Assembly: GCA_016215455.1 (NCBI GenBank)
Contig: JACRJP010000003.1
Span: 124-64,123, forward strand
Direction of reading: 5' to 3'
Origin: Candidatus Tayloriibacteriota bacterium
Lineage (GTDB): Bacteria > Patescibacteriota > Minisyncoccia > Phycocordibacterales > PALSA-1337
Length of the DNA: 64,000 nucleotides
Shown here: one piece after another, positions 1 to 64,000 of the stretch
How positions within the stretch are numbered: the stretch's first letter is position 1
How the letters are laid out: every line of letters starts with the position of its first letter
Program-made: the position numbers and the translations under genes
The notes under the pieces: generated by a model
Told to the model about the DNA's origin: nothing
The model's input: the letters and a program-made list of their open reading frames with translations, nothing else
Database searches by the model: none

Positions 1-741
1 GGTACTTGCGTAGGGGAAAGTGTTGAGTGCTGTTGTTGTAGCAGTGAAGTTTGCTCCGACGACTTGGCCAACGACTGAGAGAGCTGCGTATGGTGAGGTG
101 GTACCGATACCAATTTTCCCTGTAGAAAGAGCTGTAAATACATTAGCACTTCCCTGTCCTAACAAATTAAGAATACTACCAGCACCAGCCTGACTGAATG
201 TTACAAAGTTAGATGCTGTACTTGTTGAATTTGTTGCATCTGAACGAAGGAATTGTGCTGAATCATACCCTTCGAGTGTTTTTGCTACAAAAGCAGCTGG
301 AACAGCTCCCAACAATTTACGTGGAGTCATTTCTCCATCCCATGACGGTGTATTTCCTGAACCTCCAATATTAATACCGAGATAGAGTGTCTGATTGAAA
401 TCAACACCAGTAAATGCTGTTGTACTTCCGAGCAATGTACTAAACAAACCACTTGTTATCGGAATACGATTATCAGTTCCTGTTCCACTACATGCTGTAC
501 CTTTACACCATGTTTCAGTCCACAAAGGTGAACCACCTGTTGGTGTTGTATAGAGTTTAAATTCAATATTGTAACTTCCATCAGATACCGCAACGTTACT
601 ACTATTAGTAAGTTTACCTTGATAATTAATTTGCTGATTAAATGCTGCACGAGCAACATTTGTAGTACCTAATCCAAATGGCAATACCATAACGCCACAA
701 ACGACACTCAGAATAAGTGTCCTTTGTGCTACATATTTCAT
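1..741 (-). CDS. Secreted surface protein, N-terminal part only (gene continues beyond window start)
   Basis: Manually translated from ATG at complement of 739-741: MKYVAQRTLILSVVCGVMVLPFGLG... signal peptide, then a beta-rich Thr/Gly/Ser-rich region with the motif NYQGKL...DGSYNIEFKLY...GGSPLWTETW recurrent in large uncharacterised surface proteins. Open to the window edge; not in the ORF track because it is truncated. Confidence 0.5.
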   Translation of the reverse strand, partial: MKYVAQRTLILSVVCGVMVLPFGLGTTNVARAAFNQQINYQGKLTNSSNVAVSDGSYNIEFKLYTTPTGGSPLWTETWCKGTACSGTGTDNRIPITSGLFSTLLGSTTAFTGVDFNQTLYLGINIGGSGNTPSWDGEMTPRKLLGAVPAAFVAKTLEGYDSAQFLRSDATNSTSTASNFVTFSQAGAGSILNLLGQGSANVFTALSTGKIGIGTTSPYAALSVVGQVVGANFTATTTALNTFPYAST

Positions 742-758
742 TATAGAAATATAGTTTT

Positions 759-2183
759 TCACGTTATGTAATGTTTAATCTTCCGCACAACAAGTCGCAC
801 AAGCAGGAGAAGAGCAATGATAATAAGAATGAAGATCACGATTGGGATAATGAAATCAACAACATCGTATCGAGGTTCTGGATTCTTGGTTGATGTCTCT
901 GATATATCGTGTGGCACGATAAATGCTCCCTCGAGTTTTTTGAGAGATCTCTGTTTATAATCGAGAATTGTGATACTAAAATTATACGTCCCTGCTCGTT
1001 CGAAATTATCGAGAGTTGTTTCATACGCTGTCTTTTCTTTATTTAAATGAAGAAGATATGCATACTTTTTATTATTATTAGTAGGATCTTGAATAGTAAC
1101 TGCTACTGTTTTGAGGTTTTCAGGCAACTTATCATACGCGATCGATAATGTGACATTATCTCGTTCATCAAGTTGAATTGAACTCTGTGTAAATGATATT
1201 TTTTCTCCACGTTGTTTGAAATCAAAATCAACAAGATTAACTGTAGTAGAAGCTTTTGTTCCAACAACAGGCACTAAAGGAAATTGAGAAAAAGGATCAG
1301 GTACAACAGGAATGATAATTACTGACGAAGTCGCATCAGGTGCTTGAGTAATCTTTGTAGGAACAATAATTTTTACAACAGCACCTGATGAGTAATTCCC
1401 TGCATAATCACGAGCGAATGCTGCATAATAATATGTTGCACCAGATTTAATACTTGAGTCAGTTGTATATGATCCTCGTCCTTCATATACCACCTTTCCA
1501 TCAAATGGATCTTTTGGAAAGAATGTCTCGGAACGCAAAACTCGAACAACATCGAAATCGTTGTCACTTGGATTTCTCCATGTAAGTTGGATTGCATCGC
1601 CTCTGATCGTACCTTCAAGTCGAGAAATATTTGCAGGAGCTGAAGAGTCAGGGATAGCAAGAGTGATGAATGCGAGACCCTTTACACTTGTTACTACCTG
1701 ACGAGTATCTTGACCATCAATACGGAAGTAATATGTTTGATTTGGAAATAGGTTTTCTATTTTAACACTGTGATTATTCGCATAGTTAATCTCAGATACG
1801 GTGCCGAGTTCATAATCATTCGTAAGTCCCCATGCCAAAGTTCCGATAGAAACACGATTTGTTTTCCATGTAATAACAACTGAAGTAGCCCCTGGACGAA
1901 CTTCAACATCAGACAATATGAGATTTGCGTACGAAGGAGTACTACCGCCACTCGATCCACTTGGTGTAGGAGTGATACAGTCATTTGAACAATTTGAAGT
2001 ATTCTCTCCAAGAGAGCTCTCACATATATTATTGTTATTACAACCCTGTACATTAAGCTCCACTTCAACATTTGAGGCCTGTCCTGAATATGGCAACACA
2101 ACACCAACCACGCAGAATGTAACCGCTATGAGCGTTGCAAATCGGTGGAGGAGTTGGTTTGTTGATAAAGAAGAGCTTCGCAT
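759..2183 (-). CDS. Membrane-anchored surface protein with Fn3-like (purple-acid-phosphatase N-like) beta-sandwich repeats; signal peptide plus C-terminal TM anchor
   Basis: 474 aa. N-terminal hydrophobic segment, Cys/Asn-rich stalk, repeated W-K/R-N-P and YYF/YYY beta-sandwich motifs (ITWKT..., LTWRNPSDNDFD..., YYFRI, TYYYAAFA). C-terminal IIPIVIFILIIIALLLLV followed by a basic tail. Confidence 0.55.
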   Translation of the reverse strand: MRSSSLSTNQLLHRFATLIAVTFCVVGVVLPYSGQASNVEVELNVQGCNNNNICESSLGENTSNCSNDCITPTPSGSSGGSTPSYANLILSDVEVRPGATSVVITWKTNRVSIGTLAWGLTNDYELGTVSEINYANNHSVKIENLFPNQTYYFRIDGQDTRQVVTSVKGLAFITLAIPDSSAPANISRLEGTIRGDAIQLTWRNPSDNDFDVVRVLRSETFFPKDPFDGKVVYEGRGSYTTDSSIKSGATYYYAAFARDYAGNYSSGAVVKIIVPTKITQAPDATSSVIIIPVVPDPFSQFPLVPVVGTKASTTVNLVDFDFKQRGEKISFTQSSIQLDERDNVTLSIAYDKLPENLKTVAVTIQDPTNNNKKYAYLLHLNKEKTAYETTLDNFERAGTYNFSITILDYKQRSLKKLEGAFIVPHDISETSTKNPEPRYDVVDFIIPIVIFILIIIALLLLVRLVVRKIKHYIT

Positions 2184-2191
2184 AATGTTTT

Positions 2192-2932
2192 CTATAATGT
2201 CGTTGCGGTGACAATAACCGTTGTACTATAACTTCCTGCATCCTGAATCTTCGAAGTACCTATAGCTGCTCGATACTTAATGGTGGTAGTTGCTCCGTTT
2301 GGATGGTTTGAAGATGCTCCTGTTGCAACAATTTTATTTACCGTAGAGAGACCGTCCCAACACTTATCAACCGTGTCTAAACCTCCTGCATTACAAATTG
2401 ATCCATTGTCACGAAAACGTGCATCGACATCGACTCCTTCAGGAGTGAAACCGAACCTCGATTCGGTTGCTGCATAGGTGTAATCGTAATCAGGATCAGC
2501 TCCACTTGGTGCATAGTCATCAAAACTTGCACCACCTGGACCTTGCAATGCAGGACTTGTTACCGAACGAACTGAAAGTGTATACCCTGCCGCATTGTCA
2601 GTAAGAACTGTCCATGTACTTGAAGCAGTACTAAAACCTCCAGCCAAACCATTCAAACTTGGAAGAGCGTCATCATTTGGAGAAGTAATCGAAATATATG
2701 AAGATTGCATTTGTTGATATCCTGCATACATTGAGTACGATGTACTTGAAGAAAAACCAGTACCAATTTCTCCCATCGTCGCATCATCTTTATAGTTCGT
2801 ACTCTGACTTGGTGCTCCACCGAAATTAACTGAATCTGAATTCATACGATAGCTTGAACTTCCCATAACAAAAGCTTTGAGACTTACCGGCACTATGAGT
2901 GTGAGTATTGTTATAAGAAGAATAAGTCGCAT
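2192..2932 (-). CDS. Secreted beta-rich protein, WxL-domain-like (paralog of 3961-4629)
   Basis: 246 aa. Signal peptide. Shares with the 3961..4629 product the motifs TW(T/N)V.T(D/N)N..GYTL(S/T)V and (T/L)KYR near a Thr-rich C-terminus (...TTVIVTATTL vs ...TATITATATTI). Confidence 0.5.
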   Translation of the reverse strand: MRLILLITILTLIVPVSLKAFVMGSSSYRMNSDSVNFGGAPSQSTNYKDDATMGEIGTGFSSSTSYSMYAGYQQMQSSYISITSPNDDALPSLNGLAGGFSTASSTWTVLTDNAAGYTLSVRSVTSPALQGPGGASFDDYAPSGADPDYDYTYAATESRFGFTPEGVDVDARFRDNGSICNAGGLDTVDKCWDGLSTVNKIVATGASSNHPNGATTTIKYRAAIGTSKIQDAGSYSTTVIVTATTL

Positions 2933-2940
2933 ATGTAATG

Positions 2941-3948
2941 TTATACTTTTCTCTTAAATTCAAATCGACTTGCAATGTAGTATCCCAAACCAACAACGAA
3001 CACGATCACACCAAAGAGAGCTGCGAGGATTTTCCATGGAATTACCCAGAATGTGACAACTCGTTCATCAACGATATTGCCGTAGCCTCGATTCAAGTGA
3101 AGCGTTGCTTTGTAACGTCCAATGAGATACACCTTATCCCATTCAACACTACGATAGCGGAGAGAGTTAGGAAGTGAGAAGTAAGCATCGACTGGAAGTG
3201 TCGTGACTTTCCGGCCGAATGTATTGGTAATATCAACAGTACCAAATGGTACAAGGTGGATAGAACCACTGTTATTGTAGAGAATTTCAAAGGTTGTAGG
3301 TCCTTGCTGTCGGATAAATGAAGTACTTGGCTGGACTCGAAATTCTTCAACTGATCCAGATTCATTTGCATCTCCATTTACTCGAACAAAGAAAAGAACT
3401 CCCAATCGAGAAATTATCTTATTTTGAGCAACTGTTTGAGAATTCTGTGCAGACTGTTCATCTTTATCTGGTTCATTCGAGATAAGAACTGATGAATAGA
3501 ATCCTCCTGGCTGTGCGTCTTGTGGAACATTGATCGATATAGGAATATTGATTCGCTGTCCAAATTCAAGAGTAAACTCACGTACCTCAGGAACAAGGTT
3601 GTCCTTGAATGAGTACGGACTCTTATCATTTCCAAGAAGCACGACCGGCTTATCAATATCTCGTGAACCCACGAAGTCTTCCACTTCTATCTTAAAGTGT
3701 ACCTTTCGTTTAATACGATTTGTAATACTGATACTTCGTGTCACCGATTCTCCAGGATTAAGGAACACCTCTACCTTACCCGGTTCAAGAACAAAGTCGT
3801 TTTGTTCAGTCACAGCTACAGGAGCAAGTGTAACCGCGTGAACATACTGAGGTATCGCAACAACACCGAAAGCAACCATGAGACTTATTCCCAATCCGGT
3901 CATATATGAAATTGTTCGAGAATGTGTAGTCATAATAATCTTCTTCAT
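2941..3948 (-). CDS. Cell-surface protein with DUF916/DUF3324-like architecture (CscA-like): signal peptide, two beta-sandwich regions, C-terminal TM anchor plus basic tail
   Basis: 335 aa. N-terminal signal/TM (GLGISLMVAFGVVAIPQYVHA). C-terminal WKILAALFGVIVFVVGLGYYIASRFEFKRKV anchor. Internal acidic/Gln-rich linker. Sits between the two WxL-like paralogs, as in Firmicutes csc loci. Family assignment is from pattern recall, not a search. Confidence 0.45.
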   Translation of the reverse strand: MKKIIMTTHSRTISYMTGLGISLMVAFGVVAIPQYVHAVTLAPVAVTEQNDFVLEPGKVEVFLNPGESVTRSISITNRIKRKVHFKIEVEDFVGSRDIDKPVVLLGNDKSPYSFKDNLVPEVREFTLEFGQRINIPISINVPQDAQPGGFYSSVLISNEPDKDEQSAQNSQTVAQNKIISRLGVLFFVRVNGDANESGSVEEFRVQPSTSFIRQQGPTTFEILYNNSGSIHLVPFGTVDITNTFGRKVTTLPVDAYFSLPNSLRYRSVEWDKVYLIGRYKATLHLNRGYGNIVDERVVTFWVIPWKILAALFGVIVFVVGLGYYIASRFEFKRKV

Positions 3949-3960
3949 ATGAAGAATTGA

Positions 3961-4629
3961 TTAGATTGTTGTTGCTGTTGCTGTGATTGTTGCAGTGTAG
4001 GTACCAGAGTCAATGTAAATACCTTTTTGTTCGACTGCATAACAAAGAGTTGTATCAACTCCTGATGTTGTTGTAGTAGAAGAACGAGTTGCAATTGTTG
4101 GACTTGCTGATGTAGTAAATCCTCGGTACTTCAATGTTGTTGATGGAGTACTTGTTGCACCACATGAGACACCTCCTGTAGCTGTACCGTATGTACTTGT
4201 GTTTACATCAGTTCCAAAAGCACTGTAACCAAATTCTGCTCGACCTGTTGGAATCGTACTCCACAATTCCGGTGTAGTTGTTGTTGCAAAGTCATTCACA
4301 TACTGTGAACCACTAACACGCATTGCTGGGTTTGTTGAAGCCGCAACAGTGAGTGTGTATCCAAGTACATTATTTGTCTTCACGTTCCATGTAGTAGTTG
4401 CAATTGCTGTGTTCACCGCAGCACCCAATGCTGTACTCATTGTAGTATCAGCTGGACTGGTGATCGTAATACCTGTATCAACTTGCAATGTAACGACAAC
4501 ACTATCAGTTGCTGTCGCCGCATCAACAAGATTTGGTTCAAGATATATACCACTTGCAATAAGCACTAATGTAACAATGAGAGACATTCCCAAAGTCTTC
4601 TTTAATGTTGTTATTGTAAATTGTTTCAT
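3961..4629 (-). CDS. Secreted beta-rich protein, WxL-domain-like (paralog of 2192-2932)
   Basis: 222 aa. Signal peptide. Conserved TTWNVKTNNVLGYTLTV and TLKYRGF motifs. Extremely Thr/Ala/Ser-rich. Confidence 0.5.
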   Translation of the reverse strand: MKQFTITTLKKTLGMSLIVTLVLIASGIYLEPNLVDAATATDSVVVTLQVDTGITITSPADTTMSTALGAAVNTAIATTTWNVKTNNVLGYTLTVAASTNPAMRVSGSQYVNDFATTTTPELWSTIPTGRAEFGYSAFGTDVNTSTYGTATGGVSCGATSTPSTTLKYRGFTTSASPTIATRSSTTTTSGVDTTLCYAVEQKGIYIDSGTYTATITATATTI

Positions 4630-4732
4630 GTTGATAATTTTTATTCCTAACTACTGAATGATGAGAGCACGACCTCTCTTCACATTCATGTGTCGTGAAC
4701 CAACTCTTGGTCCACCACACATGAACACGAAG

Positions 4733-5620
4733 CTACTTTTTCACAGGCACAACAACATACATATATTTGTCATTCGTTTCTTTTTTAAATACTGGCTGAA
4801 TAACACCTGATACTCCTGTATCATCTGACCAGATTTTTACTTCATCAGAAAAATTTTCCTGAACTGTTGTCTTTACCTGTGTATCAGTAACAACATCTCC
4901 TGATGAGGCAACAACGACCATACCTTGATACGTACCGTTACTCATGCAGTAGTCATTAGCTGAATGACATACTGGCTCACCACCGAATAGTGGTGAGAGG
5001 GCTGCATACTCGATAAGAGCAAGACGATTGACGAGAGTTACAATTGGTACGACAACATTTGCAACAAGACCTACCTGAGATGAAGGAGTAACACCGGCAG
5101 GTGTTCGAATAACTTCAATATTTGATGTCGCAACTGTTGGTGTTGGAGATGTTCGTACTTCACTCAATGTTTGAGACTCTGATGAAGTTAGGTATGAAGG
5201 TAATGCCACGATCGAAAGAAGGACAAAAGTAAAAACACCGACAGCAACCATAAGTGCCGCAGGAGAGATTTTTGGAATTGGAAATGAAATATGATGTGAT
5301 GAAGATTTCTCTTGAATAGTATTTGTAGTAGGTGGAGTTGTTTTCTCTGAATCAATTTTTCGAACCATTACTTCATGAACATTGAGAGGTTGTGCTACGG
5401 GCTGACTAGGCACTGAAATCTTTTGATCGAGTGTTCGAACATTCTTCTCGTAATTGAGGATGTCTTGTTCAGCAACAAACCACACTCGACCAACTCGGCG
5501 AGAATCAATTTTTGATCCTCGACAAAGCTGACCGATGTAGTCAGATGTATATCCTGTGAGAAGCGACGCGCTCTTCGCAGAAATATATTTCTTGCCTTCG
5601 AAAATAAATTCCGGGTGCAT
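4733..5620 (-). CDS. Bitopic membrane protein with N-terminal cytoplasmic HTH (excisionase/MerR-like HTH_17) and extracytoplasmic Thr/Val-rich domain; putative membrane-tethered transcriptional regulator
   Basis: N-terminus KYISAKSASLLTGYTSDYIGQLCRGSKIDSRRVGRVWFVAEQDI resembles HTH_17. Single TM (ISPAALMVAVGVFTFVLLSIVALP). Large C-terminal periplasmic/extracellular part. Confidence 0.45.
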   Translation of the reverse strand: MHPEFIFEGKKYISAKSASLLTGYTSDYIGQLCRGSKIDSRRVGRVWFVAEQDILNYEKNVRTLDQKISVPSQPVAQPLNVHEVMVRKIDSEKTTPPTTNTIQEKSSSHHISFPIPKISPAALMVAVGVFTFVLLSIVALPSYLTSSESQTLSEVRTSPTPTVATSNIEVIRTPAGVTPSSQVGLVANVVVPIVTLVNRLALIEYAALSPLFGGEPVCHSANDYCMSNGTYQGMVVVASSGDVVTDTQVKTTVQENFSDEVKIWSDDTGVSGVIQPVFKKETNDKYMYVVVPVKK

Positions 5621-5650
5621 AGTGGTAGTGCAATTATTATACGGCAGAGA

Positions 5651-5895
5651 TATCGAACCGAGATTATTAAATCTCGGAAAAGCTGGGGATAAGTTCGGAT
5701 AGCCGAGAACAAAATATTTTAAGCCATATACTTCCGATATCTCGGACGAGATTATTACGTAAATATTTTTGTATCTCGGATAGTTTTTTATAGTAATTTT
5801 GTATATAAAAATTATTTACATTACTACACCTTATTTAGAAATATAGTGTGTATAAAAACGCTAAATAAAAAATATCTCGGCTACCCGAGATATCC
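5651..5895. promoter_or_regulatory. Array of ATCTCGG / CCGAGAT heptamer repeats including a perfect palindrome ATATCTCGG-CTAC-CCGAGATAT (5872-5893); putative operator region upstream of the HTH-TM regulator gene
   Basis: Motif copies at 5658-5664 (CCGAGAT), 5671-5677, 5738-5745, 5772-5779, 5872-5880 plus inverted copy 5885-5893, within a 308-nt AT-rich intergenic region immediately 5' of the minus-strand gene 4733..5620. Confidence 0.4.
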
Positions 5896-5928
5896 TTATA
5901 TTATTTAGTTCTTTTTCAAAAAAACTCA

Positions 5929-6813
5929 TTAATTACCAAGCAGCTTCATAAAGGTTATTGGATCGATAGAAACTCCTTGAACCTTAACCGAGATATGCAA
6001 ATGAGCACCTTCAGCGTATCCAGTTTTACCTGACAATCCAATTTCCTGACCTCGCACAACTCTCTCTCCTTCTCTAACTTTTATCTTTGAAAGATGTAAA
6101 TAGAGGGTCACAATTCCTTGCCCATGGTCAATAGCTATTAAATTACCGTACGCTCGAAATTCACGTGCCAATCGAACAACTCCATCATTCATCGCAATCA
6201 CAGAAGTTCCTTCTGCTGCACGAAAATCTGTACCCTTGTGAGCAATGAGTGACGTACCAGTTACTCGTGAATATCCATACGTATCAGTAACAAAAATATC
6301 TTTAATAGGATATATAAAATTTTTACTCCACAAACGAGTAGAGGTACTGATAATATTTCGTAAAACTTCAGCTTCAGTATTGAGTGACTGAATAAGTTTC
6401 TTTTCTGCTTCTTTAGTATTACCTCCAAGTTGTTGTGGTATACCGAGAGGTGCCTCTACCTTTTTACGAGCAATAATTTTGAGTGTAGTTGAGGTGGCTG
6501 TACCATCAACAAAAAATACTGTCACCGGATAGTTCCCTGTCTTAGCTGCAAGATCAATACCTCCAATAGCGGTAGATTGGTCTTTGTATAGGAAAGTAGC
6601 AAGAGTCTTATTTTGAAATACAACCTTCTTTATATTCTCACTACTTGTCCCAGTTACAGCAACAAGAAAAGGTTCCCCTTGTAAAGATTGTTCTGGTTCA
6701 AGTCTTACAGCAAATACAACCGGACTTGAAGAGGTTGCTACATGTACCGGTACCTGATGTTGCTGATTAAGACCAAATAACGAGGCAAGAAAAATTATGA
6801 TAGATGAGAACAT
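5929..6813 (-). CDS. M23 family (LytM-like) peptidoglycan endopeptidase, secreted
   Basis: N-terminal signal peptide. C-terminal HKGTDFRAAEGTSV...DHGQGIVTLYLHLSKIKV...GKTGYAEGAHLHISV, matching the HxxxD / HxH zinc motifs of peptidase M23. Confidence 0.8.
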   Translation of the reverse strand: MFSSIIIFLASLFGLNQQHQVPVHVATSSSPVVFAVRLEPEQSLQGEPFLVAVTGTSSENIKKVVFQNKTLATFLYKDQSTAIGGIDLAAKTGNYPVTVFFVDGTATSTTLKIIARKKVEAPLGIPQQLGGNTKEAEKKLIQSLNTEAEVLRNIISTSTRLWSKNFIYPIKDIFVTDTYGYSRVTGTSLIAHKGTDFRAAEGTSVIAMNDGVVRLAREFRAYGNLIAIDHGQGIVTLYLHLSKIKVREGERVVRGQEIGLSGKTGYAEGAHLHISVKVQGVSIDPITFMKLLGN

Positions 6814-6862
6814 ATATCACAGTATACTCTGTTTCTCTATCTATGTTAAAATTTATTCACTT

Positions 6863-7876
6863 ATGACACACAAAAGATTTTTGAAAGGAAGTATCGCTCT
6901 TGTATTTAGTATTGCAATGACAATCCCCTCTGTAACCGAAGCTGCATCTGTTTGTATTAATATTCCTTTCAATCTTGCTGTTGGTGCAACAAACTCAGCA
7001 TCACAAAACAATGTAGGAATTCTTCAAAACTATCTCGTTAAAGAAGGCTATCTTGTAACAAAATCTTTTGGACGCTTTGGACCAGCTACCGAAGACGCTG
7101 TGAAAAAATTCCAACGAGCTCACAATATCAGTGCGAGCGGTTTCGTGGGACCTATTACTCGATCTGCACTCAAGTCTCTTACCTGCTCTACACCTTCCCC
7201 TGTCTCAACTCCAGTAACATCTCCACTACCCGCAACGACTACTCCTATATCAGTAAAACCAACAGGCACTCCTTTAGTCGTCACCTATCCTCAAACAAAT
7301 CGTTCATTTACTATCGCTGATCAATTATCAATTACCTGGACAGGACCAAAGAATGATTCAGTTGATATCATTCTCGAAGACAGCAATGGCGTAGCAGTTG
7401 GACACATTGCTTCAAATCTTTATAACGTCAATCATTTTTCATGGAAAGTTGGTGATATCTCAACAAACGGAAGCTCTCAAGATACTCTAAGTGAGCCAGG
7501 AGTATACAAGATTCGTGTTCGTAGTACTCTAAAAGGTCAACAAGCGGGAGACGCGACAAGTGCACTTATCACCATCAATGCGATACCTCTCTATATACGT
7601 TCAATATCTCCTGCTTCAGTTCCAGCTGATGGAAAAACAACCGCTATTATCCAAGGTAATGGCTTCAACAATCTTTCTTCTGTCCGACTCGGTGGAGATA
7701 GAGGAACACGAATAAGTGCAACATACATCTCTCCTGATGGAAAAATGATGTCATTCTATATTCCTACATATATAGAGCCGGGAGCTTACGATATTAGAGT
7801 ACGTAATAGTTACACTGTAGCAAGTACAACACTAAGTAATCCAGTATCACTCATCGTGACAGGAGCTTCTAATTAA
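6863..7876 (+). CDS. Secreted protein with N-terminal peptidoglycan-binding domain (PG_binding_1), Pro/Thr linker and IPT/TIG Ig-like domain
   Basis: Start chosen at MTHKRF (signal peptide ...TEAAS). LQNYLVKEGYL...GRFGPATEDAVKKFQRAHNISASGFVGPITRSALKSL is a PG_binding_1 signature. C-terminal ISPASVPADGKTTAIIQGNGF...IRVRNS fits IPT/TIG. Confidence 0.6.
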   Translation: MTHKRFLKGSIALVFSIAMTIPSVTEAASVCINIPFNLAVGATNSASQNNVGILQNYLVKEGYLVTKSFGRFGPATEDAVKKFQRAHNISASGFVGPITRSALKSLTCSTPSPVSTPVTSPLPATTTPISVKPTGTPLVVTYPQTNRSFTIADQLSITWTGPKNDSVDIILEDSNGVAVGHIASNLYNVNHFSWKVGDISTNGSSQDTLSEPGVYKIRVRSTLKGQQAGDATSALITINAIPLYIRSISPASVPADGKTTAIIQGNGFNNLSSVRLGGDRGTRISATYISPDGKMMSFYIPTYIEPGAYDIRVRNSYTVASTTLSNPVSLIVTGASN

Positions 7877-8349
7877 ATAGTTTGATTGAGTTTATATTTT
7901 TCTACTAACCAATCAGAAGCATATTCTTTGTACTGGGGACGGAGAGATTCTGGTATTAGAGAAAAGGCACCTATGATTTTTCGACATGATGCTGTATTAC
8001 ATAAACATTCCATTCTCCAATCACCATCTTCTGTCATTGCATAATCCCAAAGTAATTCATCTCCCTTCTTTACATCTTTTATAGTTACAAGAGTAAACAA
8101 TCCCTTGATACCACAATTTGGTTCACATGAATGATTGATATAACGAGCCATACTATTACTATCCCTCCATTTATGTTCTTCGAATTGAATTGCATGATCT
8201 CTAATATCTACAGGTAGGTCAGTACACTTTTCAGCTTCATATATAGGACCATCGAATACAGCCACGACTTCTCCCTTAGCAATATCAGAGTTTGCTATAA
8301 GACATTTACCAAATCGATTTGTTCCTACATTTACCTTAGGGTTATTCAT
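7873..8349 (-). CDS. SET-domain protein lysine methyltransferase (minimal SET plus post-SET)
   Basis: 158 aa. GEVVAVFDGPIYE (SET-N), RYINHSCEPNC (NHSCxPN), GDELLWDY (ELxFDY) and post-SET CLCNTASCR (CxCx4C). All hallmark SET motifs present. Confidence 0.8.
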   Translation of the reverse strand: MNNPKVNVGTNRFGKCLIANSDIAKGEVVAVFDGPIYEAEKCTDLPVDIRDHAIQFEEHKWRDSNSMARYINHSCEPNCGIKGLFTLVTIKDVKKGDELLWDYAMTEDGDWRMECLCNTASCRKIIGAFSLIPESLRPQYKEYASDWLVEKYKLNQTI

Positions 8350-8350
8350 A

Positions 8351-9628
8351 TTATGTACTTCTTAATATCCTCTCCGCAGTCTCTTTTCCATTCGCCAATG
8401 CTCCTTCTACGGTGGCGGTGTCTTTACCTGTATAGAGTGCTTCTCCAGCAAAAAATATCATATCATTAATTGGCTCAGCCAGCTTTTCATATGCAGTACC
8501 TGTATCAAATCGTGTATAGCTATATGCTCCTTGAGTAAAAGGGTCAGCTGGCCAGTTTGCAAATCGTGATACTACCACTTGTTGACGAATAGTTTCTTTA
8601 TCTATTTTAAATATATTTGAGAGTGAAATAAGTACTTCTTCAAAGATTTCAGTCTCAGAAGCTTTTGCTAAAGTCTGAGCAATCGGACCCGCAGACCATA
8701 CCGTAAGTGTCGGGTATGTTTCTGGATACTGTGTCCAGACTGTGCAGAATTTTTCATTTGAAAGAAGAAAGGAAAGTTTACTTAAATCCTTCCCTAAACC
8801 ATTAATCCACCATCGCTCTTTAAACTGAAGGATACCTTTAACCACAGATCCAAAACCAATCTTCGATGCAGCCTGTATTTTCTGAGTAATAGGTGGAGTA
8901 AATTGAATTGATGAGAGTGTTGGTATAGCAACAGTGACAACAATCTTTCGTGCTACATACTCTGTACCATTCGAAATAGTAACTTTAGTATTTTCAGTAT
9001 CGTACACCACTCTTTCAACTTTCTCATTGAGATGGATCTCAACTCCATACTTTAAACACTCTGATTTGAGAAAATTAAGGAGAGCTCCATATCCTTCTTT
9101 AATTACTCCTCCTTCAAGATCGTTATTACCTAACCATTCATTACGTAATTCAAGGGTGCTAATGAGGGTGCTATCAGCAGCATCATATCCTTCAACCACT
9201 TTAGTTATTTCATTTCTTAAAACATCATACTCTTTTCCAGAAAAATATTTCTGCAAAAAAGCAGCAACTGATATATCTTCGGTAAGTTGTTGAAGTCTTT
9301 CTCTAAATAATTTGTTACTAGGAACAAAACTCTGAGCTTTCATCAGTTCTCCTGAACGAACTGTCCATATTTCACCTGACTCTGGAATAAACGTGAGTCC
9401 TGCCTCTTTCATCAATGCTTTAGTAACTTTAGCTTCACCGTGTACAAATTCAGCTCCAAGCTGTGCTTCGTAGCCAAAAACATCCTTTGGTATAGGATGT
9501 ATTCGTCCACCAATTCTATCCCGAGCTTCGACTATAATTACCTTCTTTCCAGCTTTTGCCAGTTCCCGAGCGGTCATGAGACCTGTTGCTCCTGCACCTA
9601 TGATGAGAATATCGACAATTTGAGTCAT
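8351..9628 (-). CDS. Flavin-containing amine oxidase family oxidoreductase (FAD-dependent)
   Basis: Start at MTQIVDILIIGAGATGL (dinucleotide-binding GxGxxG) followed by VEARDRIGGRI, typical of amine-oxidase/PAO/MAO/LSD1-fold flavoenzymes. 1-nt gap to the SET gene, 7-nt gap to the upstream ABC gene. Confidence 0.7.
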   Translation of the reverse strand: MTQIVDILIIGAGATGLMTARELAKAGKKVIIVEARDRIGGRIHPIPKDVFGYEAQLGAEFVHGEAKVTKALMKEAGLTFIPESGEIWTVRSGELMKAQSFVPSNKLFRERLQQLTEDISVAAFLQKYFSGKEYDVLRNEITKVVEGYDAADSTLISTLELRNEWLGNNDLEGGVIKEGYGALLNFLKSECLKYGVEIHLNEKVERVVYDTENTKVTISNGTEYVARKIVVTVAIPTLSSIQFTPPITQKIQAASKIGFGSVVKGILQFKERWWINGLGKDLSKLSFLLSNEKFCTVWTQYPETYPTLTVWSAGPIAQTLAKASETEIFEEVLISLSNIFKIDKETIRQQVVVSRFANWPADPFTQGAYSYTRFDTGTAYEKLAEPINDMIFFAGEALYTGKDTATVEGALANGKETAERILRST

Positions 9629-9635
9629 ATATTGA

Positions 9636-11390
9636 TTATAACTTCTGTTTCTCCCATAACTCGTAAAATCTTCCTTTTTGACCATAGAGTTCAGCGAAGT
9701 TACCTGATTCAATAAGCTTACCGCCTTCAAGAACAAGAATACGATCCATTTCCTTAATAGTAGTAAGACGGTGAGCAATAACAATAGCTGTTACCGTCTG
9801 GAAGAATTGATGGAGTGAATCACGAATCTTTTCTTCAGACTCAATATCAAGATGTGAAGTCGCTTCGTCAAGCAGAAGGATTTGGGGACTCTTAAATACT
9901 GCACGTGCAATACCTACTCGTTGTTTTTCACCACCTGACAAACGAACACCCTTCTCACCGATTGGAGTATCGAGACCTTTAGGAAGATTCTTAGCAAAAT
10001 CAGCCACATGAGCAATATCGAGAGACTTTTCAAACAACTCAGTATTTTGAGCCTGATCATAGTTTGAAATCGTTACATTATCCTTTAATGAGAAGTTGAA
10101 TACCTCTGTCTCCTGAAGCACAACAGCAACATATTCAAAGTAACTACTCTTCTTAATATTTCTCAAAGAAACACCATCAATCAAAACTTCTCCTTCATAG
10201 TCTTCGTATTCTTTTAGAAGAAGTTTGAGAATGGTTGATTTACCTGCTCCTGAAAGACCGATGATACCTGTTCGTTCTCCACGATTAATTTCAAATGAAA
10301 TACCATCAAGTACCTTTTTATTTCCATACGAAAATGAAAGATTTGAAACAGTAATCTTTTTCCAATCTTTTGGAAAAGAAGACTTTCCTTCTTCAGCATC
10401 AATTGTAATAGGTTGTTCGAGCATATCTGTCATACGACCAATTCCATACTTTGCTACAGCAAAATCCTGTGATCGATCAGCAAGTTCTCCAACAGACTGC
10501 CAGATACTCGAGAAATAGCTATAGAACAAAATAAGAAAGCCAATCTCATAACGACCCTGAGCAATACCAATTGCAATAAAGGTAAGAATACCAATACGAA
10601 ATATCTGACCCCAGGCATTTTTGATAGCATTCCCTGACTGGAACCAGAAGATTCTCTTTTTTACCTTGATATACAATTCATGACTCATCACCGCAAGTTT
10701 GTGATACAAAGGCTCTATCATTGACATCACTTTTGCACTGCGAATATTATTAACTGATTCAAACAGAAGTCCGTGTACTTCCTCTTCTTGAATATTAGCA
10801 ATTTGAGATGCTCCGGTTCCCTTGCGAGTGTAGTAATACGATATACAAAAATACGTAATGAGGAATATAGCGGTAAGGATTGATATGAGCCTATCGAATC
10901 GAGAGATAATGAATATTGCACCGATGAGATTTACTCCAATTTCAATAAAGTTACCAATCCACATACGAACAATTTGATCCAAACCGTTTGCTCCTCGATC
11001 AATTTTCTTAAGCTTATTACCAGCATTCTCCTGTTCGTGCCAATTAATATCAAGAAAAAATAGATGACGTATGGTCTTAAGCTGAGCATCAAGAGAAATT
11101 CTCTCCCCTAATTCAAAACCCCACGACTTACCAAAATACATTGCAATAAAACGCCAAAGAGAAGCAAGGCTCCATAAGATAAAGACATTCCAGAGCGGTT
11201 GAAGTGATTGATCAGGAGTATAGTTCGTCAAAAAAGTAACTATCTCAGCAAATGCATATGCAGGATACAACCAAACAAGATCGCCGGAAAGACGAAAAAG
11301 AGATGCTGCTATGAATTTAACCTTATACGGCCGTAGTAAACCTAAAAGAGTACGTATAAGGCCTAAAGTGGGATAAGTAACTCTTTCCAT
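9636..11390 (-). CDS. ABC transporter, fused permease/ATPase type I exporter (MsbA-like)
   Basis: 584 aa. Six predicted TM helices. Walker A GLSGAGKST, signature LSGGEKQRVGIARA, Walker B ILLLDEATSHLD. Confidence 0.85.
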   Translation of the reverse strand: MERVTYPTLGLIRTLLGLLRPYKVKFIAASLFRLSGDLVWLYPAYAFAEIVTFLTNYTPDQSLQPLWNVFILWSLASLWRFIAMYFGKSWGFELGERISLDAQLKTIRHLFFLDINWHEQENAGNKLKKIDRGANGLDQIVRMWIGNFIEIGVNLIGAIFIISRFDRLISILTAIFLITYFCISYYYTRKGTGASQIANIQEEEVHGLLFESVNNIRSAKVMSMIEPLYHKLAVMSHELYIKVKKRIFWFQSGNAIKNAWGQIFRIGILTFIAIGIAQGRYEIGFLILFYSYFSSIWQSVGELADRSQDFAVAKYGIGRMTDMLEQPITIDAEEGKSSFPKDWKKITVSNLSFSYGNKKVLDGISFEINRGERTGIIGLSGAGKSTILKLLLKEYEDYEGEVLIDGVSLRNIKKSSYFEYVAVVLQETEVFNFSLKDNVTISNYDQAQNTELFEKSLDIAHVADFAKNLPKGLDTPIGEKGVRLSGGEKQRVGIARAVFKSPQILLLDEATSHLDIESEEKIRDSLHQFFQTVTAIVIAHRLTTIKEMDRILVLEGGKLIESGNFAELYGQKGRFYELWEKQKL

Positions 11391-11440
11391 AAACTATATA
11401 ATCCATTATTAAACCACGAATCACCCACAAACACTATTAC

Positions 11441-12412
11441 CTACTCAATCTGACGAGCTGCAGCATATACTTCCGTGGTAACGCTTGTATCTTGTTTACT
11501 CTCCATCAATAAACGAGCATGTGGACTATACTGGGCAGCTAAATCAAGACATAATCTATACTTTTCAGAAAACTTAGTATTCAGTGCAGAAGGAGTATAT
11601 AAATGAATTACTTTGAGATAATCACCAAGACCTTTAAACCATGTTTCAAGAATGGTTTGGTAGTCAGGAACATTTACTTCATACAAAGCATGGTTCACAT
11701 CAAGAGTCGCTCCAACATATTCATGTGCAGCAATCGGATCAACACCTTGTGCTATCAGTTCTTTTTCTATCTTTTGTATAAGGAATAAAATATCTTCTAC
11801 CTTCTGTCCCCATGCACCCTCTTCACCTTGAGCTGACATATTTTCAATAGCGACACTGAATTTCTTGCCTTGTGCATAGGCAGCTGTAATAGCTCCACAG
11901 AAGATAGCTGCATAACGATCAATCACAGTTGCTCGTACTTCTGGCGATAGACTTTCAAACAGTTTTGATTGAACTGATGGTGGGTGTACTGTGTATGATT
12001 CTCCAATAAGTTCTTGTACTATTTTCAATTCTTCAAGTAAACGATCATGGTTTTGAATAGAAATATCCGTTTCATCTATTTTAGGAGTATCCCCATGAAT
12101 CGAGATAACAACATCAGGGTGCGCAGATCGATATTGTAATAGTGCTTCAAGTCCTTCTTGAATCTCTTCTATAGTTCTATTTCTAAAATCAAACTGTATT
12201 GCAGGTATTTCCATAGTAGATGCTACTTCTACTTGGTCAGACAATGACATTGTTCCACCATCTTTCTGAAGGGTTGATATAGCGACACCAAACATTTCTC
12301 GAATTTTTTCACGAGATTGAACGATATATTGTTCAGGAGTTCCTTCATTCGGATTCATACACTCATTGTAGCTCATTATGAAGAAATAAAAAGTGACGAG
12401 TGTCCTCGCCAC
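11441..12412 (-). CDS. Xylose-isomerase-like TIM-barrel protein (sugar phosphate isomerase/epimerase / AP-endonuclease-2 family), probable
   Basis: Motifs SVAIENMS and GATLDVNHA resemble metal-binding E and D-x-x-H motifs of the AP_endonuc_2 TIM-barrel family. The real start may be an internal Met (MSYNEC / MNPNEG). Confidence 0.45.
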   Translation of the reverse strand: MARTLVTFYFFIMSYNECMNPNEGTPEQYIVQSREKIREMFGVAISTLQKDGGTMSLSDQVEVASTMEIPAIQFDFRNRTIEEIQEGLEALLQYRSAHPDVVISIHGDTPKIDETDISIQNHDRLLEELKIVQELIGESYTVHPPSVQSKLFESLSPEVRATVIDRYAAIFCGAITAAYAQGKKFSVAIENMSAQGEEGAWGQKVEDILFLIQKIEKELIAQGVDPIAAHEYVGATLDVNHALYEVNVPDYQTILETWFKGLGDYLKVIHLYTPSALNTKFSEKYRLCLDLAAQYSPHARLLMESKQDTSVTTEVYAAARQIE

Positions 12413-12430
12413 AAAATCTTGCTACCTCTC

Positions 12431-13267
12431 CTATTTCTTAAACAACTCAGAAAATTCCGCAAATGACATAGCGTAATTGAAACCTGGTGGTTTCTCCTGA
12501 AGACGACCGTGGCGATCTTTGTCATACACCGGAGTATTCTTGAGTTTCACAAAACAGACTGCAGAGAATCTTCCTGTCTGAGCTGTTTCGGGAGTTGCAA
12601 TAACTCGATGACATAGAGCACGCAATTTACCATGTGAACGTAACTGCATTTGTGTGGAGTTAATAATTACCGTCTCTCCTTCTGATACTGGCATATCCGT
12701 CCACACACCATCATATGTCATACATTGTAATCCTGGTGCACTCTCATATAGATGGAGAGTAAAACCACTCTGATCAATATGGGCTGATGCAGTTTCATCA
12801 CCTAATTGACGATCACCAAAGTAATGAATGAAACGAACAAAGAAACCAGGTTCACTCTCCTCAACTTCTCGAGCAAATCCCTCGAGACCAAAAGCCTCTT
12901 CAGTCTGTCGAGCAAATTCGAGGACAGTAGGCTTCATGAGGCCAACGAGATTCGTGGCGTGTTGAATGAAATTCAGAGCAATAGTATCCTCGACTTGAGC
13001 AGCGTTCTGTTCGAGCCATGTAAGACCTGCTGTTGTAACATCAAAGTTTTCCTTATGATCAGCGTTCTTACCGACACCACTCTTGTATTCATAGCCAACA
13101 CCGGTTCCACCATCACTATATGGTAGACCTTGTTTAGTCGAAAGAGGTAATGCAGTAAATTGTTTCCAAAGTTTAACCGTCTCATTAACACCTGCTCGCA
13201 AATCAGCAGGATAAATTAACCTGACAAGACCCTCTGTTTCCAAATCTTTTATAGGAAGCTTTTTCAT
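12431..13267 (-). CDS. Fe(II)/2-oxoglutarate-dependent dioxygenase (isopenicillin-N-synthase-like)
   Basis: HIDQSGFTLH ... H (HxD...H facial triad) and downstream RxS (RFSAVCF) 2OG-binding motif. Confidence 0.7.
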   Translation of the reverse strand: MKKLPIKDLETEGLVRLIYPADLRAGVNETVKLWKQFTALPLSTKQGLPYSDGGTGVGYEYKSGVGKNADHKENFDVTTAGLTWLEQNAAQVEDTIALNFIQHATNLVGLMKPTVLEFARQTEEAFGLEGFAREVEESEPGFFVRFIHYFGDRQLGDETASAHIDQSGFTLHLYESAPGLQCMTYDGVWTDMPVSEGETVIINSTQMQLRSHGKLRALCHRVIATPETAQTGRFSAVCFVKLKNTPVYDKDRHGRLQEKPPGFNYAMSFAEFSELFKK

Positions 13268-13362
13268 GTTATTTCTTATTACCTGGTTAATAATCTGTAA
13301 TAAGAATAACTCTGTGTAAAAAATAAAAAAGCGAGGACCTCTTCGGTAAATTAAACCTTATA

Positions 13363-14088
13363 TTATTTAGTTATCTTATCACTCTTAATCTCTTCGGTGA
13401 AGAAAAAGGGTAGTGTATCTATCTTTCCATTTTTAATTGCCTTTAAAACAGTGGTAATGCCTGTAATAGAATCAAATTCATCAGACTCATTCTTGATTGC
13501 CTGATTGATTGGTACCCACATGTTATGACCAAAATCGGTATCACTGATCAATGTACCCTTAGCTGTATGAGCGTATGCTATAGGAAACATGAGGTCAGAA
13601 AAAAGTTCTCCTCCTTTATACATAATTCTTCGTTCACAACCAACCAATCGAAATTGAGCATCGAGTCCTGTCTCTTGTTTTAGTTTTCTCGTTGCGGCCG
13701 GTTCAATCAATTCTCCCTTCAACACAACACCTCCCATGACACCAACTTTTCCGTATGACGGATTTGATGTTCTGACTTGATTAAGAATTTCTATCTTTCC
13801 CTTTACCACTCTCGAAACAATGGTAATGACATTAATTTTAAAAAGACTCGTAATCGCACTATTACTCGGATACGGATCAGCAACATGCTTAATACCCTTG
13901 TCTGAAAGAGTGTATCCTGTGCGAGATTTTATAATAAAGTCCTTTTTAACGAGATACTGAAGATGATAGTTAAACAGATCATTAGGAACCTTCATTGTAT
14001 CAGGTTGAAGTTCACTATACCGAAGAAACTTGGCGTTCTTCAGTTTTGAAAGAATATGGTTCTGTAGTGGTGAGAAATTCGGCAGCAT
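13363..14088 (-). CDS. Winged-HTH / NUDIX hydrolase fusion protein
   Basis: N-terminal LQNHILSKLKNAKFLRYSELQ... wHTH-like. C-terminal Nudix box GGVVLKGELIEPAATRKLKQETGL (Gx5Ex7REuxEExGu). Confidence 0.6.
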   Translation of the reverse strand: MLPNFSPLQNHILSKLKNAKFLRYSELQPDTMKVPNDLFNYHLQYLVKKDFIIKSRTGYTLSDKGIKHVADPYPSNSAITSLFKINVITIVSRVVKGKIEILNQVRTSNPSYGKVGVMGGVVLKGELIEPAATRKLKQETGLDAQFRLVGCERRIMYKGGELFSDLMFPIAYAHTAKGTLISDTDFGHNMWVPINQAIKNESDEFDSITGITTVLKAIKNGKIDTLPFFFTEEIKSDKITK

Positions 14089-14132
14089 TCTGCTACATTA
14101 CCCCACACTAACAGCTTATTCAAGTCTAAAAG

Positions 14133-15584
14133 CTACTTATCCAAATCTAAGATCTCATCAATTCGAATCTTTTCAACGAATTCAGGAACGTGAGATACAA
14201 GAATCATCGCCCCTTTGTATGCATTAAGTGCTTCAGCGATAAGTGGCAAATGACGGAAGTTAATATGGTTTGTTGGTTCATCAAGAATGAGAAGTCCTGG
14301 ACGTTCAAGTACGAGACGTGCAAAAGCAACAAGTCCCTTCTGTCCTTCTGAAAGACTACCGATTTTAGTATTGATTACATCACTTGTAATGAGAAAGCCC
14401 GCAGCTACCCCACGTACCTCAGACTCACTAACATGACGTCCTGGAATACTCATGAGGGACTCGTAGACCGTATGATCAAAGTTGAGTGTAGAAAAGTCTT
14501 GACGGTAATACCCCACTCGTACACCATCAGCGATAATAGAACCATCACCACCAGAAGCAATAGTCTGGAGAAGTGTACTCTTACCAATACCATTAGGTCC
14601 CTTCAACAAAAGATGATTATTCTTACGAAGCTTCACGAGAGTCTTTCGTGTTACTGCTTTATGATTACGAATCACCTTATATGAATTGATAGTAAGGATA
14701 TCTCCTACAATCTCCGGTTGTGCAGGGATTTCAAAAGGTCGAATTGTTCGGTCTTCTTTACGTACATCAACTTTCTCTTCCTCGAGCTCTTCAGCCTTTT
14801 CACGCATACGCTTTGCGACAAGACGCATCTGACCTCCTTTATTCGCAAAAAAGTTTGCCTTATCCTTATTCTCCTGAATCTCCTTAGCAAGCTGAGCATT
14901 CTTCATGTTCTCCTTTTCAATACGAGCAGAGATCTGTTTCACTACATCAAAATAGTTTCCAAAATATTGTTCAATCTTTCGTGTATAGACATCGAGATAG
15001 AGAACACCATCACTAAACGAGTTTAGAAAATCAGCATCATGGGAAATCACCATAACTGTCTTTGGATAGTTCTTGAGAAAGTTTGTAAGGTGTTCAATTC
15101 CCGCCTTATCGAGATTGTTTGTTGGTTCATCAAGAAGGAGGAGGTCAGGATTCTGAATGATTGCAGAAGCAAGAAGGAGTCGTGCCTGTTGTCCTCCAGA
15201 GAATGATCGAATAATACGATCGTGTGGAGCATGGAAGTTAACCACCTCCAACACTTCATCAATCTTTACATCAATATCGTATATTTTTTCATCAAAACAC
15301 TTTTCAAAGAATTGACGCATTGTGAGATCAAGATCAGCACGAGGGATAACTTGCTTTGAGATAGCAATTGAGACACCATTTGAAATATTAATATCTCCTG
15401 ATTCAGGTTTTGATTGTCCTGTAATGAGACTAAAGATGGTACTTTTACCAGCACCATTTTGACCCATGAGTGTTACTTTCATTCCTCGACGCAATGAAAA
15501 AGAGACCTCTTCCAAGATAGGTTTATTATGCCCGTATTCAAATGACACTTCGTCAAAGCTTAAAACTGTATCACCTTTCGACAT
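14133..15584 (-). CDS. ABC-F family ATPase (two tandem ABC domains, no TM; EttA/Uup-like translation factor)
   Basis: Two Walker A sites (GQNGAGKST, GPNGIGKST) and two signature motifs (LSGGQQARLLLA, LSEGQKGLVAFARL) with a charged linker. Confidence 0.85.
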   Translation of the reverse strand: MSKGDTVLSFDEVSFEYGHNKPILEEVSFSLRRGMKVTLMGQNGAGKSTIFSLITGQSKPESGDINISNGVSIAISKQVIPRADLDLTMRQFFEKCFDEKIYDIDVKIDEVLEVVNFHAPHDRIIRSFSGGQQARLLLASAIIQNPDLLLLDEPTNNLDKAGIEHLTNFLKNYPKTVMVISHDADFLNSFSDGVLYLDVYTRKIEQYFGNYFDVVKQISARIEKENMKNAQLAKEIQENKDKANFFANKGGQMRLVAKRMREKAEELEEEKVDVRKEDRTIRPFEIPAQPEIVGDILTINSYKVIRNHKAVTRKTLVKLRKNNHLLLKGPNGIGKSTLLQTIASGGDGSIIADGVRVGYYRQDFSTLNFDHTVYESLMSIPGRHVSESEVRGVAAGFLITSDVINTKIGSLSEGQKGLVAFARLVLERPGLLILDEPTNHINFRHLPLIAEALNAYKGAMILVSHVPEFVEKIRIDEILDLDK

Positions 15585-15669
15585 GGTCTAGACAATAACA
15601 TTAGTTGGGAGTAATCACAACGTAATAAAAAATCAAACTCGTGAGTGCTCCATGAGCACGTCACACTCA

Positions 15670-15996
15670 CTAGGCTTTCACCTCTTCGAAGGTGTGCCAG
15701 TGAAATGCCGGCACTGCTTGCGAAGGATGTAAGACTGTTGAAAATTGAATCCCCTTCTCGATGAGGTTCTGTGCGGCGGCAACAAAGTCCGTAATGACGG
15801 TTGCCGAGGGCACACCTTCGTCCGGAGCTTTATCGCGAGCGAGCAACACCACGTGAGGTGTCGCCATATTCGCCTCGAGAGATTTTGTCCCTTTGAGGCG
15901 ATACTCTCGACCGTTGACACAAATGACGGCTCCCGCAATGAGGGTTGCGACATAGTGGGCGGCCAAAACGGCCGATATAGAACAATGGTTGTTCAT
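15670..15996 (-). CDS. Small HIT-like protein with degenerate triad, in a GC-rich (foreign-looking) segment
   Basis: 108 aa. C-terminal ...HPSQAVPAFHWHTFEE resembles the HIT motif with H-W-H. Local GC is much higher than flanking genes. Multiple overlapping ORFs on both strands are typical of GC-rich DNA. Confidence 0.3.
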   Translation of the reverse strand: MNNHCSISAVLAAHYVATLIAGAVICVNGREYRLKGTKSLEANMATPHVVLLARDKAPDEGVPSATVITDFVAAAQNLIEKGIQFSTVLHPSQAVPAFHWHTFEEVKA

Positions 15997-16092
15997 GGAC
16001 AGAGGATAGTATAGGGGGTGCAGATAGGTCCAGTAACAAATTACACAACATTGTGTGTTGTGTCAAATGTTCTTCTATTGCGTTTTTTCTGC

Positions 16093-16197
16093 TTACTTCT
16101 TCTTTTTTGCTGCTAATCGAGCGTACTTGATTGCAAGACGCTTTGCTGTTTTGCGTGAACGTGTACCCTTTCGTGTACGTGTTTTTCTTTTTGCCAT
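16093..16197 (-). CDS. Small very basic peptide (34 aa, MAKRKTRTRKGTRSRKTAKRLAIKYARLAAKKKK), ribosomal-protein-like
   Basis: Manually translated. Below the ORF-track size cutoff. About 50% Lys/Arg. Confidence 0.3.
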   Translation of the reverse strand: MAKRKTRTRKGTRSRKTAKRLAIKYARLAAKKKK

Positions 16198-16229
16198 ATA
16201 CAGATAGTATACACTATTTGTGTATTTTT

Positions 16230-16790
16230 CTAAAACCGATACTTCTTCAACTCCTTCCGTCGCTCCTTATGATCCGGAATAGTTTGAGCAACAAGATTCC
16301 AGAATTGAGCTGAGTGATTAAATTGACCGAGGTGACACAATTCATGCACAACAATATAATCCACTAATTTTTCAGGTAGATGAATGATCTTATAATTAAA
16401 ACTGAGATTACCTTTAGTCGAACAACTTCCCCAACGACTTTTTTGATTACGGATTGTAATATGTCGAAAAGTAAAACCATACGCAATATTAAGTTCAGCA
16501 ACTTTCTTTTGAGCGAGTACGTATGCTTGTTCTCGATATGCACGATACTCTGTCGTGCTACTTCTCAAATGAATCATAGGACCTCGAGCAACAAATTGTT
16601 CTATCTTTCGAAGTACCCAATCAGATTTTTGTACAATAAATCGCTCAATCGTTCCCTGACCTACCCATCGTGGAGCAGTCACTCGTATATCCCTCTCACC
16701 ATGTACAGCAAGTCTCACGGTACGAGACCTGAGACTTGTCTTGAGAGTGTATTCAATCGTTCGAGTAGGCAAGGTTATCTGGTGCTTCAT
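16230..16790 (-). CDS. YgjP-like metal-dependent hydrolase (DUF45/WLM-like, HExxH)
   Basis: SRWGSCSTKGNLSFNYKIIHLPEKLVDYIVVHELCHLGQFNHSAQFW matches the DUF45/YgjP core including the HExxH motif. Confidence 0.75.
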   Translation of the reverse strand: MKHQITLPTRTIEYTLKTSLRSRTVRLAVHGERDIRVTAPRWVGQGTIERFIVQKSDWVLRKIEQFVARGPMIHLRSSTTEYRAYREQAYVLAQKKVAELNIAYGFTFRHITIRNQKSRWGSCSTKGNLSFNYKIIHLPEKLVDYIVVHELCHLGQFNHSAQFWNLVAQTIPDHKERRKELKKYRF

Positions 16791-16793
16791 TGC

Positions 16794-17168
16794 TTACAAT
16801 GTATTCTTACCTCTATACCTTTCCACATTCTGAGCAACACAAAATTTCACCATCTTAGTAATGAGTGCTAATGGAAGTGGTGTATCAAGTTGAAACTGAA
16901 CCGTACCTTTCGATGTTGGATACTTTGCTAACTCTTTTTTAAATACAGCAATCCCCGCGGCCCCAGGATAGAAACCAATATGATGTTTATATGCAGCAAA
17001 GTGAACAAGATGATGATTATTCAGATCAAATGTAGGAATACCGTAACTAATTGTCTCTGTAGCCTTCGGTACAATCTTATGAATAGCTATACGAAGTTCC
17101 TTAAGAAGTTTTTGAGTCTCCTTTGGATAGTTAGCTATATATGAATCAATATCTTTGTAGGATTTCAA
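16794..17168 (-). CDS. DUF1801 (YdhG-like) domain protein
   Basis: 124 aa. Overall similarity to the YdhG/DUF1801 fold signature (..ISYGIPTF.......HFAAYKHHIGFYPG...). Confidence 0.5.
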   Translation of the reverse strand: MKSYKDIDSYIANYPKETQKLLKELRIAIHKIVPKATETISYGIPTFDLNNHHLVHFAAYKHHIGFYPGAAGIAVFKKELAKYPTSKGTVQFQLDTPLPLALITKMVKFCVAQNVERYRGKNTL

Positions 17169-17175
17169 GAATGTT

Positions 17176-20100
17176 TTAATACGTAACTGATCGTAGTATC
17201 ATCTTGCGTGTAATTGGACCGAAATAACCAACAGCGGGTGTAATATTGTTAGCCTTCTGATAACGCACAAGTGCCGCGCGGGTAGCTGGACCAAAATAGA
17301 AAGTTTCATTCCCTGGTGAACCATACCCGGTAGTACTCACAACAAATCCTTGTGAATTCAAAAACTGCTGCAGTATACGTACATCAGCACCAGAAGAATT
17401 CAAAGTAAGACTACGCACAAAGGTAGTAGGTTTAATAGATGGTGAAACAATTTTAGCAGTAGCAACTACTTGAGGTATAGAACTAGTAACCTCTATTGTT
17501 TTGGTCGCTGTAGAATTAACCCGCTCACCTGCTCTACCTCCACCAGAACGTGACGGGGATACAGTTGGTGTTGAAACTGGAGCAGCAGCTGATACTGTAA
17601 GAGTAAATTCTTGAGTATGGTAGAAAGTTTGAGCAGCAGAGAGTGTATCAATGATTTTCACCCGGATCGTTGAAGAAGTGGCAGAAGTTGGAGTACCGGT
17701 AATGCTACCTGTACTCGTATTAAGAGAAAGACCTTCAGGAAGCGTTCCTGAGACGAGTTCGTATGTAACCGTTCCTTGAGAGGAGGTGGCAGTGAAACCT
17801 CCGGAATATGCGGTACCTACAGTACCCGAAGAAAGAGTATCTGAAGCGAAATCAATCATATTAAAGAGAAGGATGCGGCCATAACTATCACTTACAAAGA
17901 GTGTACGGGTAGTTGACGCAAAACTAATGGAACGATTACCATCAAATGAACTGGCTGAGAGCGTACTTTGACCCGTCTGAGTGAAATTTGGTTTACCAAT
18001 AACTGCTACAGCATTTTCTCCATTACTTATCGAATTCACATCAAAAACCATAATGCGATAGTTCCCATTACTACCTGTTGAATCCGATACGTACAGAATT
18101 TTATTCTCATTATCAAATGCCAGATCTTCAACCAACTCAAACTTACTCTGTGTGGTACCTATCGTTGCAGTAGTAAAATTACTTTGTCCCAAAACATACG
18201 ACGCAGACATACCGGTGCTGATACCCGAACTTAAATCGTATACCATAACACGATTCGAATCTCCAATATACAAATAATGAGAGTCCGGATCATACACTGC
18301 ACCATTTGTATTACTCAATGTATCAGCTGTCGGATATCCTCCGGTACCAGCTCCCGTAAGACTTCCTTCACCGAGAACAAAGGAAGCGGGCATATCAGTA
18401 CTCACTCCATCTGAAATATCAAATACGAGCACACCTCGACCCTGATTGTGATCGAAAACGTACAGATAATCATTGTAGTCATCCACTACTACATTATAGG
18501 GATAAAACCGAGTAGCACTCTCTCCTCCACCATATGTATTGAAACTACTTGCCCCAAGTATGTAGGAAGCATTCATGCCGGTGGTAATCCCTGAAGAAAG
18601 ATCGAAGACTCGTATACCGTACTGATTGCCTCCTTCTTGAACAAATAGTAATTTCTGTTTTGAGCTATAGGCAATGTGTTGAGCGTTCGACAAGTGATCT
18701 GGAGTCGTGCTTCCTATTCCTTCTCTATATATAGAGTCAGAACCGAGCACATAATCCGCAACTTTATTAAGGAGTCTGTTATTCGTATCAAGGTTAAAAA
18801 CAAGGACTCGAGCCTGACCATCAAGTACGAATAGACGGTGATCAACCTCATCAATAATTAACTGAGCAGTATCAAGAAAACCCAAACTTAAATTTGCATC
18901 ATTCTCTGCTGGTTTGGTGAAAGAATCTACACCGTTTTCTTTTTGGCCCAATACATCAACAGCATCTTCCCCATTAGTAATTGATGCTACGTCAAAAACA
19001 AGAACTCTGTTGCTTCCTGAATCAGTAACAAAAAGTTTACTTCCATAATAATGCAAATATGGCTGACCTATTGTCGAAGCATCAGTATTGTACGAATCAA
19101 TACTCAGGACATCGTTCTTCTTATCAATATTGCTCACAAAATCATCTTGACCCAATACATTAACCGCTGGTTCACCATCGCTCAAGGTAGCGATATCAAA
19201 GACTAAAACACGATTCACCGTCCCGACATAGAGTCTTTGTCCTATCAAATCAAGAGCAAGTGAATATACCGAACTTGAAAGTGTCGAACTATTGACCGTA
19301 GTACTTGTTGCAGCAAAATTCGCCTGACCGAGCACATAGATTGCATCAGGATTATTCGATATAATGCCAGGATTAACATCGAATACAGTAACTCGACCAC
19401 CATCACCTGCATAGCTTCCTACGTAGAGATAATCTGTATCTGTGTCGTATACGATACCTTGTGCCTGAAGGGTTGAACTGGCATTAAGAGAATCAAAATC
19501 TCCACCTTCAGTATCAAAATCGGGCTGTCCTATTACAAATGAAGCATCCATTCCATCAGTAATTCCCACCGACAGATCAAATACTGAAATTCTTCCAAAG
19601 CTATTATCAGCATAAAAAAGGCGATCATTATTTGGGTCATATGCCATTCCACCTGTATATGAAGTATTTGAAGCTGAAATCGTACCCTCTCCTGCTGTAG
19701 TAAGGTTTGGTGCACCAAGCACATGTATAGCATTTTCACCATTTGTAATGGTAGCGACATCAAATATCAGAACTCTATAGTTACCACTATCGCTCACAAA
19801 AAGTCTTTGACCTGATTCATCAAGTGCTAATTGTGTCGAAGCACCATTTTGGTAAAAATTTGCAGCAGTAACATCTTCAGAACAAAAATTTGAAACAAGA
19901 TTTGACCCACCAAGAACATAGTCAGCGGTATCATCTTCAAGTTCATTGCTTGTATTAAGACTGAAGATCAATATTCTACAGTTTTGTCCATCAGCGATAT
20001 AGAGACGATGATTTGTTCCGTCAAGAACAATACCACCAGGATCACTAAATCCAACCGCATTGGGTCCTTTACCATATGAATATTGATTTGTGAAATTCGG

Positions 20101-20214
20101 ACTTCCGTCTGAATTAAATTGCCCAAGTACATCAGAAGCTTGAAAATCAGCACGGGATTCTATGGGTAAAACGGACACAAACAACAGAATTAAAAAGATA
20201 AACAATCTGTACAT
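17176..20214 (-). CDS. Large secreted NHL-repeat beta-propeller protein with He_PIG Ig-like domain and C-terminal peptidoglycan-binding domain
   Basis: 1012 aa. Signal peptide. About 10 or more NHL-like repeats (NHRLYIADGQNCRILIFSL, GQRLFVSDSGNYRVLIFDV, DRLFYADNSFGRISVFDL...). SGTLPEGLSLNTSTGSITGTPT (He_PIG). Ser/Thr/Pro linker. C-terminal ADVRILQQFLNSQGF...GPATRAALVRYQKANNITPAVGYFGPITRKMI = PG_binding_1. Confidence 0.7.
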   Translation of the reverse strand: MYRLFIFLILLFVSVLPIESRADFQASDVLGQFNSDGSPNFTNQYSYGKGPNAVGFSDPGGIVLDGTNHRLYIADGQNCRILIFSLNTSNELEDDTADYVLGGSNLVSNFCSEDVTAANFYQNGASTQLALDESGQRLFVSDSGNYRVLIFDVATITNGENAIHVLGAPNLTTAGEGTISASNTSYTGGMAYDPNNDRLFYADNSFGRISVFDLSVGITDGMDASFVIGQPDFDTEGGDFDSLNASSTLQAQGIVYDTDTDYLYVGSYAGDGGRVTVFDVNPGIISNNPDAIYVLGQANFAATSTTVNSSTLSSSVYSLALDLIGQRLYVGTVNRVLVFDIATLSDGEPAVNVLGQDDFVSNIDKKNDVLSIDSYNTDASTIGQPYLHYYGSKLFVTDSGSNRVLVFDVASITNGEDAVDVLGQKENGVDSFTKPAENDANLSLGFLDTAQLIIDEVDHRLFVLDGQARVLVFNLDTNNRLLNKVADYVLGSDSIYREGIGSTTPDHLSNAQHIAYSSKQKLLFVQEGGNQYGIRVFDLSSGITTGMNASYILGASSFNTYGGGESATRFYPYNVVVDDYNDYLYVFDHNQGRGVLVFDISDGVSTDMPASFVLGEGSLTGAGTGGYPTADTLSNTNGAVYDPDSHYLYIGDSNRVMVYDLSSGISTGMSASYVLGQSNFTTATIGTTQSKFELVEDLAFDNENKILYVSDSTGSNGNYRIMVFDVNSISNGENAVAVIGKPNFTQTGQSTLSASSFDGNRSISFASTTRTLFVSDSYGRILLFNMIDFASDTLSSGTVGTAYSGGFTATSSQGTVTYELVSGTLPEGLSLNTSTGSITGTPTSATSSTIRVKIIDTLSAAQTFYHTQEFTLTVSAAAPVSTPTVSPSRSGGGRAGERVNSTATKTIEVTSSIPQVVATAKIVSPSIKPTTFVRSLTLNSSGADVRILQQFLNSQGFVVSTTGYGSPGNETFYFGPATRAALVRYQKANNITPAVGYFGPITRKMILRSVTY

Positions 20215-20265
20215 TTATATCCTAAATATACCACGTGATCGTAACAAAAAACAAACTAATTAACT

Positions 20266-21366
20266 CTACTCCATCGGTACGAGTTCACCATTCTTAACAT
20301 GTGTAATCACCATTGGCTGAATTCGTATACCATTATCATCGAATGATATTGCACCAGAAACTCCATCAGGGTTGTTTGTTGCCTGAATATTCTGTAACCA
20401 TTGTTCCGTATTAGTACTATATGTCTGAAGTCCAACATTAATCATATCGAATGCAAAGTCTGCCAAGAAACCTGGCTCAGAATTATATTTCTCTTTAAAC
20501 AACTTAATAAACTCACTTGTCTTTCCTGACTTAAACCACATCGACTTTGCACCATTGATCTTATTTGCATCACCGAGGATTCGTTGATAGTCTGCAAAAC
20601 CTGTCTGAAGTTGTGCATCATATGCGAATATAGGGGCTTTCTTAGCAATGGTAAGAATTTCTTTGGTAAGGATTGCTCCGTTTTCAGGACTTTCAATAAC
20701 CATCACAGCATCATAATTTCCTCCAGCTATCTTGATAGCAATTCCACGAAGATCTGTTCTGTTATTAACAACAAACGGTGTAAAGTCATGACCATAGTTT
20801 TTCTTAAACACATTGAAGAAATCGATTTGTGCAGCACCATTGTCATATACCACAGCAACTTTCTTGGTAATAAAATCTGACTGCTGACCAAGATATGTAG
20901 CAAGATAACCTATAGGAGCATCTGCCGTAGGGCTAAACTGAAAAATATTATCACGAGCAACACCTACTGTTTGGACACCGAGTTGAATCACAGGGATACC
21001 AGTCTTTACCACATCTTCATGAATAGCATCGATAACTGGAGTAGAAAGCATGAAGATAATATCGACGTTATCAATACCGACAAGCTTCTTGTATGCACTC
21101 ACACCTTTCTTTACCTCATATCCATCATCTTCGGTAATTACCTTAAGAGTTACCGTAGGATGCTCTTTCTTATACTGATCAATAGCAAGATTCATACCTT
21201 TAAGCATGTTTTGACCAGCAGCTCCATAATCACCAGTCAATGGCAACATGAGACCGATAGTGATATTTTGGGCTGTATTGGGTCCTGATGTGCGTGTAAC
21301 TGCAAATACTCCAAGTACAATCACAAGCACAATTCCTAAAATGATTATAATTTTATTTGTTTTCAT
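20266..21366 (-). CDS. ABC transporter substrate-binding protein, branched-chain amino-acid (LivJ/Peripla_BP_6) type; no cognate permease genes nearby
   Basis: 366 aa. Signal anchor. IGLMLPLTGDYGAAGQNMLKGMNLAI... is typical of the type-I periplasmic binding fold. Confidence 0.7.
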   Translation of the reverse strand: MKTNKIIIILGIVLVIVLGVFAVTRTSGPNTAQNITIGLMLPLTGDYGAAGQNMLKGMNLAIDQYKKEHPTVTLKVITEDDGYEVKKGVSAYKKLVGIDNVDIIFMLSTPVIDAIHEDVVKTGIPVIQLGVQTVGVARDNIFQFSPTADAPIGYLATYLGQQSDFITKKVAVVYDNGAAQIDFFNVFKKNYGHDFTPFVVNNRTDLRGIAIKIAGGNYDAVMVIESPENGAILTKEILTIAKKAPIFAYDAQLQTGFADYQRILGDANKINGAKSMWFKSGKTSEFIKLFKEKYNSEPGFLADFAFDMINVGLQTYSTNTEQWLQNIQATNNPDGVSGAISFDDNGIRIQPMVITHVKNGELVPME

Positions 21367-21522
21367 ATGTTTGTATATTCACGTATGCGTACAGTATAAC
21401 AATCACGTAGTTGACAGACAATTATTTTAATTAGATAGTTTATTTCACCATTCTAGCCTTATTTAGGGCTATATTTGTGATACTACTTTGACTAATTTTT
21501 CGACATAATCTATACTATATCC

Positions 21523-22344
21523 ATGGAATTTACGACAAAGAATGCCCTACTGTGGGGTTTAGACAAGTACGATATCACCATACTCAAACACCTTTCATCT
21601 CATGAAGGAACTATTGTACATATTGCCCAAGCTACAGGTATACCTCGTACTTCCCTCTACTACATGCTTCCCAAGCTCGAACAGCGAGGTTTTGTGACTT
21701 CATGGAAGAAAGAAAAGAAAACGTTCTGGAAATTAGCGAATATAGACGATATTCAGAAAAAATATCATGACAGTATGAATATTGCTATGGTACCAACAGA
21801 AACAATCATGCCGGTATCTGATACCACTTCCCTTGAGATATATAGGGGTAAGAAAAATGTTCTCCATGCATGGAAACAAATCGCTAACCTACCTCCTAAA
21901 AGTCGTGTTCTTGGTATTCAACCAGAACAATCACTCCTCATGGCTGTTACCAAGAACAACATACAAGATGTTGTTACGTTCAATGAAACAGTCAAAAGAA
22001 AGCAGATCATCGTTGAAGGAATCATTCATAAGCGAGGGACTGATTCAATGTATAAAGTTCTCTCGAAGAAAGACGGACTACTTCTTCTCAAGAGTTTTGC
22101 TGGACGAACAGCAGATACTTCAGAACTCCCTGACCAACTTCTAACTAACACCACCGCTGAGATGTATTTGTATGGTGACAAAATTGCGATTGTAAATTGG
22201 AAAGAAGAACTATGTGTCATCATTAGAAATAAAGACGTCAATGAACTTATGAAGACAATGTTTGCTTCAACCAAATACCTCCTCAAGAAATACGATCAAA
22301 ATGAAAAGATTGCTCAGAGGTTGGTAGATTTTGGGATGAGATAG
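21523..22344 (+). CDS. TrmB-like winged-HTH transcriptional regulator family protein
   Basis: N-terminal ITILKHLSSHEGTIVHIAQATGIPRTSLYYMLPKLEQRGFVT matches the TrmB N-terminal wHTH pattern. Confidence 0.45.
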   Translation: MEFTTKNALLWGLDKYDITILKHLSSHEGTIVHIAQATGIPRTSLYYMLPKLEQRGFVTSWKKEKKTFWKLANIDDIQKKYHDSMNIAMVPTETIMPVSDTTSLEIYRGKKNVLHAWKQIANLPPKSRVLGIQPEQSLLMAVTKNNIQDVVTFNETVKRKQIIVEGIIHKRGTDSMYKVLSKKDGLLLLKSFAGRTADTSELPDQLLTNTTAEMYLYGDKIAIVNWKEELCVIIRNKDVNELMKTMFASTKYLLKKYDQNEKIAQRLVDFGMR

Positions 22345-22362
22345 TATGTCAAAATATTTTAG

Positions 22363-23265
22363 TTAAATCCCAAGTAACACCTCGTATTTCGCAACCAATT
22401 TTTCAGCAGCACTTCGGTTATCTCCTCCCTTCTGGTAATCCTCGACGATTTCAGCGAAACCTGAGAGCAGAGCATTACTGACGAGTCGTTGGTACGAGAG
22501 TTTATGTCCTGACTCTTTTTCATACTCAGAGACAATATACTGAAAATAATCTGGATAATCTCGAATGTAACGAGAAAATTCTTTAGCTATTTCTCCATAT
22601 TCAGCATTACCAAAATCAATAATCCCTGAAATCTTTGTATCTTTAACAATTACATTTTCATGATGGGCGTCATTGTGAATAAACTGAAATACACCACCAC
22701 TCAAAGTCTCATCAAATATAGCCTTGGCTTTTTGTACAAGAATCCTAAACTTTTCAGGCACAGTAGCGTCAACCACCAATCGATTATATTCCTCTTGCAC
22801 TTCTGGATGTAGCCCCATCGACATGTCGATCTTTATTCCAATATCTCGTGCCATCTCTTTGGTAAACTTTTTACCTATTTCTGCGTGAAATATCCCAAGT
22901 GTCCGACAAAGTGCGGTCTTTTCATCTTCTGAAAATGACCCCCAAACAGTCCTCATCATGTCCCCTTCAACATACTCATATCCATACACAACAGGATTTT
23001 CTGAGATAAAGACAACGCGCGGGGTTGGAGTCGCTAGGCCAAGATTGCATAAGTGCTGTGCAACGGTAGCCTCTACCCCCAAACTATTTTGGGGTTCAAA
23101 TTCCTTAATCTCCCTTTCTTGTTTAACAACATATTTCTTACCATCACCTGTTTCAACATAATATGCATAATTTACGGCACCTTTTCCCTTGAGCACAAAG
23201 CGAGTGATTTCCTTACCCAAGAGTGTTTGAATGTGGGTTTTTAAGATCTCGAGATTAGTATTCAT
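22363..23265 (-). CDS. Phosphotransferase enzyme family kinase (APH/ChoK-like)
   Basis: Catalytic loop FIHNDAHHENVIV (HxDxxxxN) and IIDFGNAEYG (DFG). N-terminal kinase lobe with conserved Lys (YVVKQ). Confidence 0.75.
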   Translation of the reverse strand: MNTNLEILKTHIQTLLGKEITRFVLKGKGAVNYAYYVETGDGKKYVVKQEREIKEFEPQNSLGVEATVAQHLCNLGLATPTPRVVFISENPVVYGYEYVEGDMMRTVWGSFSEDEKTALCRTLGIFHAEIGKKFTKEMARDIGIKIDMSMGLHPEVQEEYNRLVVDATVPEKFRILVQKAKAIFDETLSGGVFQFIHNDAHHENVIVKDTKISGIIDFGNAEYGEIAKEFSRYIRDYPDYFQYIVSEYEKESGHKLSYQRLVSNALLSGFAEIVEDYQKGGDNRSAAEKLVAKYEVLLGI

Positions 23266-23277
23266 AGATATCAGATC

Positions 23278-23646
23278 TTAAAGAAGTTGAGAACCCGACA
23301 CTAAATGAAAATGTAGATGTTTAGAATCCTGAAATTCTCCTCCGTTTGTGATTATTTTATAGTTAGAACTATTTAGATTGTACTTATTGATCAGATCTTT
23401 TGCAATAGAAAATATTTCTTCAATTACAGACAAGCTATTCATATCAGAAATAGAAACCACATGTTGCTTTGGTACAATCACAATATGTAATGTCCAACTC
23501 GGTCGAGTATGCCGAAATGCTAATACTGTGGCGGTTTCAGCTTCTTTGATTACCGAGATCTTGTTATTTAAAACAAAATCACAGTAGAAATCTTTTGTGT
23601 CCATAGATATATTATACTCGATTATTGATCTTCTGACTGTATTCAA
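23278..23646 (-). CDS. HIT family (histidine triad) nucleotide hydrolase
   Basis: C-terminal GGEFQDSKHLHFHLVSG contains the HxHxHxx triad. Confidence 0.8.
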   Translation of the reverse strand: MNTVRRSIIEYNISMDTKDFYCDFVLNNKISVIKEAETATVLAFRHTRPSWTLHIVIVPKQHVVSISDMNSLSVIEEIFSIAKDLINKYNLNSSNYKIITNGGEFQDSKHLHFHLVSGSQLL

Positions 23647-23687
23647 AACCTGTTGAATACTCCTTTAATTTGCTACTATGACATCAT

Positions 23688-24167
23688 ATGAAATCAACTA
23701 TTCGCTTTAGTGCTAAGTTTTTAGACAACCGTATACTTCTACCTAAGAATATAAGTGCAGTACTTCCATCACAAAGTACAATAAACATTGAGGGGATCAT
23801 TAATAGTTATGCTTTTCGAGCTCATATCGAAACGAATAGTAAAAGGGATCATTGTATTAAAATCACCACAACCATACAAAAGACCACGGGAATAGACGAG
23901 GAAAAACCCGTACTCGTAGAAATCACACGTATCGCAGATGAATCAGAAACTCGAGTTCCAGCAGATCTACGAAAAGCCCTTGCCACCGTTCCACGAGCAC
24001 AGGCACTATGGAATGACATCACCCCGCTCGCCCGTCGAGATTGGATTTTCTGGATGATCTCAGGTAAAAAAGAAGAAACTCGCACAATCCGTATCAAAAA
24101 AATGATTGACATGCTCTCATCAGGAAAGCGTCGAGTATGCTGCTTTGCAGGGATACAGTGGTTGTAA
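23688..24167 (+). CDS. DUF1905 / YdeI-OmpD-associated family protein
   Basis: C-terminal PADLRKALATVPRAQALWNDITPLARRDWIFWMISGKKEETRTIRIKKMIDMLSSGKR matches the YdeI/DUF1801-associated pattern. Confidence 0.5.
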   Translation: MKSTIRFSAKFLDNRILLPKNISAVLPSQSTINIEGIINSYAFRAHIETNSKRDHCIKITTTIQKTTGIDEEKPVLVEITRIADESETRVPADLRKALATVPRAQALWNDITPLARRDWIFWMISGKKEETRTIRIKKMIDMLSSGKRRVCCFAGIQWL

Positions 24168-24174
24168 AAAGTAT

Positions 24175-24693
24175 CTAGAAAAGAGTAATAACTCTTTGAA
24201 GTGTTTCGTCTACATCCCCATCCGCATTTACCACTACGGCACCCTCTTTCATCAAAGCCGTTTCAAATGGATTTTTTAACTCAAGTATCCAATCCTGCAT
24301 TTTTGGGTCTCGAGCAAAATCGTGGGTTGTCCTCGTAGAGAGACGATGTTTTATTATTTCAGGACTTGCTTGAAGTAGGATAACCTCATCAAACAAAGGA
24401 ACAATATCATGTATATTTGTTGCCGTACCACAGTAGAAAGCAATTTCATTTGTTTCGTGTGCAATCAATTCTGATAATTTTTCCTTATTACATGAAAAAA
24501 TAAGATATTTGATCTGATCAAGATTGTTCGTATCCCATTCCGTAAGTATTTCACCCGTTCTCGAATCTATTGTAGTAAACATGCCAGGAATATCTTCGAT
24601 ATCATGTACTACATAGCCAGAAGCCCGCAACTTCTTTCCCAAAGTTGATTTACCTGACCCGGACATTCCTGTAATAAGAATTGATTTTTTCAT
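24175..24693 (-). CDS. P-loop NTPase / small nucleotide-kinase-like protein
   Basis: Walker A ITGMSGSGKSTLGKKL at the N-terminus. 172 aa, the size of NMP/nucleoside kinase folds. Confidence 0.55.
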   Translation of the reverse strand: MKKSILITGMSGSGKSTLGKKLRASGYVVHDIEDIPGMFTTIDSRTGEILTEWDTNNLDQIKYLIFSCNKEKLSELIAHETNEIAFYCGTATNIHDIVPLFDEVILLQASPEIIKHRLSTRTTHDFARDPKMQDWILELKNPFETALMKEGAVVVNADGDVDETLQRVITLF

Positions 24694-24705
24694 TTTTAGA
24701 GGTGT

Positions 24706-25266
24706 CTAAAGATTAAAGACTGTCCAATTATCAGGATTCTCTGATTCAGAAAGGGTTTTCTCTTTTACAATCGCCAGAACCAGGTCTGTAATATTCCCTT
24801 CCAAACCATTCATCTCTGGAATATATTTTAGAGTATCTTCTTTGGTATTTGAATCAATCCCATTAGCAACAGTTAGGTGTGGTCTAAAGTTTAACTCATA
24901 CTCTCTTGTTGTTTCGCTACAATACGTATCAAATTCTCTCAATACATCCACCAAAGCTTTCTGTAATTTGAATACTGATTGATTTTCCCTAATAAACGAC
25001 ATAAGAATATACTCTGTATCATCTTCATCCCATTCTAATTTTGTTACATCAAAAAAGATCTTCTTATCCTCTACCTTAAATATATTTTCACCTAAAACTT
25101 TAGTAATTCGATCTTTTACATCCTGAATTTTACTTTCGTCTATATATCGAGGTTGTATCAGCGTTATATGTAAGATAGATGTTGACGAATGCTTACTTCG
25201 AAAATCATCAAACCATTCTGGTTTAGTAGTTAAATTTAATCTCAGATAAATTGCAAAAATCTTCAT
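24706..25266 (-). CDS. 2H phosphoesterase superfamily protein (LigT-like 2',3'-cyclic phosphodiesterase / 2'-5' RNA ligase family)
   Basis: Two H-x-T-x motifs: HITLIQ and HLTVAN about 85 residues apart. Confidence 0.65.
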   Translation of the reverse strand: MKIFAIYLRLNLTTKPEWFDDFRSKHSSTSILHITLIQPRYIDESKIQDVKDRITKVLGENIFKVEDKKIFFDVTKLEWDEDDTEYILMSFIRENQSVFKLQKALVDVLREFDTYCSETTREYELNFRPHLTVANGIDSNTKEDTLKYIPEMNGLEGNITDLVLAIVKEKTLSESENPDNWTVFNL

Positions 25267-25284
25267 ATAGCGATTATATCAGTT

Positions 25285-25788
25285 TCATTCTACACCAGCA
25301 TCCGTCTCTGCCTTTACTTCTAAGGCCCGAGCAATTATATGCTCCCCTATCTCACCCCAATCGAAATATTTCTTATAATCTTTCGGATCAATCAATTCTA
25401 TTTTTGTAATATCTCCATCAGGATCAGTGATAAATGGTCCGTACGGTTCAACAATACACACCGATCGAGTCTGTGACTTAATTCCCTGCGGTTCACTAAT
25501 ATCTTGATACCCGATCAGTCGTTGTTGAAGAACCTTCATATTTGTTTCCTCTTTTACTTCTCTTGAAACAGCTTCACAAATAGTTTCACCTTCTTCAACA
25601 CCACCTCCTGGTGGAGTCCAGTACCCTTTATTTTCTGCATATACAACTACGAGTTTGTCTTTATAAAAGCAATACGCATGAACTCCTTGTATCTTCTTAT
25701 CACCAAGATCACGTTCATCATTGATATCGTTATATATCACACCCACGGTCTGCCCTAATTGATTTATGAAGTGTGATTGTATTTGCAT
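25285..25788 (-). CDS. NUDIX hydrolase
   Basis: Nudix box PGGGVEEGETICEAVSREVKEETNM. Confidence 0.85.
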   Translation of the reverse strand: MQIQSHFINQLGQTVGVIYNDINDERDLGDKKIQGVHAYCFYKDKLVVVYAENKGYWTPPGGGVEEGETICEAVSREVKEETNMKVLQQRLIGYQDISEPQGIKSQTRSVCIVEPYGPFITDPDGDITKIELIDPKDYKKYFDWGEIGEHIIARALEVKAETDAGVE

Positions 25789-25813
25789 TGAATGGATGTT
25801 AGAAAACCAGAAC

Positions 25814-26518
25814 TTATTTCGAACAAACTTTAATAAAATTATCTAGAAAATCCTTCCATACCGAAATTGAAGTAAGTTCCTCAGGATGCCATTGTACTCC
25901 GATCGCATAGGGATACCCAGTCATCTCAACAGCTTCAATAAGTCCATCGGGAGAATGTCCTGTAGCCACAAGATCTTTTCCTAATGTCTTAATCCCTTGA
26001 TGATGTAAACTATTAACTTCGATAGTATCTTTTCCAACCAAACTATGGATTTTTGAATTTCCTTCCAAAGATACATTATGAACGAGTAATGATCGAGGTA
26101 GTAGTTGAAGATTTTCTTCATGCCAATCATGTCGTGCACCACCATTCATCTCTTGTTCAATATCCTGATATAGGGTTCCTCCTAATTTAACGTTTAAAAT
26201 TTGTAGACCTCTGCAAATACCAAGAATTGGTAATTTTCTCTCCATTGCCTTATCAATCAAATACATCTCGAGTATATCTCGTTCATCATGAGGAGGTTGA
26301 GTATGGCTTTTTCTTTCCTCACCATAGAGCATTGGATTGACATCATTACCGCCTGGTAACAACACACCATCAGCCTGATCTATATATGTATCAACATCTT
26401 GATTAGACTCAAGCATCTGAAGGATTCCCCCAGCATGTTCAATTGCCTCCTGATATTTTGTATTCACCTCACCAGTTTTCTTGAGAGTTTTATATGAAAG
26501 GATAAGCGGTTTTTTCAT
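25814..26518 (-). CDS. Class-I glutamine amidotransferase-like gamma-glutamyl hydrolase (peptidase C26, PuuD-like)
   Basis: PILGICRGLQILNV (catalytic Cys) and IGVQWHPE (His) motifs. Confidence 0.8.
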   Translation of the reverse strand: MKKPLILSYKTLKKTGEVNTKYQEAIEHAGGILQMLESNQDVDTYIDQADGVLLPGGNDVNPMLYGEERKSHTQPPHDERDILEMYLIDKAMERKLPILGICRGLQILNVKLGGTLYQDIEQEMNGGARHDWHEENLQLLPRSLLVHNVSLEGNSKIHSLVGKDTIEVNSLHHQGIKTLGKDLVATGHSPDGLIEAVEMTGYPYAIGVQWHPEELTSISVWKDFLDNFIKVCSK

Positions 26519-26546
26519 GTTCTTATACTATCATATGCTGGCTTCT

Positions 26547-27086
26547 TTATTTTTGTATAAGCTTAAGAGTTGGAAGTACAGTACTTTCTTCAATATTTCC
26601 AGGAACAATTAAACTAAATACTTTCTTTTCTTTCTTATACACTATCGTGTAAATATATCCCCATGGAGCATGCTCGAGATTTTCCATATTATGTTTAATA
26701 ACAATCGCTCCTGGAATTAAGTCTGTATATACTTTCTCTTTTGTTGTCGCTAATTCTTTTTCGTAATCATAATATGCATTGGCATATGTTGTATAAATTC
26801 CAAATGAAGACCCTCCCTCTACGTTGTCACAATTGTACATACGAGGATCATTATCATCTGTGGGTGCAACATACCAACCCTTAGGAATCTCTATAGAATA
26901 ACCAAGTTTGGTGTTTATATATGTGTATGCTGTTTCAGTCTTTGTATAGTCTTCAAAATAAGGACATTTTGGTTTAGAACTTACAAATGTTCTTTCTGTT
27001 TCATGATCTGAAAAGATATACGGTCCTGAGGAGATCGCAATGAGAACGATGATAAGAAAAGTGAGTGTTGTGATTTCTTTCTTCAT
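26547..27086 (-). CDS. Hypothetical secreted/membrane-anchored protein
   Basis: N-terminal TM/signal (TLTFLIIVLIAISSG). Tyr-rich. No recognisable domain. Confidence 0.4.
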   Translation of the reverse strand: MKKEITTLTFLIIVLIAISSGPYIFSDHETERTFVSSKPKCPYFEDYTKTETAYTYINTKLGYSIEIPKGWYVAPTDDNDPRMYNCDNVEGGSSFGIYTTYANAYYDYEKELATTKEKVYTDLIPGAIVIKHNMENLEHAPWGYIYTIVYKKEKKVFSLIVPGNIEESTVLPTLKLIQK

Positions 27087-27101
27087 AGTGTCTTTAATCT
27101 T

Positions 27102-27722
27102 CTACAAAATAACATTTTCTAATTCCCCTGGAGTATGCGCAACATAATCGGGATTTCTTGATCTTAATTTTTGCTCACTAGTAAACCCCCACGTAACTGC
27201 AACGCTTTTGATTCCTACCTGCTTAGCCACATCTATTTCATGGTTACTGTCTCCAACAAAAAATGTATCTTCCAGATGCAAATTATTTTCTTTAATTATT
27301 GTTTGAACTGGTTCCAATTTATCATTTGCATCGGTGACAATTTTACTAAAGACATTTTCTAATCCATACCCTTTCACCTCAGGAAGCAGTGTTTCCGGGA
27401 AATCAGAACTTACCACAGTAAGAAAATAACCTTTGTCCTTACATTTATGTATAAGTTGTACTACTTCAGGAAATTGAGTTGCAGCTGGACAATCTTTGTC
27501 TAATTGTAATTCCTGAAATAACTTTGAACGTTCAGCCTCGTCATAACCTTCAGGTAGATACTTTTGGTAGAAAAGAGCAGGTGGTTGTCTCCAATTTTCT
27601 CTAAATTCTTCCGTAGTTATCTCCTTTACTCCATATTTCTTAAATATGTGATTAACAATCCACATCTGGTTCGTTACTGTATCTCTCACTACACCTGACC
27701 AATCAAAAATTATATTTTTCAT
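27102..27722 (-). CDS. HAD-superfamily hydrolase (phosphatase)
   Basis: Motif I IIFDWSGVV, motif III/IV ...VGDSNHEIDVAKQVGI. Confidence 0.75.
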   Translation of the reverse strand: MKNIIFDWSGVVRDTVTNQMWIVNHIFKKYGVKEITTEEFRENWRQPPALFYQKYLPEGYDEAERSKLFQELQLDKDCPAATQFPEVVQLIHKCKDKGYFLTVVSSDFPETLLPEVKGYGLENVFSKIVTDANDKLEPVQTIIKENNLHLEDTFFVGDSNHEIDVAKQVGIKSVAVTWGFTSEQKLRSRNPDYVAHTPGELENVIL

Positions 27723-27726
27723 GTTG

Positions 27727-27797
27727 CTGCCAGACTTGGAATCGAACCAAGATTAGAAGCTTCAAAGGCTCCTGTCCTACCATTAGACGATCTGGCA
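27727..27797 (-). tRNA. tRNA-Gln (anticodon UUG)
   Basis: Hand-folded cloverleaf on minus strand: acceptor TGCCAGA/TCTGGCA, anticodon stem GGAGC/GCTTC, loop CTTTGAA, T-loop TTCGATT. Confidence 0.8.
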
Positions 27798-27848
27798 ATA
27801 AGGGCACACTTACTTCCGAAGGAAGGCTCTTCGGGCATCACTACAATA

Positions 27849-28496
27849 CTATATTACTCGCTCATCGCCAAGGTGAGCGAAGTCATTCCAAGTCATAACG
27901 ATCCATTTACCATTTTGGACAGTACAGTACGTGAGTCCGGTATGACTCGTCTTAAATGAATTCTGTAGAGCCAAAAGAGTTTTATAATCATAGTTTTCAT
28001 GACCAAACACCATCTCAGCGAGCATAGTTCGGAGAAAATATCCGTGTGTTGCAACAATGATTTTCTCTTCTTCACGAGCTTCAATCGTTTCAAGCGCAGT
28101 TTTAGCACGTGTCGTAATATCATGGAAATTCTCTTCCCCTCCAAGATGCCAATCTTTATCCTTCCATTTTTCCTTAATGAGCTCCTCGTACTCAATCACC
28201 TTAGGATCTGTTTTTGAAACTCCTCGAAGTGATGTTGGTCGAAGAATTTCTTTGAGACATTCATACTCCACAAGACCCAGTTTCTTGATCGTCGCAATCT
28301 TCTCTGCTGTTTGATACGCACGCTTCATGGTACTTGAAAGTACAATATCTGCTTCAAGATCAAGACAACGTTGAGCAATAAAATCTGCTTGCTGTTCCCC
28401 TTTTTTTGATAAAGGAGACTCAGGAAACTGAAACATCTGTTCAGCTCCTAAATCTGTCACTCCATGTCGCACAAAAAATATATGTTTTTTTGACAT
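27849..28496 (-). CDS. Histidine phosphatase family protein (phosphoglycerate-mutase-like)
   Basis: Start at MSKKHIFFVRHGVTD (RHG catalytic motif). Later HGYFLRTM. Confidence 0.75.
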   Translation of the reverse strand: MSKKHIFFVRHGVTDLGAEQMFQFPESPLSKKGEQQADFIAQRCLDLEADIVLSSTMKRAYQTAEKIATIKKLGLVEYECLKEILRPTSLRGVSKTDPKVIEYEELIKEKWKDKDWHLGGEENFHDITTRAKTALETIEAREEEKIIVATHGYFLRTMLAEMVFGHENYDYKTLLALQNSFKTSHTGLTYCTVQNGKWIVMTWNDFAHLGDERVI

Positions 28497-28500
28497 GATG

Positions 28501-29538
28501 TTATGAGCAAATATCGATAACGGCGAGTTCAAGTGGTAATGACTCAATTGATGCACTATTCATTTGTTGAGTAGCTTGGAGAAGCTTTATAAGAAGTTGT
28601 GGCTGTAAAGCTGCCTTCTGACTTGTTGCGAGTTTTTCAAGGAATTCAAAATCTCCTTCCGATACTGTTGCTGCAAGTGCTGATTTCATCGAAGGTGCGT
28701 GTGCGAGCAAAAAGAGAGCTCGGGTCTTTTCAAGAACTAATCGAATAAAGACTATACTTGATACTCCACTTTCACTCACCGTTGCAATAGTCGACAATGC
28801 CGCATCTTTGTTCTTCATTACCAATGCTTCAATGAAAGAATTAACCAATTGTGACTTTGGTACTCCCAATACCACTTCAATCTCAGCAAGACTAATCTTG
28901 TCGTCCTTTGAAGCTGCTACAGCCTTCTGGAGAGTTCCTAATGTGTCACGGAATGATCCATCACCAAAGATTGCAATGAGGTCTGCAACTCCTTTTTCAA
29001 TGGTCACACCCTCTTTTTTAGCGACAGAAGTCACAAGTTCACGCAATACCTCAAGTGACGGCTTCTTGAAAGCAAAAACCTGACAGCGGGATACGATAGT
29101 TTCAGGAATCTTCTCTGTTTCAGTCGTCGCGAGGATGAAGATAGCGTGCTCTGGTGGTTCTTCAAGAGTTTTGAGAAGTGCATTGAAAGCTTCCTTGGTG
29201 AGCATGTGCACCTCATCAATGATATACACCTTGTATTTCGACTCAAATGGCAACACGTTGACGGCATCACGTATTTCACGAATATCATCAATACCACGAT
29301 TCGATGCTGCATCTATTTCATAGATATCATTGTCTGATGTACCGATAGCATGAGCGAAAATTCGAGCAATACTTGTCTTTCCTGTTCCTCGACTTCCTGC
29401 AAAGAGATACGCATGAGAAATGTTATCGGCCTTAATCGCACCTTCGAGAACTTTGACGATGGTGTCTTGCCCTTTAACTTCCTTAAAAGACTGTGGGCGG
29501 TATTTACGATACAGAGCTACGAAATTTTCCTTTGACAT
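28501..29538 (-). CDS. dnaX: DNA polymerase III subunit gamma/tau, short (345 aa; domains I-III only)
   Basis: KYRPQSFKEVKGQDTIVKVLEGAIKADNISHAYLFAGSRGTGKTSIARIFAHAI; DEVHML box; sensor motifs. Confidence 0.9.
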   Translation of the reverse strand: MSKENFVALYRKYRPQSFKEVKGQDTIVKVLEGAIKADNISHAYLFAGSRGTGKTSIARIFAHAIGTSDNDIYEIDAASNRGIDDIREIRDAVNVLPFESKYKVYIIDEVHMLTKEAFNALLKTLEEPPEHAIFILATTETEKIPETIVSRCQVFAFKKPSLEVLRELVTSVAKKEGVTIEKGVADLIAIFGDGSFRDTLGTLQKAVAASKDDKISLAEIEVVLGVPKSQLVNSFIEALVMKNKDAALSTIATVSESGVSSIVFIRLVLEKTRALFLLAHAPSMKSALAATVSEGDFEFLEKLATSQKAALQPQLLIKLLQATQQMNSASIESLPLELAVIDICS

Positions 29539-29625
29539 ATGGTCAGTATAGCAAATTTTATGAGAAAACTCTCAGAAACAAAAAACTAAGTGCGGTGAAA
29601 ATAAAAAAGTAATTCTATAAATAAA

Positions 29626-29920
29626 ATGGCCAGCGAAGTCTCCGGGAGGGATACACTTCGCTGGCAAACGCCGGAACTGACGGATTACTTGCGGGCGGCA
29701 GCTTCTTGGCCCGGGGAACCGATCGCGGCGACGGCAGCGCAGGAGGCATGGACGGCATCTTCAGGAGCGATGTGGCCGGCGATGATCGCGGAATTCACAG
29801 CGGAGTGAGCGGCGAACGAACAGGGACGTGGATTGGTCTTCATAGCGGGAACAATGTGGAACCGTTGATGAACTGCTGGAGTCACCCTGAGCAATGTAAG
29901 TTTCTACTCAGGTCCAGACG
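29626..29920 (-). ncRNA. Candidate structured ncRNA (~300 nt, GC-rich, ORF-free) with own promoter and intrinsic terminator, immediately upstream of dnaX; possibly long-form SRP RNA (ffs/scr) by synteny
   Basis: GC about 60% in a roughly 40% genome. No ORF over 73 aa on either strand. On the minus strand -35 TTGACG (29949-29954) / -10 TATATT (29927-29932) with 16-nt spacing. 10-bp GC stem CCAGCGAAGT...ACTTCGCTGG (29630-29664) followed on the minus strand by a U-tract. I could not locate the canonical domain-IV motif by eye. Confidence 0.35.
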
Positions 29921-29950
29921 CTTATAAATATACACCTATTATTGTAAGCG

Positions 29951-30979
29951 TCAATATGCTGCAAGGTAGTTATCCACAGTCACTGACACCTCTGCTGCAG
30001 AGGTAGTTTCCATGAGTTTGAGACGTAATTCTTTTGAACCTTCCCAACCATGCACGTAGGCTTTGTAGTGTTTCTTCATGATGGCAAAGTTTTTGTAGTC
30101 CCCCAATAGTTTTTCAAAAAGTTGTGTATGCTCAACCATCACTCGTAATTTTTCTGCAACGTACTCTCGTACTTTTGGATCAGAAAGTTTTGCATCAGCA
30201 GACAAAGCATGTCGCATCGGTGATGTCATATCAAAAAACCATGGATTACCAAAAATTCCTCGACCGACCATTGCTCCATCAGCACCAGACGTTTCAATCT
30301 TTGCATATGCATCTTCAAGACTTGTTACATCACCATTACCAATGATCTTAGTCGAGAGCCCCATTCGATCTCGAATCGCAACCACTTCCTTAACATGTTC
30401 CCATCGTGCTGGGACATCAGACATTTCTTTACGAGTACGAGCGTGGATGGTCAAAGCAGCAATTCCCTCTTCTAAAATCGCTGGAATCCATGTATCTATT
30501 TCAACCTTGTTATATCCCACACGAGTTTTAACTGAAACAGGAAGACCTCCGGCACCACGTTTAGCTGCACGAATCACTTCTTTTGCAGTCGCTGGGTCCT
30601 TGATATGAGCAGCTCCAGCACCCTGCTTCTCAATACTCCGATCAGGACACCCCATATTAATATCGATACCATCAAAACCGAGTTTTGCGGCAAGAGCAGC
30701 GGCTTGTTCCATTTTTTCAGGATGGGCAGTAAAAAGTTGAGCGACGATAGGGCGTTCAGTTTCAGAATATGCGAGATCTCGTTCGAGTGTCTTTCGCCCA
30801 GGAGAACAAAGTCCATCTGCAGAGACAAACTCAGTCCACATGACTGCAGGACCACCATCCTTTGATCCCATACGACTGTATTTCGCTATGATCTGACGAA
30901 AAGCAGGATCAGTAACATCCGCCATCGGAGCAATGACGACAAAGGGTTTCGTAAGTTGTGACCAGAAATCTGAATTCAT
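29951..30979 (-). CDS. dus: tRNA-dihydrouridine synthase
   Basis: VIAPMADVTDPAFRQI, DINMGCP (catalytic Cys), FMN-binding TIM-barrel motifs. Confidence 0.85.
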   Translation of the reverse strand: MNSDFWSQLTKPFVVIAPMADVTDPAFRQIIAKYSRMGSKDGGPAVMWTEFVSADGLCSPGRKTLERDLAYSETERPIVAQLFTAHPEKMEQAAALAAKLGFDGIDINMGCPDRSIEKQGAGAAHIKDPATAKEVIRAAKRGAGGLPVSVKTRVGYNKVEIDTWIPAILEEGIAALTIHARTRKEMSDVPARWEHVKEVVAIRDRMGLSTKIIGNGDVTSLEDAYAKIETSGADGAMVGRGIFGNPWFFDMTSPMRHALSADAKLSDPKVREYVAEKLRVMVEHTQLFEKLLGDYKNFAIMKKHYKAYVHGWEGSKELRLKLMETTSAAEVSVTVDNYLAAY

Positions 30980-30999
30980 AAGGGAACACTACCATAAAC

Positions 31000-31926
31000 C
31001 TATGACTGCTTGCCACCCGATACGTATTTGAGAAGTCCGAGCACATCCTTATCACGATTCTTACTCAAAAGAACAATGAAGATATGTGGTTCAAGCGTAC
31101 CCTCCTCATTTGGAAGCAAGAAGATCGATGCAGCTGTGCGCTCTGCTTCATCAGTGAAACCATTTTTACCACCAGCGTATGATGCGAGATTAAGATAGTG
31201 TGTTGTATTTGTCCAAGTATGTCCTCGAATTGATTTCGTCTTAAGTTTTGTAATATCAATAATTTCAGGATGTTGAATATACAACCAACCAAGAAAACGT
31301 GAGAGTTCACGTGCTGTTGAAACATTAAACTGCGAGAGTCCTGATGGATCAGCAAAACGTGTTCCTGTTGCCCCAATTGAAGCTGCGAGATTGTTCATGG
31401 CAGCAACAAAAGCAGTTCGTCCCGCTGATGCCGCCAATGCTTCTGCTGCATCATTACTCGAAACCATCAATAGCGGGTACAGTAGGTTTGCAACACTTAT
31501 TTTTTCATCTTTCTTAAAACCCGCTGTTGCCCCTTCAGTTGCAAGAATATCTGCATCAATCGTAACTACTTTTCGACTATCAAGACTTTCTCTGGTTACC
31601 ACTGCAGTATAGAGCTTGGAGATAGATGCGATCGGTAGAACCTTATCAGCATTCTTCTGTACAAGAACCTTCCCTGTTGTGAGATTTGTCACTATATACG
31701 CACCGGCAGTAACTTCAGGAATCTTTGGACCAATTTCCATCTCACCTGATGGAACCTCAGAAACCTCATTATTGGTATATGTGGTTGTTCTTTCCGAAGA
31801 AACAAACTCACGTACCACAAAACGAAAAGTTCCAATTACCACAGCAACGATAAAGACTCCGACAAGCAGTGCTCCTGCCACCGAACTAAATGTTGTGAAG
31901 AAAGTTTTAAAGAGTCCTTGTCGCAT
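31000..31926 (-). CDS. D-alanyl-D-alanine carboxypeptidase (peptidase S11, PBP5/6-like)
   Basis: SxxK (ASISKLYTA), SxN (VSSND) and KTG-like (GFKKDE/GTG) motifs. N-terminal TM. Confidence 0.8.
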   Translation of the reverse strand: MRQGLFKTFFTTFSSVAGALLVGVFIVAVVIGTFRFVVREFVSSERTTTYTNNEVSEVPSGEMEIGPKIPEVTAGAYIVTNLTTGKVLVQKNADKVLPIASISKLYTAVVTRESLDSRKVVTIDADILATEGATAGFKKDEKISVANLLYPLLMVSSNDAAEALAASAGRTAFVAAMNNLAASIGATGTRFADPSGLSQFNVSTARELSRFLGWLYIQHPEIIDITKLKTKSIRGHTWTNTTHYLNLASYAGGKNGFTDEAERTAASIFLLPNEEGTLEPHIFIVLLSKNRDKDVLGLLKYVSGGKQS

Positions 31927-31927
31927 A

Positions 31928-32785
31928 CTATTTCATTTTGGAAAAAATCGTCGTTCCATACCGTGCATCAATGTAGTCAAGAGATGTTGTACCGTGACGC
32001 AACAGTACCCCCTTCTTATTCCCCACAAATTCCATTAAGTTATCAAGTGTTTTTGAAAGTGGCATCCTTTCGTTGAAATATATCGTAGCATACTCAGTAC
32101 TCGTAGCAATTGAGGTAAGTACGTACAACTCATGATCTCCTGTATTACCAACAGAAACTCCTAAAACAGGTAGTTTGAGACGAATGATACCTGTTACGAA
32201 GTCATCAAATTGACGAAAACGTGCACCATCAAAAAGATTACTTCCCATAAGTGGTGTTGTAGTACTTAGACCGTAATACCTCACATAGCTACGATCATCA
32301 GTTGGTTGTGCTTTAGCATAGAGATACCCTTCACTTGTTAGATAGTAACAGGGTGTTTCGCCAAACGTGTGGTACAAGAATTCACCTTCACACCACAAGG
32401 CCGATGGAGTATATTCATCAACTTCAACAAGTAACTTGGAACTGCCGTCATGAGAAATTTCTATATTTTTTAGAATAGGAAATGTTTTCTTGAGAGTGTG
32501 CTCGATGGTAGAACGTGGATACAAAATAGTATTCGAATATGGAATAAGACCAAGATACTCATGATCAAGAAGTTGCATCACCTCAAGAGCAACAACATCT
32601 GGAGATAGTGTTGAAGTTCCTTTTACATCAACTGAGGTAATTTGCAAAAAGGAAGCAGAGAGTAGTCGATACAAAAGATACAAAAAACTGAGAAAAATGA
32701 TAAGACTTAGGATCCAAATACTCCGCCGGGCACGACGTTTCTTATCCTTGAGTCGCGGAGAATGAATCGCTCTCCCTCGCACCAT
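31928..32785 (-). CDS. Cell-division protein FtsQ/DivIB-like (N-terminal TM plus POTRA-like domain)
   Basis: Basic N-terminus, single TM (IWILSLIIFLSFLYLLY), then ITSVDVKGTSTLSPDVVALEV... resembling the POTRA start of FtsQ. Sits among division/cell-wall genes. Confidence 0.45.
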   Translation of the reverse strand: MVRGRAIHSPRLKDKKRRARRSIWILSLIIFLSFLYLLYRLLSASFLQITSVDVKGTSTLSPDVVALEVMQLLDHEYLGLIPYSNTILYPRSTIEHTLKKTFPILKNIEISHDGSSKLLVEVDEYTPSALWCEGEFLYHTFGETPCYYLTSEGYLYAKAQPTDDRSYVRYYGLSTTTPLMGSNLFDGARFRQFDDFVTGIIRLKLPVLGVSVGNTGDHELYVLTSIATSTEYATIYFNERMPLSKTLDNLMEFVGNKKGVLLRHGTTSLDYIDARYGTTIFSKMK

Positions 32786-32786
32786 A

Positions 32787-34055
32787 CTATTGTTGACCGC
32801 CGATTACAGACTTTCCGAAATATTTCTGGAGTGCTTCAGGGATTTTAATACTACCATCTGCTTGTTGATAGTTTTCGACAAGTGATACAAGAATACGTGG
32901 AGTTGGAATAGCAGTACAGTTCAATGAGTGAGCGTAGCGAAGCTTACCTTCAGTATCTCGATATCGAATATTGAAACGACGTGTTTGGAAATCATGGAAA
33001 TACGAAGCCGATGAAATTTCTCGATACGTATTTTCTTTTGGAACCCAAAGTTCGATATCGTATTTCTTTACCTGACCGAGTCCGAGATCACCTCCACAGT
33101 TAATGACGGTGTGATATGGAATTCCGAGTGATTCGATAAACTCCTCAGTATTACGATTGAGTTCATCATGCAACTTCACTGACATTTCATGACTTGCTTC
33201 ACTCAAAATCACCTGTTCCATCTTATAGAATTCATGAACACGGATAAGTCCCTTCACATCTTTACCGTGACTTCCCGCTTCACGTCGAAAACATGGAGAA
33301 AAACCAAGATACTTGATCGGAAATTGTGAAGCTTCCAACACTTCATCAGAATGATACGCCATGATTGGCACTTCAGCAGTTCCTGCAAGAACCTCACCAT
33401 CTTGAGTTTGATAGAAATCTTCAACATCCCCTGGAAGATGTGCAGTACCATACAAATGCTGCTTACGAACAACAACAGGAGGAATCATTGGTACAAAACC
33501 TCTCTTTGAGAAGAAATCGAGAGCGTAATTCCAGATAGCAAAAGTAAGTCGAGCACCTTCACCAGTGAGAAAATATCCTCGAAAACCATGGGTCTTTGCT
33601 CCACGTTCGAAATCAACCATCTTGAGGGTAGTCATGAGTTCGAGATGATCTTTTGGTTCAAAAGAAAAATTCGGTTTCTCCCCCCATGTCTTAATTTCGA
33701 GATTTTGAGCATCAGAGTCTCCTTCTGGAACTGACATATCAGGAACCTGTGGTACTTGGAGCATGAGAGTGTGCCACTCTTTCATGATTTCTTTAAGACT
33801 TTCTTCTTCCTTTCCAAGAGATTCTTTCACTACCTTCATCTCTTCGATCATTGTTGCTCGATCAGCAGGAGTTGCTTTTTGAATCTTATCGCTCACAACA
33901 TTTTGTTCAGCGCGCTTCTTTTCGATCGATGCAGTGAGATCACGACGTTTATCATCAAGAACGATAAGGGCATCAATATCAATTTTGACGTGCTTTTTCT
34001 TAGCACCTTGAGCAACTATATCTTTATTTTCTCTGATAAATTTAATGTCGAGCAT
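32787..34055 (-). CDS. serS: Seryl-tRNA synthetase
   Basis: N-terminal coiled-coil MLDIKFIRENKD...; class II motifs (FRREAGSHGKD..GLIRVHEF; GGDLGLGQVKKYDIELW). Confidence 0.9.
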   Translation of the reverse strand: MLDIKFIRENKDIVAQGAKKKHVKIDIDALIVLDDKRRDLTASIEKKRAEQNVVSDKIQKATPADRATMIEEMKVVKESLGKEEESLKEIMKEWHTLMLQVPQVPDMSVPEGDSDAQNLEIKTWGEKPNFSFEPKDHLELMTTLKMVDFERGAKTHGFRGYFLTGEGARLTFAIWNYALDFFSKRGFVPMIPPVVVRKQHLYGTAHLPGDVEDFYQTQDGEVLAGTAEVPIMAYHSDEVLEASQFPIKYLGFSPCFRREAGSHGKDVKGLIRVHEFYKMEQVILSEASHEMSVKLHDELNRNTEEFIESLGIPYHTVINCGGDLGLGQVKKYDIELWVPKENTYREISSASYFHDFQTRRFNIRYRDTEGKLRYAHSLNCTAIPTPRILVSLVENYQQADGSIKIPEALQKYFGKSVIGGQQ

Positions 34056-34092
34056 ATTTGTGGGATTTTCTTAATGAAAATTTTATTCTTTC

Positions 34093-34845
34093 TTGAGCGT
34101 TCCTTCATGGTACAAAGACTATACTTTGTCCATGCTTGAATACAGATATCGTACCATAAAACCTTCAGATTTTCACTCTCACTTTAGTGAGATGGCTGAT
34201 CCACCAAAAAATCTTTGGATAGCCGGAGATATCCCACCAAAAGACTACAAAATGTTGTGTGTGGTAGGGGCTCGTTCGTATAGTGCTTACGGGCATGAAG
34301 TATGTACTTCACTTATTAATGGTCTTGAAGGGTATCCTATTTGTATAGTTTCAGGCCTAGCGTTAGGTATTGATACAATCGCACACGAAGCTGCTCTCGA
34401 AGCTAGTTTACCAACTGTCGCATTCCCTGGTTCTGGTCTTGAACAAAAAGTTTTGTATCCTGTCCGCAATCGAGGTTTAGCCGAAAGAATTATAGAAAAT
34501 AAAGGGTGTCTTATTTCAGAATTTCCTCCCGATCTCGCGGCACAGGAATGGACATTCCCCAAGCGGAACCGATTGATGGCTGGTTGTGCTGATCTTGTTC
34601 TTATTATAGAAGGCGGTCAAAGATCTGGGACTAATATCACTGCCCGACTTGCACTTGATTATAATAGAACGATCGGCGCTGTTCCTGGATCAATATTTTC
34701 ACCTCTTTCATATACTCCACACGAATTACTTCGCGAGGGGGCTTTCCCTATCACCTCATCTCACGACATACTGAATTTACTCAATATAGCAGAACACTCT
34801 GACACACCTTCTACCACCAGCCTTATGATTGAAGATCCTCCATGA
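34093..34845 (+). CDS. dprA: DNA processing protein DprA (Smf family, Rossmann-like core only)
   Basis: GARSYSAYGHEV...VSGLALGIDTIAHEAAL...GCLISEFPP......RNRLMAGCADLVLIIEGGQRSGTNITARLALDYNR. Confidence 0.8.
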   Translation: MSVPSWYKDYTLSMLEYRYRTIKPSDFHSHFSEMADPPKNLWIAGDIPPKDYKMLCVVGARSYSAYGHEVCTSLINGLEGYPICIVSGLALGIDTIAHEAALEASLPTVAFPGSGLEQKVLYPVRNRGLAERIIENKGCLISEFPPDLAAQEWTFPKRNRLMAGCADLVLIIEGGQRSGTNITARLALDYNRTIGAVPGSIFSPLSYTPHELLREGAFPITSSHDILNLLNIAEHSDTPSTTSLMIEDPP

Positions 34846-35707
34846 GAGCACGGAGAGCGGGTTCGAGCACGACAGCATGTCCAGATCCATATACAACAAA
34901 AATACGATCTTGCCGTTCAAGTGCTTTTGTAATTCGCTCAAGAATATACTCATCTCGAAATCGAGAAGATTTACTTGCTATATCATTCGTAAGAGTCCAG
35001 TTTTTATCTGGCCATGGAATCGGGTCAACAAGACTAGCGTAACGATTCTCAGTTAAATTAATATTAGCATCCATGTTATCAAGATACCGTGCGCATTCCA
35101 TCTCATCCCAACCTGAGTCAGTTTTAAAATGTTCGATATAAGGAGCAAGATACTCAACCAAAGATTCATGGGTTCGCTGAATATGAGTTCTAAAATACTG
35201 ATCAATATCTCGATAATAGTAATATTTAAAGATATCTTCTCGTTCAAATCCTAAATCTTCCAAATAATTAAGCTCATCGGATAATTTTGGCTCCGGAGAT
35301 TCAAAATCAACATCTTCACCCAACGCAACATGTTCTGCTCCCAGTTTGAGAGTATACATTGGCTCACCTAATGCCTGAGCTTCTTCGCGGGTCATATGTT
35401 CAAGATGATCAAGAACTCGTTCTCGATTATGAAGAGCATGCATACCCTCAACCATAACTCTCTGTGGTTGAACTTCTTCGAAGGCTTCAGTAATCTCATT
35501 AAACACTCCATTTCCAACATCGTTAACATGAGGTGATCCAAAAAAATACACCACCTTATCACCCGCTTCGATACGATACTGATGAATCAGGTTACCACTC
35601 TCAACAAATGCAGAAGCAGCATATTGCTCCCCTGACAAAATCGACTTCTTTACTGCAAGAAGTCTCTCATGTTCACCCGGGTGTTGGGCAGGAATTGATT
35701 CAATCAT
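34823..35707 (-). CDS. Hypothetical protein, possibly TraB/GumN/Tiki superfamily
   Basis: N-terminal VVYFFGSPHV and C-terminal RIFVVYGSGHA resemble the paired GxxH motifs of the TraB/GumN/Tiki fold. Weak. Confidence 0.3.
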   Translation of the reverse strand: MIESIPAQHPGEHERLLAVKKSILSGEQYAASAFVESGNLIHQYRIEAGDKVVYFFGSPHVNDVGNGVFNEITEAFEEVQPQRVMVEGMHALHNRERVLDHLEHMTREEAQALGEPMYTLKLGAEHVALGEDVDFESPEPKLSDELNYLEDLGFEREDIFKYYYYRDIDQYFRTHIQRTHESLVEYLAPYIEHFKTDSGWDEMECARYLDNMDANINLTENRYASLVDPIPWPDKNWTLTNDIASKSSRFRDEYILERITKALERQDRIFVVYGSGHAVVLEPALRALMEDLQS

Positions 35708-35724
35708 ATATACACAAAGATATT

Positions 35725-36078
35725 TTATTTATCCCCCTTATCACCATCGACGAGCGATGACAAAATTCCTCGAACAAATGTGAGAATTACTGCAAAGATA
35801 AGGGCAGGGAGAAAACCTTCAACATTGAAACCAGTAACTATTGAATCAGCAAGAAGTACGAGTAGTGCATTAATGATAAGTGTAAACAATCCAAGTGTTA
35901 TAACATTGATCGGTAGTGTAAGGAGAAGAAGCATAGGGCGCAAGATTGCGTTAATAAGACCAAGGACAACAGCAAGAATAAGTGCGGCACCTAAACCAGA
36001 CACAGAAACCCCTGGCAAAATATATGCAGTGATAACAATCGCTATAGCTGAAACTAACCAGTGAATGAGTATATTCAT
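35725..36078 (-). CDS. DUF360 / phage-holin-4-like small membrane protein
   Basis: 117 aa. 3-4 TM helices. ILPGVSVSGLGAALILAVVLGLINAILRP pattern typical of PF04020. Confidence 0.55.
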   Translation of the reverse strand: MNILIHWLVSAIAIVITAYILPGVSVSGLGAALILAVVLGLINAILRPMLLLLTLPINVITLGLFTLIINALLVLLADSIVTGFNVEGFLPALIFAVILTFVRGILSSLVDGDKGDK

Positions 36079-36132
36079 ACCTACTATTATATACCCTTCT
36101 TCAAGAATAAAAAATCTACCACCAAAAAACCT

Positions 36133-36708
36133 TTAAAAACGACGTGGTCGATGAACCTCTCGTGGTGTATACACAGGAAGTCTGCGACACGAAAGTGATC
36201 GTAAACCAACCTGTCTCAACCATGAAGGATCATCTAGTAGGCTTTTCTCTACAATCTTTGGTCGAGCAATCATACCCGCTTGCATCCAAGAAAAGGTAGG
36301 TCCCCAACCAGGAGTATGACCATAGGTCCCACTTGCGATATAAGCATGGAGGAATTTTTCCTTTTCCCGATGATGGGTTGAAACCTCAAACAGAGGTATC
36401 GAACAAACAATGATTGGAATATACGGCAAACAGAATATGGCCCGAATGATCTTCGGTAAACATTTCCGACCAAGCAACCTAGTTCTTGTTATACGCCACA
36501 CCACAAGAGTTAAGGTTCCTATACTCGCTACCACAGCGAGCCTGAGGAGTGAGCTTGACCAAGGATTTTCTCTTGGCATCCACCAAGTCACCGATATAAC
36601 CCAAAGCAACCACACATCAATCGTGGCAAGCAGGCATCCAAAAATGAATCCCATAGGAAAAAGGTTTGGGGTGAAATTACGAGGTGCGCTTTCATAATAT
36701 AAACACAA
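36133..36708 (-). CDS. Hypothetical membrane protein
   Basis: 191 aa. Trp-rich TM helices. No recognisable domain. A competing plus-strand ORF (36410..36697) exists, so the call is uncertain. Confidence 0.3.
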   Translation of the reverse strand: MCLYYESAPRNFTPNLFPMGFIFGCLLATIDVWLLWVISVTWWMPRENPWSSSLLRLAVVASIGTLTLVVWRITRTRLLGRKCLPKIIRAIFCLPYIPIIVCSIPLFEVSTHHREKEKFLHAYIASGTYGHTPGWGPTFSWMQAGMIARPKIVEKSLLDDPSWLRQVGLRSLSCRRLPVYTPREVHRPRRF

Positions 36709-36755
36709 AAGACCCTCCGTTACCAGAAGGTCTTTTGTTGTAAAAAATATTTTAA

Positions 36756-38201
36756 TTATCGTCCCTCTACGAATGTGAGAGCCTTACCCATTTGTCCTGC
36801 ACGACCAGTTCGGCCGATGCGATGGATATAGTCTTCGTATGTTCCTGGCACATCGTAGTTCACAACGTGAGTAACATTTCGAATATCAAGACCTCGAGCA
36901 GCAACGTCCGTTGCACAGAGAACTTGTACAGAACCAGCCTTGAATGATTCAAGAGCTCGCTTTCGCTGTCCTAGACTCTTATCACCGTGAATAGATTCTG
37001 CCTTGATACCTTCTGCAGTAAGCTGACGAGAAATTCGTTCAACTCCATGCTTTGTTCGTCCGAAGACCAGCACCTTATTCCATTCCGGATCCTTAAGAAT
37101 TTTCACAAGGTGACTAAATTTCTGAGCAGGATCACTAATACGGACAATATCCTGATCAACATTCGCTGATGTATCACGTGTCTTTACTGAAACCTTTACT
37201 GGATCCTTAAGGAATTCTCCGATAAGAGCTGTAATTTCTGGTGACATCGTTGCTGAGAAGAAAAGAGTATGTCGAGGAGTTGGCATTCGTGACATGACAT
37301 ATTTCATATCATGGATGAATCCCATATCGAGCATTCGATCTGCTTCATCGAGAACAATTGTTCCATACTTTGAGAGATCAAGTGTCTTTCGTTCAACGAG
37401 ATCCTTCAATCGTCCTGGTGTACCAATGACAAAATTGTGACTTCGGCGAAGCTTATCTACCTGCATACCAAGATGTGCACCACCGATACATGTAACCGCA
37501 TGAATACCAAGGCCTCGTGAAAAGCCACGAAACTCTTCTTCAATCTGAAGTGCAAGTTCACGTGTTGGTACAATAATGAGAACACGGTGATGATAATCAC
37601 TCATGATCTTATTAATCAAAGGAATGAGAAACGCCGCTGTCTTACCTGTTCCAGTGTTTGCAATACCAACAATGTCTTTACCGACAATAATATGAGGGAT
37701 TGAAGTGTCTTGAATAGGTGTCGGAGTGATGTAACCCTTTGTTGCAATATTTCGCTTCAAAGCGTCAGCAATCGTAAAATCCGCGAACTTGTGCACTGGC
37801 ACGTATTCTGGAATTTCTTCAACAACAGAAGCTGCTGTATTGATTTTATTAATAAAACGAGTTGGGTCGATATACGCACCAGAGAAGCGCTTTCCGCCTC
37901 CACGACTTCCTCCACGTGAACCGCCACCAAATCCTCCTCGAGATGAACTTGAGTGAGAAGAGTGACCTCGGTAACCACCTGAATGACTCGCTGGACGAGC
38001 ACTTCCAGAATAACTACCACTTGGGCGACTAGCGCCAAAACCACCACGTGAATGACCTGGTGTACTACTTCGGGTACCAAAACTTCCACTTCGCGCTGGC
38101 GAAGATGAAGGTGTTGATGAACCACGAACAAACGAACGTCGCGGACGAGGTGAAAAACTTCCACCTGACGAATGCGAACCTGACTGAGATGATGAATGCA
38201 T
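36756..38201 (-). CDS. DEAD-box ATP-dependent RNA helicase with N-terminal Ser/Gly/Arg-rich low-complexity extension
   Basis: Motifs: Q-motif, ANTGTGKTAAF (I), PTRELA (Ia), VLDEADRMLDMGF (II, DEAD), FSATMSP (III), HRIGRTGRAG (VI). Start taken at MHSSSQ. Residues 1 to about 110 are S/G/R-rich (RGG/SR-like). Confidence 0.85.
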   Translation of the reverse strand: MHSSSQSGSHSSGGSFSPRPRRSFVRGSSTPSSSPARSGSFGTRSSTPGHSRGGFGASRPSGSYSGSARPASHSGGYRGHSSHSSSSRGGFGGGSRGGSRGGGKRFSGAYIDPTRFINKINTAASVVEEIPEYVPVHKFADFTIADALKRNIATKGYITPTPIQDTSIPHIIVGKDIVGIANTGTGKTAAFLIPLINKIMSDYHHRVLIIVPTRELALQIEEEFRGFSRGLGIHAVTCIGGAHLGMQVDKLRRSHNFVIGTPGRLKDLVERKTLDLSKYGTIVLDEADRMLDMGFIHDMKYVMSRMPTPRHTLFFSATMSPEITALIGEFLKDPVKVSVKTRDTSANVDQDIVRISDPAQKFSHLVKILKDPEWNKVLVFGRTKHGVERISRQLTAEGIKAESIHGDKSLGQRKRALESFKAGSVQVLCATDVAARGLDIRNVTHVVNYDVPGTYEDYIHRIGRTGRAGQMGKALTFVEGR

Positions 38202-38386
38202 AAAACTAAATGAGCACAAAAATATGGAGAAAAATAAGATGAGCTCTCCGTTTAACTCATAAATACACACAGAGAGCTCCGCCCAAAAGATACAACGCAC
38301 ATTGGAGGCCTGCAGGTACTTGCACACCACAATATCAAATATGTTATTACTTGTCAAGATGTAAGGTTTGTGGCATTATAAACTTC

Positions 38387-39700
38387 ATGAAAAATCCTGT
38401 GAGTTCTACATACTATGACGTCGCTGTTATCGGAGGAGGCCCTGCGGGTATGATGGCAGCAGGCACCGCTGCTGCACGTGGTCTTCGCGTGATACTTATA
38501 GAAAAAAATGAAACTCTCGGAAAAAAACTTCTCATCACTGGAGGAGGTCGTTGTAATGTTACTAATGCAACATTTGATATTCGAACAATTCTTACTCGCT
38601 ATGCCGAGGCAGAACCTTTTTTGTATTCAACATTTAGTCAGCACGACGTACAAGCAACGCTCGATTTCTTTAATTCTCGCAACATGCCAACTACGATTGA
38701 AAAAGAGCGACGTGTCTTCCCTTCGAGCAATCAAGCTCAATCAGTATGGGATGTTTTAGTACACTACATGCGCGAAGGAAATGTAACAGTGCTTTCGAAT
38801 TCTCCTGTGACCGACATTGTGGAACATAATGGAAACATTACAAAAGTCATAGTAAAAGCATCAGCGAAGAATGGAAATATCTCAGAGGTGAGCGCCAATT
38901 CTTTTATTCTCGCTACCGGCGGAGTATCACGTCCTGAAACAGGATCCACAGGCGATGGTTTTACATGGCTCAAGAAACTCGGACATACTATACACGCTCC
39001 GATCGCATCACTCGTACCTCTGATTACCAAAGAAGAATGGGTTCACAAACTTCATGGCATTACTCTTCCTGATGTAGCTCTTTCTCTTTTTCAGAATAAC
39101 GAGCGACAACCTTTATCAGGAGTCAGTGCGTCAAAAAATAAAAAATCTCGAGGTAAACTTCTTTTTACTCACGTTGGAGTCAGTGGTCCGACTATTCTTA
39201 ATATGAGTAGTGATGCTGCAGAACTTCTGGGTTATGAAGGTGATGTAGAACTCTCAATTGATCTTCTTCCTGATCACGACACCGGGACTCTTAACACAGC
39301 TCTTCAGGAACTTTTTAAAACACACCATACAAAGAAAATTAAAAATTCTCTTGGTGAACTTATCCCGAATGCAATTGTTGAAGCAGTTCTTGATGCAGCT
39401 CACATCAAACATGACACCATGACAAATAGTGTGACACGTGAGGAGCGCATTCAACTCGTTAATACACTCAAAGATCTCCGTACCACCATCACTGACCTCT
39501 ATGAAAAGAAGGCTGTTGTTTCATCAGGAGGTCTTGAACTCTCTGAAGTAGACTTCAAAACAATGCAGTCACGTAAGTATCCCAATCTATATATAGTAGG
39601 TGACGTACTCAATATCAATCGACCTTCAGGTGGATACAGTTTGCAGATTTGTTGGACAACGGGATTTGTTGCTGGTAATTCAGTGGGGATCTCAAAATAG
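38387..39700 (+). CDS. HI0933/YhiN-family FAD-dependent oxidoreductase (aminoacetone-oxidase-like flavoprotein)
   Basis: YDVAVIGGGPAGMMAAGTAA (GxGxxG) and the family-specific LLITGGGRCNVTN motif. Confidence 0.8.
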   Translation: MKNPVSSTYYDVAVIGGGPAGMMAAGTAAARGLRVILIEKNETLGKKLLITGGGRCNVTNATFDIRTILTRYAEAEPFLYSTFSQHDVQATLDFFNSRNMPTTIEKERRVFPSSNQAQSVWDVLVHYMREGNVTVLSNSPVTDIVEHNGNITKVIVKASAKNGNISEVSANSFILATGGVSRPETGSTGDGFTWLKKLGHTIHAPIASLVPLITKEEWVHKLHGITLPDVALSLFQNNERQPLSGVSASKNKKSRGKLLFTHVGVSGPTILNMSSDAAELLGYEGDVELSIDLLPDHDTGTLNTALQELFKTHHTKKIKNSLGELIPNAIVEAVLDAAHIKHDTMTNSVTREERIQLVNTLKDLRTTITDLYEKKAVVSSGGLELSEVDFKTMQSRKYPNLYIVGDVLNINRPSGGYSLQICWTTGFVAGNSVGISK

Positions 39701-39724
39701 CCCAACTATTGGTTTCCCAATACA

Positions 39725-39753
39725 TTGACTTATACTACATTTCGTAGTATAAT
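39725..39753 (+). promoter_or_regulatory. Sigma70-like promoter (TTGACT-N17-TATAAT) upstream of GC-rich membrane-protein gene
   Basis: Exact hexamers with 17-nt spacer. Confidence 0.45.
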
Positions 39754-39807
39754 ATGTGAGGAAATTAAAAAGACTTCTCAACCACAACCAGTTACGAAAG
39801 ACACGTC

Positions 39808-40248
39808 ATGAACCTCCCTTTGTTCCTCAAATTTGCATTAATCGGCGGCATCCTTTATGGCATCGCAAATCCGTTTATGGGCAAAGCCCAGGCGGGTGGC
39901 TTGAATGCTGCCGCTACGGTAGTAATGGCTGCGATCGGCCAGCTGATCATCGGGATTGTGTTTGGAGGATTGAAAAGCTCCATCGCACACCCAGGCGGCT
40001 CAGCCGTCGCGATTGCGGTTGGAATTGCCTGGGGCTTCGGAGCCTTATGTATCAACCAGGCCATGAATCCTGCCCTAAAACCAGTCTATAGCCTAGCAGG
40101 CTTCGGTCTTAGTCTCATCCCTTTTATCAGCGCCATCGTTGCGATGGTCATGTTCAAAGAATGGGACAAGATTGTCTGGACCAAGTTCATTGGAGGAGGT
40201 TCTCTCCTCCTAACGGGACTTTGGCTCATCAGCAACTGCAAAAAGTAG
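39808..40248 (+). CDS. Small 4-TM membrane protein (EamA/DMT-half-like), GC-rich
   Basis: 146 aa. Four hydrophobic helices. Codon usage is GC-rich compared with neighbours. Followed by an intrinsic terminator. Confidence 0.5.
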   Translation: MNLPLFLKFALIGGILYGIANPFMGKAQAGGLNAAATVVMAAIGQLIIGIVFGGLKSSIAHPGGSAVAIAVGIAWGFGALCINQAMNPALKPVYSLAGFGLSLIPFISAIVAMVMFKEWDKIVWTKFIGGGSLLLTGLWLISNCKK

Positions 40249-40266
40249 TTCGCCTACAAAGCGAAC

Positions 40267-40304
40267 CAGCGTCAGGATCTTCGGAACCTGACGCTTTTGC
40301 TTTT
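40267..40304 (+). terminator. Rho-independent terminator
   Basis: GCGTCAGG-ATCTTCGGAA-CCTGACGC followed by TTTTGCTTTT. Confidence 0.6.
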
Positions 40305-40368
40305 ATGTAACATTGACTTATACAAATAAGTATTGTAATTTATATTTGGACAACATCTTAGCTGAATT

Positions 40369-40992
40369 GTGAGCAAACTCTTAATCGTTCACGGGTACGA
40401 AGTGTATCCCGACCACACGATGTCCCCTCAAGCGACAGCGGTATGCAATAAAGTATTCGCTTTGAAGGACAACTACGACATCTTTCTCCTCATCGGAGGC
40501 TGGCACAATCCAACCCTTGGAATCAGAACAACTCTTGGTTGTGTCATGGCTGAACAACTTGTCAAAAAAGGTCTCGATCGTCACAGGATCTTTACCCACT
40601 TCAAACCTCCTGGTCACAACAAAAATATTCCACATCTTGTTCCACCTCGTGACACAATGGTGGAAGTGGATTGCCTCCCCTGGTATTTCAGGGCTCTTGG
40701 TCACCCTAATCCCAAGAAGGTAAAGTTTGACGCTGTGTGTGGAGGAATCTATTGGCCACGAACTCGATTCCTGTATGCTCTACGAGGTGCCAACCTTGGT
40801 AAACTCCATCCAGCATGGAGTTTGAGCCAAGAAGATCATCAGTATGCGCTTCAGCAAATTCCAGGTATACTCCTTACCGCAATGGATCCTCGAGGAGAAG
40901 GTAGGTTCTTTACGAAGCTTCGTCAGAAACGAACACCGGCAGGTTCGGAGAAGTGTCACTTTGCTCACGCTACTCCAATTGGCTGGACATAA
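40369..40992 (+). CDS. Hypothetical protein (possibly DUF218/YdcF-like)
   Basis: LLIVHG...FLLIGGWHNP is loosely reminiscent of DUF218. Weak. Confidence 0.3.
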   Translation: MSKLLIVHGYEVYPDHTMSPQATAVCNKVFALKDNYDIFLLIGGWHNPTLGIRTTLGCVMAEQLVKKGLDRHRIFTHFKPPGHNKNIPHLVPPRDTMVEVDCLPWYFRALGHPNPKKVKFDAVCGGIYWPRTRFLYALRGANLGKLHPAWSLSQEDHQYALQQIPGILLTAMDPRGEGRFFTKLRQKRTPAGSEKCHFAHATPIGWT

Positions 40993-41070
40993 TTTTCTGA
41001 AATTTTTTATTTTTTCTTCACATTTCAGTTGCTAATAATTTTATTTCCGTGTAATACTGTACTCACACCT

Positions 41071-43347
41071 ATGAAATTACTCATCGTCGAATCCCCCGCA
41101 AAAGCAAAAACAATTTCAAAATATCTTGAAGGTGCTTATACCGTAAAAGCGAGTGTTGGTCATGTTCGTGATCTTCCAAAAAGTAACAAAAAAGCAATCG
41201 ATATTGAGGCCGGCTTCGTTCCTCACTATGAAGTTTCTCCTGGTAAAGATGCAGTACTCAATGAGATCATGCAGCTTGCTGATAAGGCAGATGAAGTCCT
41301 TCTTGCAACCGACCCCGACCGTGAAGGTGAAGCTATTGCATGGCACATTGCTCAAGCGGCAAAGCTCAAGAAACCACAACGTGTTGTCTTCTATGAAATT
41401 ACCAAAGATGCTGTTCGAGAAGCGATTCTTCATCCTCGTGCTATTGATCAAAATCTCCGCAAAGCTCAAGAAGCTCGGCGTGTGCTTGATCGACTCGTAG
41501 GCTACGATCTTTCGGGTCTCATTTGGAAAAAAGTTCGCTACGGACTTTCAGCAGGTCGCGTACAGTCTCCTGCCCTTCGCATCATCATGGAACGAGAGCG
41601 AGAAATCCGTGCCTTCATTTCTCATAAGTTTTGGGTGATATCAGCAGATGTCGAGACAAAGAAAAAAGAAAAAATCACTGTCACATGTGTCGAAGAGCCA
41701 CTCGATTTTAAAAAAGTTGAAGACATCATTGCTATTGGAAAAAAGCAACCATGGAATGTTGTATCTGTTGACGAAACGGAAGCATCACGATCTCCAAAAG
41801 CTCCTTTCATCACTTCAACTCTCCAACAAACAGCAAGTACACGTTTGGGATACGCCCCATCACGAACAATGTCAGTCGCTCAACGATTATATGAAGCGGG
41901 TCTCATCACCTATATGCGTACGGACAGTACCAACTTGAGTCAGGTTGCTCTTGGTCAAATTGCAGGACTTGTAGAACGTGAATATGGTAAGCAGTATCAT
42001 CAATTCCGCACATTTGCAGCAAAAAGTAAAAATGCTCAAGAAGCCCACGAAGCAGTACGTCCAACTGACGTAAGTGTCATGAGTGCAGGAGCAAACGATG
42101 AACAAAAAAAGCTCTACGAACTCATTTGGCAACGAACTGTTGCCTCACAGATGTCAGATGCGAAGATTCTCCGTACAAAAGTAACAGCAAATATTAAAGC
42201 TGGCAGTATAACGATTCCTGACTTTACAGCAAATGGCAGTCGAGTACTCTTTGATGGTTGGCTCAAAGCTGATCCTGATGCTCGAGGTGAAGATGTTGAA
42301 CTTCCCAAGGTTGAAGCTGGTTCACCACTCGATCTCATCAACATCACATCACTCGAGAAAGAAACTCAACCACCATCACGTTACACCGAAGCCGGTCTCA
42401 TTAAAGAACTTGAAAAGCGAGGTATCGGTCGTCCTTCAACCTATGCTTCTATTATTCGAACCATCGAAACACGTGGATATGTCGAAAAAGAAAATCGAAC
42501 TCTCAAACCAACTGACACTGGAGATGTTGTATCAAGTTTCCTTGAAGCAAACTTTGCTGACTATATCAGTGATACCTTCACAGCAGAAATGGAAGATAAG
42601 CTCGACTCTATAGCCGAAGGAAAACTCGAATATGAAAAAACTCTCAAAGATTTCTATGGTCCTTTTACCAAAGATGTAAAATCAAAAGATAAACTCGCTA
42701 AAGCGACTGACCTCGGTGCCGCTGACACAAAATATATATGTCCAAAATGTGGTACTGGAGACATGACCATAAAGCTTGGTCGTGGAGGTAAATTCATTTC
42801 ATGTAATCGCTATCCTGATTGCGATGGAGCTCTAACTATTGATGGGAAAGAAATAAAGAAAGATGAACCAATTGGTAACGATCCTGCAACTGGTCTCCCT
42901 ATTTTCGTAAACGTCGGACGATTTGGTCCATATGTTCAACTTGGAGAGAAAACTAAAGAAAACAAAAAACCACGTATGGCGAGTATTCCAAAAACAGCTG
43001 ATATTGAAAATGTCAGTGTGGCAGATGCTGTAAAGTATCTCAGTCTCCCTCGTGAACTTGGAGTACATCCAGAAACACAACAAAAAATTACGGCAAGTGT
43101 TGGACGATTTGGTCCCTACATTGTTCATGAAAAAGATTTTCGATCACTCAAAACCGATGATGTGTATACCATCGGACTTGATCGAGCACTCGAAATCCTT
43201 AAACAACCAAAAGCTATACGACGAGGTCGTTTTGCAAAAAAGACAACTGAAACTACAACGTCTCCAGAAGTAGCAAAAGAAACTCAAACTAAAGTAAAGA
43301 AACCTCGAACAAAGAAAGCGACTAAAGCGATACAGGAAGAGTTTTAA
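41071..43347 (+). CDS. topA: DNA topoisomerase I
   Basis: Start MKLLIVESPAKAKTISKYL (TOPRIM). Catalytic Tyr region. C-terminal zinc ribbon CPKCGTGDMTIKLGRGGKFISCNRYPDCDG and Lys-rich tail. Confidence 0.9.
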   Translation: MKLLIVESPAKAKTISKYLEGAYTVKASVGHVRDLPKSNKKAIDIEAGFVPHYEVSPGKDAVLNEIMQLADKADEVLLATDPDREGEAIAWHIAQAAKLKKPQRVVFYEITKDAVREAILHPRAIDQNLRKAQEARRVLDRLVGYDLSGLIWKKVRYGLSAGRVQSPALRIIMEREREIRAFISHKFWVISADVETKKKEKITVTCVEEPLDFKKVEDIIAIGKKQPWNVVSVDETEASRSPKAPFITSTLQQTASTRLGYAPSRTMSVAQRLYEAGLITYMRTDSTNLSQVALGQIAGLVEREYGKQYHQFRTFAAKSKNAQEAHEAVRPTDVSVMSAGANDEQKKLYELIWQRTVASQMSDAKILRTKVTANIKAGSITIPDFTANGSRVLFDGWLKADPDARGEDVELPKVEAGSPLDLINITSLEKETQPPSRYTEAGLIKELEKRGIGRPSTYASIIRTIETRGYVEKENRTLKPTDTGDVVSSFLEANFADYISDTFTAEMEDKLDSIAEGKLEYEKTLKDFYGPFTKDVKSKDKLAKATDLGAADTKYICPKCGTGDMTIKLGRGGKFISCNRYPDCDGALTIDGKEIKKDEPIGNDPATGLPIFVNVGRFGPYVQLGEKTKENKKPRMASIPKTADIENVSVADAVKYLSLPRELGVHPETQQKITASVGRFGPYIVHEKDFRSLKTDDVYTIGLDRALEILKQPKAIRRGRFAKKTTETTTSPEVAKETQTKVKKPRTKKATKAIQEEF

Positions 43348-43364
43348 ATAAAAAGCAAACAAGA

Positions 43365-43649
43365 TCAATTGAGCAAGGCTCGGCGACGAGCACGTCGCGT
43401 CAGATGCGTCGCTACCTCAAACCGTTGATCGCCCGACCGGACAGGATCGGCACTGAGCCCTTCAAGCACAAAGCTGTTTCTCGGGGTAAATGGCAGATGA
43501 TCGATGATCACATCCAACCGCAACCAATCAGGATAGTCATCAGAAGGTGCGTGAGCGGCACGTTCAGCGAGAACCGCAGAATCGGCTAACGTCTTCATAG
43601 AATGAAATGAACGTATAAGATTGTGGTCTAAGAGCAGCATACCATGCAT
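43365..43649 (-). other. GC-rich 285-nt segment between convergent topA and parB: either a small foreign ORF (94 aa, no recognisable domain) or an ncRNA
   Basis: About 55% GC. The ORF exactly fills the segment. No similarity recognised. Contains GCAGAAUCGGCUAAC on the plus strand, faintly resembling the RNase P P4 3'-strand, but other RNase P motifs were not found. Confidence 0.2.
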
Positions 43650-43694
43650 CTGATATTCGTCAATACACCCTTCTCACAAGGTGTACGGGGAATC

Positions 43695-44729
43695 CTAAAT
43701 ACCAAAATTCTTAACCGAATAGAGATCTTCGGTGTTTTCATCTTGAACTTTTTCTTCTTTTGGACGATCATCGACAGGAGTCTCAGTTTCAGATCCTTCT
43801 ACAGGGGCAATATCAAGTGGAGTAGCTTGCGAGATCGTCGAACTCGCCGATTGGGCGATATGAGAATTAAGCATTGCATTTGGATCTCGTTGAGTATTTG
43901 AATTCATGAGACCAAGAATAAAGCGGAGATCATCAGCTGAGAAAAAGTCGATCAAGATTTTACCTCCCTCATCCTTTTGTTCGATTTTTACACGAGTACC
44001 AAGAGATTCCTTAAACTTTTCTTCAAGCTCTACGATAGCAGGATCATATGCTCGTTCCTTTTTTCGAACACGATCATATGCAATACGACGTGCAATAGCT
44101 TCAGCCTCACGTACCGTGAGTTTTTTAAATATAATTTCCTTAAACAAAGTTGTTTGTTCTTCAGGATGGTCTGCAAGCATGAGTAATGGTCGAGTATGCC
44201 CTTCAGAAATCTTACCCTCACCTAAAGCTGTCAGAATTTCATCCGGCAACAACAAAATACGCATTGTATTTGAAACATACTCACGACTCTTCCCTACTTT
44301 TTCTGCAATTTGAATATGCTTAAGACCGAATTCTTTTGCCAAACGATCAAATGATCGAGCTCGATCAACAGCATTAAGATCTTCACGTTGAAGGTTTTCG
44401 ATGATAGCAAGTTCAAGTTTCACACGAGCATCATCTTCACCAATACTTGTACGAATGAGAGCTGGTACCTGAGAGAGTCCAGCAATCTTTGAAGCACGAA
44501 GACGTCGTTCACCTGAAATGAGTTCGTACTCAACAGAAAGTCCACCATCTTCTTTATATACTTCATTACGTGTTACGACAAGCGGCTGAAGAATTCCATA
44601 CATACGAATCGACTCAGCGAGATCTTTGAGTCGCGCATCATCAAACTCTCGACGAGGTTGATATGGGTTTGGCTTAATCTTTCCAATATCAATCCAAAAA
44701 ATTGAATCTCCGTACAGTTGAGGGGGCAT
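43695..44729 (-). CDS. parB: Chromosome-partitioning protein ParB (Spo0J) with acidic C-terminal tail; no adjacent parA
   Basis: ISGERRLRASKIAGLSQVPALIR (ParB box), N-terminal KPNPYQPRREFDD. Confidence 0.85.
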   Translation of the reverse strand: MPPQLYGDSIFWIDIGKIKPNPYQPRREFDDARLKDLAESIRMYGILQPLVVTRNEVYKEDGGLSVEYELISGERRLRASKIAGLSQVPALIRTSIGEDDARVKLELAIIENLQREDLNAVDRARSFDRLAKEFGLKHIQIAEKVGKSREYVSNTMRILLLPDEILTALGEGKISEGHTRPLLMLADHPEEQTTLFKEIIFKKLTVREAEAIARRIAYDRVRKKERAYDPAIVELEEKFKESLGTRVKIEQKDEGGKILIDFFSADDLRFILGLMNSNTQRDPNAMLNSHIAQSASSTISQATPLDIAPVEGSETETPVDDRPKEEKVQDENTEDLYSVKNFGI

Positions 44730-44835
44730 GTAAATAGTTAATTACAAGAACAATTTTATCATATTCCCCGCACGGTTGAAATGGGTATAAAATTGATTTT
44801 TGATGCTTTTTGGCGTACCATGAACTCGTTCACTC

Positions 44836-44916
44836 GCCGGAGTGGCGGAATGGCATACGCACACGACTCAAAATCGTGCGCCGCAAGGCTTGTGGGTTCA
44901 AGTCCCACCTCCGGCA
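44836..44916 (+). tRNA. tRNA-Leu (anticodon CAA), type II with long variable arm
   Basis: Acceptor GCCGGAG/CTCCGGC, anticodon stem CACGA/TCGTG, loop CTCAAAA, T-loop TTCAAGT. Confidence 0.8.
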
Positions 44917-44933
44917 CAAACATACGTACTGAA

Positions 44934-45824
44934 ATGACTACAAAGATCATCGTCATCTTAGGTCCTACTGCTTCTGGTAAAAGCAATCTTGCTGTTGATA
45001 TTGCCTTACAACATAATGGTGAAGTTATTTCTGCTGACTCACGACAGATATACAAAGGACTCGATATTGGTACTGGGAAGATTACACATGAAGAAATGAA
45101 AGGAATCACCCATCACCTTCTTGATATTCGTAATCCAAATGAAACATATTCTGTTGCTGAATGGGTACACGATGCAACTGAAGCAATTAACAGCATCGCG
45201 AGTCGAGGAAAAATACCCATCATCTGTGGTGGTACAGGATTCTATATATCAGCACTCGTCGATGGTATTTCCCTTCCTGATGTTCCTCGTAATGAAGAGT
45301 TACGAAAAGAATTAGAAAAACTATCTCCAGAAGTTTTATTTCAAAAACTTACAGCCCTTGATCCACAACGTGCAGCCATCATTGATCCTCAGAACAAACG
45401 ACGACTCGAACGTGCGATTGAAATAGCGACAGAGATAGGAAAAGTACCTGAAATTTCAGCTCGACCGAATCCTGAATTTGAATTCTTGCAAATTGGTATC
45501 ACAACACCTGACACTGAACTTCGCCAAAGAATCAACACTAGACTTGTTACACGTATTCAACAAGGTCTCATTGATGAAGCTCGTGAGCTCCATACAAATG
45601 GTTTGAGTTTTGAACGAATGCGTGCTCTCGGACTTGAATATCGCTACCTTGCCGATTTACTCGAAGGAATTCTAACTGAATCACAATTTCAAGAAATTCT
45701 TGCAACAAAGATTTGGCAATATGCCCGTCGACAAAAAGCGTGGTTTAAAAGAGATTCAAGAATTCAGTGGATACGTAAAAGCGACACCAAAGATATCGAC
45801 ATGATGATTAAAAAGTTTCTATAG
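44934..45824 (+). CDS. miaA: tRNA dimethylallyltransferase
   Basis: Start MTTKIIVILGPTASGKSNLAVDIA (P-loop). DSRQIYKGLDIGT. Confidence 0.85.
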   Translation: MTTKIIVILGPTASGKSNLAVDIALQHNGEVISADSRQIYKGLDIGTGKITHEEMKGITHHLLDIRNPNETYSVAEWVHDATEAINSIASRGKIPIICGGTGFYISALVDGISLPDVPRNEELRKELEKLSPEVLFQKLTALDPQRAAIIDPQNKRRLERAIEIATEIGKVPEISARPNPEFEFLQIGITTPDTELRQRINTRLVTRIQQGLIDEARELHTNGLSFERMRALGLEYRYLADLLEGILTESQFQEILATKIWQYARRQKAWFKRDSRIQWIRKSDTKDIDMMIKKFL

Positions 45825-46466
45825 TACTTCTCTGAATGGCTTTCTTGCTAAAATTCCAGTTTTTATATTAAACATAGGACTTCCATCGGATCTTGTCGCT
45901 GTAGCCATGCTCTTGTTTTCTACAAAACTTATTATTTCCCAATCTGAATACAATTCTCTCATCTCCCCTAATTCTGGATAGAATCTTCCCTTTGCGTCCG
46001 GTAATTTTGAAAAATCACCTTCAGATGTAAAAGTCTCTATAGCATTAACTCCACCTTCTTTTGTGTGTTCTTTAATCTTCAAAATAAATTCTTCCGCTTC
46101 TACTCTCGTTAGATGATGAAGCATTAATATTGATACCACTGAATCATATTCTCCTTCTAGGTTTTCTCTTGCGTCACCGATCCTTGCTTCAAAATTTTGT
46201 AATGATCGTTCTTTTGCAATTCTATTCATAGAATTTACCCCTACTTCTGATAGTTCTATAGCTGTCACCGAAAAACCTTGCTCTGCTAGGACGAGAGAGT
46301 TTCTCCCTTGTCCTGCGCCAAATTCAATCACCTTTCCACCTTCGGGAATAAACTTACCGACTTCTAAAATCAAAGGACTCACTTTACCCGAGTTAAATGC
46401 AGCCTCTCTTTCGGAATATATTTTATCGTACTGTGCTGCCACAGGATTTTCAGGATTTTTTTCCAT
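45819..46466 (-). CDS. Class I SAM-dependent methyltransferase
   Basis: Motif I VIEFGAGQGRNSL, motif II/post-I acidic residues. Confidence 0.7.
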   Translation of the reverse strand: MEKNPENPVAAQYDKIYSEREAAFNSGKVSPLILEVGKFIPEGGKVIEFGAGQGRNSLVLAEQGFSVTAIELSEVGVNSMNRIAKERSLQNFEARIGDARENLEGEYDSVVSILMLHHLTRVEAEEFILKIKEHTKEGGVNAIETFTSEGDFSKLPDAKGRFYPELGEMRELYSDWEIISFVENKSMATATRSDGSPMFNIKTGILARKPFREVL

Positions 46467-46486
46467 GTCTTCGTTGTATTAATTTG

Positions 46487-46557
46487 CGGGGGATGAAGGA
46501 ATCGAACCCTCACTTACGCGTTTGGAGTGCGTAGTTCTACCATTAAACTAATCCCCC
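46487..46557 (-). tRNA. tRNA-Trp (anticodon CCA)
   Basis: Acceptor GGGGGAT/ATCCCCC, anticodon loop CTCCAAA, T-loop TTCGATT. Confidence 0.8.
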
Positions 46558-46624
46558 TTTCATTGAACGTGCAAACTATAGCACATTGACTTGGTTTTGA
46601 TAAGAAATAAAAATCCTCCTGCCG

Positions 46625-47596
46625 TTACTTACCGGGAGGCGGCGTGGCGTAATTCAATTGAATCCACCGATAGAAATTGGCTCGCTCAGTATCGCTTTGA
46701 CCGTGTGCCGAACACCATTCCGTCGCAAGGTCCGTAAGAATACTGAGGAACAAGGTGTCGCGATCTATACGACTAAGGCGACGCCCTAAATGCGTATCCA
46801 CAGTTTGAATGTCAGCTGGTTGAATCTGTTGCAACAATCGTTCAATCGAAGAAGCTGGGTATTTCTTGACCATCTTCCTAATCAAATCATAGTAGCCTGG
46901 ATGAGCAAACTCTATGACCGACGAGGTTACTCGATGCATATCCATTTCCTCAAGCCACCGATTAGGTGAATCGGGACCAGGGACAGCAATTCCATTTTCA
47001 CGATTATGTCGCAAGGCATGCCCGAGCTCATGGAAAAGAGTCCCTGCAAAAATTACTTCATCAAAATTGCGAGCAGGACATACCACAGCACTAAGATCGG
47101 TACGCCACATTGGCGTATCAATCCGTGCTACCACACCAAGATCTGCTTTGGTAAAAAAGAAGAAACGAACAAGTCCATTACTCCTTACCATATCAACATT
47201 CTCGTGAGGAGCAATGAGATCAGATCCTTGATTACCCTGTGCGACTCCAACACGAAAATCTTTGAAACGCTCGTATATCTTTTCCGTCTCAGGAGTAGCT
47301 TTGGCATACTTCGCCAAGAGTTGCTGAATTTCAACTTTCTTCGAGGTGTAGAGATCGAACGAAGCTTTGTTGGCAGGTGGCATATTTTCAAGCCACCACG
47401 TTCCATACTGCCCCATATCGACATATCCACGATAGAGCATTTCCACGTGTGCAGCCGTTTTTTGCGTTGCACGATACTGATACATTCGCCATACAGGCCG
47501 AAAGAACAGTGATCCAATAATCAAAGTCATCAATCCACCCCACACCCACCAAGACATATACCAAGGTGTCGGGTACTGAGCTGCTTTCTTTCTCAT
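46625..47596 (-). CDS. Membrane-anchored HExxH zinc metallopeptidase-like protein
   Basis: N-terminal TM (WWVWGGLMTLIIGSLFF). GTLFHELGHAL zincin motif. Confidence 0.5.
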   Translation of the reverse strand: MRKKAAQYPTPWYMSWWVWGGLMTLIIGSLFFRPVWRMYQYRATQKTAAHVEMLYRGYVDMGQYGTWWLENMPPANKASFDLYTSKKVEIQQLLAKYAKATPETEKIYERFKDFRVGVAQGNQGSDLIAPHENVDMVRSNGLVRFFFFTKADLGVVARIDTPMWRTDLSAVVCPARNFDEVIFAGTLFHELGHALRHNRENGIAVPGPDSPNRWLEEMDMHRVTSSVIEFAHPGYYDLIRKMVKKYPASSIERLLQQIQPADIQTVDTHLGRRLSRIDRDTLFLSILTDLATEWCSAHGQSDTERANFYRWIQLNYATPPPGK

Positions 47597-47678
47597 ACGA
47601 CATTCATCAAAACTGTAAAGGAGATCCTGTGTGAATATACAATATAAATTACATAAGTCAAATATGTATCAGGTAAAG

Positions 47679-47708
47679 AAAAACCACTCCGTGAGTGGTT
47701 TTTCCGTT
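47679..47708 (-). terminator. Rho-independent terminator downstream of rpmG
   Basis: AAAAACCACTC-CGTG-AGTGGTTTTT palindrome with flanking T/A tracts (bidirectional). Confidence 0.6.
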
Positions 47709-47709
47709 A

Positions 47710-47865
47710 TTATTTCTTCGCTTCCTTAAAGGTAACGTGCTTTCGAAGAGTTTTACTGAACTTTTTGAGCTCGATTTTGCGCTCAACTTTGCGCTTGTTC
47801 TTGCTTGTCCAATAAACTTCTCCTGTTTCCTTGTTTTTGAGTTGTATAAGTCGATCCTGTGACAT
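47710..47865 (-). CDS. rpmG: 50S ribosomal protein L33
   Basis: Manually translated 51 aa: MSQDRLIQLKNKETGEVYWTSKNKRKVERKIELKKFSKTLRKHVTFKEAKK, matching the bL33 consensus (...KLELKKFDP..RKHV.YKE.K). Below the ORF-track cutoff. Confidence 0.8.
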   Translation of the reverse strand: MSQDRLIQLKNKETGEVYWTSKNKRKVERKIELKKFSKTLRKHVTFKEAKK

Positions 47866-47921
47866 GCGAGCTATATTACCCTAAGAGCGTTCATAAATCA
47901 AGAGTATGCTAGAATAATCCC

Positions 47922-49067
47922 ATGAATTTCATTCGAAATTGGCTTACCAAGGCACGAAACCCCCATAATCCCCTCATTACCGTAGCATTATCAAAAGCTG
48001 CCCTTCTTCACAATCTTAAGGAGTTTCAACAACTTTCTCCTGCGGTAGCACCGGTGCTCAAAGGCAATGCATACGGACATGGCCTTATCGAAATAGCTTC
48101 TATTCTTGAAAAAGAACATCTCCCTCTTTTTATTGTTGATTCATACACTGAGGCACGTTCTCTTCGTGCGGCGGGAATTACAACCCCCCTTCTTATTATT
48201 GGTTTTACCAAAACAGAAACAATTCGAAAATCAAAACTCCCTCACACATCATTTGTTGTCACAAGTTATGAAGCCCTAGAAGAATACGCACAACTTCTTA
48301 AAAAGCCGACAAAAATTCATCTTAAAATAGATACAGGGATGTGTCGCCAAGGAATTACTCTTGATCAAACACAGCAAGCAATTGACCTTATTAAAAAATC
48401 TCCTCATCTTATTCTTGAAGGAATATGTTCACACTTTGCTGATGCTGATAATCTTGATACAAGTTTCACTCAAAATCAGATCGATGTCTGGAATGACTGC
48501 GTCGACCTCTTCATGAAACATTTTTTAACGCTATCGTACTATCACACCAGCAACACAGCAGGACATGCGTATATCCGCCAAGCACGATCAAATATAAGTC
48601 GACTTGGAATTGGACTCTATGGTCTTACAGGAAATGGCGCGATAGATACCATGATTTCTTTACAACCCGTCATGAAAGTTACTACAAGTATTACAGGAAC
48701 GAAAAATATTCCAACAAATTCTAAAGTAGGTTATAACGGAACGTTCACTACAACCTCTCCAACCAAACTTGCAACGATTCCCATGGGATACTTTGAGGGT
48801 GTCGACCGACGACTTTCAAATAAAGGAATGGTGATGATTGGGGATACAGCAGCAAAGATAGCTGGGCGCGTTAGTATGAATATTACTATTCTCGATATTA
48901 CCAACATTCCTGATGTCGATAACATCAAACTCGGTACCGAAGTTACAGTTATAAGTTCACGTGAAAGTGACCCTAACTCAATCGTTAATATAGCAAAAAC
49001 ATGCGGTACTATTCCGTACGAAATAGCAGTACATGTTAATGCTGCGTTACAGCGTATAGTTATCTAA
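47922..49067 (+). CDS. alr: Alanine racemase
   Basis: PLP-lysine motif VLKGNAYGHG. C-terminal beta-domain. Confidence 0.85.
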   Translation: MNFIRNWLTKARNPHNPLITVALSKAALLHNLKEFQQLSPAVAPVLKGNAYGHGLIEIASILEKEHLPLFIVDSYTEARSLRAAGITTPLLIIGFTKTETIRKSKLPHTSFVVTSYEALEEYAQLLKKPTKIHLKIDTGMCRQGITLDQTQQAIDLIKKSPHLILEGICSHFADADNLDTSFTQNQIDVWNDCVDLFMKHFLTLSYYHTSNTAGHAYIRQARSNISRLGIGLYGLTGNGAIDTMISLQPVMKVTTSITGTKNIPTNSKVGYNGTFTTTSPTKLATIPMGYFEGVDRRLSNKGMVMIGDTAAKIAGRVSMNITILDITNIPDVDNIKLGTEVTVISSRESDPNSIVNIAKTCGTIPYEIAVHVNAALQRIVI

Positions 49068-49081
49068 TTCACCCAAATTTG

Positions 49082-49165
49082 TGCGCAGAGTAGGATTTGA
49101 ACCTACGTAGCCCATAGGGCGACAGATTTACAGTCTGTTGCGATTGACCACTCCGCCATCTGCGC
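49082..49165 (-). tRNA. tRNA-Tyr (anticodon GUA), type II
   Basis: Acceptor GCGCAGA/TCTGCGC, anticodon loop TGTAAAT, long variable arm, T-loop TTCAAAT. Confidence 0.8.
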
Positions 49166-49248
49166 ATTTCAAGAACCCTGACATCATATCTTAAATAGAG
49201 CCTTATTTCAAGACAAATACCAAGATATACATCTAAGGGTTCTTGAGA

Positions 49249-51957
49249 TTACCCTAATACCCCTTCAATTTCTCGTTCTTTCACTCCTGAAGTTATATTT
49301 TTTCTTCCTCCTTTTTTCACATCAAATGTAAATTCATCAGTCACCTTCCCTGTTTTGTCAGTCTTAATATCCACATTGATTGTGCCTCCTTTCATCACTC
49401 CTTGAGAAATAATAAGTGAAGCAACTGGTGTGAGTATCTTATTTTGAATAATACGTCGAAGAGGTCGAGCACCGTACTGAGGATTGTATCCTTCCTTTGC
49501 AAGATATGTAAGCACTGCATCAGAAACAGAAAGTGTAATTTCTTTTGCCTTAAGTCGTGCAACAATCTGATCAACTTGAATCTTCACAATTGAGATAATT
49601 GATTCCTTACTCAAAATATCGAAGAGAATAATATCATCAACTCGGTTCAAGAATTCTGGTCGGAAATAGTCCTTGAGACTTCCCATCACTTTTGTTTTAG
49701 CTTCAGTATAGTTATCAGTATCAGATGCACTTACATCCTTAGCGAAGCCGAGTTTCTCCATCTTTTCAATATATTGAGCACCAATGTTTGATGTCATGAT
49801 AATAACTGTATTCTTGAAGTTTACGACACGACCCTTTGAGTCAGTAAGTCGTCCATTATCAAGAACCTGAAGAAGAATGTTGAATACTTCAGGATGTGCC
49901 TTCTCGATTTCATCAAAGAGAATGACTGAATATGGTCGATGACGAACTCGTTCAGTAAGTCCACCTCCCTCATCATATCCGACATAACCTGGAGGAGCAC
50001 CGATGAGTTTTGCAACTGAATGTTTCTCCATGAACTCTGACATGTCAACACGAATGAGAGCCTTATCATCATCAAACAAGAATTCAGCAAGCGCTCGTGT
50101 TAATTCTGTTTTACCAACTCCTGTTGGACCAAGGAAAATAAATGAACCGATTGGACGATTAGGATCAGCGATACCTGCGCGTGATCGCTTGATAGTATCT
50201 GCAATCTTTTTAACTGCTTCATTTTGACCAACAATACGTTTCTTAAGCTCATCTTCCATACGTGTAAGCTTTGACGCCTCCTCTTCAAGCATGCGTGATA
50301 CAGGAATACCTGTCCATCGTGAGACAACGTCAGCAATATCTTGTTCAGTAATCTCTTCTTTAAGAATTCGACGAGACGCTTGAAGTTTTTTCAAACGCTT
50401 ACTCTTCAATTCAAGATCCTTTTCAAGGGTTGGGATTTTGCCATAACGAATTTCTGCAGCCTTTGCAAGATCAGCATGTGCTTCAGCAGCTTCAGCTTCA
50501 AGACGAAGAACCTCAAGATCTTTTTTGATCTGTTTGATATGTACGATAGTTTCTTTCTCATTCTTCCACTTAAGTTCGAGTTCAGATGTACTTTCTTTAA
50601 GATTCGCAATATCCTCATCAATCTTTTCTTTACGAACCTTAGCATTCTTATTGTGTTCCTTTTTAAGGGCTTCACGTTCAATTTCAAGACGCATAATCTT
50701 ACGACGAGTTTCCTCGAGTTCTGGAGGCATGTTTTCAAGAGAAATCTTAAGTGCAGAAGCAGCTTCGTCAATGAGATCAACTGTCTTATCAGGCAAGAAA
50801 CGATCACTAATATATCGTGATGAGAGATTTACCGCAGCGATAATAGCATCATCAGTGATACGAACACCATGATATAACTCGTACTTTTCCTTAAGACCTC
50901 GAAGAATTGCAATCGCATCTTCTTCAGATGGTTCATTTACGTACACAGGTTGGAATCGACGAGTGAGCGCTGGATCTTTCTCAATATGTTTCTGATACTC
51001 GCGAATAGTTGTTGCACCGATCGCACGGAGCTCTCCTCGAGAAAGAGCTGGCTTCAACATATTTGAAGCATCCATTGAACCTTCAGATGCACCAGCACCA
51101 ACAAGTGTATGGATTTCATCGATAAAAAGAATAATCTTACCTTCTGAGCGCTCAATTTCTTTCAAAATATTCTTGAGACGCTCTTCAAATTCTCCACGAT
51201 ACTTTGTACCTGCAATAAGAGAACCAAGATCAAGTGAAACAAGCTCCTTATCCTTCAGAGACTCAGGAACATCACCTGCTGCAATACGAATAGCAAGACC
51301 TTCAGCAATAGCTGTCTTACCTACTCCAGCTTCACCGATTAAAATCGGATTGTTTTTTGTACGACGTGAGAGGATTTGGATGACACGAAGAATTTCTGTA
51401 TCACGACCAATGACGGGGTCGAGCTTATTTTCCCGAGCAAGTTTAGTAAGACTTCGTGCATATTTTGCAAGAGTACGAAACTGCTTTGGTTTTGTACCAT
51501 CACCAACTTGTGATGTACGAAGTTCTTCGATAATCCCAAGAACAGCATCCTTCTCAATCTTAAATTTAGAAAGGAGTTCTTTTGCAGGACCTGATATTTC
51601 AAGAGCAGCAACAAAGAGATGTTCTGTTGAAATAAATTCATCTTTAAGAGTTGTCGCGACCTTACCAGCACCTTCAAGAATCTGTGCGAGATCAGGAGTT
51701 AAATAAATTTGGTATGAAGGTGAAAGTGTCGTATTTGATTGAGGCGCTTCAATTGTCTCAAGAATCATATCTGTCAGTGCAGTAACATCGACTTCAAGTC
51801 GTTCAAGGATCGATGTCACCATACTCTCATCCTGAAGAATGAGAGCCGAGAGAAGATGAAGTGGGTTTACATGATTTTGACCACGCTCTATGGCAAATTC
51901 ATGAGCGCGTCGTATAGCTTCCTTAGCTTTAGTTGTGAAATTTTGAAATGGAGGCAT
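49249..51957 (-). CDS. clpB: ATP-dependent chaperone ClpB
   Basis: Two AAA+ modules ([15 protein letters not shown]; [15 protein letters not shown]), long coiled-coil M-domain, Clp N-domain. No ClpP-binding IGF loop was sought. Confidence 0.9.
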
Positions 51958-52018
51958 ATATAAAAATAATAATGATTATTTTATAAACTGTCAATACACT
52001 CGGTAGCTTCCCTCACCT

Positions 52019-52879
52019 TTACTGAACTGCAGCCGATGATGTGGCGGTCTTTGGAACATTTAACGCACTGACAACCTGAAGAACACGAGGAGCGGGAAGA
52101 AATTCATTTGATACCTCCGAATTAACTGACTGTGTCTTCATGCCCACGAATTCTCCTGAGAGAGAAAACAATGAACTTCCCATCGAAAGAGCATGATTGT
52201 TATTACTAAACGAAATACTCTTAGGAATCATTGCTACTGTCGAAGTTCCCTCTGATCCTTGCTGAACGTTCTGAATTATACCCTGATAGACTGAGATTTC
52301 CTTAGTTCCTCCTAATAAGAGTAGTGTGGCACCAAGCTTTATGTTTGCACTGGTTACAAAAGTGACGGGAGTAAATACAGTGGTCTTCTTTTGTGCTTCA
52401 GTGAGAGATGGTGTGAGGAACGCAATATCACTTCCTTGAGATGCATTGATAACTTCTGCAGGATAACGAACTCCATCTGAAGTCACAATGAAATACGATC
52501 CTGGTACTGCTGTCACAATTCTATCAGTAGCAACTTTTCCATCTTTTGCTACGATCACTCCATACCCTTCAATAATTTCTCCAGCATTTGCAAGTGTTCG
52601 AATAATTTTAACAGTACTCTTCATTGCTTTTTGAGTTGCTGCGGCCGTAACATCTTCATAAGTAAAGACGGGTGCCTTTACCACTGCGGCGGGTGCAGGT
52701 TCAGCGGGAACGACACGTTCAACTGTTCGTTCAACCACTCGGTTGATAGTTTGAGTAACCCCTTGTGGTGCCTGATCCATGAGAGACACTGTAAAAATAC
52801 CCGTTGCCATTGAGGTAACAAAACTCACGAAGAGTGTGAGAAGTACAATTTGTTGTTTCGTGAGATTTTCCATGCCCAC
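52019..52879 (-). CDS. Membrane-anchored trypsin-like (S1C/HtrA-fold) protein, possibly catalytically degenerate
   Basis: N-terminal TM. GSDIAFL (Asp-box-like) and MGSSLFSLSGEFVGM (GNSGGPL-like), but no clear catalytic His recognised. Confidence 0.35.
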   Translation of the reverse strand: MGMENLTKQQIVLLTLFVSFVTSMATGIFTVSLMDQAPQGVTQTINRVVERTVERVVPAEPAPAAVVKAPVFTYEDVTAAATQKAMKSTVKIIRTLANAGEIIEGYGVIVAKDGKVATDRIVTAVPGSYFIVTSDGVRYPAEVINASQGSDIAFLTPSLTEAQKKTTVFTPVTFVTSANIKLGATLLLLGGTKEISVYQGIIQNVQQGSEGTSTVAMIPKSISFSNNNHALSMGSSLFSLSGEFVGMKTQSVNSEVSNEFLPAPRVLQVVSALNVPKTATSSAAVQ

Positions 52880-52899
52880 ATCATAGCAAACTGCGCTAC

Positions 52900-54081
52900 T
52901 TATTCAAGTTTTGCGAGAGGTAGAACTTTTTTCAAAACTTTTGCAAACTTTTTAATATCACCACGTGTTGTTATTCGGCCAAACGAGAGACGAATTGATG
53001 ACATGGTTGCTGCGCCAATTGCTTTCATAACATACGATTCATCACTATCACGTAGACATGAACTTTTAGTTGAGCAAGCAATTCCATGAGCATCAAGTCG
53101 AAGCATGAGAGACTCGGCATCATAGCCTGGAAATTCAATATTCAGTATATGTGGAGACACAAGAGCTGCGGCTCCATGAGCGTGTGCTGTAGGAAGAATT
53201 TGTACACATTGATCACTAGCAAATTTTCGAAGGTCTGTAAGACGAGCTATTTCAACAACTCTTTCCTTTTGAGCAATTTCTAATGCGTATACAAATCCCA
53301 TGATTGATGGAACATTTTCGGTTCCCGAACGCAGTCCTTTTTCTTGTCCTCCTCCGTATATAGTAGGTGCACACACTACACCTCGACGAATATAGAGCAT
53401 TCCAATTCCCTTTGGACCATATACTTTATGAGCATCAAGCGTAAGAAGATCAGCTCCTAGTTTTTCGAGATTAACTTCATTACACAAAAATGCTTGGCTC
53501 GCGTCAGTATGAAAATATGGAAAAGCTTTTCCAGATTCCTTGCGAACATGTCGAATGGTTCGAATAATTTCTTCAAGAGGCTGTACTGTTCCTATTTCAT
53601 TATTCACATACTGTACTGAAACAAGAGTTGTGGTTGGAGAAAGTTTCTTTTTAAATTCTTCGATATCGAGTACACCTTCATGTGTTACACCAATAACATC
53701 AAGCTTCGCACCTCGTCGCTCCAATTCATAGAAACATTCGAGTACTGATGTATGTTCAATCGAAGAAGTAATAATATGAATATCTGAGATAGAGATTCCT
53801 GCATTCAAACACGCCTGCACGACTCCCATGATGCCAATATTATTTGCTTCAGTTCCAGTTCCTGTAAAAATAATTTCATCTGCATGAGCACGAAGAAGTT
53901 CTGCAACTTTTTTCTTTGCTGTATCAAGTGCAGCATGAGCAGCGACACCTTCACGATGTAGTGAAGATGGATTACCTATCTCATTTCGATACCATTTCTT
54001 CATGTGAGAAAGCACCCGAGGGTCAGTCGGAGTCAATGAAGCGTGGTCAAGATATACTCTGCTATTGAAAAAATGAAACAT
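52900..54081 (-). CDS. Cysteine desulfurase (aminotransferase class V, NifS/IscS-like)
   Basis: SSIEHTSVL, LDAHKVYGPKGIGMLYIRRG (PLP-Lys), C-terminal SSCL active-site Cys loop (CSTKSSCL). Confidence 0.8.
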   Translation of the reverse strand: MFHFFNSRVYLDHASLTPTDPRVLSHMKKWYRNEIGNPSSLHREGVAAHAALDTAKKKVAELLRAHADEIIFTGTGTEANNIGIMGVVQACLNAGISISDIHIITSSIEHTSVLECFYELERRGAKLDVIGVTHEGVLDIEEFKKKLSPTTTLVSVQYVNNEIGTVQPLEEIIRTIRHVRKESGKAFPYFHTDASQAFLCNEVNLEKLGADLLTLDAHKVYGPKGIGMLYIRRGVVCAPTIYGGGQEKGLRSGTENVPSIMGFVYALEIAQKERVVEIARLTDLRKFASDQCVQILPTAHAHGAAALVSPHILNIEFPGYDAESLMLRLDAHGIACSTKSSCLRDSDESYVMKAIGAATMSSIRLSFGRITTRGDIKKFAKVLKKVLPLAKLE

Positions 54082-54151
54082 ATGTGTGATGTAACGAGTA
54101 TATCCACAAATTCCTTTGCTGGCAAAAGCATATCACGTATATACTGTACAC

Positions 54152-54619
54152 ATGCCTACAGACATCACATCCATTCTTATCGGTGCTCTCATACTATGTG
54201 TCATCATTCTTGCGACACTCGTCATTCGACTTGAAATCAAACTCAAGCGCTTTTTAGTTGCAAAAGGTGCAGTATCAATCGATGACTCTCTCACCAAACT
54301 CTCTAGTGACACAAAAGAATTACAAACCTTCCGTACCGAACTCGAAAGCTATCTCAAGACTGTCGAAAAGCGTCTACGACGAAGTGTTCAATCAATTCAT
54401 ACTATTCGTTTCAATCCATTCAAAGGAACAGGAAGTGGTGGTAACCAAAGTTTTGCGACTGCATTTATGAATGAAGATGGTGACGGTGTTGTTATTTCAA
54501 GTCTCTACTCACGAGAACATGTGAGTGTCTTCTCAAAACCTGTTAAAAAGTCTGCATCTGAATACGAACTCACTGTTGAGGAAAAAACAGCGCTCACGGA
54601 AGCAAAAAAGACTCTCTAG
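54152..54619 (+). CDS. DUF4446-like membrane-anchored protein
   Basis: N-terminal TM then RFNPFKGTGSGGNQSFATAFMNEDGDGVVISSLYSREH matches my recollection of DUF4446. Confidence 0.45.
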   Translation: MPTDITSILIGALILCVIILATLVIRLEIKLKRFLVAKGAVSIDDSLTKLSSDTKELQTFRTELESYLKTVEKRLRRSVQSIHTIRFNPFKGTGSGGNQSFATAFMNEDGDGVVISSLYSREHVSVFSKPVKKSASEYELTVEEKTALTEAKKTL

Positions 54620-54627
54620 CAGCAACA

Positions 54628-54656
54628 TTGACAACTAGTCAAATATATGCTATTAT
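54628..54656 (+). promoter_or_regulatory. Sigma70-like promoter (TTGACA-N17-TATTAT) at the start of a GC-rich islet
   Basis: Exact -35, near-consensus -10. Confidence 0.4.
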
Positions 54657-54777
54657 GGCTTCGAATAGCCCTTTTACAACACGTATGGAAATACGTTGCA
54701 TTGCCGTGTGGCTGTGCATTGTTTGGGCTTTCTTTGTTAGTGAAAAGGACCTCTGAATCTACTCCCGCCATGACTCC

Positions 54778-54958
54778 CCAAAAACTTCTCATTACCCTTT
54801 GTGTGTTGGGTGCCGCAATCATCACTGTGATGGTCGTCACTCCGAAGCGTCAGGTTGTCGCAGGACAACCCGCTGTCACAGAAACCAACATCATCAATCT
54901 CAAGGCTCACGCGACTGTGAGCTTTGGAACACCAACAACGAACAACATCAATAAGTAG
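54778..54958 (+). CDS. Small signal-anchored protein (60 aa), uncertain
   Basis: MTPQKLLITLCVLGAAIITVMVV... Start chosen downstream of the promoter. The track ORF 54647..54958 begins inside the promoter. Confidence 0.25.
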
Positions 54959-55005
54959 TCCTCAACAAGCATCACAAGCAACGCAACCTCTCAACAAATC
55001 CCACA

Positions 55006-56130
55006 ATGAAACTCAATACCGTCCTGGCCAAGCTTGCCTTGGCACTCGCCCTCATCACCATGTCCGCCACGACTCGCTCCCTCGCGATCGAGTCTGTCGA
55101 GTCCTCATCGCGCCCAGCTGTGGAAGCCATCCCGCTTCCCACGCATCTGGCACCCTTCCTCCGCACGGAGGAAGACCTGATCGCGTTTCTCAGCCTGATG
55201 CAGCGGTCGGTCAGTTACGGGCTTTCAGCCAATAGCGGACAGACCTGGGAGAACAGTTCGGGTCGCAAGGTCTGGACTCAAGCTCCCTCGCAACAGGAAA
55301 TCATCGATACCATCGAGGCATCGAACCTCAACATCGGCGTGTTGAACCCGAACGATCGTGTGTCCTTCTGGACCTACACCTACGACGGACAGGGACGTCC
55401 TTTGTTCAGCGCCGGCGACTCAAAGTTGCCATTCAACGACAAAGGTGGTTGGAGTTTGCCCGAGTTCCATCTGAACTTCCGGCCCTACTACCAGTTCCCC
55501 CTGCCGCGCTACGAAGGCGTTTATGCGGCCGAGATCCTGGCAACCGACGCCCAAGGCCGCACCCGCGACCAGGAATGGTTCAACCAAGACGACGACGGCG
55601 TGATCCTGATGGACAGCTACCTCGCCAGGAAAAACCTCACTGGGTTCCTCGTCTTCCACATGGAGGACGGTTCCTCGCGGAGCTATGACCTCACAACGGG
55701 CAACGAAGTGTCCCAGACCAATCTGACGGCCGGAGCGAAGGCTTCGTTCGACGGCTCGGTCTCCTTCAAGGACGAAAACATCGTGCTCAAGCTCGACAGC
55801 GAGAACGGAATTGGCGAAAAGAAAAACGTTCAACTCCGCACGACGGTCAAAGGGACCTACAAAATCAAAGTCAGCACCGCGGAGGGCAAGTATCCCTTGC
55901 ACTACCGCGTGTATGCCGAAGAGAATGGCGTCATTGCAGCTGACAACATCCACTACGGCGAGAACGAAAACGGACAGACCGGAATCGAACTCGACTTCCC
56001 GATCGGCCTCTTTACCTTTGTGCCGGTCTGGAACGTGGCCGATTTCCGCGAACCGGGCGACTGCCCGCCGGGCTACACATGCTCGGGCGACGGTTACGGC
56101 AAGGGTGTGGTGGAACCCGCCACCAAGTAA
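55006..56130 (+). CDS. GC-rich secreted hypothetical protein (signal peptide; no recognisable domain), likely horizontally acquired
   Basis: 374 aa. Signal peptide MKLNTVLAKLALALALITMSATTRSLA. About 58% GC with GC3-rich codons, unlike flanking genes. Followed by an intrinsic terminator. Confidence 0.6.
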   Translation: MKLNTVLAKLALALALITMSATTRSLAIESVESSSRPAVEAIPLPTHLAPFLRTEEDLIAFLSLMQRSVSYGLSANSGQTWENSSGRKVWTQAPSQQEIIDTIEASNLNIGVLNPNDRVSFWTYTYDGQGRPLFSAGDSKLPFNDKGGWSLPEFHLNFRPYYQFPLPRYEGVYAAEILATDAQGRTRDQEWFNQDDDGVILMDSYLARKNLTGFLVFHMEDGSSRSYDLTTGNEVSQTNLTAGAKASFDGSVSFKDENIVLKLDSENGIGEKKNVQLRTTVKGTYKIKVSTAEGKYPLHYRVYAEENGVIAADNIHYGENENGQTGIELDFPIGLFTFVPVWNVADFREPGDCPPGYTCSGDGYGKGVVEPATK

Positions 56131-56184
56131 CGGGTGGATCCATACGTGAAGAAGTGAAGACCATCCTTCGGGATGAGTCTGCGA

Positions 56185-56225
56185 AGCGCCGCGGAGACAA
56201 TACATCCACGGCGCCTTTTATTTTC
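56185..56225 (+). terminator. Rho-independent terminator
   Basis: GCGCCG-CGGAGACAATACATCCA-CGGCGC followed by CTTTTATTTT. Confidence 0.6.
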
Positions 56226-56281
56226 ATAATCTATAGATTAAACTTCTAAAAAGTTGATAAAAAGCCATTTTTCTGGTACTG

Positions 56282-57832
56282 TTGTACCCACGTATGGCTC
56301 AATCTCCTACTCCAAAAAACAAAGCAAATAAGTCCGTGGTGACAGGAAGCACCATACCTCGTCCACCGGTGGTTGTTGTCATGGGTCACATCGACCACGG
56401 CAAATCTACCCTTCTCGACTTTATCCGCAAAGCAAACGTTGTTGCAGGTGAAGCAGGTGGAATTACACAACACCTCGGTGCATATGAAGTTCACCACACA
56501 ACAGCTGAAGGCAAGGCTGGTGTTATTACTTTTCTTGATACTCCTGGCCACGAAGCATTTTGTGATATTCGAACTCGAGGATCACAAGTCGCAGATATCG
56601 CTGTGCTTGTTGTCTCTGCAGAAGATGGTGTGAAGCCACAAACACTTGAAGCTCTCTCATGCATCAAAGCAGAAGAACTTCCGTACGTTGTTGCGATTAA
56701 TAAAATCGACAAACCCGGAGCAAATATTGAACGAACAAAACAAAATCTCGCAGAACATGAAATATATGTTGAAGGTTACGGAGGAGATATCCCTGTTGTT
56801 CCAATTTCAGCCCTTACAGGTCAAGGTGTTCCTGAGCTTCTCGACATGCTCATTCTCGTTGCAGAACTCGAAAATCTTTCAGGAGATCCTACAGCGGTAG
56901 CATCAGGTGCTGTGATCGAAGGTAGTCTTCATCCAAAGAAAGGTATCTCTGCCTCCCTTCTCATCAAGAATGGAACTCTTCGTGTCGGAACTTTCGTTGT
57001 TGCACACGACGCAATTTCTCCAGTTCGTATTCTTGAAGATCATCTTGGTAAGGCAGTTAAGGAAGCAACATTCTCAAGTCCTGTAAAAGTCATTGGCTGG
57101 GACAAACTTCCTCTTGCTGGTACACCATTCATTGTTGTCGAAAATAAAAAAGAAGCAGAAGAAATTGCTGCAAAGAATGCACAACAAAATCCTATTACAA
57201 CTGACAACACTGTCTATGCTGAAGGCACTATCGTAATTCCTATTATCATCAAAGCCGATGTTGTTGGAAGTCTCGAAGGTATTCAATTTGAACTCAAGAA
57301 AATCAAGCATGACAAGGTAAAGATCAAGATCATCGCAGCAGGTATTGGTGAAATTAGTGAACGTGATGTTAAGGTTGCTCAAAGTACTCCCGATACTATC
57401 CTCATTGCATTCAACGTAAAGCCTGACGCAAAAGCAAAATCTCTCCTTGAACGAACCCCGATCAATGTTCAGTCATTTAATGTAATCTACAACATCACTG
57501 AATATCTCCAAAAGCTCGCTACTTCAAAAATTCCAAAGGAATACATCGACCAGTCTATTGGTAAAGCCAAAATTCTTCAGGTATTTAGTAAAAATAAGGA
57601 CAAACAGATTGTTGGAGGTAAAGTGCAAGAAGGAGAAATTCGACTTGGTGGTGAAGTAAAGATTCTCCGACGTGATATTGAAATTGGTCGTGGTCGTATT
57701 AAGGAACTTCAGCAACAAAAAGTTAAAGCACAAGAAGTTCGTGAAGGCTATGAATTCGGTACTCTCATCGAATCAAAAATTGAGATAGCTCAGGGCGATA
57801 AAGTGGAATGTTTTGAAACTGTAGAAAAATAA
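56282..57832 (+). CDS. infB: Translation initiation factor IF-2 (short form, G-domain onward)
   Basis: [16 protein letters not shown] (G1), DTPGHEAF (G3), NKID (G4). C-terminal beta-barrel domains. 516 aa, lacking long N-terminal domains. Confidence 0.9.
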
Positions 57833-57845
57833 GTATAATAACCCC

Positions 57846-58178
57846 ATGTCAGAGAAAGATGAACGATTAAAGGATGTATTGAAGACTCTTGCCGCTGAAT
57901 TTGTTCAGCGAGAGTCGAATGGTATCTCCCTTATCACTATCACTGACGTTGCAATCGCAGATCGTGGAGGTCGTGCAACTATTTACTTTACCGTACTACC
58001 TGAAGACAAAGTAAAAGGTGTACTCGACTTCTTGAAGCGTAAGCGTGCTGAATTTCGTGACTATGTCACTGAAAAATCACGCATTGGTCGTATTCCTTTT
58101 TTCGATTTCGCACTGGATATCGGAGAAAAGAATCGACAGCGCATCGACGAGATTTCAGGTACCATCGCAGCAAATTGA
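57846..58178 (+). CDS. rbfA: Ribosome-binding factor A
   Basis: 110 aa. RLKDVLKTLAAEFVQRE...ITITDVAIADRGGRATIYFTVL. KH-like RbfA pattern. Follows infB as in the nusA-infB-rbfA operon. Confidence 0.75.
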   Translation: MSEKDERLKDVLKTLAAEFVQRESNGISLITITDVAIADRGGRATIYFTVLPEDKVKGVLDFLKRKRAEFRDYVTEKSRIGRIPFFDFALDIGEKNRQRIDEISGTIAAN

Positions 58179-58250
58179 CGTAGTGGCGAAGTTGGTTAAC
58201 GCGACAGTCTGCAAAACTGTTATGCGCCGGTTCGATCCCGGCCTACGTCT
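58177..58250 (+). tRNA. tRNA-Cys (anticodon GCA); overlaps rbfA stop codon by 2 nt
   Basis: Acceptor GACGTAG/CTACGTC, anticodon stem ACAGT/ACTGT, loop CTGCAAA, T-arm GCCGG-TTCGATC-CCGGC, discriminator U. Confidence 0.7.
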
Positions 58251-58269
58251 CACTTCTAACTAAAAGAAT

Positions 58270-58893
58270 CTATATCTGAAAATCATCAGGTGGTACCAAC
58301 TTAAATGTCGCACTATCTCTCTTTGCTTGATTGTATTCTGCAATACTCTTACACCCAATCTGACGAAGTGCACGAAGAAGATATCCGTATGCCTGAGCAG
58401 TACCTTCTATAAAATCTTTTATCGACAAATCTTCGAGTTCAGGATTCTGTTCAAGCATATACGAAATATTCTGTGCATAAGAAAATATTTTTAATTTAGG
58501 AAATACAGAGAATGTCTTACTATCAAGTAAGTTTTTAACAGTTCGAGGAACCGTTAAATCAATTTCTTGTGGATCTTTTGCAGAAAATTCTTCTTTTAAT
58601 ATCCAAGGCTGTTCTGATTTCATCAATGAATGGTGTGCTCGGAGAAAAGGCTCAAAAGAAAAATCATCTTTCATGAGAGTCGCACCCGGTGTTTCAAAAT
58701 TATTATTAATATAATCGACGTAATTTTGAGCGCAGATCTTTGTTAATCGCTCGTGATATTGAGAGCTATACTCTTGATGTGAATCCTGTGTACTACCAGG
58801 ACGTATTTCACCCGATACAGTTGTTTCAAATTGACCAGATCTTACTGGGTCAGGGTTAAGAGGATCAAAACCTTCATTAAATTTCGATATCAT
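58270..58893 (-). CDS. Hypothetical cytoplasmic protein
   Basis: 207 aa. AT-rich native-like composition. No recognisable domain. Confidence 0.45.
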   Translation of the reverse strand: MISKFNEGFDPLNPDPVRSGQFETTVSGEIRPGSTQDSHQEYSSQYHERLTKICAQNYVDYINNNFETPGATLMKDDFSFEPFLRAHHSLMKSEQPWILKEEFSAKDPQEIDLTVPRTVKNLLDSKTFSVFPKLKIFSYAQNISYMLEQNPELEDLSIKDFIEGTAQAYGYLLRALRQIGCKSIAEYNQAKRDSATFKLVPPDDFQI

Positions 58894-58932
58894 GTTTATA
58901 TTTTATCACAAGTATAGTATAACTATATACAA

Positions 58933-59020
58933 GCCCGGGTGGTGGAATGGTATACACGAGAGACTTAAAATCTCTTGCCTCTTATACGGCTTGTGGGTTC
59001 GAGTCCCACCCCGGGCACCA
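58933..59020 (+). tRNA. tRNA-Leu (anticodon UAA), type II, CCA encoded
   Basis: Acceptor GCCCGGG/CCCGGGC, anticodon stem AGAGA/TCTCT, loop CTTAAAA, long variable arm, 3' ACCA. Confidence 0.8.
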
Positions 59021-59121
59021 TTTCAAAATACTATATAGTTGCATCTGTATTAAAATTATTGCATACTTTTCCAAGACCAGTTTCTTGACCTTCCTGACCT
59101 CACACTCAACACACCGTCTGC

Positions 59122-59751
59122 ATGAAACCTGCATCACCTCTCTGTGTCCAGGCCTTTACAAAACCTGGTCAGTCTCGTCGGATCCGCAATGCAGCAGCTG
59201 CTCAAATGAGCCCTCTCAGGCGAGCCCTGCACAAGCAACACCTCGGGTATTTTAACCCGGCGACACTCCATGATCACAAGTGCGCTCAATACGCGCGACT
59301 TCTCAACGAATACATTCGTGCGAAAGTGCCCCTCATCAAAGGTTTTGGTGATTGGATCTTTTTGGGAACCCTTCTGGTCTGCAGCCTGACGTTGGGGTAT
59401 AACGGGTATTTTCTTTGGTCGCTTGGTTTTCTTTCAATCATGACGTTGACTCTTTGGAGCTCTTACACTTCTCGCCAAAAAGCGGCCTATCGAGAATTTG
59501 TTCGGTTGTATAACTGGCAAGAAGCATCTCTCTACCGATCGAGATGCTTCGCCTGCCCTAGGGTTGACGAATTGATCGAATCTCTCGAAAACTACTTCGA
59601 GGTCCACTGTCCAACAGCTGTGATGCGTATCGAGTTTCTTGGGCCCGACCCGATTCTCTGGGTCATGGACCACGAAACTCACGAAAAATACGCGATTGCG
59701 GCATGGAAAGATCCTAACGATCCTACCCCGATCATTGCTCGGGTGTGGTAA
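59122..59751 (+). CDS. GC-rich hypothetical protein with two TM helices, between tRNA genes (start uncertain)
   Basis: About 55% GC. Hydrophobic helices (DWIFLGTLLVCSLTLGY, FLWSLGFLSIMTLTLW). No known domain. Confidence 0.35.
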   Translation: MKPASPLCVQAFTKPGQSRRIRNAAAAQMSPLRRALHKQHLGYFNPATLHDHKCAQYARLLNEYIRAKVPLIKGFGDWIFLGTLLVCSLTLGYNGYFLWSLGFLSIMTLTLWSSYTSRQKAAYREFVRLYNWQEASLYRSRCFACPRVDELIESLENYFEVHCPTAVMRIEFLGPDPILWVMDHETHEKYAIAAWKDPNDPTPIIARVW

Positions 59752-59879
59752 AGAGACTTCTCATGAATTCAGATGTTTGCTTTTTTATTAACACTATTCT
59801 CATAATCTTATTGCGCACATTGGTTTTTTTTGGTATATTCCACCAAGCTATTTAACAATTTGGTTTCCAAATAAAATAT

Positions 59880-59955
59880 GCACCCATAGCTCAGTTGGTA
59901 GAGCATCCGCCTCTTAAGCGGTTGGTCGTAGGTTCGAATCCTACTGGGTGCACCA
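59880..59955 (+). tRNA. tRNA-Lys (anticodon CUU), CCA encoded
   Basis: Acceptor GCACCCA/TGGGTGC, D-arm GCTC-AGTTGGTA-GAGC, anticodon loop CTCTTAA, T-loop TTCGAAT, 3' ACCA. Confidence 0.8.
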
Positions 59956-60002
59956 GGTTGTAAGAAAAGATCGGTCCGTGTTTCTAAAGTTACTACATTC
60001 AT

Positions 60003-60084
60003 ATGCCGGGATGGCGAAATTGGCAGACGCACTTGCCTTAGGAGCAAGCGGGGTAACCCATGGAGGTTCAAGTCCTCTTCCCGG
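60003..60084 (+). tRNA. tRNA-Leu (anticodon UAG), type II
   Basis: Acceptor GCCGGGA/TCCCGGC, anticodon stem CTTGC/GCAAG, loop CTTAGGA, long variable arm, T-loop TTCAAGT. Confidence 0.8.
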
Positions 60085-60172
60085 CACAATCAAGATACTC
60101 AACACTTAAAAATGGCTTCAATAAGCCATAAATTTACCTTACAACATCCATAGACATCCGCCAATAGATCTA

Positions 60173-60202
60173 TTGACATGTACCAATGTTATATGCTATA
60201 AT
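60173..60202 (+). promoter_or_regulatory. Sigma70-like promoter (TTGACA-N18-TATAAT-AGTA) followed by a hairpin-rich ~140-nt leader
   Basis: Exact hexamers. The leader 60205-60343 contains nested inverted repeats (GGTTCTCT...AGAGATCC; GAGC-ATTA-GGCTC; TCGCT-TGT-AGCGA). Confidence 0.45.
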
Positions 60203-60343
60203 AGTACCAGAAGATTGGATTAGGGGTTCTCTGAGCATTAGGCTCAGATGAGCCTACAGAGATCCTTGAAACATTCGACCTTCGACTAGTGCGTCGCTTG
60301 TAGCGATGTTAGTCAACCAAAAATTCGGTTAGCTCGACATACC

Positions 60344-61402
60344 ATGCCTACTCCTGCCGCTCCCGCCTCCCCTGCCTCGACCCCTGTCACTGGTCCGAAG
60401 TATACGGCCGCCCAAATGGCGGATAGCAACTTCCATCCGGACCAACTGAATGACAAGTCAGGGAAAAAGTTAACAGGTGGCGCTCTTGCCGCCCGTAAGG
60501 TTGCTCTCCTGGATTTCCAGGAAGCTGCACTTTCTTTTCCATCCGCTCCTGCTGCAAGCGCTGCTCCGGCAGTTCCTGCTGGAACGCCTGCCGCTACTCC
60601 TACCCTGCCGGCTACGCCCTCAGGGGGAGTTTCGCGGACCCACATCATGTGGGCGATCGTGATTCTCCTCTTGGCGTTGCTTGGACTGACTGGCTGGCTC
60701 GCAAAGTCCTACCTGGACAAGCGCACGCCTGCCGCCTCTTCACCCGTCGGTGGAGCAAGTGGTGGTCAACCTGTTGCGTCGGAAAGCAATGGGATTACTG
60801 GAATCATCCCCGCCGGCTCCGTCACGAACGTGACGGAAGACGTTGAAAAACGTCGAATCACCCTCACTGGCGACGTTCTCGTGACCAACGTCACGAAGCG
60901 GATTCACACCACTACGGTCACAAGCCCTGGTGGTGCTGGAAATCCTGGAGGGTTCATCCTGAACCAGACGATCCAGCAGTTCAACGGTAGTGGTCAATCG
61001 ACCCTTCCCACCAATGACTGTCGGACAAATCGGTTCGGCGGCGTGAATCCCAGGATGTCGCCCGAGGTTGCTCGGCTGGCCCAACAAGGCAAGCTGAAGA
61101 CCTACGAAGCATCCGAAGACGGCACCTTGCCCCAGTGTATTCATGTGCCGAGTGGTGAGGCTGCGGTGATCCTCATGCCGGAACACATGGACCTCGTCAC
61201 TCGCCAGCTCAACCGGCGCAACATTGCTGTCTACTTCGACGAGCGCACGCTCGAAGAGGAAAAGCAGCGAATCGCGAGTGGTGTTCCCTCAATCTCGGAA
61301 CGAGTCTACCTCGTCAACCGAGACCAAGGACTCACACCTGCGCAAGTCGCACTGCTGTGGAGCAACGAAGGTTCGAATGAGGGTTTGGTTGCTGCTCGAT
61401 GA
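60344..61402 (+). CDS. GC-rich Pro/Ala-rich bitopic membrane protein (cytoplasmic PA-rich N-terminus, one TM, extracytoplasmic domain)
   Basis: About 60% GC. PAAPASPASTP / APAASAAPAVPAGTPAATPTLPATP low complexity. TM IMWAIVILLLALLGLTGWLA. No known domain. Confidence 0.5.
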   Translation: MPTPAAPASPASTPVTGPKYTAAQMADSNFHPDQLNDKSGKKLTGGALAARKVALLDFQEAALSFPSAPAASAAPAVPAGTPAATPTLPATPSGGVSRTHIMWAIVILLLALLGLTGWLAKSYLDKRTPAASSPVGGASGGQPVASESNGITGIIPAGSVTNVTEDVEKRRITLTGDVLVTNVTKRIHTTTVTSPGGAGNPGGFILNQTIQQFNGSGQSTLPTNDCRTNRFGGVNPRMSPEVARLAQQGKLKTYEASEDGTLPQCIHVPSGEAAVILMPEHMDLVTRQLNRRNIAVYFDERTLEEEKQRIASGVPSISERVYLVNRDQGLTPAQVALLWSNEGSNEGLVAAR

Positions 61403-61497
61403 GCACACCTACCCTCGCAGAGGCCGCGGACAAAGTACTAGCAATAGCTACGATGTCCCCGGTCTTTTTATTTATATACAGAGCCATAGATATACTA

Positions 61498-61528
61498 TTG
61501 ACTATACAGCTCATATTATGGTATAATA
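61498..61528 (+). promoter_or_regulatory. Sigma70-like promoter (TTGACT-N19-TATAAT-AGTA)
   Basis: Same TATAATAGTA extended -10 context as the promoter at 60173. Confidence 0.35.
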
Positions 61529-61587
61529 GTATAGGAAAACAACCGAAATCAAGGCCGTGTGGTCTTTGATAACCCCATAGCGATTTT

Positions 61588-62736
61588 ATGAACACACTCG
61601 AAAGATTAGTGGAGTATCTCTACTGTCTACTCAACGGTATACCCCAGACGGTCCCTGTAAATGGAACCGTCGACAACGGTGTCGAAATATTGACGCCGTT
61701 AAACAAGGTCAAAAAGCACCCCATGAATGCTTCGTGGGTATGCGTAATAGCTGGGTGGATCACCCTCTTCCTACACGTATGGGTGCCTAAAGCATTCATT
61801 ACAGGACTCATCTACCACAAGTTTCCCTCGACTGTAAATTACGGTTCGGTTGTGGAAACACTGGGCTGGATTATTGGAGGACTGTGTTTGATTGCAGCAC
61901 TCAAGACCTACCTGTTCGAAGCCATTTTTGTGGCAACCGAAACAGGAAAAGCTCGAATCGTTGAAGGGACTTTTCTGAGCAAGATCAATCCCAAACCCTT
62001 CACCTATCAAGACACCGGCGTTGCTGGTGAACGAGAATATGTTGGACCAGGACTGAAATTTAAGTGGTTCACCAACAAAGTTGATGACAAAAAGGTAGCA
62101 AACCTCGACGTTGTCGTTCTCGATCTGATATTTACTGATCTAGTCACCAAAGACAACTATGTGGTAGGTGAAATCACCACAAGAGTGACCTATCGGACCT
62201 TGTTAGGGTTTGGTCTTCTCAGCCGCTTCACGCGTGCAACAAAAGAAGATCGCGAAAAGCTCATTAGGGCGAAGATCGAACTGTTCTTGCGGCGGGAAGT
62301 AGGTCAGTATCCCTACCTCCAGTTCATGAACTTGGCATTCAAAGAAGGCTTTACCAGCCAACTTCGCGCGAAGATGAAACAAGTCTTCGGCGGTCAAGAC
62401 TATCTGTCTGAGCTCGAGCTGCAATTGGCAATTACAACCGACAACCTCGAAGTAATCGGGTTTGTTCTCACCAAGAGACAACTTGCTGCATTTGAGACAC
62501 AACGCATTGCAGGTCTCATTGCAGAAGTGACTGAAAGATTCTACCGTCTGTGTGGTCTCAGTGACACACAGATGCCTGCAAACCTCACTCCAGATCAAGC
62601 GGCACGAATCGCCCAACAACGACTTCAAGTCATTGTCATGGTCGAACGAATGTTCGCCGATCCCAAGAAACGCCAAGACGTCATCTTTTCGGGTGGCGCT
62701 GGTGGTGTGCGGGGTGGCGGACGGATTGCAGTCTAA
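61588..62736 (+). CDS. SPFH/band-7 (stomatin/prohibitin-like) domain membrane protein
   Basis: N-terminal TM helices, then ARIVEGTFLSKINPKPFTYQDTGVAGEREYVGPGLKFKWF...ANLDVVVLDLIFTDLVTKDNYVVGEITTRVTYR typical of the SPFH core, coiled-coil region, Gly-rich C-terminus. Confidence 0.55.
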   Translation: MNTLERLVEYLYCLLNGIPQTVPVNGTVDNGVEILTPLNKVKKHPMNASWVCVIAGWITLFLHVWVPKAFITGLIYHKFPSTVNYGSVVETLGWIIGGLCLIAALKTYLFEAIFVATETGKARIVEGTFLSKINPKPFTYQDTGVAGEREYVGPGLKFKWFTNKVDDKKVANLDVVVLDLIFTDLVTKDNYVVGEITTRVTYRTLLGFGLLSRFTRATKEDREKLIRAKIELFLRREVGQYPYLQFMNLAFKEGFTSQLRAKMKQVFGGQDYLSELELQLAITTDNLEVIGFVLTKRQLAAFETQRIAGLIAEVTERFYRLCGLSDTQMPANLTPDQAARIAQQRLQVIVMVERMFADPKKRQDVIFSGGAGGVRGGGRIAV

Positions 62737-62754
62737 CCTTCAACGACACACCTT

Positions 62755-63216
62755 ATGGCAGAGGAAAAAAACTACAGAGATGACCTCAAGTCATACTCCC
62801 CCGTAATTGACTGGCTCAAAAAGGCTGTCTACTGGGGAGGCGGCATCATTACCGTCGTAGTCCTGTGGGATCTATGGACAGCAACAAAGGCTCCAAAGAG
62901 CTTCGCGGAACGCCGAGAGGTTCGTTCGGCTATCGAAGCAGGATTACCTGAAACGGTTCAAGACTTCAGAGTCGACCGAAATTGGCAGCAGAAGATTCTG
63001 GTAGGCAAAATTGCCAACTACGAATTCAATATGCTCCAAACGGGTGTCATAGGACAAGTGGTTGTGAACAACGACTTCTCTCGTGCCTACGACTTCGCTA
63101 TCGGGACGGACATTGATCTTGGATCACAACAAGTAACCTCATTGTCGTTTCGGCTTCGGCCAGACCAGGAGGTTATAGCAGCGCCGATGTATTTGCGTGT
63201 TATACGGAGACAGTAA
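62755..63216 (+). CDS. Small membrane-anchored protein, possibly NfeD-like partner of the SPFH protein
   Basis: 153 aa. One TM (VYWGGGIITVVVLWDLW) plus about 100-aa beta-rich soluble domain. Immediately downstream (18-nt gap) of the SPFH gene as in SPFH-NfeD operons. Confidence 0.3.
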   Translation: MAEEKNYRDDLKSYSPVIDWLKKAVYWGGGIITVVVLWDLWTATKAPKSFAERREVRSAIEAGLPETVQDFRVDRNWQQKILVGKIANYEFNMLQTGVIGQVVVNNDFSRAYDFAIGTDIDLGSQQVTSLSFRLRPDQEVIAAPMYLRVIRRQ

Positions 63217-63243
63217 ATCCGAAATACACAACATCGGAAAGCA

Positions 63244-63285
63244 CGGGGGCCGGACGCTTACGCGACCGGCCCTCCTTTTATTTTA
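63244..63285 (+). terminator. Rho-independent terminator
   Basis: GGGGGCCGG-ACGCTTACGCGA-CCGGCCCTCC followed by TTTTATTTT. Confidence 0.65.
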
Positions 63286-63314
63286 TAAAGTCACATCTAA
63301 TACTCTCGATATTT

Positions 63315-63614
63315 TTAGAAATTTGCAGGTACTCCGATAGTTGAGAGTACAAAACGAATGATTCCCCATACCGAGACCATGATGAACATCCCTACAACTC
63401 CCCAGAGAATATGTTGTGCTCCCTCTGCCCGTTTTGCACCATCAGCTTCAGAAATAAAATACTGATAGAGCCCCCAAATGAAGATAACTGTAGCGAGAGC
63501 AAAGACAAGGTCAACAATAGGGTTCACCACATTATCAAGCACCTTAGACAAAATCCCCGCAACGGCGGGGTTTTGACTTGTTTGAGCGTATGCAGTTGCA
63601 ATAAAGCTCACCAT
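63315..63614 (-). CDS. Small two-helix membrane protein, VirB2/TrbC-pilin-like (paralog of 63621-63986)
   Basis: 99 aa. Hydrophobic helix - charged loop (SEADGAKRAEGAQ) - hydrophobic helix. Start immediately after the stop of the upstream paralog. Confidence 0.4.
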   Translation of the reverse strand: MVSFIATAYAQTSQNPAVAGILSKVLDNVVNPIVDLVFALATVIFIWGLYQYFISEADGAKRAEGAQHILWGVVGMFIMVSVWGIIRFVLSTIGVPANF

Positions 63615-63620
63615 ATAGAT

Positions 63621-63986
63621 TTAGCGAATACGAACGTCTGGAATTGTTGGGAACTCCTGGTAAGGAACCTGCTGGTTACTACCGAAGTTGAATGATCGTC
63701 GGAGAAGTCCTACAAGACCCCAGATAGAGAGGATGAGGAAGAGACCGATAATACCGTAGATAACCATAGTCTTTCCTTCTTTCTTCTTGTCTTCGTCACC
63801 TGCGATAATGTACACCACGATAGCATACACCAAATAGATAACAGCAAACGAAATGAAGATTGGAATAAGAGCATTACCAATACTTACAAGCTTCGCAAGC
63901 AAACTATTAACATCAGTAATTTGCTGAGCTGACGCAAGCACTGGAAACGCTGAGGCAAAAACTGCTAGACCTAAAATTTTTTTCAT
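63621..63986 (-). CDS. Small secreted two-helix membrane protein, VirB2/TrbC-pilin-like
   Basis: 121 aa. Signal peptide MKKILGLAVFASAFPVLASA, mature part starting QQ..., helix - loop (GDEDKKKEGK) - helix. Confidence 0.4.
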   Translation of the reverse strand: MKKILGLAVFASAFPVLASAQQITDVNSLLAKLVSIGNALIPIFISFAVIYLVYAIVVYIIAGDEDKKKEGKTMVIYGIIGLFLILSIWGLVGLLRRSFNFGSNQQVPYQEFPTIPDVRIR

Positions 63987-64000
63987 AATAATTTGTTACG

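Follow-up and report, generated by a model that had tools for sequence, protein, structure and literature searches.

The function of the csc/WxL cell-surface clusters has been debated since 2006, and in lactobacilli, enterococci and Listeria these clusters, which bind peptidoglycan non-covalently, have been linked to gut colonisation and virulence. They are known from the Lactobacillales and Bacillales (Siezen 2006, PMC1534035; Hassan & Williamson 2023, PMC10599100; PDB 9i1y, 9i25). A hairpin of the WxLIP protein is predicted to insert into the WxL protein, completing its sandwich (PMC10599100), and a WxLIP:long-WxL complex has been solved by crystallography (PDB 9i25). The second system is the Pam pilus, described in a CPR bacterium, Ca. 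Mycosynbacter amalyticus (Troman et al., bioRxiv 10.64898/2026.03.03.709456), and represented in NCBIfam by NF058579 and NF058581. Pam pili are filaments seen by cryo-EM; their PapD-like chaperones are TM-anchored, and a tail-fibre-like gene is co-localised with the pilus genes (bioRxiv 10.64898/2026.03.03.709456). According to the same preprint, the major pilins PamA, PamB and PamE each consist of an N-terminal domain, a linker donor strand and a truncated Ig C-terminal domain, PamT is the tip subunit, and PamR is an RbmA-like protein with two FnIII domains, a C-terminal TM segment and an extra N-terminal strand (bioRxiv 10.64898/2026.03.03.709456). It reports an ATP-synthase neighbourhood for pam operons; the hosts it covers are mainly Saccharimonadia and Microgenomatia, and Parcubacteria are not named in it (bioRxiv 10.64898/2026.03.03.709456).

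The locus we describe lies at the start of a window of 64,000 nucleotides (the whole stretch of DNA analysed) from a Candidatus Taylorbacteria MAG of the Patescibacteria/Parcubacteria group, within the CPR. An initial annotation had guessed correctly that this was a non-Firmicute, reduced and possibly episymbiotic bacterium. It also read five co-directional minus-strand genes as a csc/WxL-like cluster. The five co-directional ORFs are real; all genes of the operon are currently annotated as 'hypothetical'. In the order of transcription, with the segments on which our argument turns, they are:

3961..4629, minus strand: g5, 222 aa, secreted, single-domain and pilin-like; proposed major fibre subunit
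4483..4518, minus strand: mature N-terminal extension of g5 (aa 38-49, ATATDSVVVTLQ), a candidate donor strand outside the core common with g3, which starts at aa 50
2941..3948, minus strand: g4, 335 aa, WxLIP-like/PapD-like, with two domains, a C-terminal TM helix and a basic tail; proposed membrane-anchored chaperone
3373..3507, minus strand: candidate complementing hairpin of g4 (aa 148-192), in which the final strand of domain 1 leads into a loop modelled with low confidence (aa ~160-180) and then into the conserved strand IISRxGVLFFIRVNG
2965..3036, minus strand: C-terminal TM helix of g4 (aa 305-328, a helix in the AF2 model), followed by RFEFKRKV
2192..2932, minus strand: g3, 246 aa, a secreted, PamT-like paralog of g5; proposed tip/cap subunit
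759..2183, minus strand: g2, 474 aa, with signal peptide, conserved N-terminal strand, 4-Cys knot, tandem FnIII, variable domain and C-terminal TM; PamR-like, proposed terminator/anchor
1977..2075, minus strand: conserved strand of g2, (I)xVxLxV then GCNNNxICE...GE...SCPxDC (aa 37-69), defined by sequence conservation
780..848, minus strand: C-terminal TM segment of g2 (aa ~446-468), the hydrophobic run FIIPIVIFILIIIALLLLVRLVV, then RKIKH
1..741, minus strand: g1, partial, a 247-aa N-terminus cut by the window edge, with signal peptide; a secreted giant tail-fibre-like protein

Gaps between these ORFs are 8-17 nt, and all five proteins, as read from the sequence, carry an N-terminal signal of the Sec type that closes with an AxA-like site. 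The gene order g5(x1-3)-g4-g3-g2-[HTH]-giant fibre protein turns up again in 79 loci of other Parcubacteria genomes, with g5 present in one to three copies per locus, and this recurrence takes the five-gene cluster far beyond chance. The order of the four core genes, their ORFs overlapping or abutting, is strictly kept across the 79 loci, g4 sits between both pilin genes in all of them, and the operon is kept in every related locus examined. The co-occurrence of paralog pair and anchored protein in related genomes, which the initial annotation had proposed to look for, is thus seen. Comparison of the loci revealed no further conserved gene in the operon beyond those named here.

The annotation called g4 DUF916/DUF3324-like, and g4 is indeed a remote homolog (remote homology only) of the Firmicute WxLIP, which combines DUF916, DUF3324 and a TM helix. 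The g4 and WxLIP families align in hhalign at 93.5% probability (E 2.3e-7) over both domains, the sequence of EfmWxLIP1 in the PDB matches g4 at E 5.7e-5, and the best Foldseek match of g4 against the PDB is the E. faecium WxLIP crystal structure (9i25_C/9i1y, E ~1e-12). Pfam gave a divided answer: 12 of 48 family members match PF06030 (DUF916) at E<=1, the strongest of them at 1.4e-8; g4 as encoded here matches no Pfam family; and PF11797 (DUF3324) is absent among the 25 most frequently matched of the 35 Pfam families that the g4 family matches. The next Foldseek matches are RbmA, then CsuC, CfaA, DraB, FimC and Caf1M (E 7e-9 to 1e-7, ~260-280 columns), and the modelled fold is chaperone-like, as in the chaperones of chaperone-usher pili. 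(RbmA is here a fold match to g4, not to g2, which is likened to RbmA for its tandem FnIII.) The AF2 model (pLDDT 89.8) has a signal helix at aa 9-30, two beta-sandwich domains and the TM helix; near this helix lie the conserved W301, P304, W305, F329 and E330, and the C-terminal anchor with basic tail proposed earlier is plain to see. Residues 161-180 drop to pLDDT 62-67 in a model otherwise above 90. The hairpin segment around them aligns with the 26-residue loop of EfmWxLIP1, which is the hairpin predicted to enter WxL (PMC10599100), and R181, G183 and L185 are invariant in the family.

The two small secreted proteins on either side of g4 are paralogs, as had been claimed from motifs present in both (TWTVLTDNAAGYTLSV/TWNVKTNNVLGYTLTV and IKYR/LKYR): BLASTP gives E 1e-13, and their family profiles align in hhalign at 100% (E 3e-47, 168 columns). 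They are homologous in the core and differ exactly at the N-terminal extension, short in g5 and replaced in g3 by a Ser/Tyr-repeat region of ~55 aa. The label WxL-like did not hold up, there being no W-x-L motif, no PF13731 match and an hhalign probability below 10%, and the fold ranking leads elsewhere. In the AF2 model g5 has a signal helix (aa 3-29) and a predicted pilin-type beta-sandwich, whose nearest folds are CsuA/B, CupE, the FimH pilin domain and CfaB, all donor-strand-complemented fibre subunits. The N-terminal extension has the family consensus VTLTV with alternating hydrophobics, a pattern that, by analogy, makes it a candidate donor strand. In the monomer model it has no regular secondary structure and a fairly high pLDDT (85), and it may pack on its own domain. 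At the other end of the small subunit stands G-x-Y-x-[AT]-x-[IV]..., the Gly 14 residues from the end, which we liken, presumptively and as a lead only, to the pilin C-terminal motif.

The NCBIfam model for PamT (NF058579, CPR_pilus_PamT) matches g3 over residues 3-123 with E 8e-10 and 38.5 bits, against a cutoff of 240 bits, and it matches all 46 members of the g3 family (best 3e-14), every one far below that cutoff; the longer relatives P0367, P0374 and P0307 cover 26-238 or 9-239 of the 241 model positions. Judged from these sequence matches, g3 and g5 are distant relatives of PamT, by homology and not by equivalog membership of NF058579. Pam_pilin_C (NF058581) matches two of the 46 g3-family members (E 1e-4) and no member of the g5 family.

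An Fn3-repeat protein with a C-terminal TM anchor was the earlier description of g2, and it was apt: 19 of 25 family members match Pfam fn3, 22 match Pur_ac_phosph_N, and the family profile matches tandem FnIII proteins in 2-3 stretches. L43, V45, C48, C54, E55, E60, C65, D68 and C69 are invariant in the 25 sequences, and the strand and Cys pattern also holds across 68. By analogy with PamR, this N-terminal strand may be a donor strand. Downstream, a giant fibre-like g1 adjoins the operon in 59 of 80 loci. Our partial g1 matches NCBIfam Bdello_MAT_N weakly (E 1e-3); complete homologs at the same operon position run from 450 to 2490 aa, have no Pfam domain, usually lack a TM and end in acidic/Pro-Thr-rich tails, and a Taylorbacteria homolog gives weak PHROG tail-fibre matches (E 3e-6).

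In our reading the cluster encodes a pared-down, Parcubacterial form of the CPR Pam pilus: a thin donor-strand fibre that relies on Sec and on a chaperone and does without an usher. We put the probability of this at roughly 0.6. All components would be exported by Sec, with g4 kept in the membrane by its C-terminal helix. The long hairpin of its Ig-like domain 1 would complete the incomplete beta-sandwich of new subunits, as in PapD/FimC and WxLIP. Assembly would begin with g3, which is PamT-like, lacks the short donor extension and would become the distal cap. From the base, g5 subunits would join one after another; the ~12-residue N-terminal extension of each newcomer would fill the groove of the subunit before it and push out the strand lent by the chaperone. 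Growth would end when g2 donates its conserved N-terminal strand to the final g5, and the tandem FnIII domains and C-terminal TM helix of g2 would hold the fibre at the membrane. The giant g1 is a likely host-binding partner, or a separate adhesin, and the role of the whole would be attachment to a host cell.

What argues for this reading is the fold of g4 and its homology to WxLIP, whose hairpin is predicted to complete the WxL sandwich, the folds nearest to g5, the PamT matches of the entire g3 family, the confinement of the g3/g5 difference to the N-terminal extension, the architecture of g2 and the gene order kept in 79 loci. The locus and Pam have in common a CPR host, Sec export of all parts, no usher, an adjacent tail-fibre-like gene and a PamT-like subunit (g3, by remote HMM match). 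Like PamC and PamD, compared here by description, g4 joins a PapD-like fold to a C-terminal TM helix, and g2, with its tandem FnIII, C-terminal TM and N-terminal strand, resembles PamR as described. Pam is also real, a filament seen by cryo-EM with TM-anchored PapD-like chaperones. Against it stand the remoteness of the PamT similarity, the absence of any NCBIfam Pam-model match for g4, g5 and g2, the chance that the g5 extension packs on its own domain, and the way WxLIP has been described, as staying bound to WxL rather than chaperoning it transiently. g5 is, moreover, a single domain (~185 aa mature) with a short extension, whereas PamA (55 kDa) and PamB (39 kDa) have two domains with a linker strand between them. 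Pam has two chaperone genes and this locus one, and a regex search (a crude motif search) for the F1 Walker motifs of ATP synthase found none in the 64-kb window, which also counts against. The host belongs to the Parcubacteria/Paceibacteria, and all scores lie far below the NCBIfam cutoffs. The operon probably adds a further group to the Saccharimonadia and Microgenomatia as carriers of the Pam pilus, in a simpler version that has one chaperone and a pilin of a single domain.

The initial annotation's csc/WxL-like cluster survives in part: a WxLIP homolog, long hairpin loop, TM helix and basic tail included, does lie between two small secreted paralogs, which are not WxL proteins. One could take this further and see g4 as a permanent scaffold holding g5 and g3, and others through them, in a peptidoglycan-bound hetero-oligomeric platform rather than a polymer. 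The gene order is that of WxL loci, a stable WxLIP:long-WxL complex has crystallised (9i25), and in some g5-family members additional N-terminal domains precede the conserved one, which comes last in the chain, as in 'large WxL' proteins. We nevertheless think a static complex unlikely. g3 and g5 fail as WxL proteins by motif, Pfam, hhalign and fold, and within four genes of g4 we did not find the two or more WxL-domain proteins (PF13731, dual Trp-x-Leu) looked for. The small LPXTG-anchored protein (CscD) of most csc clusters is missing; the initial annotation had proposed TM-anchored proteins in its place. No C-terminal LPXTG occurs in g1-g6, and the sole LPxSG is inside the g2 signal peptide. 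The locus adds an FnIII-TM anchor and a giant fibre protein in a CPR host; the closest folds of g3/g5 are polymerising pilins; the conserved alternating strands of g5 and g2 are typical of donor strands; the homologous PamT is part of a filament system; and g5 varies from one to three copies, as major subunits do.

Much less probable is a matrix fibre like those of TasA or archaeal bundling pili, built by donor-strand self-assembly with no dedicated chaperone and with g4 and g2 as unrelated Ig/FnIII surface proteins. TasA/TapA fibres, archaeal bundling pili and cannulae assemble without a two-domain Ig chaperone, whereas g4 keeps its place between the pilin genes in all loci and is homologous to a protein that binds its partner by strand insertion. 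The annotation's own fallback, TasA/camelysin, also fell away, as no Peptidase_M73/TasA Pfam model matched any of 104 g3- and g5-family members. That these are co-transcribed Ig-fold envelope or host-interaction proteins that do not assemble together, such as individual adhesins or cell-wall-binding proteins, fits the generic nature of Ig/FnIII folds and the remoteness of most individual scores, but is scarcely credible for four core genes in fixed order, overlapping or abutting in 79 loci, and specifically homologous to two systems in which the components do bind one another.

CPR bacteria are monoderm. Set beside chaperone-usher pili (Pap/Fim, archaic Csu/CupE, alternate CFA/I), the locus shares the two-domain chaperone fold of g4, the incomplete Ig-like pilin fold of g5 and its short extension with alternating hydrophobics; it differs in having no usher, no outer membrane, a membrane-anchored chaperone and no detected sequence-level homology. 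The homology of g4 and WxLIP suggests a link between two surface systems hitherto treated as unrelated. Because g4, a chaperone-like protein, is demonstrably homologous to WxLIP, the csc/WxL clusters could themselves be donor-strand complementation systems; our literature search found no paper casting them so. A bolder thought, which we hold as possible but doubtful, is that the Parcubacterial operon is an evolutionary bridge, and that csc/WxL clusters, CPR Pam pili and chaperone-usher pili share one ancient principle, partly through common ancestry: a chaperone of two Ig domains, anchored in the membrane in monoderms, fills in unfinished beta-sandwich subunits and passes them on. Were this so, WxLIP would be a chaperone of the pilus type; strand complementation would build WxL proteins, which likewise begin with a short strand and a Pro/Asp-rich linker, into oligomers or fibres; and chaperone pili lacking an usher would be common throughout the largest CPR class. 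Within the CPR no part is larger or less cultured than the Parcubacteria/Paceibacteria, and for them the operon is a concrete, testable candidate for a host-attachment apparatus.

Vibrio cholerae RbmA, to which PamR has been likened, shares a tandem FnIII scaffold with g2, which differs in its N-terminal strand and 4-Cys knot, third variable domain and TM anchor. Upstream of g5 lie two further features:

4733..5620, minus strand: g6, 295 aa, with an HTH_17-like N-domain, a TM and an extracytoplasmic domain
4686..4724, minus strand: a 17-bp RNA hairpin in the g6-g5 gap (MFE -40.7 kcal/mol, z -5.3)

Relatives of g6 occur in 44 of 80 loci, upstream of g5 or between g2 and g1, and one of them matches PF12728 (E 9e-6). 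g6 is possibly a membrane-tethered regulator tied to the operon, its membership uncertain. In the closest relatives, hairpins of comparable strength and different sequence stand at the same place.

At the very start of the window lie five genes, g1 to g5, head to tail with intergenic gaps of 8–17 nt, each encoding a protein with a Sec-type signal sequence:

1..741, minus strand: g1, cut off by the window edge after its N-terminal 247 aa
759..2183, minus strand: g2, 474 aa, with a C-terminal hydrophobic helix and basic residues
2192..2932, minus strand: g3, 246 aa
2941..3948, minus strand: g4, 335 aa, with a C-terminal hydrophobic helix and basic residues
3961..4629, minus strand: g5, 222 aa

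These ORFs bear out the five co-directional minus-strand genes of the initial annotation, which was also right to liken their arrangement to the csc clusters of Firmicutes. The cluster is a genuine conserved operon. Scanning species-representative genomes with the g4 family found 79 loci, nearly throughout from Parcubacteria/Paceibacteria metagenome-assembled genomes (Taylorbacteria, Nomurabacteria, Paceibacterota, Minisyncoccia); the contig of the window organism itself (L001) brings the set to 80. HMM searches of the six-frame ORFs at these loci gave an order that is invariant wherever the contig reaches: one to three tandem g5-type genes, then g4, g3 and g2, often a small HTH gene, and finally a giant g1-type gene. 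All 80 loci have g4, 77 have g5, 76 g3, 74 g2, 59 g1 and 44 the HTH gene; the paralogous pair and the anchored protein between them are thus kept in order in related genomes, where the initial annotation had proposed looking for them together. One Candidatus Taylorbacteria genome encodes a protein 100% identical to g4, annotated ‘hypothetical protein’, and the window accordingly belongs to the Patescibacteria/Parcubacteria group. Neighboring M23 peptidase, PG_binding_1 and SET-domain genes were rejected as parts of the system, their neighborhood not being conserved across loci. A motif search of the 64-kb window for ATP synthase, PilB and sortase motifs found none, save one chance TLxTC.

Profile comparison and a structural model make g4 a homolog of WxLIP, the DUF916/DUF3324 protein that interacts with WxL proteins in Firmicute clusters, with a predicted pilus-chaperone fold. 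None of the window proteins matches WxL, DUF916 or DUF3324 in Pfam at E<=1, g4 having no Pfam match at all, but 12 of 48 g4-family members do match PF06030 (WxLIP_PGBD, formerly DUF916) at that threshold, the best at 1.4e-8. Against PDB sequences, the g4-family profile matches Enterococcus faecium WxLIP1 at E 5.7e-5. For direct comparison we drew on plasmids of Firmicutes for seven WxLIP and nine WxL sequences; hhalign related the g4 family to WxLIP (93.5% probability, E 2.3e-7) in an alignment of 197 columns that takes in both domains. In the AF2 model (pLDDT 89.8), two beta-sandwich domains precede a C-terminal TM helix at 305–328; the single low-confidence loop, at about residues 160–180, is followed by a highly conserved strand, IISRxGVLFFIRVNG. 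Foldseek placed the model closest to 9i25_C (E 9e-13), the WxLIP of E. faecium locus A bound to a long WxL protein, and to 9i1y, then to RbmA, and after that to a long series of chaperones from chaperone-usher systems, CsuC, CfaA, DraB, FimC and Caf1M (E 7e-9 to 1e-7). The DUF916/DUF3324-like assignment made at the outset therefore stands, as remote homology. The low-confidence loop of g4 aligns with the WxLIP hairpin, whose predicted insertion into WxL (PMC10599100) amounts to donor-strand complementation under another name.

What would such a chaperone hold? The two small secreted proteins, g3 and g5, are indeed paralogs that share the motifs first noticed in them (BLASTP E 1e-13; family profiles aligned by hhalign at 100%, E 3e-47, over 168 columns), but their identification as WxL proteins was wrong. 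Neither contains a W-x-L tripeptide, PF13731 is matched by none of the 46 g3-family and 58 g5-family members, and hhalign against the WxL alignment returned 9.9% and 0.9%, confined to the last strand. Searches of PDB sequences with either family profile gave nothing significant, so neither the WxL chain of 9i25 nor any deposited pilin is connected to them by sequence. The fold ranking for g5, with values as listed, reads TLP-2 (7.1), CsuA/B (7.0), CupE (6.4), the FimH pilin domain (6.4), the DUF1102 tube (6.3), CanX (6.0) and TasA (5.0), with CfaB likewise represented; no WxL chain is among the best 60 matches. The structural comparison upheld the WxL connection for g4 and not for g5; g3 and g5 are pilin-like. 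Their common core starts at residue 50 of g5 and residue 76 of g3. Ahead of it, g5 carries a mature extension of about 12 residues, ATATDSVVVTLQ (family consensus VTLTV), and g3 a Ser/Tyr-repeat region of about 55 residues. Some g5 homologs (P0284, P0367, P0374 and P0307) are 390–610 aa long, with the pilin-like domain C-terminal and unassigned N-terminal domains; they recall ‘large WxL’ proteins and also two-domain Pam pilins or tip adhesins.

The Pam pilus was defined from filaments solved in the Saccharimonadia bacterium Ca. Mycosynbacter amalyticus (10.64898/2026.03.03.709456). Its pilins, PamA and PamB, have two domains and are linked by donor-strand exchange; PamC and PamD are PapD/FimC-like chaperones that retain a C-terminal TM helix; PamT is a single-domain tip subunit; and PamR, the proposed terminator and anchor, is an RbmA-like tandem-FnIII protein that ends in a TM helix and bears an additional strand at its N terminus. 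There is no usher, and a tail-fiber-like gene lies nearby. The system is reported mainly from Saccharimonadia and Microgenomatia, and the preprint mentions neither Parcubacteria nor WxL nor DUF916 (10.64898/2026.03.03.709456). Our operon seems to contain a reduced set that corresponds to these parts one by one: g3 is PamT-like, g4 PamC/D-like, g2 PamR-like and g1 fiber-like, with the Pam chaperones and PamR compared by description. The difference lies in the proposed major subunit, g5, which looks like a classical pilin of one domain preceded by an N-terminal extension. Direct Pfam/NCBIfam scans of the window proteins yielded a single lead, g3 to CPR_pilus_PamT, at E 8e-10 and with a score well short of the equivalog cutoff; all 46 g3-family members match this model, and longer relatives recovered with g5 match it nearly end to end. 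In NCBIfam, neither the g4 and g5 families nor g2 itself matched any model of a Pam chaperone, a Pam pilin or PamR, and the PamA/B coordinates (25PZ, 25QA) were not among the structure-search matches. The operon probably encodes a Parcubacterial version of the Pam pilus, novel and simplified.

We favor the following mechanism, at a probability of roughly 0.6; homology and sequence pattern are what suggest the donation of strands, the order in which subunits assemble and the formation of a filament. Sec would export all subunits, and membrane-tethered g4 would cap the open groove of each. Lacking a donor extension, g3 would form the distal cap, while g5 would polymerize at the base, its N-terminal extension inserted into the preceding subunit. 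The N-terminal strand of g2 would go to the last g5, anchoring the fiber, and g1 would be a host-binding fiber acting with or beside the pilus. The main rival, a static WxL-like platform on which g4 holds g5 and g3 permanently, we consider unlikely. A TasA/camelysin reading was rejected on two grounds, the lack of Peptidase_M73 matches and the strict synteny of the chaperone gene.

Because the kinship of g4 with Firmicute WxLIP is demonstrable, a common mechanism, and perhaps a common ancestry, is suggested for csc/WxL clusters, Pam pili and chaperone-usher pili. We found no paper tying DUF916/WxLIP to CPR bacteria or to donor-strand chaperones. Small WxL proteins from Firmicute plasmids (loci L081–L088; alignment A4) have a short beta-strand-like segment after the signal peptide, then a Pro/Asp-rich linker and the WxL domain; judging by this pattern, their N-terminal extension could be a donor strand.

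The g2 family combines tandem FnIII domains with a C-terminal TM segment, and directly after the signal peptide comes an invariant alternating strand, (I)xVxLxV, then a four-Cys motif. Genes of g1 type follow the g2 homolog in L005, L009, L012, L014, L017, L039, L059 and other loci. Complete homologs are secreted proteins of 450–2490 aa, g1-type products in general reaching ~2600 aa, with low-complexity acidic or Pro-Thr-rich C-termini, repeated ‘GNVGIGTTxP’ motifs and weak tail-fiber similarity; they contain no Pfam domain and, at E<1e-3, no g3/g5-type pilin domain. The gene is truncated after ~240 codons both by the window edge and by the end of an independent Logan contig; in the contig, this points to assembly breaks in repeats.

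Upstream of g5 lie a sixth gene, g6, and several noncoding elements:

4686..4724, minus strand: 17-bp hairpin in the g6–g5 gap (4630..4732), just upstream of the g5 start
4733..5620, minus strand: g6, combining an HTH_17-like domain, a TM segment and an extracytoplasmic domain
5671-5780: three exact copies of TCCGAGAT upstream of g6, of only five in the window
5872..5893: terminator-like palindrome ATATCTCGG-GTAG-CCGAGATAT with a T-run, in the region upstream of g6 (5621..5928)

HTH relatives of g6, HTH-only or full-length (e.g. L013:13196-13594), occur in 44 of the 80 loci, placed either upstream of g5 or in the g2–g1 interval. A membrane-tethered one-component regulator of the fiber genes is a possible role for g6, and the repeats upstream of it, which include an inverted pair, CCGAGAT-N6-ATCTCGG, in 5621..5928, may be its operator sites. 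The 116-nt hairpin region has an MFE of -40.7 kcal/mol (z -5.3), and the hairpin is not followed by a T-run. The closest relatives (L001, L002, L038, L039) have, at that position, a hairpin about as strong but of another sequence, and z falls below -3 at 6 of 72 loci. The hairpin could act as a partial terminator, or as a 5' stabilizer raising the mRNA of the major subunit relative to that of the upstream gene. Elsewhere in the window, GC content reaches 0.50–0.52 at 54001..56000 and 60001..62000, against a background of 0.36–0.45, and the second of these stretches adjoins a tRNA gene cluster at 58.2–60.1 kb.

Follow-up and report, generated by a model that had tools for sequence, protein, structure and literature searches.

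Organization of the locus

The gene at positions 4733-5620 of the 64-kb window, by which we mean the whole stretch of DNA that was analyzed, encodes a protein that is annotated at NCBI as hypothetical protein HZA80_01435 of Candidatus Taylorbacteria, an ultrasmall bacterium of the CPR. Its start is the first ATG/GTG/TTG codon past the upstream in-frame stop, and homologs align from Met1. The protein consists of a winged helix-turn-helix (wHTH) domain, a disordered linker, one transmembrane (TM) helix and an external region (aa 141-295), and is therefore called wHTH-TM protein below. An M23 peptidase gene (5929-6813, minus strand) is located upstream, and the intergenic region between both genes (5621-5928) comprises 308 nt. 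The features of the locus are collected in Table 1, in which negative positions are counted from the start codon of the wHTH-TM gene.

Table 1. Genes, protein domains, promoter elements, and RNA structures at the wHTH-TM locus.
Feature	Position	Strand	Description
Tail-fibre-like giant surface protein, start	1..741	-	signal peptide, GIGTTSPY motif; extends beyond the window
Gene 5	759..2183	-	474 aa; FnIII-type domains and C-terminal TM helix, PamR architecture; synteny
Gene 4	2192..2932	-	246 aa; candidate distant relative of PamT, the tip protein of the CPR pilus
Gene 3	2941..3948	-	335 aa; signal peptide, Ig/PapD-like region, C-terminal TM helix (hydrophobic tail in the sequence; synteny)
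Gene 2	3961..4629	-	222 aa, secreted, beta-rich, pilin-like; paralog of gene 4 (cross-matches of the 222-aa and 246-aa proteins, conserved synteny)
Intercistronic RNA hairpin	4630..4732	-	between wHTH-TM gene and first pilin-like gene; -38.8 kcal/mol, z -5.1; without U-tract
wHTH-TM gene	4733..5620	-	295-aa bitopic membrane protein, first cistron of the operon (ORF list, family alignments A1 and A3, AF2 models)
Conserved C-terminal external domain	4736..4930	-	aa ~231-295; motifs FSDE...SG.SGVI.PVFKK...Y.YV.VPV
Single TM helix	5201..5263	-	aa 120-140; Kyte-Doolittle 19-residue maximum 2.72 at aa 122-140; AF2 helix 120-138
N-terminal Xis/BldC/MerR-type wHTH	5441..5620	-	aa 1-60; topology beta-beta-alpha-alpha-beta-beta-alpha
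TATAAT, predicted -10 box	5636..5641	-	15 nt upstream of ATG; conserved in loci L001, L082, L084
Promoter-proximal sites	5645..5677	-	CCGAGAT (-57..-51), 6 nt, ATCTCGG (-44..-38), 6 nt, ATCTCTG (-31..-25)
DnaA-box-like element (D-box) TTATCCCCA	5684..5692	-	-72..-64; 8/9 matches to consensus TTATCCACA
Degenerate palindrome TTCTCGG-cta-TCCGAAC	5693..5709	-	directly 5' of the D-box
ATCTCG-t-CCGAGAT	5739..5752	-	CCGAGAT at -125..-119 invariant in window, L001, L082, L084
Lone CCGAGAT half-site	5773..5779	-	-159..-153; kept in L001 amid diverged sequence
Intrinsic terminator of the M23 peptidase gene	5863..5893	-	perfect palindrome ATATCTCGG-GTAG-CCGAGATAT, then U5AUUU

The wHTH-TM protein

The N-terminus had been described in the first-pass annotation as an HTH_17-like DNA-binding domain, and PF12728 matches in homologs as well as Foldseek comparisons identify it as a wHTH of the HTH_17/Xis/MerR type. 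The protein itself matches no Pfam family, neither at full length (E ≤ 0.1) nor with residues 1-73 (E ≤ 10), so that a profile search detects the HTH not in this protein, but in its homologs over the same domain. PF12728 (HTH_17) matches 5 of 24 aligned homologs in alignment A1 with a best E-value of 2.4e-5, and the giant relatives P0073 (35.9 bits) and P0078 (32.6 bits) exceed its gathering score of 27. In the AF2 model of residues 1-60 (pLDDT ~95), the HTH precedes a beta-hairpin wing and a C-terminal helix, an arrangement that can be superimposed on Xis/MerR domains, and the model matches the DNA-binding domains of Xis, BldC, TraN, RacA, GlnR/TnrA, and MerR. Among Xis, BldC, TraN, RacA, and GlnR/TnrA are several proteins that bind to arrays of short repeats, either as monomers or in cooperative multimers. 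An OmpR/PhoB-type winged helix (Trans_reg_C) was not found by Pfam, and every strong structural match is of the MerR/Xis type; a PDB sequence search with the family profile gave a spurious pannexin match only. The domain family comprises ~1,100 clusters at 50% identity, and in many relatives the wHTH is present twice in tandem. Residues S26-R34 (SDYIGQLCR), the putative recognition helix, hardly vary in the family alignments, which follows from the retrieval of the loci by a pattern containing DYIGQLCR.

The single TM helix that had been proposed is supported by both hydropathy and the AF2 model. Without a signal peptide, and with a cytoplasmic wHTH, one TM helix and an external C-terminal domain, the protein is predicted to be bitopic with its N-terminus inside. 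The segment aa 184-208 was considered as a second TM helix, which would have put the C-terminus into the cytoplasm. It is hydrophobic in the window protein and its closest relative alone and charged or amphipathic in the other homologs, and is therefore not a TM helix. Conservation of the external part is restricted to the last ~65 of ~155 residues, with F257, S258, D259, P276, and F278 being invariant in the family alignments. A second AF2 model, based on a 54-sequence alignment, reaches a pLDDT of 70-90 for aa 231-280 and <56 for aa 281-295, leaving the last strand of the domain with low model confidence. Even this deeper model gave no fold match for the C-terminal domain, and a homolog search with the C-terminal fragment 4733-5086 gave no match either, which may be explained by a stop codon in the query. 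Moreover, the wHTH-TM module also occurs in fusion with tail-fibre-like proteins that range from 500 to 3,878 aa. Such fusions argue for an external part that serves structural or docking purposes no less than sensing.

A cluster of heptamers upstream of the wHTH-TM gene

The first-pass annotation had counted at least six copies of the heptamer ATCTCGG or its complement CCGAGAT in the upstream region. There are exactly six, all inside the 308-nt intergenic region and within 234 bp (5658-5891): 5658-5664 (-), 5671-5677 (+), 5739-5745 (+), 5773-5779 (+), 5874-5880 (+), and 5885-5891 (-). In addition, three copies with one mismatch are present (5645 ATCTCTG, 5703 TTCTCGG, 5746 ATCTCGT). Both strands of the 64 kb contain 12 exact copies in total, compared to 6.6 +/- 2.6 in shuffled sequences, and at the window-wide rate ~0.03 copies are expected per 308 nt (Poisson P ~1e-12). 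The remaining six copies (377, 5988, 23553, 33082, 55529, 61292) occur at chance frequency, all of them within open frames of at least 120 codons. The window has ten further gaps with a length of ≥150 nt between such frames, all of them free of exact copies. A similar density throughout intergenic regions, which would have pointed to a generic repeat, is therefore not observed, and the motif proved to be specific to this gene.

The perfect palindrome at 5872-5893 (ATATCTCGG-CTAC-CCGAGATAT), which had been highlighted as part of the array, is exact and consists of two motif copies. However, the palindrome also serves the upstream M23 gene as an intrinsic terminator of canonical form: the hairpin has a 9-13 bp stem (-16.4 kcal/mol, z -5.5), begins ~35 nt past the M23 stop codon and is followed by a U-tract, which makes it an intrinsic terminator whatever other role it may have. 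It is conserved in the related locus L001 and is listed by a terminator-like scan as well. At the other end of the gene, the intercistronic region folds into another strong hairpin, a feature not mentioned in the first-pass annotation. Its stem is kept in L001 with compensatory changes, and L084 has a hairpin of unrelated sequence at the same place (z -10.4). Rfam detected tRNAs only in the whole window at gathering thresholds, and a permissive scan of 5560-5990 gave only far-sub-threshold sRNA matches. The GC-rich island at 29615-29905 has neither an Rfam match nor an excess of folding energy on either strand.

Between the terminator and the start codon, the heptamers are arranged around putative promoter elements. 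In nearly all family loci, a TATAAT-like hexamer precedes the ATG by 7-16 nt, and the position of the TATAAT in the window implies a very short leader. The site ATCTCTG ends 3 nt ahead of this predicted -10 box. The pair CCGAGAT-N5/6-ATCTCG is kept in L001, and AATCTCGG is found in L082. The degenerate palindrome next to the D-box corresponds to TCTCGG-ATAA-CCGAGA palindromes at the same place in giant-type relatives. TTATCCACA is the canonical high-affinity DnaA box. This exact sequence is present at -55..-70 in 49 of 81 loci, ~80-fold enriched and orientation-specific, and about a dozen further loci have TTATCCCCA. Thus, a DnaA-box consensus, which the first-pass annotation had not reported, sits at a fixed position of the predicted promoters in wHTH loci. 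We considered an origin of replication and rejected it: the window contains no excess of DnaA boxes (19 one-mismatch matches vs. 20 expected), the GC skew does not switch at 5.7 kb, and the box is a single one at a fixed promoter distance.

Conservation of the motif in related loci

In L001, whose protein is 58% identical, half-sites, D-box, and TATAAT are intact, whereas the distal spacer has diverged. A four-way alignment of the window with L001, L082, and L084 retains CCGAGAT (-125), the D-box, AATCTCG, and TATAAT. For a broader comparison, 82 loci were taken from species-level genomes. The heptamer density there is 5.2/kb at -130..0 and 6.8/kb at 0..+60 compared to 0.07-0.14/kb at distances of >1 kb, corresponding to a ~50-fold enrichment within -130..+60 of wHTH gene starts, and the core hexamer is present in this interval in 78 of the 82 loci vs. 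10.7% of control windows. The motif is found with three architectures. Among the giant tail-fibre-like fusions, 26 of 29 genes have upstream copies, and TCTCGG-ATAA-CCGAGA-like palindromes abut the D-box in eight. Operon-type genes carry ATCTCG at +37 in 43 of 48 cases and an upstream copy in 18 of 48, mostly CCGAGAT at -33. Finally, an independent metagenome scan of tandem-wHTH proteins, from genomes with ~53% GC, revealed the motif in 70 of 73 loci vs. 30% of controls. Altogether, the same motif occurs beside the same protein domain in >150 other species, with A-t-C-CGAGA-T as its extended form. By this distribution, the motif tracks the wHTH domain rather than the cargo, and other genes are without it.

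The intragenic copy at +37 in the relatives is a further feature that the first-pass annotation did not contain. Ile13 is encoded by ATC in 53 of 71 genes (background 25%) and Ser14 by TCG in 47 of 72 (background 9%), and in the third subfamily TCG is used for Ser14 in 59 of 67 genes vs. 26%. Codon usage therefore indicates that the +37 copy is held by synonymous-codon constraint in most operon-type genes. With the ~50-fold enrichment, the conservation in 78 of 82 loci and the recurrence in three architectures, the proposed reading of the repeats as an operator array has gained strong comparative support.

A Pam-like surface operon follows the wHTH-TM gene

The proposed link to the adjacent surface genes turned out to be real. 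In 49 of 81 loci, and also in L082 and L084, the wHTH-TM gene is followed by homologs of the downstream genes, either the complete set or a part of it, which makes the wHTH-TM gene the first cistron of a conserved operon. Gene 2 matched neither NCBIfam nor Pfam when searched for a major pilin of the PamA/PamB/PamE type. Gene 3 has weak Pfam matches to Motile_Sperm (PapD-like clan) and Ig (E 0.045-0.07, with 0.045 for Motile_Sperm), and is a candidate for a membrane-anchored chaperone of the PamC/D type. Gene 4 matches NCBIfam NF058579 with an E-value of 8.2e-10, but with 38.5 bits compared to a cut-off of 240 and over the N-terminal half of the model only, and its orthologs in L082 and L084 behave the same (E 1.6e-10 and 4.3e-12, respectively). 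Gene 5 matches Pur_ac_phosph_N (8.5e-6) and fn3 (1e-3), and the sequence also shows its C-terminal TM helix. An FnIII protein of this architecture beside a tail-fibre-like open reading frame is the arrangement of the PamR type. At the position of the latter, L082 and L084 harbor genes of 2,215 and 1,865 aa, respectively, the former with a faint Peptidase_S74 match. By these matches and predicted architectures, the operon appears to be distantly related to the CPR Pam pilus. According to the preprint describing it, Pam occurs mainly in Saccharimonadia and Microgenomatia (bioRxiv 10.64898/2026.03.03.709456), and no HTH gene, regulator or promoter element is described in the text searched. This preprint was the only useful source in a literature search on regulators, promoter motifs or TTATCCACA in CPR, which otherwise gave nothing relevant.

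Which protein reads the motif?

We consider it fairly probable, though with clear reserve, that ATCTCGG/CCGAGAT is a family-specific operator at the promoter of a five- to six-gene Pam-like pilus/tail-fibre operon, which is most likely read by the wHTH of the first cistron itself in a negative autoregulation. In this model, membrane-held wHTH modules, monomeric or tandem, would occupy half-sites that flank or overlap the core promoter. The sites at -57, -44, and -31 sit between the DnaA-box-like element (-72) and the putative -10 box (-21), and additional copies are found at -88, -125/-132, and -159. Occupancy of these sites would throttle transcription of the own operon, and the state of the external C-terminal domain, e.g., its docking to pilus or fibre components, could modulate this occupancy. 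The most distal pair (-271/-260), being a palindrome with U-tract, acts as terminator that insulates the promoter from the M23 gene. Recognition helix DYIGQLCR and DNA motif are matched in their near-invariance, which counts for the wHTH as reader, although the retrieval by this very helix does not allow a co-variation of protein and operator to be assessed. The association between domain and motif is correlative. Several observations speak against autoregulation by the wHTH: the protein lacks a Pfam HTH match, the terminator role is a sufficient alternative for the palindrome at 5872-5893, and the upstream copies at -68 to -160 have an unfavorable location for a simple repression. Furthermore, a DNA-binding domain on a surface fibre of 3,878 aa is hard to reconcile with a classical diffusible regulator.

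We regard a farther-reaching version of this reading as rather unlikely. The proteins would then represent a Patescibacteria-wide class of envelope appendage proteins that carry their own DNA-binding domain N-terminally on the cytoplasmic side of the TM helix, and proteins of the pilus base as well as tail-fibre-like giants (up to 3,878 aa) would be among its members. The wHTH, as the first part to leave the ribosome, would bind in cis at the promoter or +37 site of the gene that is still being transcribed and translated, giving a membrane-coupled autoregulatory switch for each gene or a physical link between the locus and the place where the appendage is assembled, and the DnaA box would gate all of this to the replication cycle.

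The cis evidence leaves the binding protein unnamed, and therefore the motif might be a true operator that is read by another protein, e.g., a soluble regulator coordinating envelope and appendage genes, with the wHTH-TM protein being a structural anchor only. The module indeed resembles an anchor for pili and fibres, and MerR-like folds can bind proteins as well (CbpM, DafA). However, a general envelope regulator is expected to have more targets, but the motif is at background away from wHTH genes in the related loci and absent from the other gaps of the window. It also stays with the domain in three unrelated C-terminal architectures and in differing neighborhoods (M23, ABC ATPase, gatB), so that we judge a different reader unlikely. 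Quite improbable is an action of the copies as RNA elements, i.e., terminator and leader hairpins that affect termination, mRNA stability or translation without sequence-specific DNA binding. The textbook terminator with its U-tract, a hairpin at 5658-5677 (-10.6 kcal/mol, z -3.95), the folding of the entire 308-nt region (z -4.4) and the complementarity of CCGAGAU (-33) and AUCUCGG (+37) in relatives would fit to it. However, the two other candidate hairpins are no better than shuffled sequences (z -0.8 and -1.8), no Rfam family matches, and most copies are located upstream of the conserved TATAAT and thus probably outside the mRNA. Isolated half-sites (5773, 5739, and -33), the variable number, spacing, and orientation of the copies, the variable loops and a stem sequence that is kept in >150 species without compensatory change, which is a signature of sequence recognition, argue that the copies act as DNA and not as RNA.

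The second conserved element of these promoters, TTATCC[A/C]CA, could be the real wHTH target, in which case the CCGAGAT copies would belong to another system. Its position is more constant (-55..-70), and the exact conservation in 49 of 81 loci fits to this as well. On the other hand, TTATCCACA is the canonical DnaA box and is, in the same loci, also found upstream of genes without wHTH (small MerR-like, small acidic protein) with no CCGAGAT nearby, whereas CCGAGAT is the element exclusive to wHTH genes; we thus regard this exchange of targets as very improbable. The least plausible idea, to which we give hardly any credence, is that the inverted heptamers are crossover sites of a site-specific invertase for phase-variable promoter inversion, or a generic REP/MITE-like repeat. 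Inverted repeats do flank promoter and start codon in some relatives (-33/+37), and the composite GGCTTAAAAT+ATCTCGG is present in either orientation in different genomes. However, no recombinase is conserved beside the loci, and a 7-bp repeat with 63-bp spacing is to our knowledge too small for known invertases. Against a dispersed repeat speaks that the copies form neither a tandem nor a mobile unit, and that those outside the intergenic region lie in open reading frames at chance frequency.

Autoregulation by the wHTH would be of interest, since gene regulation in Patescibacteria (CPR) is almost entirely uncharted, and a role in the attachment to host cells is ascribed to CPR pili and fibres. 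The loci share a widely conserved regulatory module, which consists of a putative 7-9 bp operator, a DnaA-box-like element, a near-leaderless promoter and a candidate cognate DNA-binding domain, and accompanies both a Pam-like pilus operon and giant tail-fibre-like proteins. If the wHTH binds its own promoter, it would represent a membrane-tethered regulator type on an Xis/MerR fold, and the giants an unusual case of DNA-binding domains fused to surface proteins. The data also appear to extend the newly described Pam-type gene set in a distant form to Paceibacteria, with a first candidate for its control.

Comparison with known systems

The operon is similar in kind to the CPR Pam pilus operon as described in the preprint (bioRxiv 10.64898/2026.03.03.709456), with pilin-like secreted proteins, a PamT-like protein, a candidate PapD-like protein and an FnIII protein, both having a TM helix at the C-terminus, and a tail-fibre-like gene next to them. 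It differs in that PamT alone is detectable, far below the family cut-off, and that loci of the window type belong to Paceibacteria/Parcubacteria. The order of a regulator gene, a strong hairpin and a pilin gene resembles the pap operon with PapB/PapI and its papB-papA intercistronic processing. In pap, differential mRNA stability results from this order. Homology between the regulators is lacking, however, and in the window operon a processing is suggested by the predicted RNA structure alone.

TraN of the type IV secretion system (T4SS) on the Enterococcus plasmid pIP501 is the top Foldseek match (probability 0.99, 25-26% identity over ~53 residues). It binds double-stranded DNA, has excisionase-like HTH folds and is encoded within the operon of an envelope machine as well. 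TraN represses its own T4SS operon. Unlike the wHTH-TM protein, TraN is a soluble protein of the cytoplasm and is part of a conjugation system instead of a pilus/fibre operon. BldC and the phage/ICE excisionases (Xis, RdfS, AlpA) are likewise small soluble MerR-like wHTH proteins, whereas the domain described here is tethered by linker and TM helix, is often tandem in relatives, and has a different motif (ATCCGAGAT). The chromosome anchor RacA of Bacillus subtilis, a structural match with a MerR-like wHTH, recognizes short, GC-rich inverted repeats and connects the DNA with the membrane or the cell pole. However, RacA attaches via DivIVA and not via an own TM helix, and has dozens of sites around oriC, whereas the motif described here is confined to the protein's own gene.

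The first-pass annotation had compared the protein to ToxR and CadC, which holds for the topology and not for the DNA-binding domain. Like ToxR, TcpP, and CadC, it is bitopic with a cytoplasmic N-terminal winged-helix domain, one TM helix and an external C-terminal domain, and is presumed to bind, tethered to the membrane, several copies of a site in the promoter of an operon for the envelope or a pilus. In contrast to these regulators, the domain is of the MerR/Xis/HTH_17 type and not of the OmpR/PhoB type, without sequence homology, and the external part is short with ~65 conserved residues and giant and tail-fibre-like in paralogs. Moreover, the wHTH-TM gene is itself the first cistron of the operon that is presumed to be under its control.

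A local heptamer cluster upstream of a membrane-tethered wHTH gene

The 295-aa protein, which combines an N-terminal winged helix-turn-helix (wHTH) with a transmembrane (TM) helix, is identical to the hypothetical protein HZA80_01435 of a Candidatus Taylorbacteria MAG (Patescibacteria/CPR), and its gene is preceded by a 308-nt intergenic region and an M23 peptidase gene on the same strand. Exact copies of ATCTCGG occur 12 times over both strands of the 64-kb window, compared with 6.6 +/- 2.6 times in shuffled sequences, and six of these copies lie at 5658-5891, where ~0.03 would be expected in 308 nt at the window-wide rate; further copies with one mismatch lie at 5645, 5703, and 5746. All six remaining exact copies are located within long open frames, and none is present in the 10 other gaps of at least 150 nt between such frames in the window. 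The clustering is thus genuine, confined to this region, and far in excess of chance, which bears out the array of ATCTCGG/CCGAGAT repeats, including an exact palindrome, described by the first-pass annotation, and speaks against a generic intergenic repeat. One coding copy, at the conserved H-I-S-V motif of the M23 peptidase, is likewise present in L001, the locus of a 58% identical relative; conservation of the amino acids is the simplest explanation for it, in preference to a role as an operator copy.

Features of the wHTH-TM locus and of a GC-rich island in the window
Feature	Window position (strand)	Position relative to ATG
Fibre-like ORF, running off the window	1-741	
Intercistronic RNA hairpin	4630-4732 (-)	
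wHTH-TM ORF	4733-5620 (-)	
Intergenic region	5621-5928	
TATAAT		-21
CCGAGAT, 6 nt, ATCTCGG, 6 nt, ATCTCTG		-57, -44, -31
D-box TTATCCCCA	5684-5692 (-)	-72
TTCTCGG-cta-TCCGAAC		-89/-78
GGCTTAAAAT element	5716-5725 (-)	between -125 and -89 sites
ATCTCG-t-CCGAGAT		-132/-125
CCGAGAT half-site		-159
Terminator palindrome ATATCTCGG-CTAC-CCGAGATAT	5872-5893	-271/-260
M23 peptidase gene	5929-6813 (-)	
Heptamer inside M23 gene	5988-5994	
dnaX	28501-29538 (-)	
GC-rich island	29615-29905	
69-aa ORF in the island	29685-29894 (-)	
Dihydrouridine-synthase-like gene	29951-30979 (-)	

Elsewhere in the window, a 300-nt island of ~60% GC in this ~39% GC genome separates dnaX from a dihydrouridine-synthase-like gene and holds a 69-aa ORF followed by a hairpin and a T-run; the island has no Rfam match and no excess folding energy on either strand.

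The 295-aa protein alone has no Pfam match, even at E<=10 for residues 1-73. However, PF12728 (HTH_17) is matched by five of the 24 aligned homologues and two AlphaFold2 models give residues 1-60 a beta-beta-alpha-alpha-beta-beta-alpha topology (pLDDT ~95), and the domain is thus a winged HTH of the Xis/BldC/MerR type, in agreement with the HTH_17-like domain proposed initially. The wHTHs of the giant relatives, often two in tandem, score above the Pfam gathering score for HTH_17. In the homologue alignments, S26-R34 (SDYIGQLCR), which is the putative recognition helix, and the arginines of the wing show little or no variation. The single TM helix, also predicted before, spans residues 120-140; a second candidate at 184-208 is hydrophobic in the window protein but charged in homologues and was rejected. 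Only the last ~65 of the ~155 external residues are conserved (FSDE...SGVI.PVFKK...Y.YV.VPV); in the models they form a small alpha/beta unit in which the terminal strand is poorly placed, and a search with the predicted model gave no fold match.

The motif is shared by three protein architectures

In L001, the distal spacer has diverged and every half-site, TTATCC[A/C]CA, and TATAAT are intact, and a four-way alignment of the window with L001, L082, and L084 keeps CCGAGAT (-125), the D-box, AATCTCG, and TATAAT. In 82 loci, the heptamer reaches 5.2/kb at -130..0 and 6.8/kb at 0..+60 compared with 0.07-0.14/kb more than 1 kb away, and the core hexamer is present in 78/82 loci vs. 10.7% of control windows. 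The family comprises operon-type proteins of ~300 aa, giant-type tail-fibre-like fusions of 500 to 3,878 aa with Peptidase_S74 and Ig-like domains, and tandem-type proteins, in which a tandem pair of wHTH copies is followed by a TM helix and a short tail; common to all are only the N-terminal wHTH and the TM helix, and all three carry the motif. Giant-type genes have an upstream motif in 26/29 cases, typically at -68, -78, or -97, with a palindrome such as TCTCGG-ATAA-CCGAGA adjoining the D-box in eight. Operon-type genes carry ATCTCG inside the gene at +37 in 43/48 cases and an upstream copy in 18/48, mostly CCGAGAT at -33 between D-box and -10 box; the window and L001 are atypical, with no +37 copy (ATT TCT) and the largest upstream array instead. 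In the tandem type, sampled by an independent metagenome scan (genomes of ~53% GC, mostly downstream of gatB), the motif is found in 70/73 genes vs. 30% of controls. The extended consensus from upstream sites is A-(T/A/G)-C-CGAGA-(T/A).

The Ile13/Ser14 codons, which overlap the +37 copy, were not part of the retrieval patterns. Ile13 is encoded by ATC in 53/71 genes vs. a 25% background and Ser14 by TCG in 47/72 vs. 9% (59/67 vs. 26% in the third subfamily), and this codon choice indicates that the +37 copy is held by selection on nucleotides. We are highly confident that the motif acts as a functional cis element specific to this family.

The third subfamily (metagenome contigs L086-L165, GC ~53%) encodes two tandem wHTHs, a linker, a TM helix, and a ~50-aa tail, usually directly downstream of gatB; its promoters have ATCCACA-type D-boxes and a TATACT -10 box 7 nt before the ATG, with TCTCGG/CCGAGA copies in between and ATCTCG at +37. 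In the giant relatives P0073 (1,699 aa) and P0078 (3,878 aa) and the giant-type loci L035-L081, wHTH and TM helix form the N-terminus of tail-fibre-like surface proteins, and it is unusual for a giant extracellular fibre to bear a DNA-binding domain.

Probable recognition as DNA and a proposed dual role of the terminator

Most copies lie upstream of TATAAT, which precedes the ATG by 7-16 nt in nearly all loci. If TATAAT is the -10 box, as we infer, the mRNAs would be leaderless or nearly so and the upstream copies would not be transcribed with the gene. Moreover, the copies vary between isolated half-sites and direct or inverted pairs of differing number and spacing, the arms are conserved in sequence across >150 species without compensatory change while the loops vary, and for two of the window's four candidate hairpins folding is no more stable than in shuffles. 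This is the signature expected of a motif recognized by its sequence as DNA and not through RNA structure, with the terminator as the exception. Several proteins of the Xis/BldC type bind repeat arrays as cooperative multimers, and the loose grammar would be accounted for by a monomeric or tandem wHTH of this type in which each domain binds a single short site.

The palindrome, which the first-pass annotation listed among the operator repeats, is mainly a terminator: read along the coding (minus) strand, 5893-5872 is GAUAUCUCGG-GUAG-CCGAGAUAU followed by U5AUUU, and since this hairpin starts ~35 nt past the M23 stop codon, is stable (-16.4 kcal/mol, z -5.5), and is conserved in L001, it is a canonical intrinsic terminator. 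It is nevertheless composed of two heptamer copies, and ATCTCGG-N4-CCGAGAT recurs in other genomes directly upstream of family promoters, where it is no terminator (L046, L047, L077). We read it as a dual-use element.

Promoter layout and the putative reader of the motif

Between D-box and -10 box, the gap is 42 nt in the window and 41 nt in L001 compared with 30-32 nt in giant-type and -33-type operon loci (counted by hand), with start-to-start distances of 50-51 vs. 40-41 in a pattern that reaches L082 and most other loci. These values differ by one helical turn, and the additional sites occupy the extra turn. Furthermore, a conserved GGCTTAAAAT(AT) element adjoins an (A/T)TCTCGG copy in the window and L001, as well as at -260..-450 in L017, L063, L010, L060, L065, and L084, in either orientation depending on the genome; possible roles are those of a second promoter or of a composite site for binding.

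The exact D-box form TTATCCACA is found orientation-specifically at a fixed place (-55..-70) in 49/81 loci (L002-L081), an ~80-fold enrichment. In these loci, TTATCC[A/C]CA also precedes a small MerR-like gene and a gene for a small, very acidic protein, both of which lack CCGAGAT in their vicinity. The D-box would be read by a general factor, for which DnaA is the obvious candidate, since TTATCCACA is the high-affinity DnaA consensus; its distribution points to an element of promoters that occurs widely in Paceibacteria and may depend on DnaA. The CCGAGAT motif is, unlike the D-box, exclusive to wHTH-encoding genes, and autoregulation by the wHTH is the most economical reading. On the other side, the recognition helix was part of the pattern used to retrieve the loci, so that its invariance among them follows from the selection, MerR-like folds are also able to bind proteins, and a giant fibre with a DNA-binding domain is not what is expected of a conventional regulator. 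The comparative evidence strengthens the earlier operator idea, and we infer, as a moderately probable reading, that the wHTH itself reads the motif.

A small MerR/HTH_17-like gene (MANQYITIKQASKILGVSPLTLRNWDKNGKL..., ~80 aa) is often divergent from the family gene, ~250-500 nt upstream (L011, L013, L017, L029, L036, L037, L042, L070, and others), and has an AT-rich element that recurs at its flanks, TTATAAAC(A/C)TTGATAAAC; other loci have an IS30-like HTH fragment in its place.

If the wHTH is the reader, membrane-tethered modules would occupy the -57/-44/-31 sites and occlude the core promoter, so that the operon as a whole would be negatively autoregulated. The copies further upstream could contribute cooperativity or looping, and the external C-terminal domain, or the fibre in paralogues, could couple occupancy to the assembly state of the appendage. 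The intercistronic hairpin probably adjusts the regulator:pilin ratio at the RNA level.

A Pam-like operon

L001 has the same order of a peptidoglycan-binding gene, the M23 gene, the wHTH-TM gene, and the downstream genes, which in the window encode proteins of 222, 335, 246, and 474 aa. Some or all of the downstream homologues follow the family gene in 49/81 loci (species-level genomes). L082 and L084 are organized alike and have a giant gene (2,215 and 1,865 aa, respectively) after this set, the counterpart of which is the fibre-like ORF at the window edge. The link to the adjacent surface cluster noted before is thus real; its conserved operon context with the wHTH-TM gene had been missed. 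The 246-aa protein and its orthologues match NCBIfam NF058579 ("CPR-type pilus protein PamT") with E 8e-10 to 4e-12 and scores far below the family cut-off. For the CPR pilus Pam, a preprint describes donor-strand-exchange pilins together with PapD-like chaperones and an FnIII protein that both have a C-terminal TM helix, as well as a co-located tail-fibre-like gene (10.64898/2026.03.03.709456). The window genes are alike in architecture and only distantly alike in sequence, and by this gene content we call the cluster Pam-like. A text search of the Pam preprint for HTH, transcription, and promoter gave no mention of such a gene or element (10.64898/2026.03.03.709456).

The strong intercistronic hairpin that separates the wHTH-TM gene from the first pilin-like gene folds at -38.8 kcal/mol (z -5.1) and has no U-tract. 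Its stem is kept in L001 (6892-7012) via compensatory changes, L084 has a hairpin of unrelated sequence in the same place (5964-6089, z -10.4), and L082 has none there. It may act in RNA processing or stability and thereby set the regulator-to-pilin ratio.

Comparison with known systems

The domain family is large and comprises 1,122 clusters at 50% identity (E<=1e-10), the majority of which have the domain twice in tandem. No description of the domain family, its operator, or any Pam-type pilus regulator was found in the literature. The interpretation given by the first-pass annotation is partly supported, with the HTH and the operator idea strengthened; the annotation had missed the giant fusions, the D-box, and the +37 site. 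We rate the family as a kind of membrane-bound one-component regulator with an unusually well-supported cis element, and the fusion of such a module to giant surface proteins is a surprising twist. The ToxR/CadC style suggested initially holds for the topology, yet the protein does not belong to the ToxR/TcpP/CadC group, as the OmpR-type DNA-binding domain that defines it was absent from the 295-aa protein when tested. By fold and through its homologues, the DNA-binding domain belongs to the MerR/Xis/HTH_17 superfamily, and the nearest functional analogies are TraN, which binds dsDNA and is encoded in the operon of an envelope machine, and RacA, whose wHTH ties DNA to the membrane.

Follow-up and report, generated by a model that had tools for sequence, protein, structure and literature searches.

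A GC-rich two-gene operon between DUF4446 and infB as a candidate native envelope cassette of Parcubacteria

The stretch of 64,000 nucleotides from a Candidatus Tayloriibacteriota genome analysed here (the window) contains, between a DUF4446 gene and infB, a genuine GC-rich block at positions 54620-56230 (Table 1). We propose, giving this reading about an even chance of being correct, that the block is a self-contained two-gene operon native to Parcubacteria (CPR bacteria of the Paceibacteria/Taylorbacteria type), i.e. an old, fast-evolving envelope cassette whose GC-rich synonymous sites are maintained. Its architecture, consisting of a promoter, a leader, a small ORF, the gene of a 374-aa secreted protein (hereafter X) and a terminator, recurs in 13 loci of different Parcubacteria, and we do not take its GC-richness for what is left of a recent import.

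With a GC content of 0.549, the block is the most GC-rich 1.6-kb stretch of the whole window (sliding 1.6-kb windows, sd 0.038; window mean 0.411), and its core (54770-56215) reaches 0.567. The preliminary description had given about 58% GC, a value that holds for the coding sequence of X and not for the full interval (54.9-55%). The borders of the shift are sharp, and Pfam matches confirm the identity of both flanking genes, the ATG at 56294 being the likely start of infB. The anomaly is concentrated at third codon positions: GC3 of X is 0.765, about 4 sd over the mean, against a median of 0.298 for the genes of the window (sd 0.107), so the codon usage is indeed unlike that of the AT-rich neighbours, with GC1 and GC2 raised just slightly. 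The 3' UTR is also GC-rich (0.59).

Table 1. Features of the GC-rich block and its flanks (positions in the window)
Feature	Position	Strand	Remarks
DUF4446 gene (upstream flank)	54116..54619	+	Pfam PF14584, E 6.3e-31; GC 0.407, GC3 0.327, host-like
Sigma-70-type promoter TTGACA-N17-TATTAT, TG extended -10	54628..54656	+	11/12 consensus positions matched
Putative 5' leader, ~105 nt	54663..54769	+	host-like GC; transcription start inferred
Leader box CACGTATGGA	54680..54689	+	perfect complement of 56139-56148; 0/300 shuffles reach 10 nt
Leader hairpin ACGTAT-GGAA-ATACGT	54682-54697	+	fold
Small ORF, 62 aa	54770..54958	+	GC3 0.556; homologues directly 5' of the large gene in 13 cassettes
X, 374-aa secreted protein	55006..56130	+	GC 0.583, GC3 0.765; 90 homologues
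Predicted Sec signal peptide, residues 1-27	55006..55086	+	read from translation; cleavage after S-L-A inferred
3' UTR box TCCATACGTG	56139..56148	+	9 nt past the stop codon; complement of the leader box
Intrinsic terminator GCGCCG.GGA...TCC.CGGCGC, then TTTTATTTT	56186..56223	+	hairpin 56186-56214, -16.8 kcal/mol
infB / IF-2 (downstream flank)	56282/56294..57832	+	Pfam GTP_EFTU, IF-2, EF-G_D2; GC3 0.282, host-like

The signals that make the block autonomous were described correctly from the start and are found again in its relatives. The layout TTGAC[AT]...TGnTAnnAT precedes cassettes elsewhere, as conserved columns in an alignment of 7 upstream regions and as regular-expression matches in 10 loci. 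The terminator, which a simple scanner missed because its 9-nt loop exceeds the limit of 8 and the stem contains an internal mismatch, has its stem conserved in the close relative L085, and a comparable hairpin with a T-run lies 3' of the gene in every locus. The small signal-anchored ORF is likewise real: a single transmembrane helix at its N-terminus is followed by a linker and, at the C-terminus, by a strand-like motif that ends in ..VSFGTPTTNNINK, and its homologues in other genomes (49-93 aa) retain the helix, many of them also ending with a Lys residue. A 103-aa version of this ORF starting from the ATG at 54647 was rejected, as the start would lie inside the promoter spacer, and a 261-aa reverse-strand ORF (55420-56205) was rejected as a shadow of the GC-rich coding sequence. 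With regard to a possible invertible (phase-variable) segment, the two boxes of Table 1 make up a 10-bp inverted repeat with the promoter outside it; all 13 assembled loci share one orientation, and the scanned ORFs of the window include no recombinase. In the genome L086 an unrelated secreted protein is encoded by a second cassette whose small ORF is homologous, whose promoter is similar and whose terminator hairpin is almost the same, and therefore the frame of the cassette can change its cargo.

The secreted nature of X, already suggested by the preliminary description, is predicted from the features of its N-terminus identified by eye (the lysines K2 and K9, a core of hydrophobic residues, and S-L-A preceding I28) and from a hydrophobic or small run of at least 10 residues within the first 40 aa in 81 of the 90 family members (a heuristic criterion). 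There is no lipobox cysteine, and the identity of X as a lipoprotein was rejected. The sequence features the motif CPPGYTC and a C-terminal GYGKG tail prolonged to ...PATK; within the family, Lys occurs among the last three residues in 54/90 members (12% expected), with 40/90 ending exactly in ...KG. In most members this Lys is penultimate, and X of the window, like its two nearest homologues, ends in ...TK. According to AlphaFold2 run with the alignment of homologues (pLDDT 88.4, pTM 0.70), X is an all-beta protein with several sandwich domains, while prediction from the single sequence was of no use (pLDDT 41). Judged by sequence profiles, the X family is absent from Pfam, NCBIfam and PDB, none of its 90 members being assigned to any family. 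In particular, neither Pfam nor NCBIfam reports the anchoring modules SLH, CWB2, PG_binding or LysM in them, and no gene with the YkuD (L,D-transpeptidase) domain was found among the window ORFs scanned. One of the 90 exhibits a single sub-threshold match to the YD repeat (17.2 bits vs a cut-off of 22, residues 112-132), and the reading of X as an RHS protein was rejected.

An exhaustive phmmer search over 1.84 billion representative proteins, standing for about 15 billion, identified these 90 relatives, all of similar length; the nearest one is 42% identical and comes from a genome of 41% GC. All 13 genomic contexts retrieved are of the Parcubacteria type, and under the NCBI naming one family member belongs to Candidatus Taylorbacteria, as does the window protein. 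Our comparison at the DNA level covers 13 of the ~90 members. A word-indexed search of 5.8 billion proteins returned just the window protein itself, a profile of the 90 sequences returned 3 proteins among the 8000 candidates scored, and there was no match in an exact-sequence contig look-up with the window protein or in a metagenome scan with the three closest proteins. Two scans of viral contigs found no relative, and therefore there is no phage link. Two alignments of homologues were too diverse for back-translation, and the literature search found no paper on the X family or on S-layer genes in CPR.

The genomic contexts place the cassette at a shared locus. The homologue P0002 (42% identity) is encoded between DUF4446 and infB and P0003 (37%) directly 5' of infB-rbfA, and the order DUF4446, small ORF, X homologue, infB, rbfA is found in L082, L083, L084 and L085. 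Cassettes are often embedded in a conserved TopA-ParB-MiaA-Alr-ClpB-CysDes-DUF4446-infB block, of which the TopA/ParB/MiaA/Alr/ClpB part is common to the window, L082, L095 and L090. In 80 more distant species-level relatives (IF-2 45-61% identical), DUF4446 adjoins infB in 46, with a median gap of ~58 nt, and X is present at the locus in none. Thus, the block can be called an insertion with respect to those species, but not with respect to L082 and L085, which carry X there. We propose that the cassette settled between DUF4446 and infB in an ancestor shared by the window genome, L085 and L082, which would form a small clade, and that it has not left this place since. Within this clade X has diverged about 6 times faster than IF-2: L085 and L082 are respectively 84% and 65% identical to the window in IF-2, and 36-37% and 42% identical in X. 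Similarly, L088 and L094 share 83% identity in EF-G and less than 30% in X. Such fast evolution is as would be expected of a protein exposed to hosts or phages.

The compositional anomaly is shared by these relatives. In the two closest ones, at the same locus, X has a GC3 of 0.673 and 0.685, while the medians of the flanks are 0.33-0.36, which speaks against a recent acquisition. In each of 8 low-GC hosts X surpasses all of its 5-11 neighbour genes in GC3, with a mean excess of +0.28, and in 5 mid- or high-GC hosts (GC3 of 0.48-0.82) the mean excess is +0.004; the regression of X on host GC3 has a slope of 0.27. At the four-fold degenerate sites of IF-2 and RbfA taken together, the window and L085 share 52.5% identity, where 34.9% would be expected at saturation (an excess of 0.27), and the excess is 0.18 for L082, so that the flanking synonymous sites are about 75-80% randomised. 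Since the flanks have GC4 of 0.20-0.23 and X has 0.66-0.81, a neutral relic would need an ancestral GC4 above 1, assuming a simple exponential, F81-like decay with neutral rates like those of the flanks.

The alternative that survives best, and which we regard as possible if rather doubtful, also starts from a native cassette, but envisages that its coding part has been recurrently replaced by alleles from GC-richer Parcubacteria, which are incompletely ameliorated and renewed by further import, with the promoter/leader and the 3' UTR/terminator, or the flanking genes, acting as homology arms. Potential donors exist, as the GC-rich Parcubacteria L094, L096 and L097 carry X of host-like composition, and close lineages can differ greatly in base composition (L088 with 42% GC and L094 with 55% GC share 83% identity in EF-G). 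Between the window and L085 it is the coding part alone that has diverged, since the 3' UTR, the terminator and the leader of infB are well conserved, and the second cassette of L086 offers an example of different cargo in a similar frame. The identity of X is discordant with that of the flanks, and its four-fold sites look more saturated, with an excess over saturation of 0.16 (L085) and 0.03 (L082) against 0.27 and 0.18 for the flanks, although these numbers come from few sites. The discordance and the saturation would fit allele replacement and fast vertical evolution alike; for the window and L085 the four-fold identity of X (0.43 vs 0.32 expected, n=68) is not significantly under that of the flanks and is compatible with co-divergence. 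On the other hand, no candidate donor allele was found, as nothing above 42% identity exists among the representatives of ~15 billion proteins. Moreover, the offset is asymmetric, being present in all eight low-GC hosts and about nil in GC-rich ones, whereas symmetric exchange should also have delivered AT-rich copies of X to GC-rich hosts. A lateral origin from a GC-richer Parcubacterium nonetheless has to be kept in consideration.

The high GC3 could alternatively be due to ordinary codon adaptation of a very highly expressed gene, an idea that agrees with the consensus-like promoter and the strong terminator, and which we consider improbable. Ribosomal and elongation factor genes of L086 and L088 use more C in NNY codons (0.41-0.50) and more G in the codons for Lys, Glu and Gln (0.46-0.58), a trend that X follows. 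However, at four-fold sites these highly expressed genes remain A/T-rich (G 0.05-0.10, C 0.15-0.17), unlike X (G 0.25-0.36, C 0.16-0.50), and therefore the shift in X is a general one towards G+C rather than towards the preferred codons of the host. The GC-richness of the 3' UTR is likewise not accounted for by codon usage. Two other proteins of the window that carry PG_binding_1 domains (6797-7876 and 17176-20214), and which we presume to belong to the envelope, resemble the host in GC3 (0.25-0.27).

Base-composition outliers in metagenome-assembled genomes are routinely read as recent horizontal transfers or contamination. The preliminary description proposed acquisition from a high-GC organism such as an actinobacterial host, with chimeric assembly as the alternative. 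A single, fairly recent acquisition from a high-GC organism outside CPR would explain the contrast in GC3, the sharp borders and the absence of X from the locus in the 80 species mentioned above, but we regard it as very improbable: none of the 13 contexts of the ~90 relatives lies outside Parcubacteria-type genomes, syntenic orthologues with 37-42% identity carry the same anomaly, GC1 and GC2 are barely raised and the arithmetic of neutral decay fails. There are also no signs of mobility at the borders, where the flanking genes are not integrases or transposases, the cassette proteins have no significant Pfam match, direct repeats are short and at chance level (on which ground we rejected any terminal repeat or target-site duplication of a mobile element), and no tRNA gene lies closer than tRNA-Cys at 58177. 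Lawrence and Ochman have reportedly formulated a model of amelioration for acquired genomic islets of atypical composition. Our cassette resembles such islets in its compositional contrast, its own promoter and terminator and its absence in more distant relatives, but differs from them in lacking mobility genes, direct repeats, an adjacent tRNA gene and a donor lineage, in the anomaly kept by its orthologues despite the ~75-80% randomised synonymous sites, and in the confinement of the X family to the recipient's own lineage. Finally, a chimeric contig in which GC-rich DNA of another genome was joined to CPR sequence, suggested by an abrupt GC change within a metagenome-assembled genome, is practically dismissed. 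Independent assemblies of three other sequencing runs yielded four contigs (L082, with a contig of 63 kb, L083, L084 and L085) that agree with the window in gene order and compositional contrast, and non-coding sequence is conserved over both junctions: the promoter and leader at the left one, and at the right one the 3' UTR, the terminator and the leader of infB. Taken as a whole, the earlier interpretation is partly supported and largely fails.

Returning to the native two-gene operon, we propose that the GC-rich synonymous sites in AT-rich hosts are a property of the family, which would be upheld by a gene-specific force. Candidates are selection, at the level of mRNA or DNA, on a transcript whose expression would be very strong, and GC-biased conversion at a locus that recombines and diversifies. 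X would be exported via Sec and kept on the cell surface, either by its small membrane partner, by the conserved Lys-containing C-terminal tail or by both. A bolder version, which we put forward as a conjecture with less than an even chance, is that the pair represents an unnamed envelope module found throughout Parcubacteria, with a mini membrane protein and a fast-evolving secreted protein that has several Ig-like domains and a C-terminal G-K-G/Lys tail, in which GC-rich sites are actively held, despite a strong mutational pressure towards AT in such reduced genomes, by selection on the mRNA of a highly abundant surface protein or by GC-biased conversion at a hot spot of recombination, pairing of the leader with the 3' UTR participates in the control of expression, and X serves as the main S-layer-like or host-contact protein of ultra-small cells, possibly fixed to the wall via its terminal lysine.

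The proposed pairing is suggested by the two complementary boxes listed in Table 1. In L082 the boxes are ACACGTATGAA and TTCATACGTGT, which represents a compensating change relative to the window pair; past the stop codon, CCATACGTG is kept in L085, and the version in L082 is TCATACGTG. Perfect complementarity of at least 10 nt between leader and 3' UTR was found in 4/14 cognate vs 2/182 non-cognate pairs, with the 3' partner located 1-9 nt past the stop codon in the complementary cassettes, and a test of duplex energy gave p = 0.027, most cassettes being without complementarity. The first 40 nt of the leader are nearly identical in the window and L082, and the hairpin is retained via one change from G-C to G-U. 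A conserved fold of the whole leader is unsupported, as it was no better than shuffles (z-score -1.0), and the window and L082 share the first hairpin only. Rfam detected nothing on the cassette except a match to the greA leader at chance level (E 0.74). As a separate observation, the leader box resembles the start region of infB (CACGTATGG).

A 3' UTR that pairs with the 5' UTR/Shine-Dalgarno region is known from the icaR mRNA of Staphylococcus aureus. The perfect matches of 10-11 nt between the leader and the early 3' UTR in the four cassettes resemble this arrangement, most closely in L081, where the ribosome-binding site of the small ORF falls within the leader partner. In the window, however, the leader partner lies ~90 nt 5' of the start codon and in a local hairpin rather than at the ribosome-binding site; furthermore, the complementarity concerns a subset of the cassettes.

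The operon as a whole may be compared with Gram-positive operons for S-layer or major surface proteins such as slpA of Lactobacillus, in which a strong promoter and a strong terminator enclose a unit with a long, structured 5' UTR. The cassette is similarly monocistron-like and autonomous: its promoter is of the consensus type, its leader measures ~100 nt and its terminator is strong. X is beta-rich, fast-evolving and predicted to be Sec-exported. The conservation of the extended -10 promoter and the strong terminator in all cassettes would be an indirect sign of very high abundance. X differs from S-layer proteins in lacking SLH, CWB2, PG_binding and any other known anchoring domain, in its small size (374 aa) and in being always paired with the small transmembrane protein. 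With respect to the C-terminus, a precedent is the Braun lipoprotein (Lpp), whose C-terminal lysine is anchored by L,D-transpeptidases. The X family resembles it in having Lys at or near the C-terminus, but lacks the lipobox and the coiled coil, and its lysine is mostly penultimate. Purely by analogy, X might be attached covalently in the manner of Lpp. Other similar systems include the Pre-peptidase C-terminal (PPC)/collagen-binding beta-sandwich domains and, in GH30 enzymes, the beta-sandwich that serves as an accessory domain.

If the cassette is an old resident, whose anomaly is kept by orthologues in every AT-rich relative examined, the rule that equates compositional outliers with recent arrivals is wrong here, and automated filters for horizontal transfer or contamination would therefore mark or discard it in error. 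If a gene-specific force indeed holds its GC content, the cassette offers a natural test of mRNA selection versus GC-biased conversion in bacteria. Parcubacteria are uncultured, thought to be host-attached, and their envelope is uncharacterised; X and the small protein are thus candidates for components of their cell surface, and the conserved promoter, the partner protein and the C-terminal motif can be searched for in metaproteomes. The window also contains other GC3-rich genes that have no Pfam matches (39808-40992 and 59122-63216), and therefore the genome holds DNA that is GC-richer than its own core.

The GC-rich block between the DUF4446 gene and infB is best described as an uncharacterized operon for an envelope protein, specific to its lineage and conserved in its unusual base composition. 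The interval 54620-56230 has 54.9% GC and represents the maximum among all 1.6-kb windows of the stretch (mean 0.411, sd 0.038), whose overall GC content is 41.1%. The 58% GC stated in the preliminary description holds for the large CDS (58.3%), but not for the full interval; the core (54770-56215) has 56.7%, the promoter and leader are host-like (0.427), and the 3' UTR with the terminator is GC-rich (0.588). The consensus promoter, the strong terminator and the GC3-rich codon usage described initially are all present, the gene for the 374-aa predicted secreted protein (here X, together with its homologs) exceeding by far the median GC3 of 0.298 (sd 0.107) of 60 window ORFs. The small ORF is likewise real, with the extent listed in the table; its 103-aa reading was rejected, as the start falls inside the promoter. 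A 261-aa ORF overlapping X on the reverse strand (55420-56205) is the kind of shadow ORF seen in GC-rich coding sequences rather than a gene, because the forward-strand frame has 90 homologs.

Features of the GC-rich block and of its conserved neighborhood (window coordinates)
Feature	Position	Remarks
TopA	41029	conserved block
ParB	43695	conserved block
MiaA	44781	conserved block
Alr	47922	conserved block
ClpB	49249	conserved block
trypsin-like	52019	conserved block
CysDes	52900	conserved block
DUF4446 gene	54116-54619	upstream flank; Pfam E 6e-31
Promoter TTGACA-N17-TATTAT with TG extension	54628-54656	11/12 consensus positions
Small ORF	54770-54958	62 aa
Large ORF (X)	55006-56130	374 aa; GC3 0.765
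Terminator hairpin, then TTTTATTTT	56186-56214	-16.8 kcal/mol; closes the unit
infB	56282/56294-57832	downstream flank

In the indexed protein search the sole match was the window protein itself, an NCBI "hypothetical protein" from a Candidatus Taylorbacteria MAG. Exhaustive searching of 1.84 billion representatives with HMMER identified 90 family proteins at E <= 1e-3, nearly all of 290-400 aa and 81 of them hydrophobic at the N-terminus, in agreement with a signal peptide; the closest to the window protein are P0002 (42% identity, locus L082) and P0003 (37%, L085). The database gene call for one member, P0004 (238 aa; L095 3546-4550), is too short at the start: the complete ORF opens further upstream, includes a normal signal peptide and reaches 349 bits with the family HMM. 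DNA was retrieved for 13 family loci and all 13 have Parcubacteria-type gene content, so the suggested acquisition from a high-GC source, for instance an actinobacterial host, is not supported. What survives of the acquisition claim is that the block is a derived insertion, with a lateral origin within Parcubacteria being possible.

P0002 lies between DUF4446 and infB-rbfA, in the exact arrangement of the window and assembled in three different runs, while P0003 is directly upstream of infB-rbfA. Further members occur within the same conserved block, at a distance of a few kb, either beside alr/rpmG (L081, L086, L095, L096) or near fusA (L088, L094). No family member was found by tblastn and the family HMM near infB in 80 species-level relatives (45-61% identical in IF-2, the infB product), in 46 of which DUF4446 and infB are adjacent, separated by a median of about 58 nt. 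The block is thus an insertion relative to an older arrangement and is common to a clade with 65-84% identical IF-2, within the usual neighborhood of the family. A chimeric assembly, proposed earlier as the alternative, is excluded, because the junctions recur in independent assemblies and non-coding sequence is conserved across both borders. The DUF4446-infB slot took insertions more than once: in L003 (5352-5927) it is filled by an unrelated 191-aa reverse-strand ORF.

GC-richness characterizes the X gene family in AT-rich hosts. X has the top GC3 rank in all eight low-GC hosts (among 5-11 neighbors each), whereas in five hosts of higher GC3 (0.48-0.82: L091, L092, L097, L094, L096) it is close to the host (mean excess +0.004). 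Regressing X on host GC3 gives a slope of 0.27, with equality near GC3 0.67. The GC3 of the small ORF is also raised in AT-rich hosts (0.42-0.60).

GC3 of X and of neighboring genes in the window and in retrieved relative loci
Locus	X	Neighbor median
Window	0.765	0.291
L082	0.673	0.334
L085	0.685	0.358
L081	0.451	0.255
L086	0.649	0.361
L088	0.593	0.376
L090	0.458	0.311
L095	0.516	0.284

Could this composition be the fading trace of an import? At four-fold sites of conserved codons, IF-2 and RbfA of the window and L085 are 52.5% identical, compared to 34.9% at saturation (an excess of 0.27); for L082 the excess is 0.18. In a simple decay model, in which every substitution replaces the base by one drawn at host equilibrium frequencies, the pairwise excess falls as exp(-2ut) and the compositional deviation of one lineage as exp(-ut), yielding a per-lineage retention of about 0.52 (L085 pair) and 0.43 (L082 pair). 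The GC at four-fold sites (GC4) is 0.20-0.23 in the flanks and 0.66-0.81 in X; under this model a fading import would need a GC4 of about 1.2-1.3 in the common ancestor, an impossible value. This leaves either a gene-specific maintaining force or GC-rich alleles brought in after the split. Host codon adaptation was rejected as the cause, since ribosomal and elongation-factor genes of L086 and L088 show a different pattern: C is raised at NNY codons and G at Lys/Glu/Gln codons, but their four-fold sites are A/T-rich (G 0.05-0.10), in contrast to those of X genes (G 0.25-0.36, C 0.16-0.50). Two PG_binding_1-domain proteins of the window (6797-7876, 17176-20214), both of which we take to be envelope proteins, have GC3 of 0.25-0.27; if they are, an envelope role alone is insufficient to explain the anomaly.

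We give roughly even chances to gene-specific maintenance of the GC-rich composition. It is favored by the one-sided GC3 offset, by the lack of any allele above 42% identity that could have acted as donor, as judged from representatives of some 15 billion proteins, and by the four-fold identity of X between the window and L085 (0.43 versus 0.32 expected), which is compatible with co-divergence. The same three observations speak against recurrent allele exchange among Parcubacteria, the main rival, which we regard as less likely. Exchange is favored in turn by the discordance of X identity with the flanks (36% where IF-2 is 84% identical, 42% where it is 65%), by four-fold sites of X that seem more saturated than those of the flanks (n=59-78 only), and by the GC-rich hosts that also carry the family. 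Moreover, GC varies widely among related Parcubacteria, a 42% GC and a 55% GC genome (L088, L094) sharing 83% identical EF-G; genomic GC appears to shift quickly among them. The X homologs of these two are less than 30% identical. Exchange would also agree with a second cassette (promoter, leader, small ORF, large gene, terminator) in L086, whose secreted protein is unrecognized by the family HMM, indicating that the cassette frame can carry different cargo. The two L086 cassettes are in tandem (7520-10900); their promoters are similar, their terminator hairpins almost identical and their small ORFs (78 and 90 aa) homologous. The large protein of the second cassette has 361 aa and a hydrophobic N-terminus.

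The architecture of the cassette was compared in every locus with enough sequence. Conserved are the promoter (TTGAC[AT]-N17-TAnnnT, in most cases with TG), a 100-150-nt leader, the small ORF, the large gene and a GC-rich hairpin with a T-run. The small-ORF product (49-93 aa) has a transmembrane helix at its N-terminus, which a variable linker connects to an alternating-hydrophobic stretch at the C-terminus; this stretch ends near a conserved Phe. The AlphaFold2 model of X (90-sequence alignment) is confident (pLDDT 88.4, pTM 0.70); after a short helix it consists of beta strands, consistent with several sandwich domains. An exact KG end is found in 40 of the 90 members, and Lys occurs within the last three residues in 54, versus 12% expected; in the window protein GYGKG is followed by VVEPATK. 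We infer that X would be Sec-exported, perhaps held on the cell surface by its small membrane partner, its lysine tail or both, and that its fast diversification may stem from surface exposure. X was rejected as an RHS protein and as a lipoprotein, and the block lacks three of the four defining features of a genomic island. The cassette resembles an S-layer gene in its expression signals and export signal, but X has no known anchor.

The leader box CACGTATGGA (54680-54689) has a perfect complement in TCCATACGTG (56139-56148), 9 nt past the stop codon. In the L082 counterparts (ACACGTATGAA and TTCATACGTGT) a G-to-A change is matched by C-to-T, and L081 and L093 have different 11-nt complementary pairs, that of L081 covering the small ORF's ribosome-binding site; each of these four cassettes has its 3' partner 1-9 nt past the stop codon. 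Of 14 cognate pairs, 4 are complementary over 10 nt or more, versus 2 of 182 non-cognate pairs; the duplex-energy comparison is weakly significant (p = 0.027), with most cassettes showing nothing. The boxes could mediate 5'-3' pairing of the mRNA affecting stability or translation; alternatively, they could belong to an invertible DNA segment as its short inverted repeats, in which case the promoter lies outside the segment. The infB start region (CCCACGTATGGCT, 56285-56297) shares CACGTATGG with the cassette leader and therefore is also complementary to the 3' UTR box about 150 nt upstream. L085 (about 1310-1325) keeps ACGTATGG at the infB start; L082 does not. This likeness could be due to chance or could link read-through transcripts to infB translation.

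A second GC-rich block (59122-63216; 1-kb windows of 46-54% GC) contains four ORFs with GC3 of 0.51-0.59, none of which has a significant Pfam match. The block lies amid four clustered tRNA genes (58177, 58933, 59880, 60005), is followed by a T4SS-pilin-domain gene (63621-63986; PF18895, E 2e-11), and looks more like a true mobile-element island than does 54620-56230. Elsewhere, two hypothetical genes without a Pfam match encode a 146-aa polytopic membrane protein (39808-40248, GC3 0.60, TTGACT-N17-TATAAT upstream) and a 207-aa protein (40369-40992, GC3 0.44, TTGACT-N17-TGTAAT upstream). GC3-rich, lineage-specific genes with their own promoter may constitute a wider class in this genome. A further hypothetical protein without a Pfam match (46625-47596, reverse strand; 323 aa, GC3 0.42, TTGACT...TATAT upstream) has an N-terminal hydrophobic segment and a HELGH motif, suggestive of a possible zinc metalloprotease.
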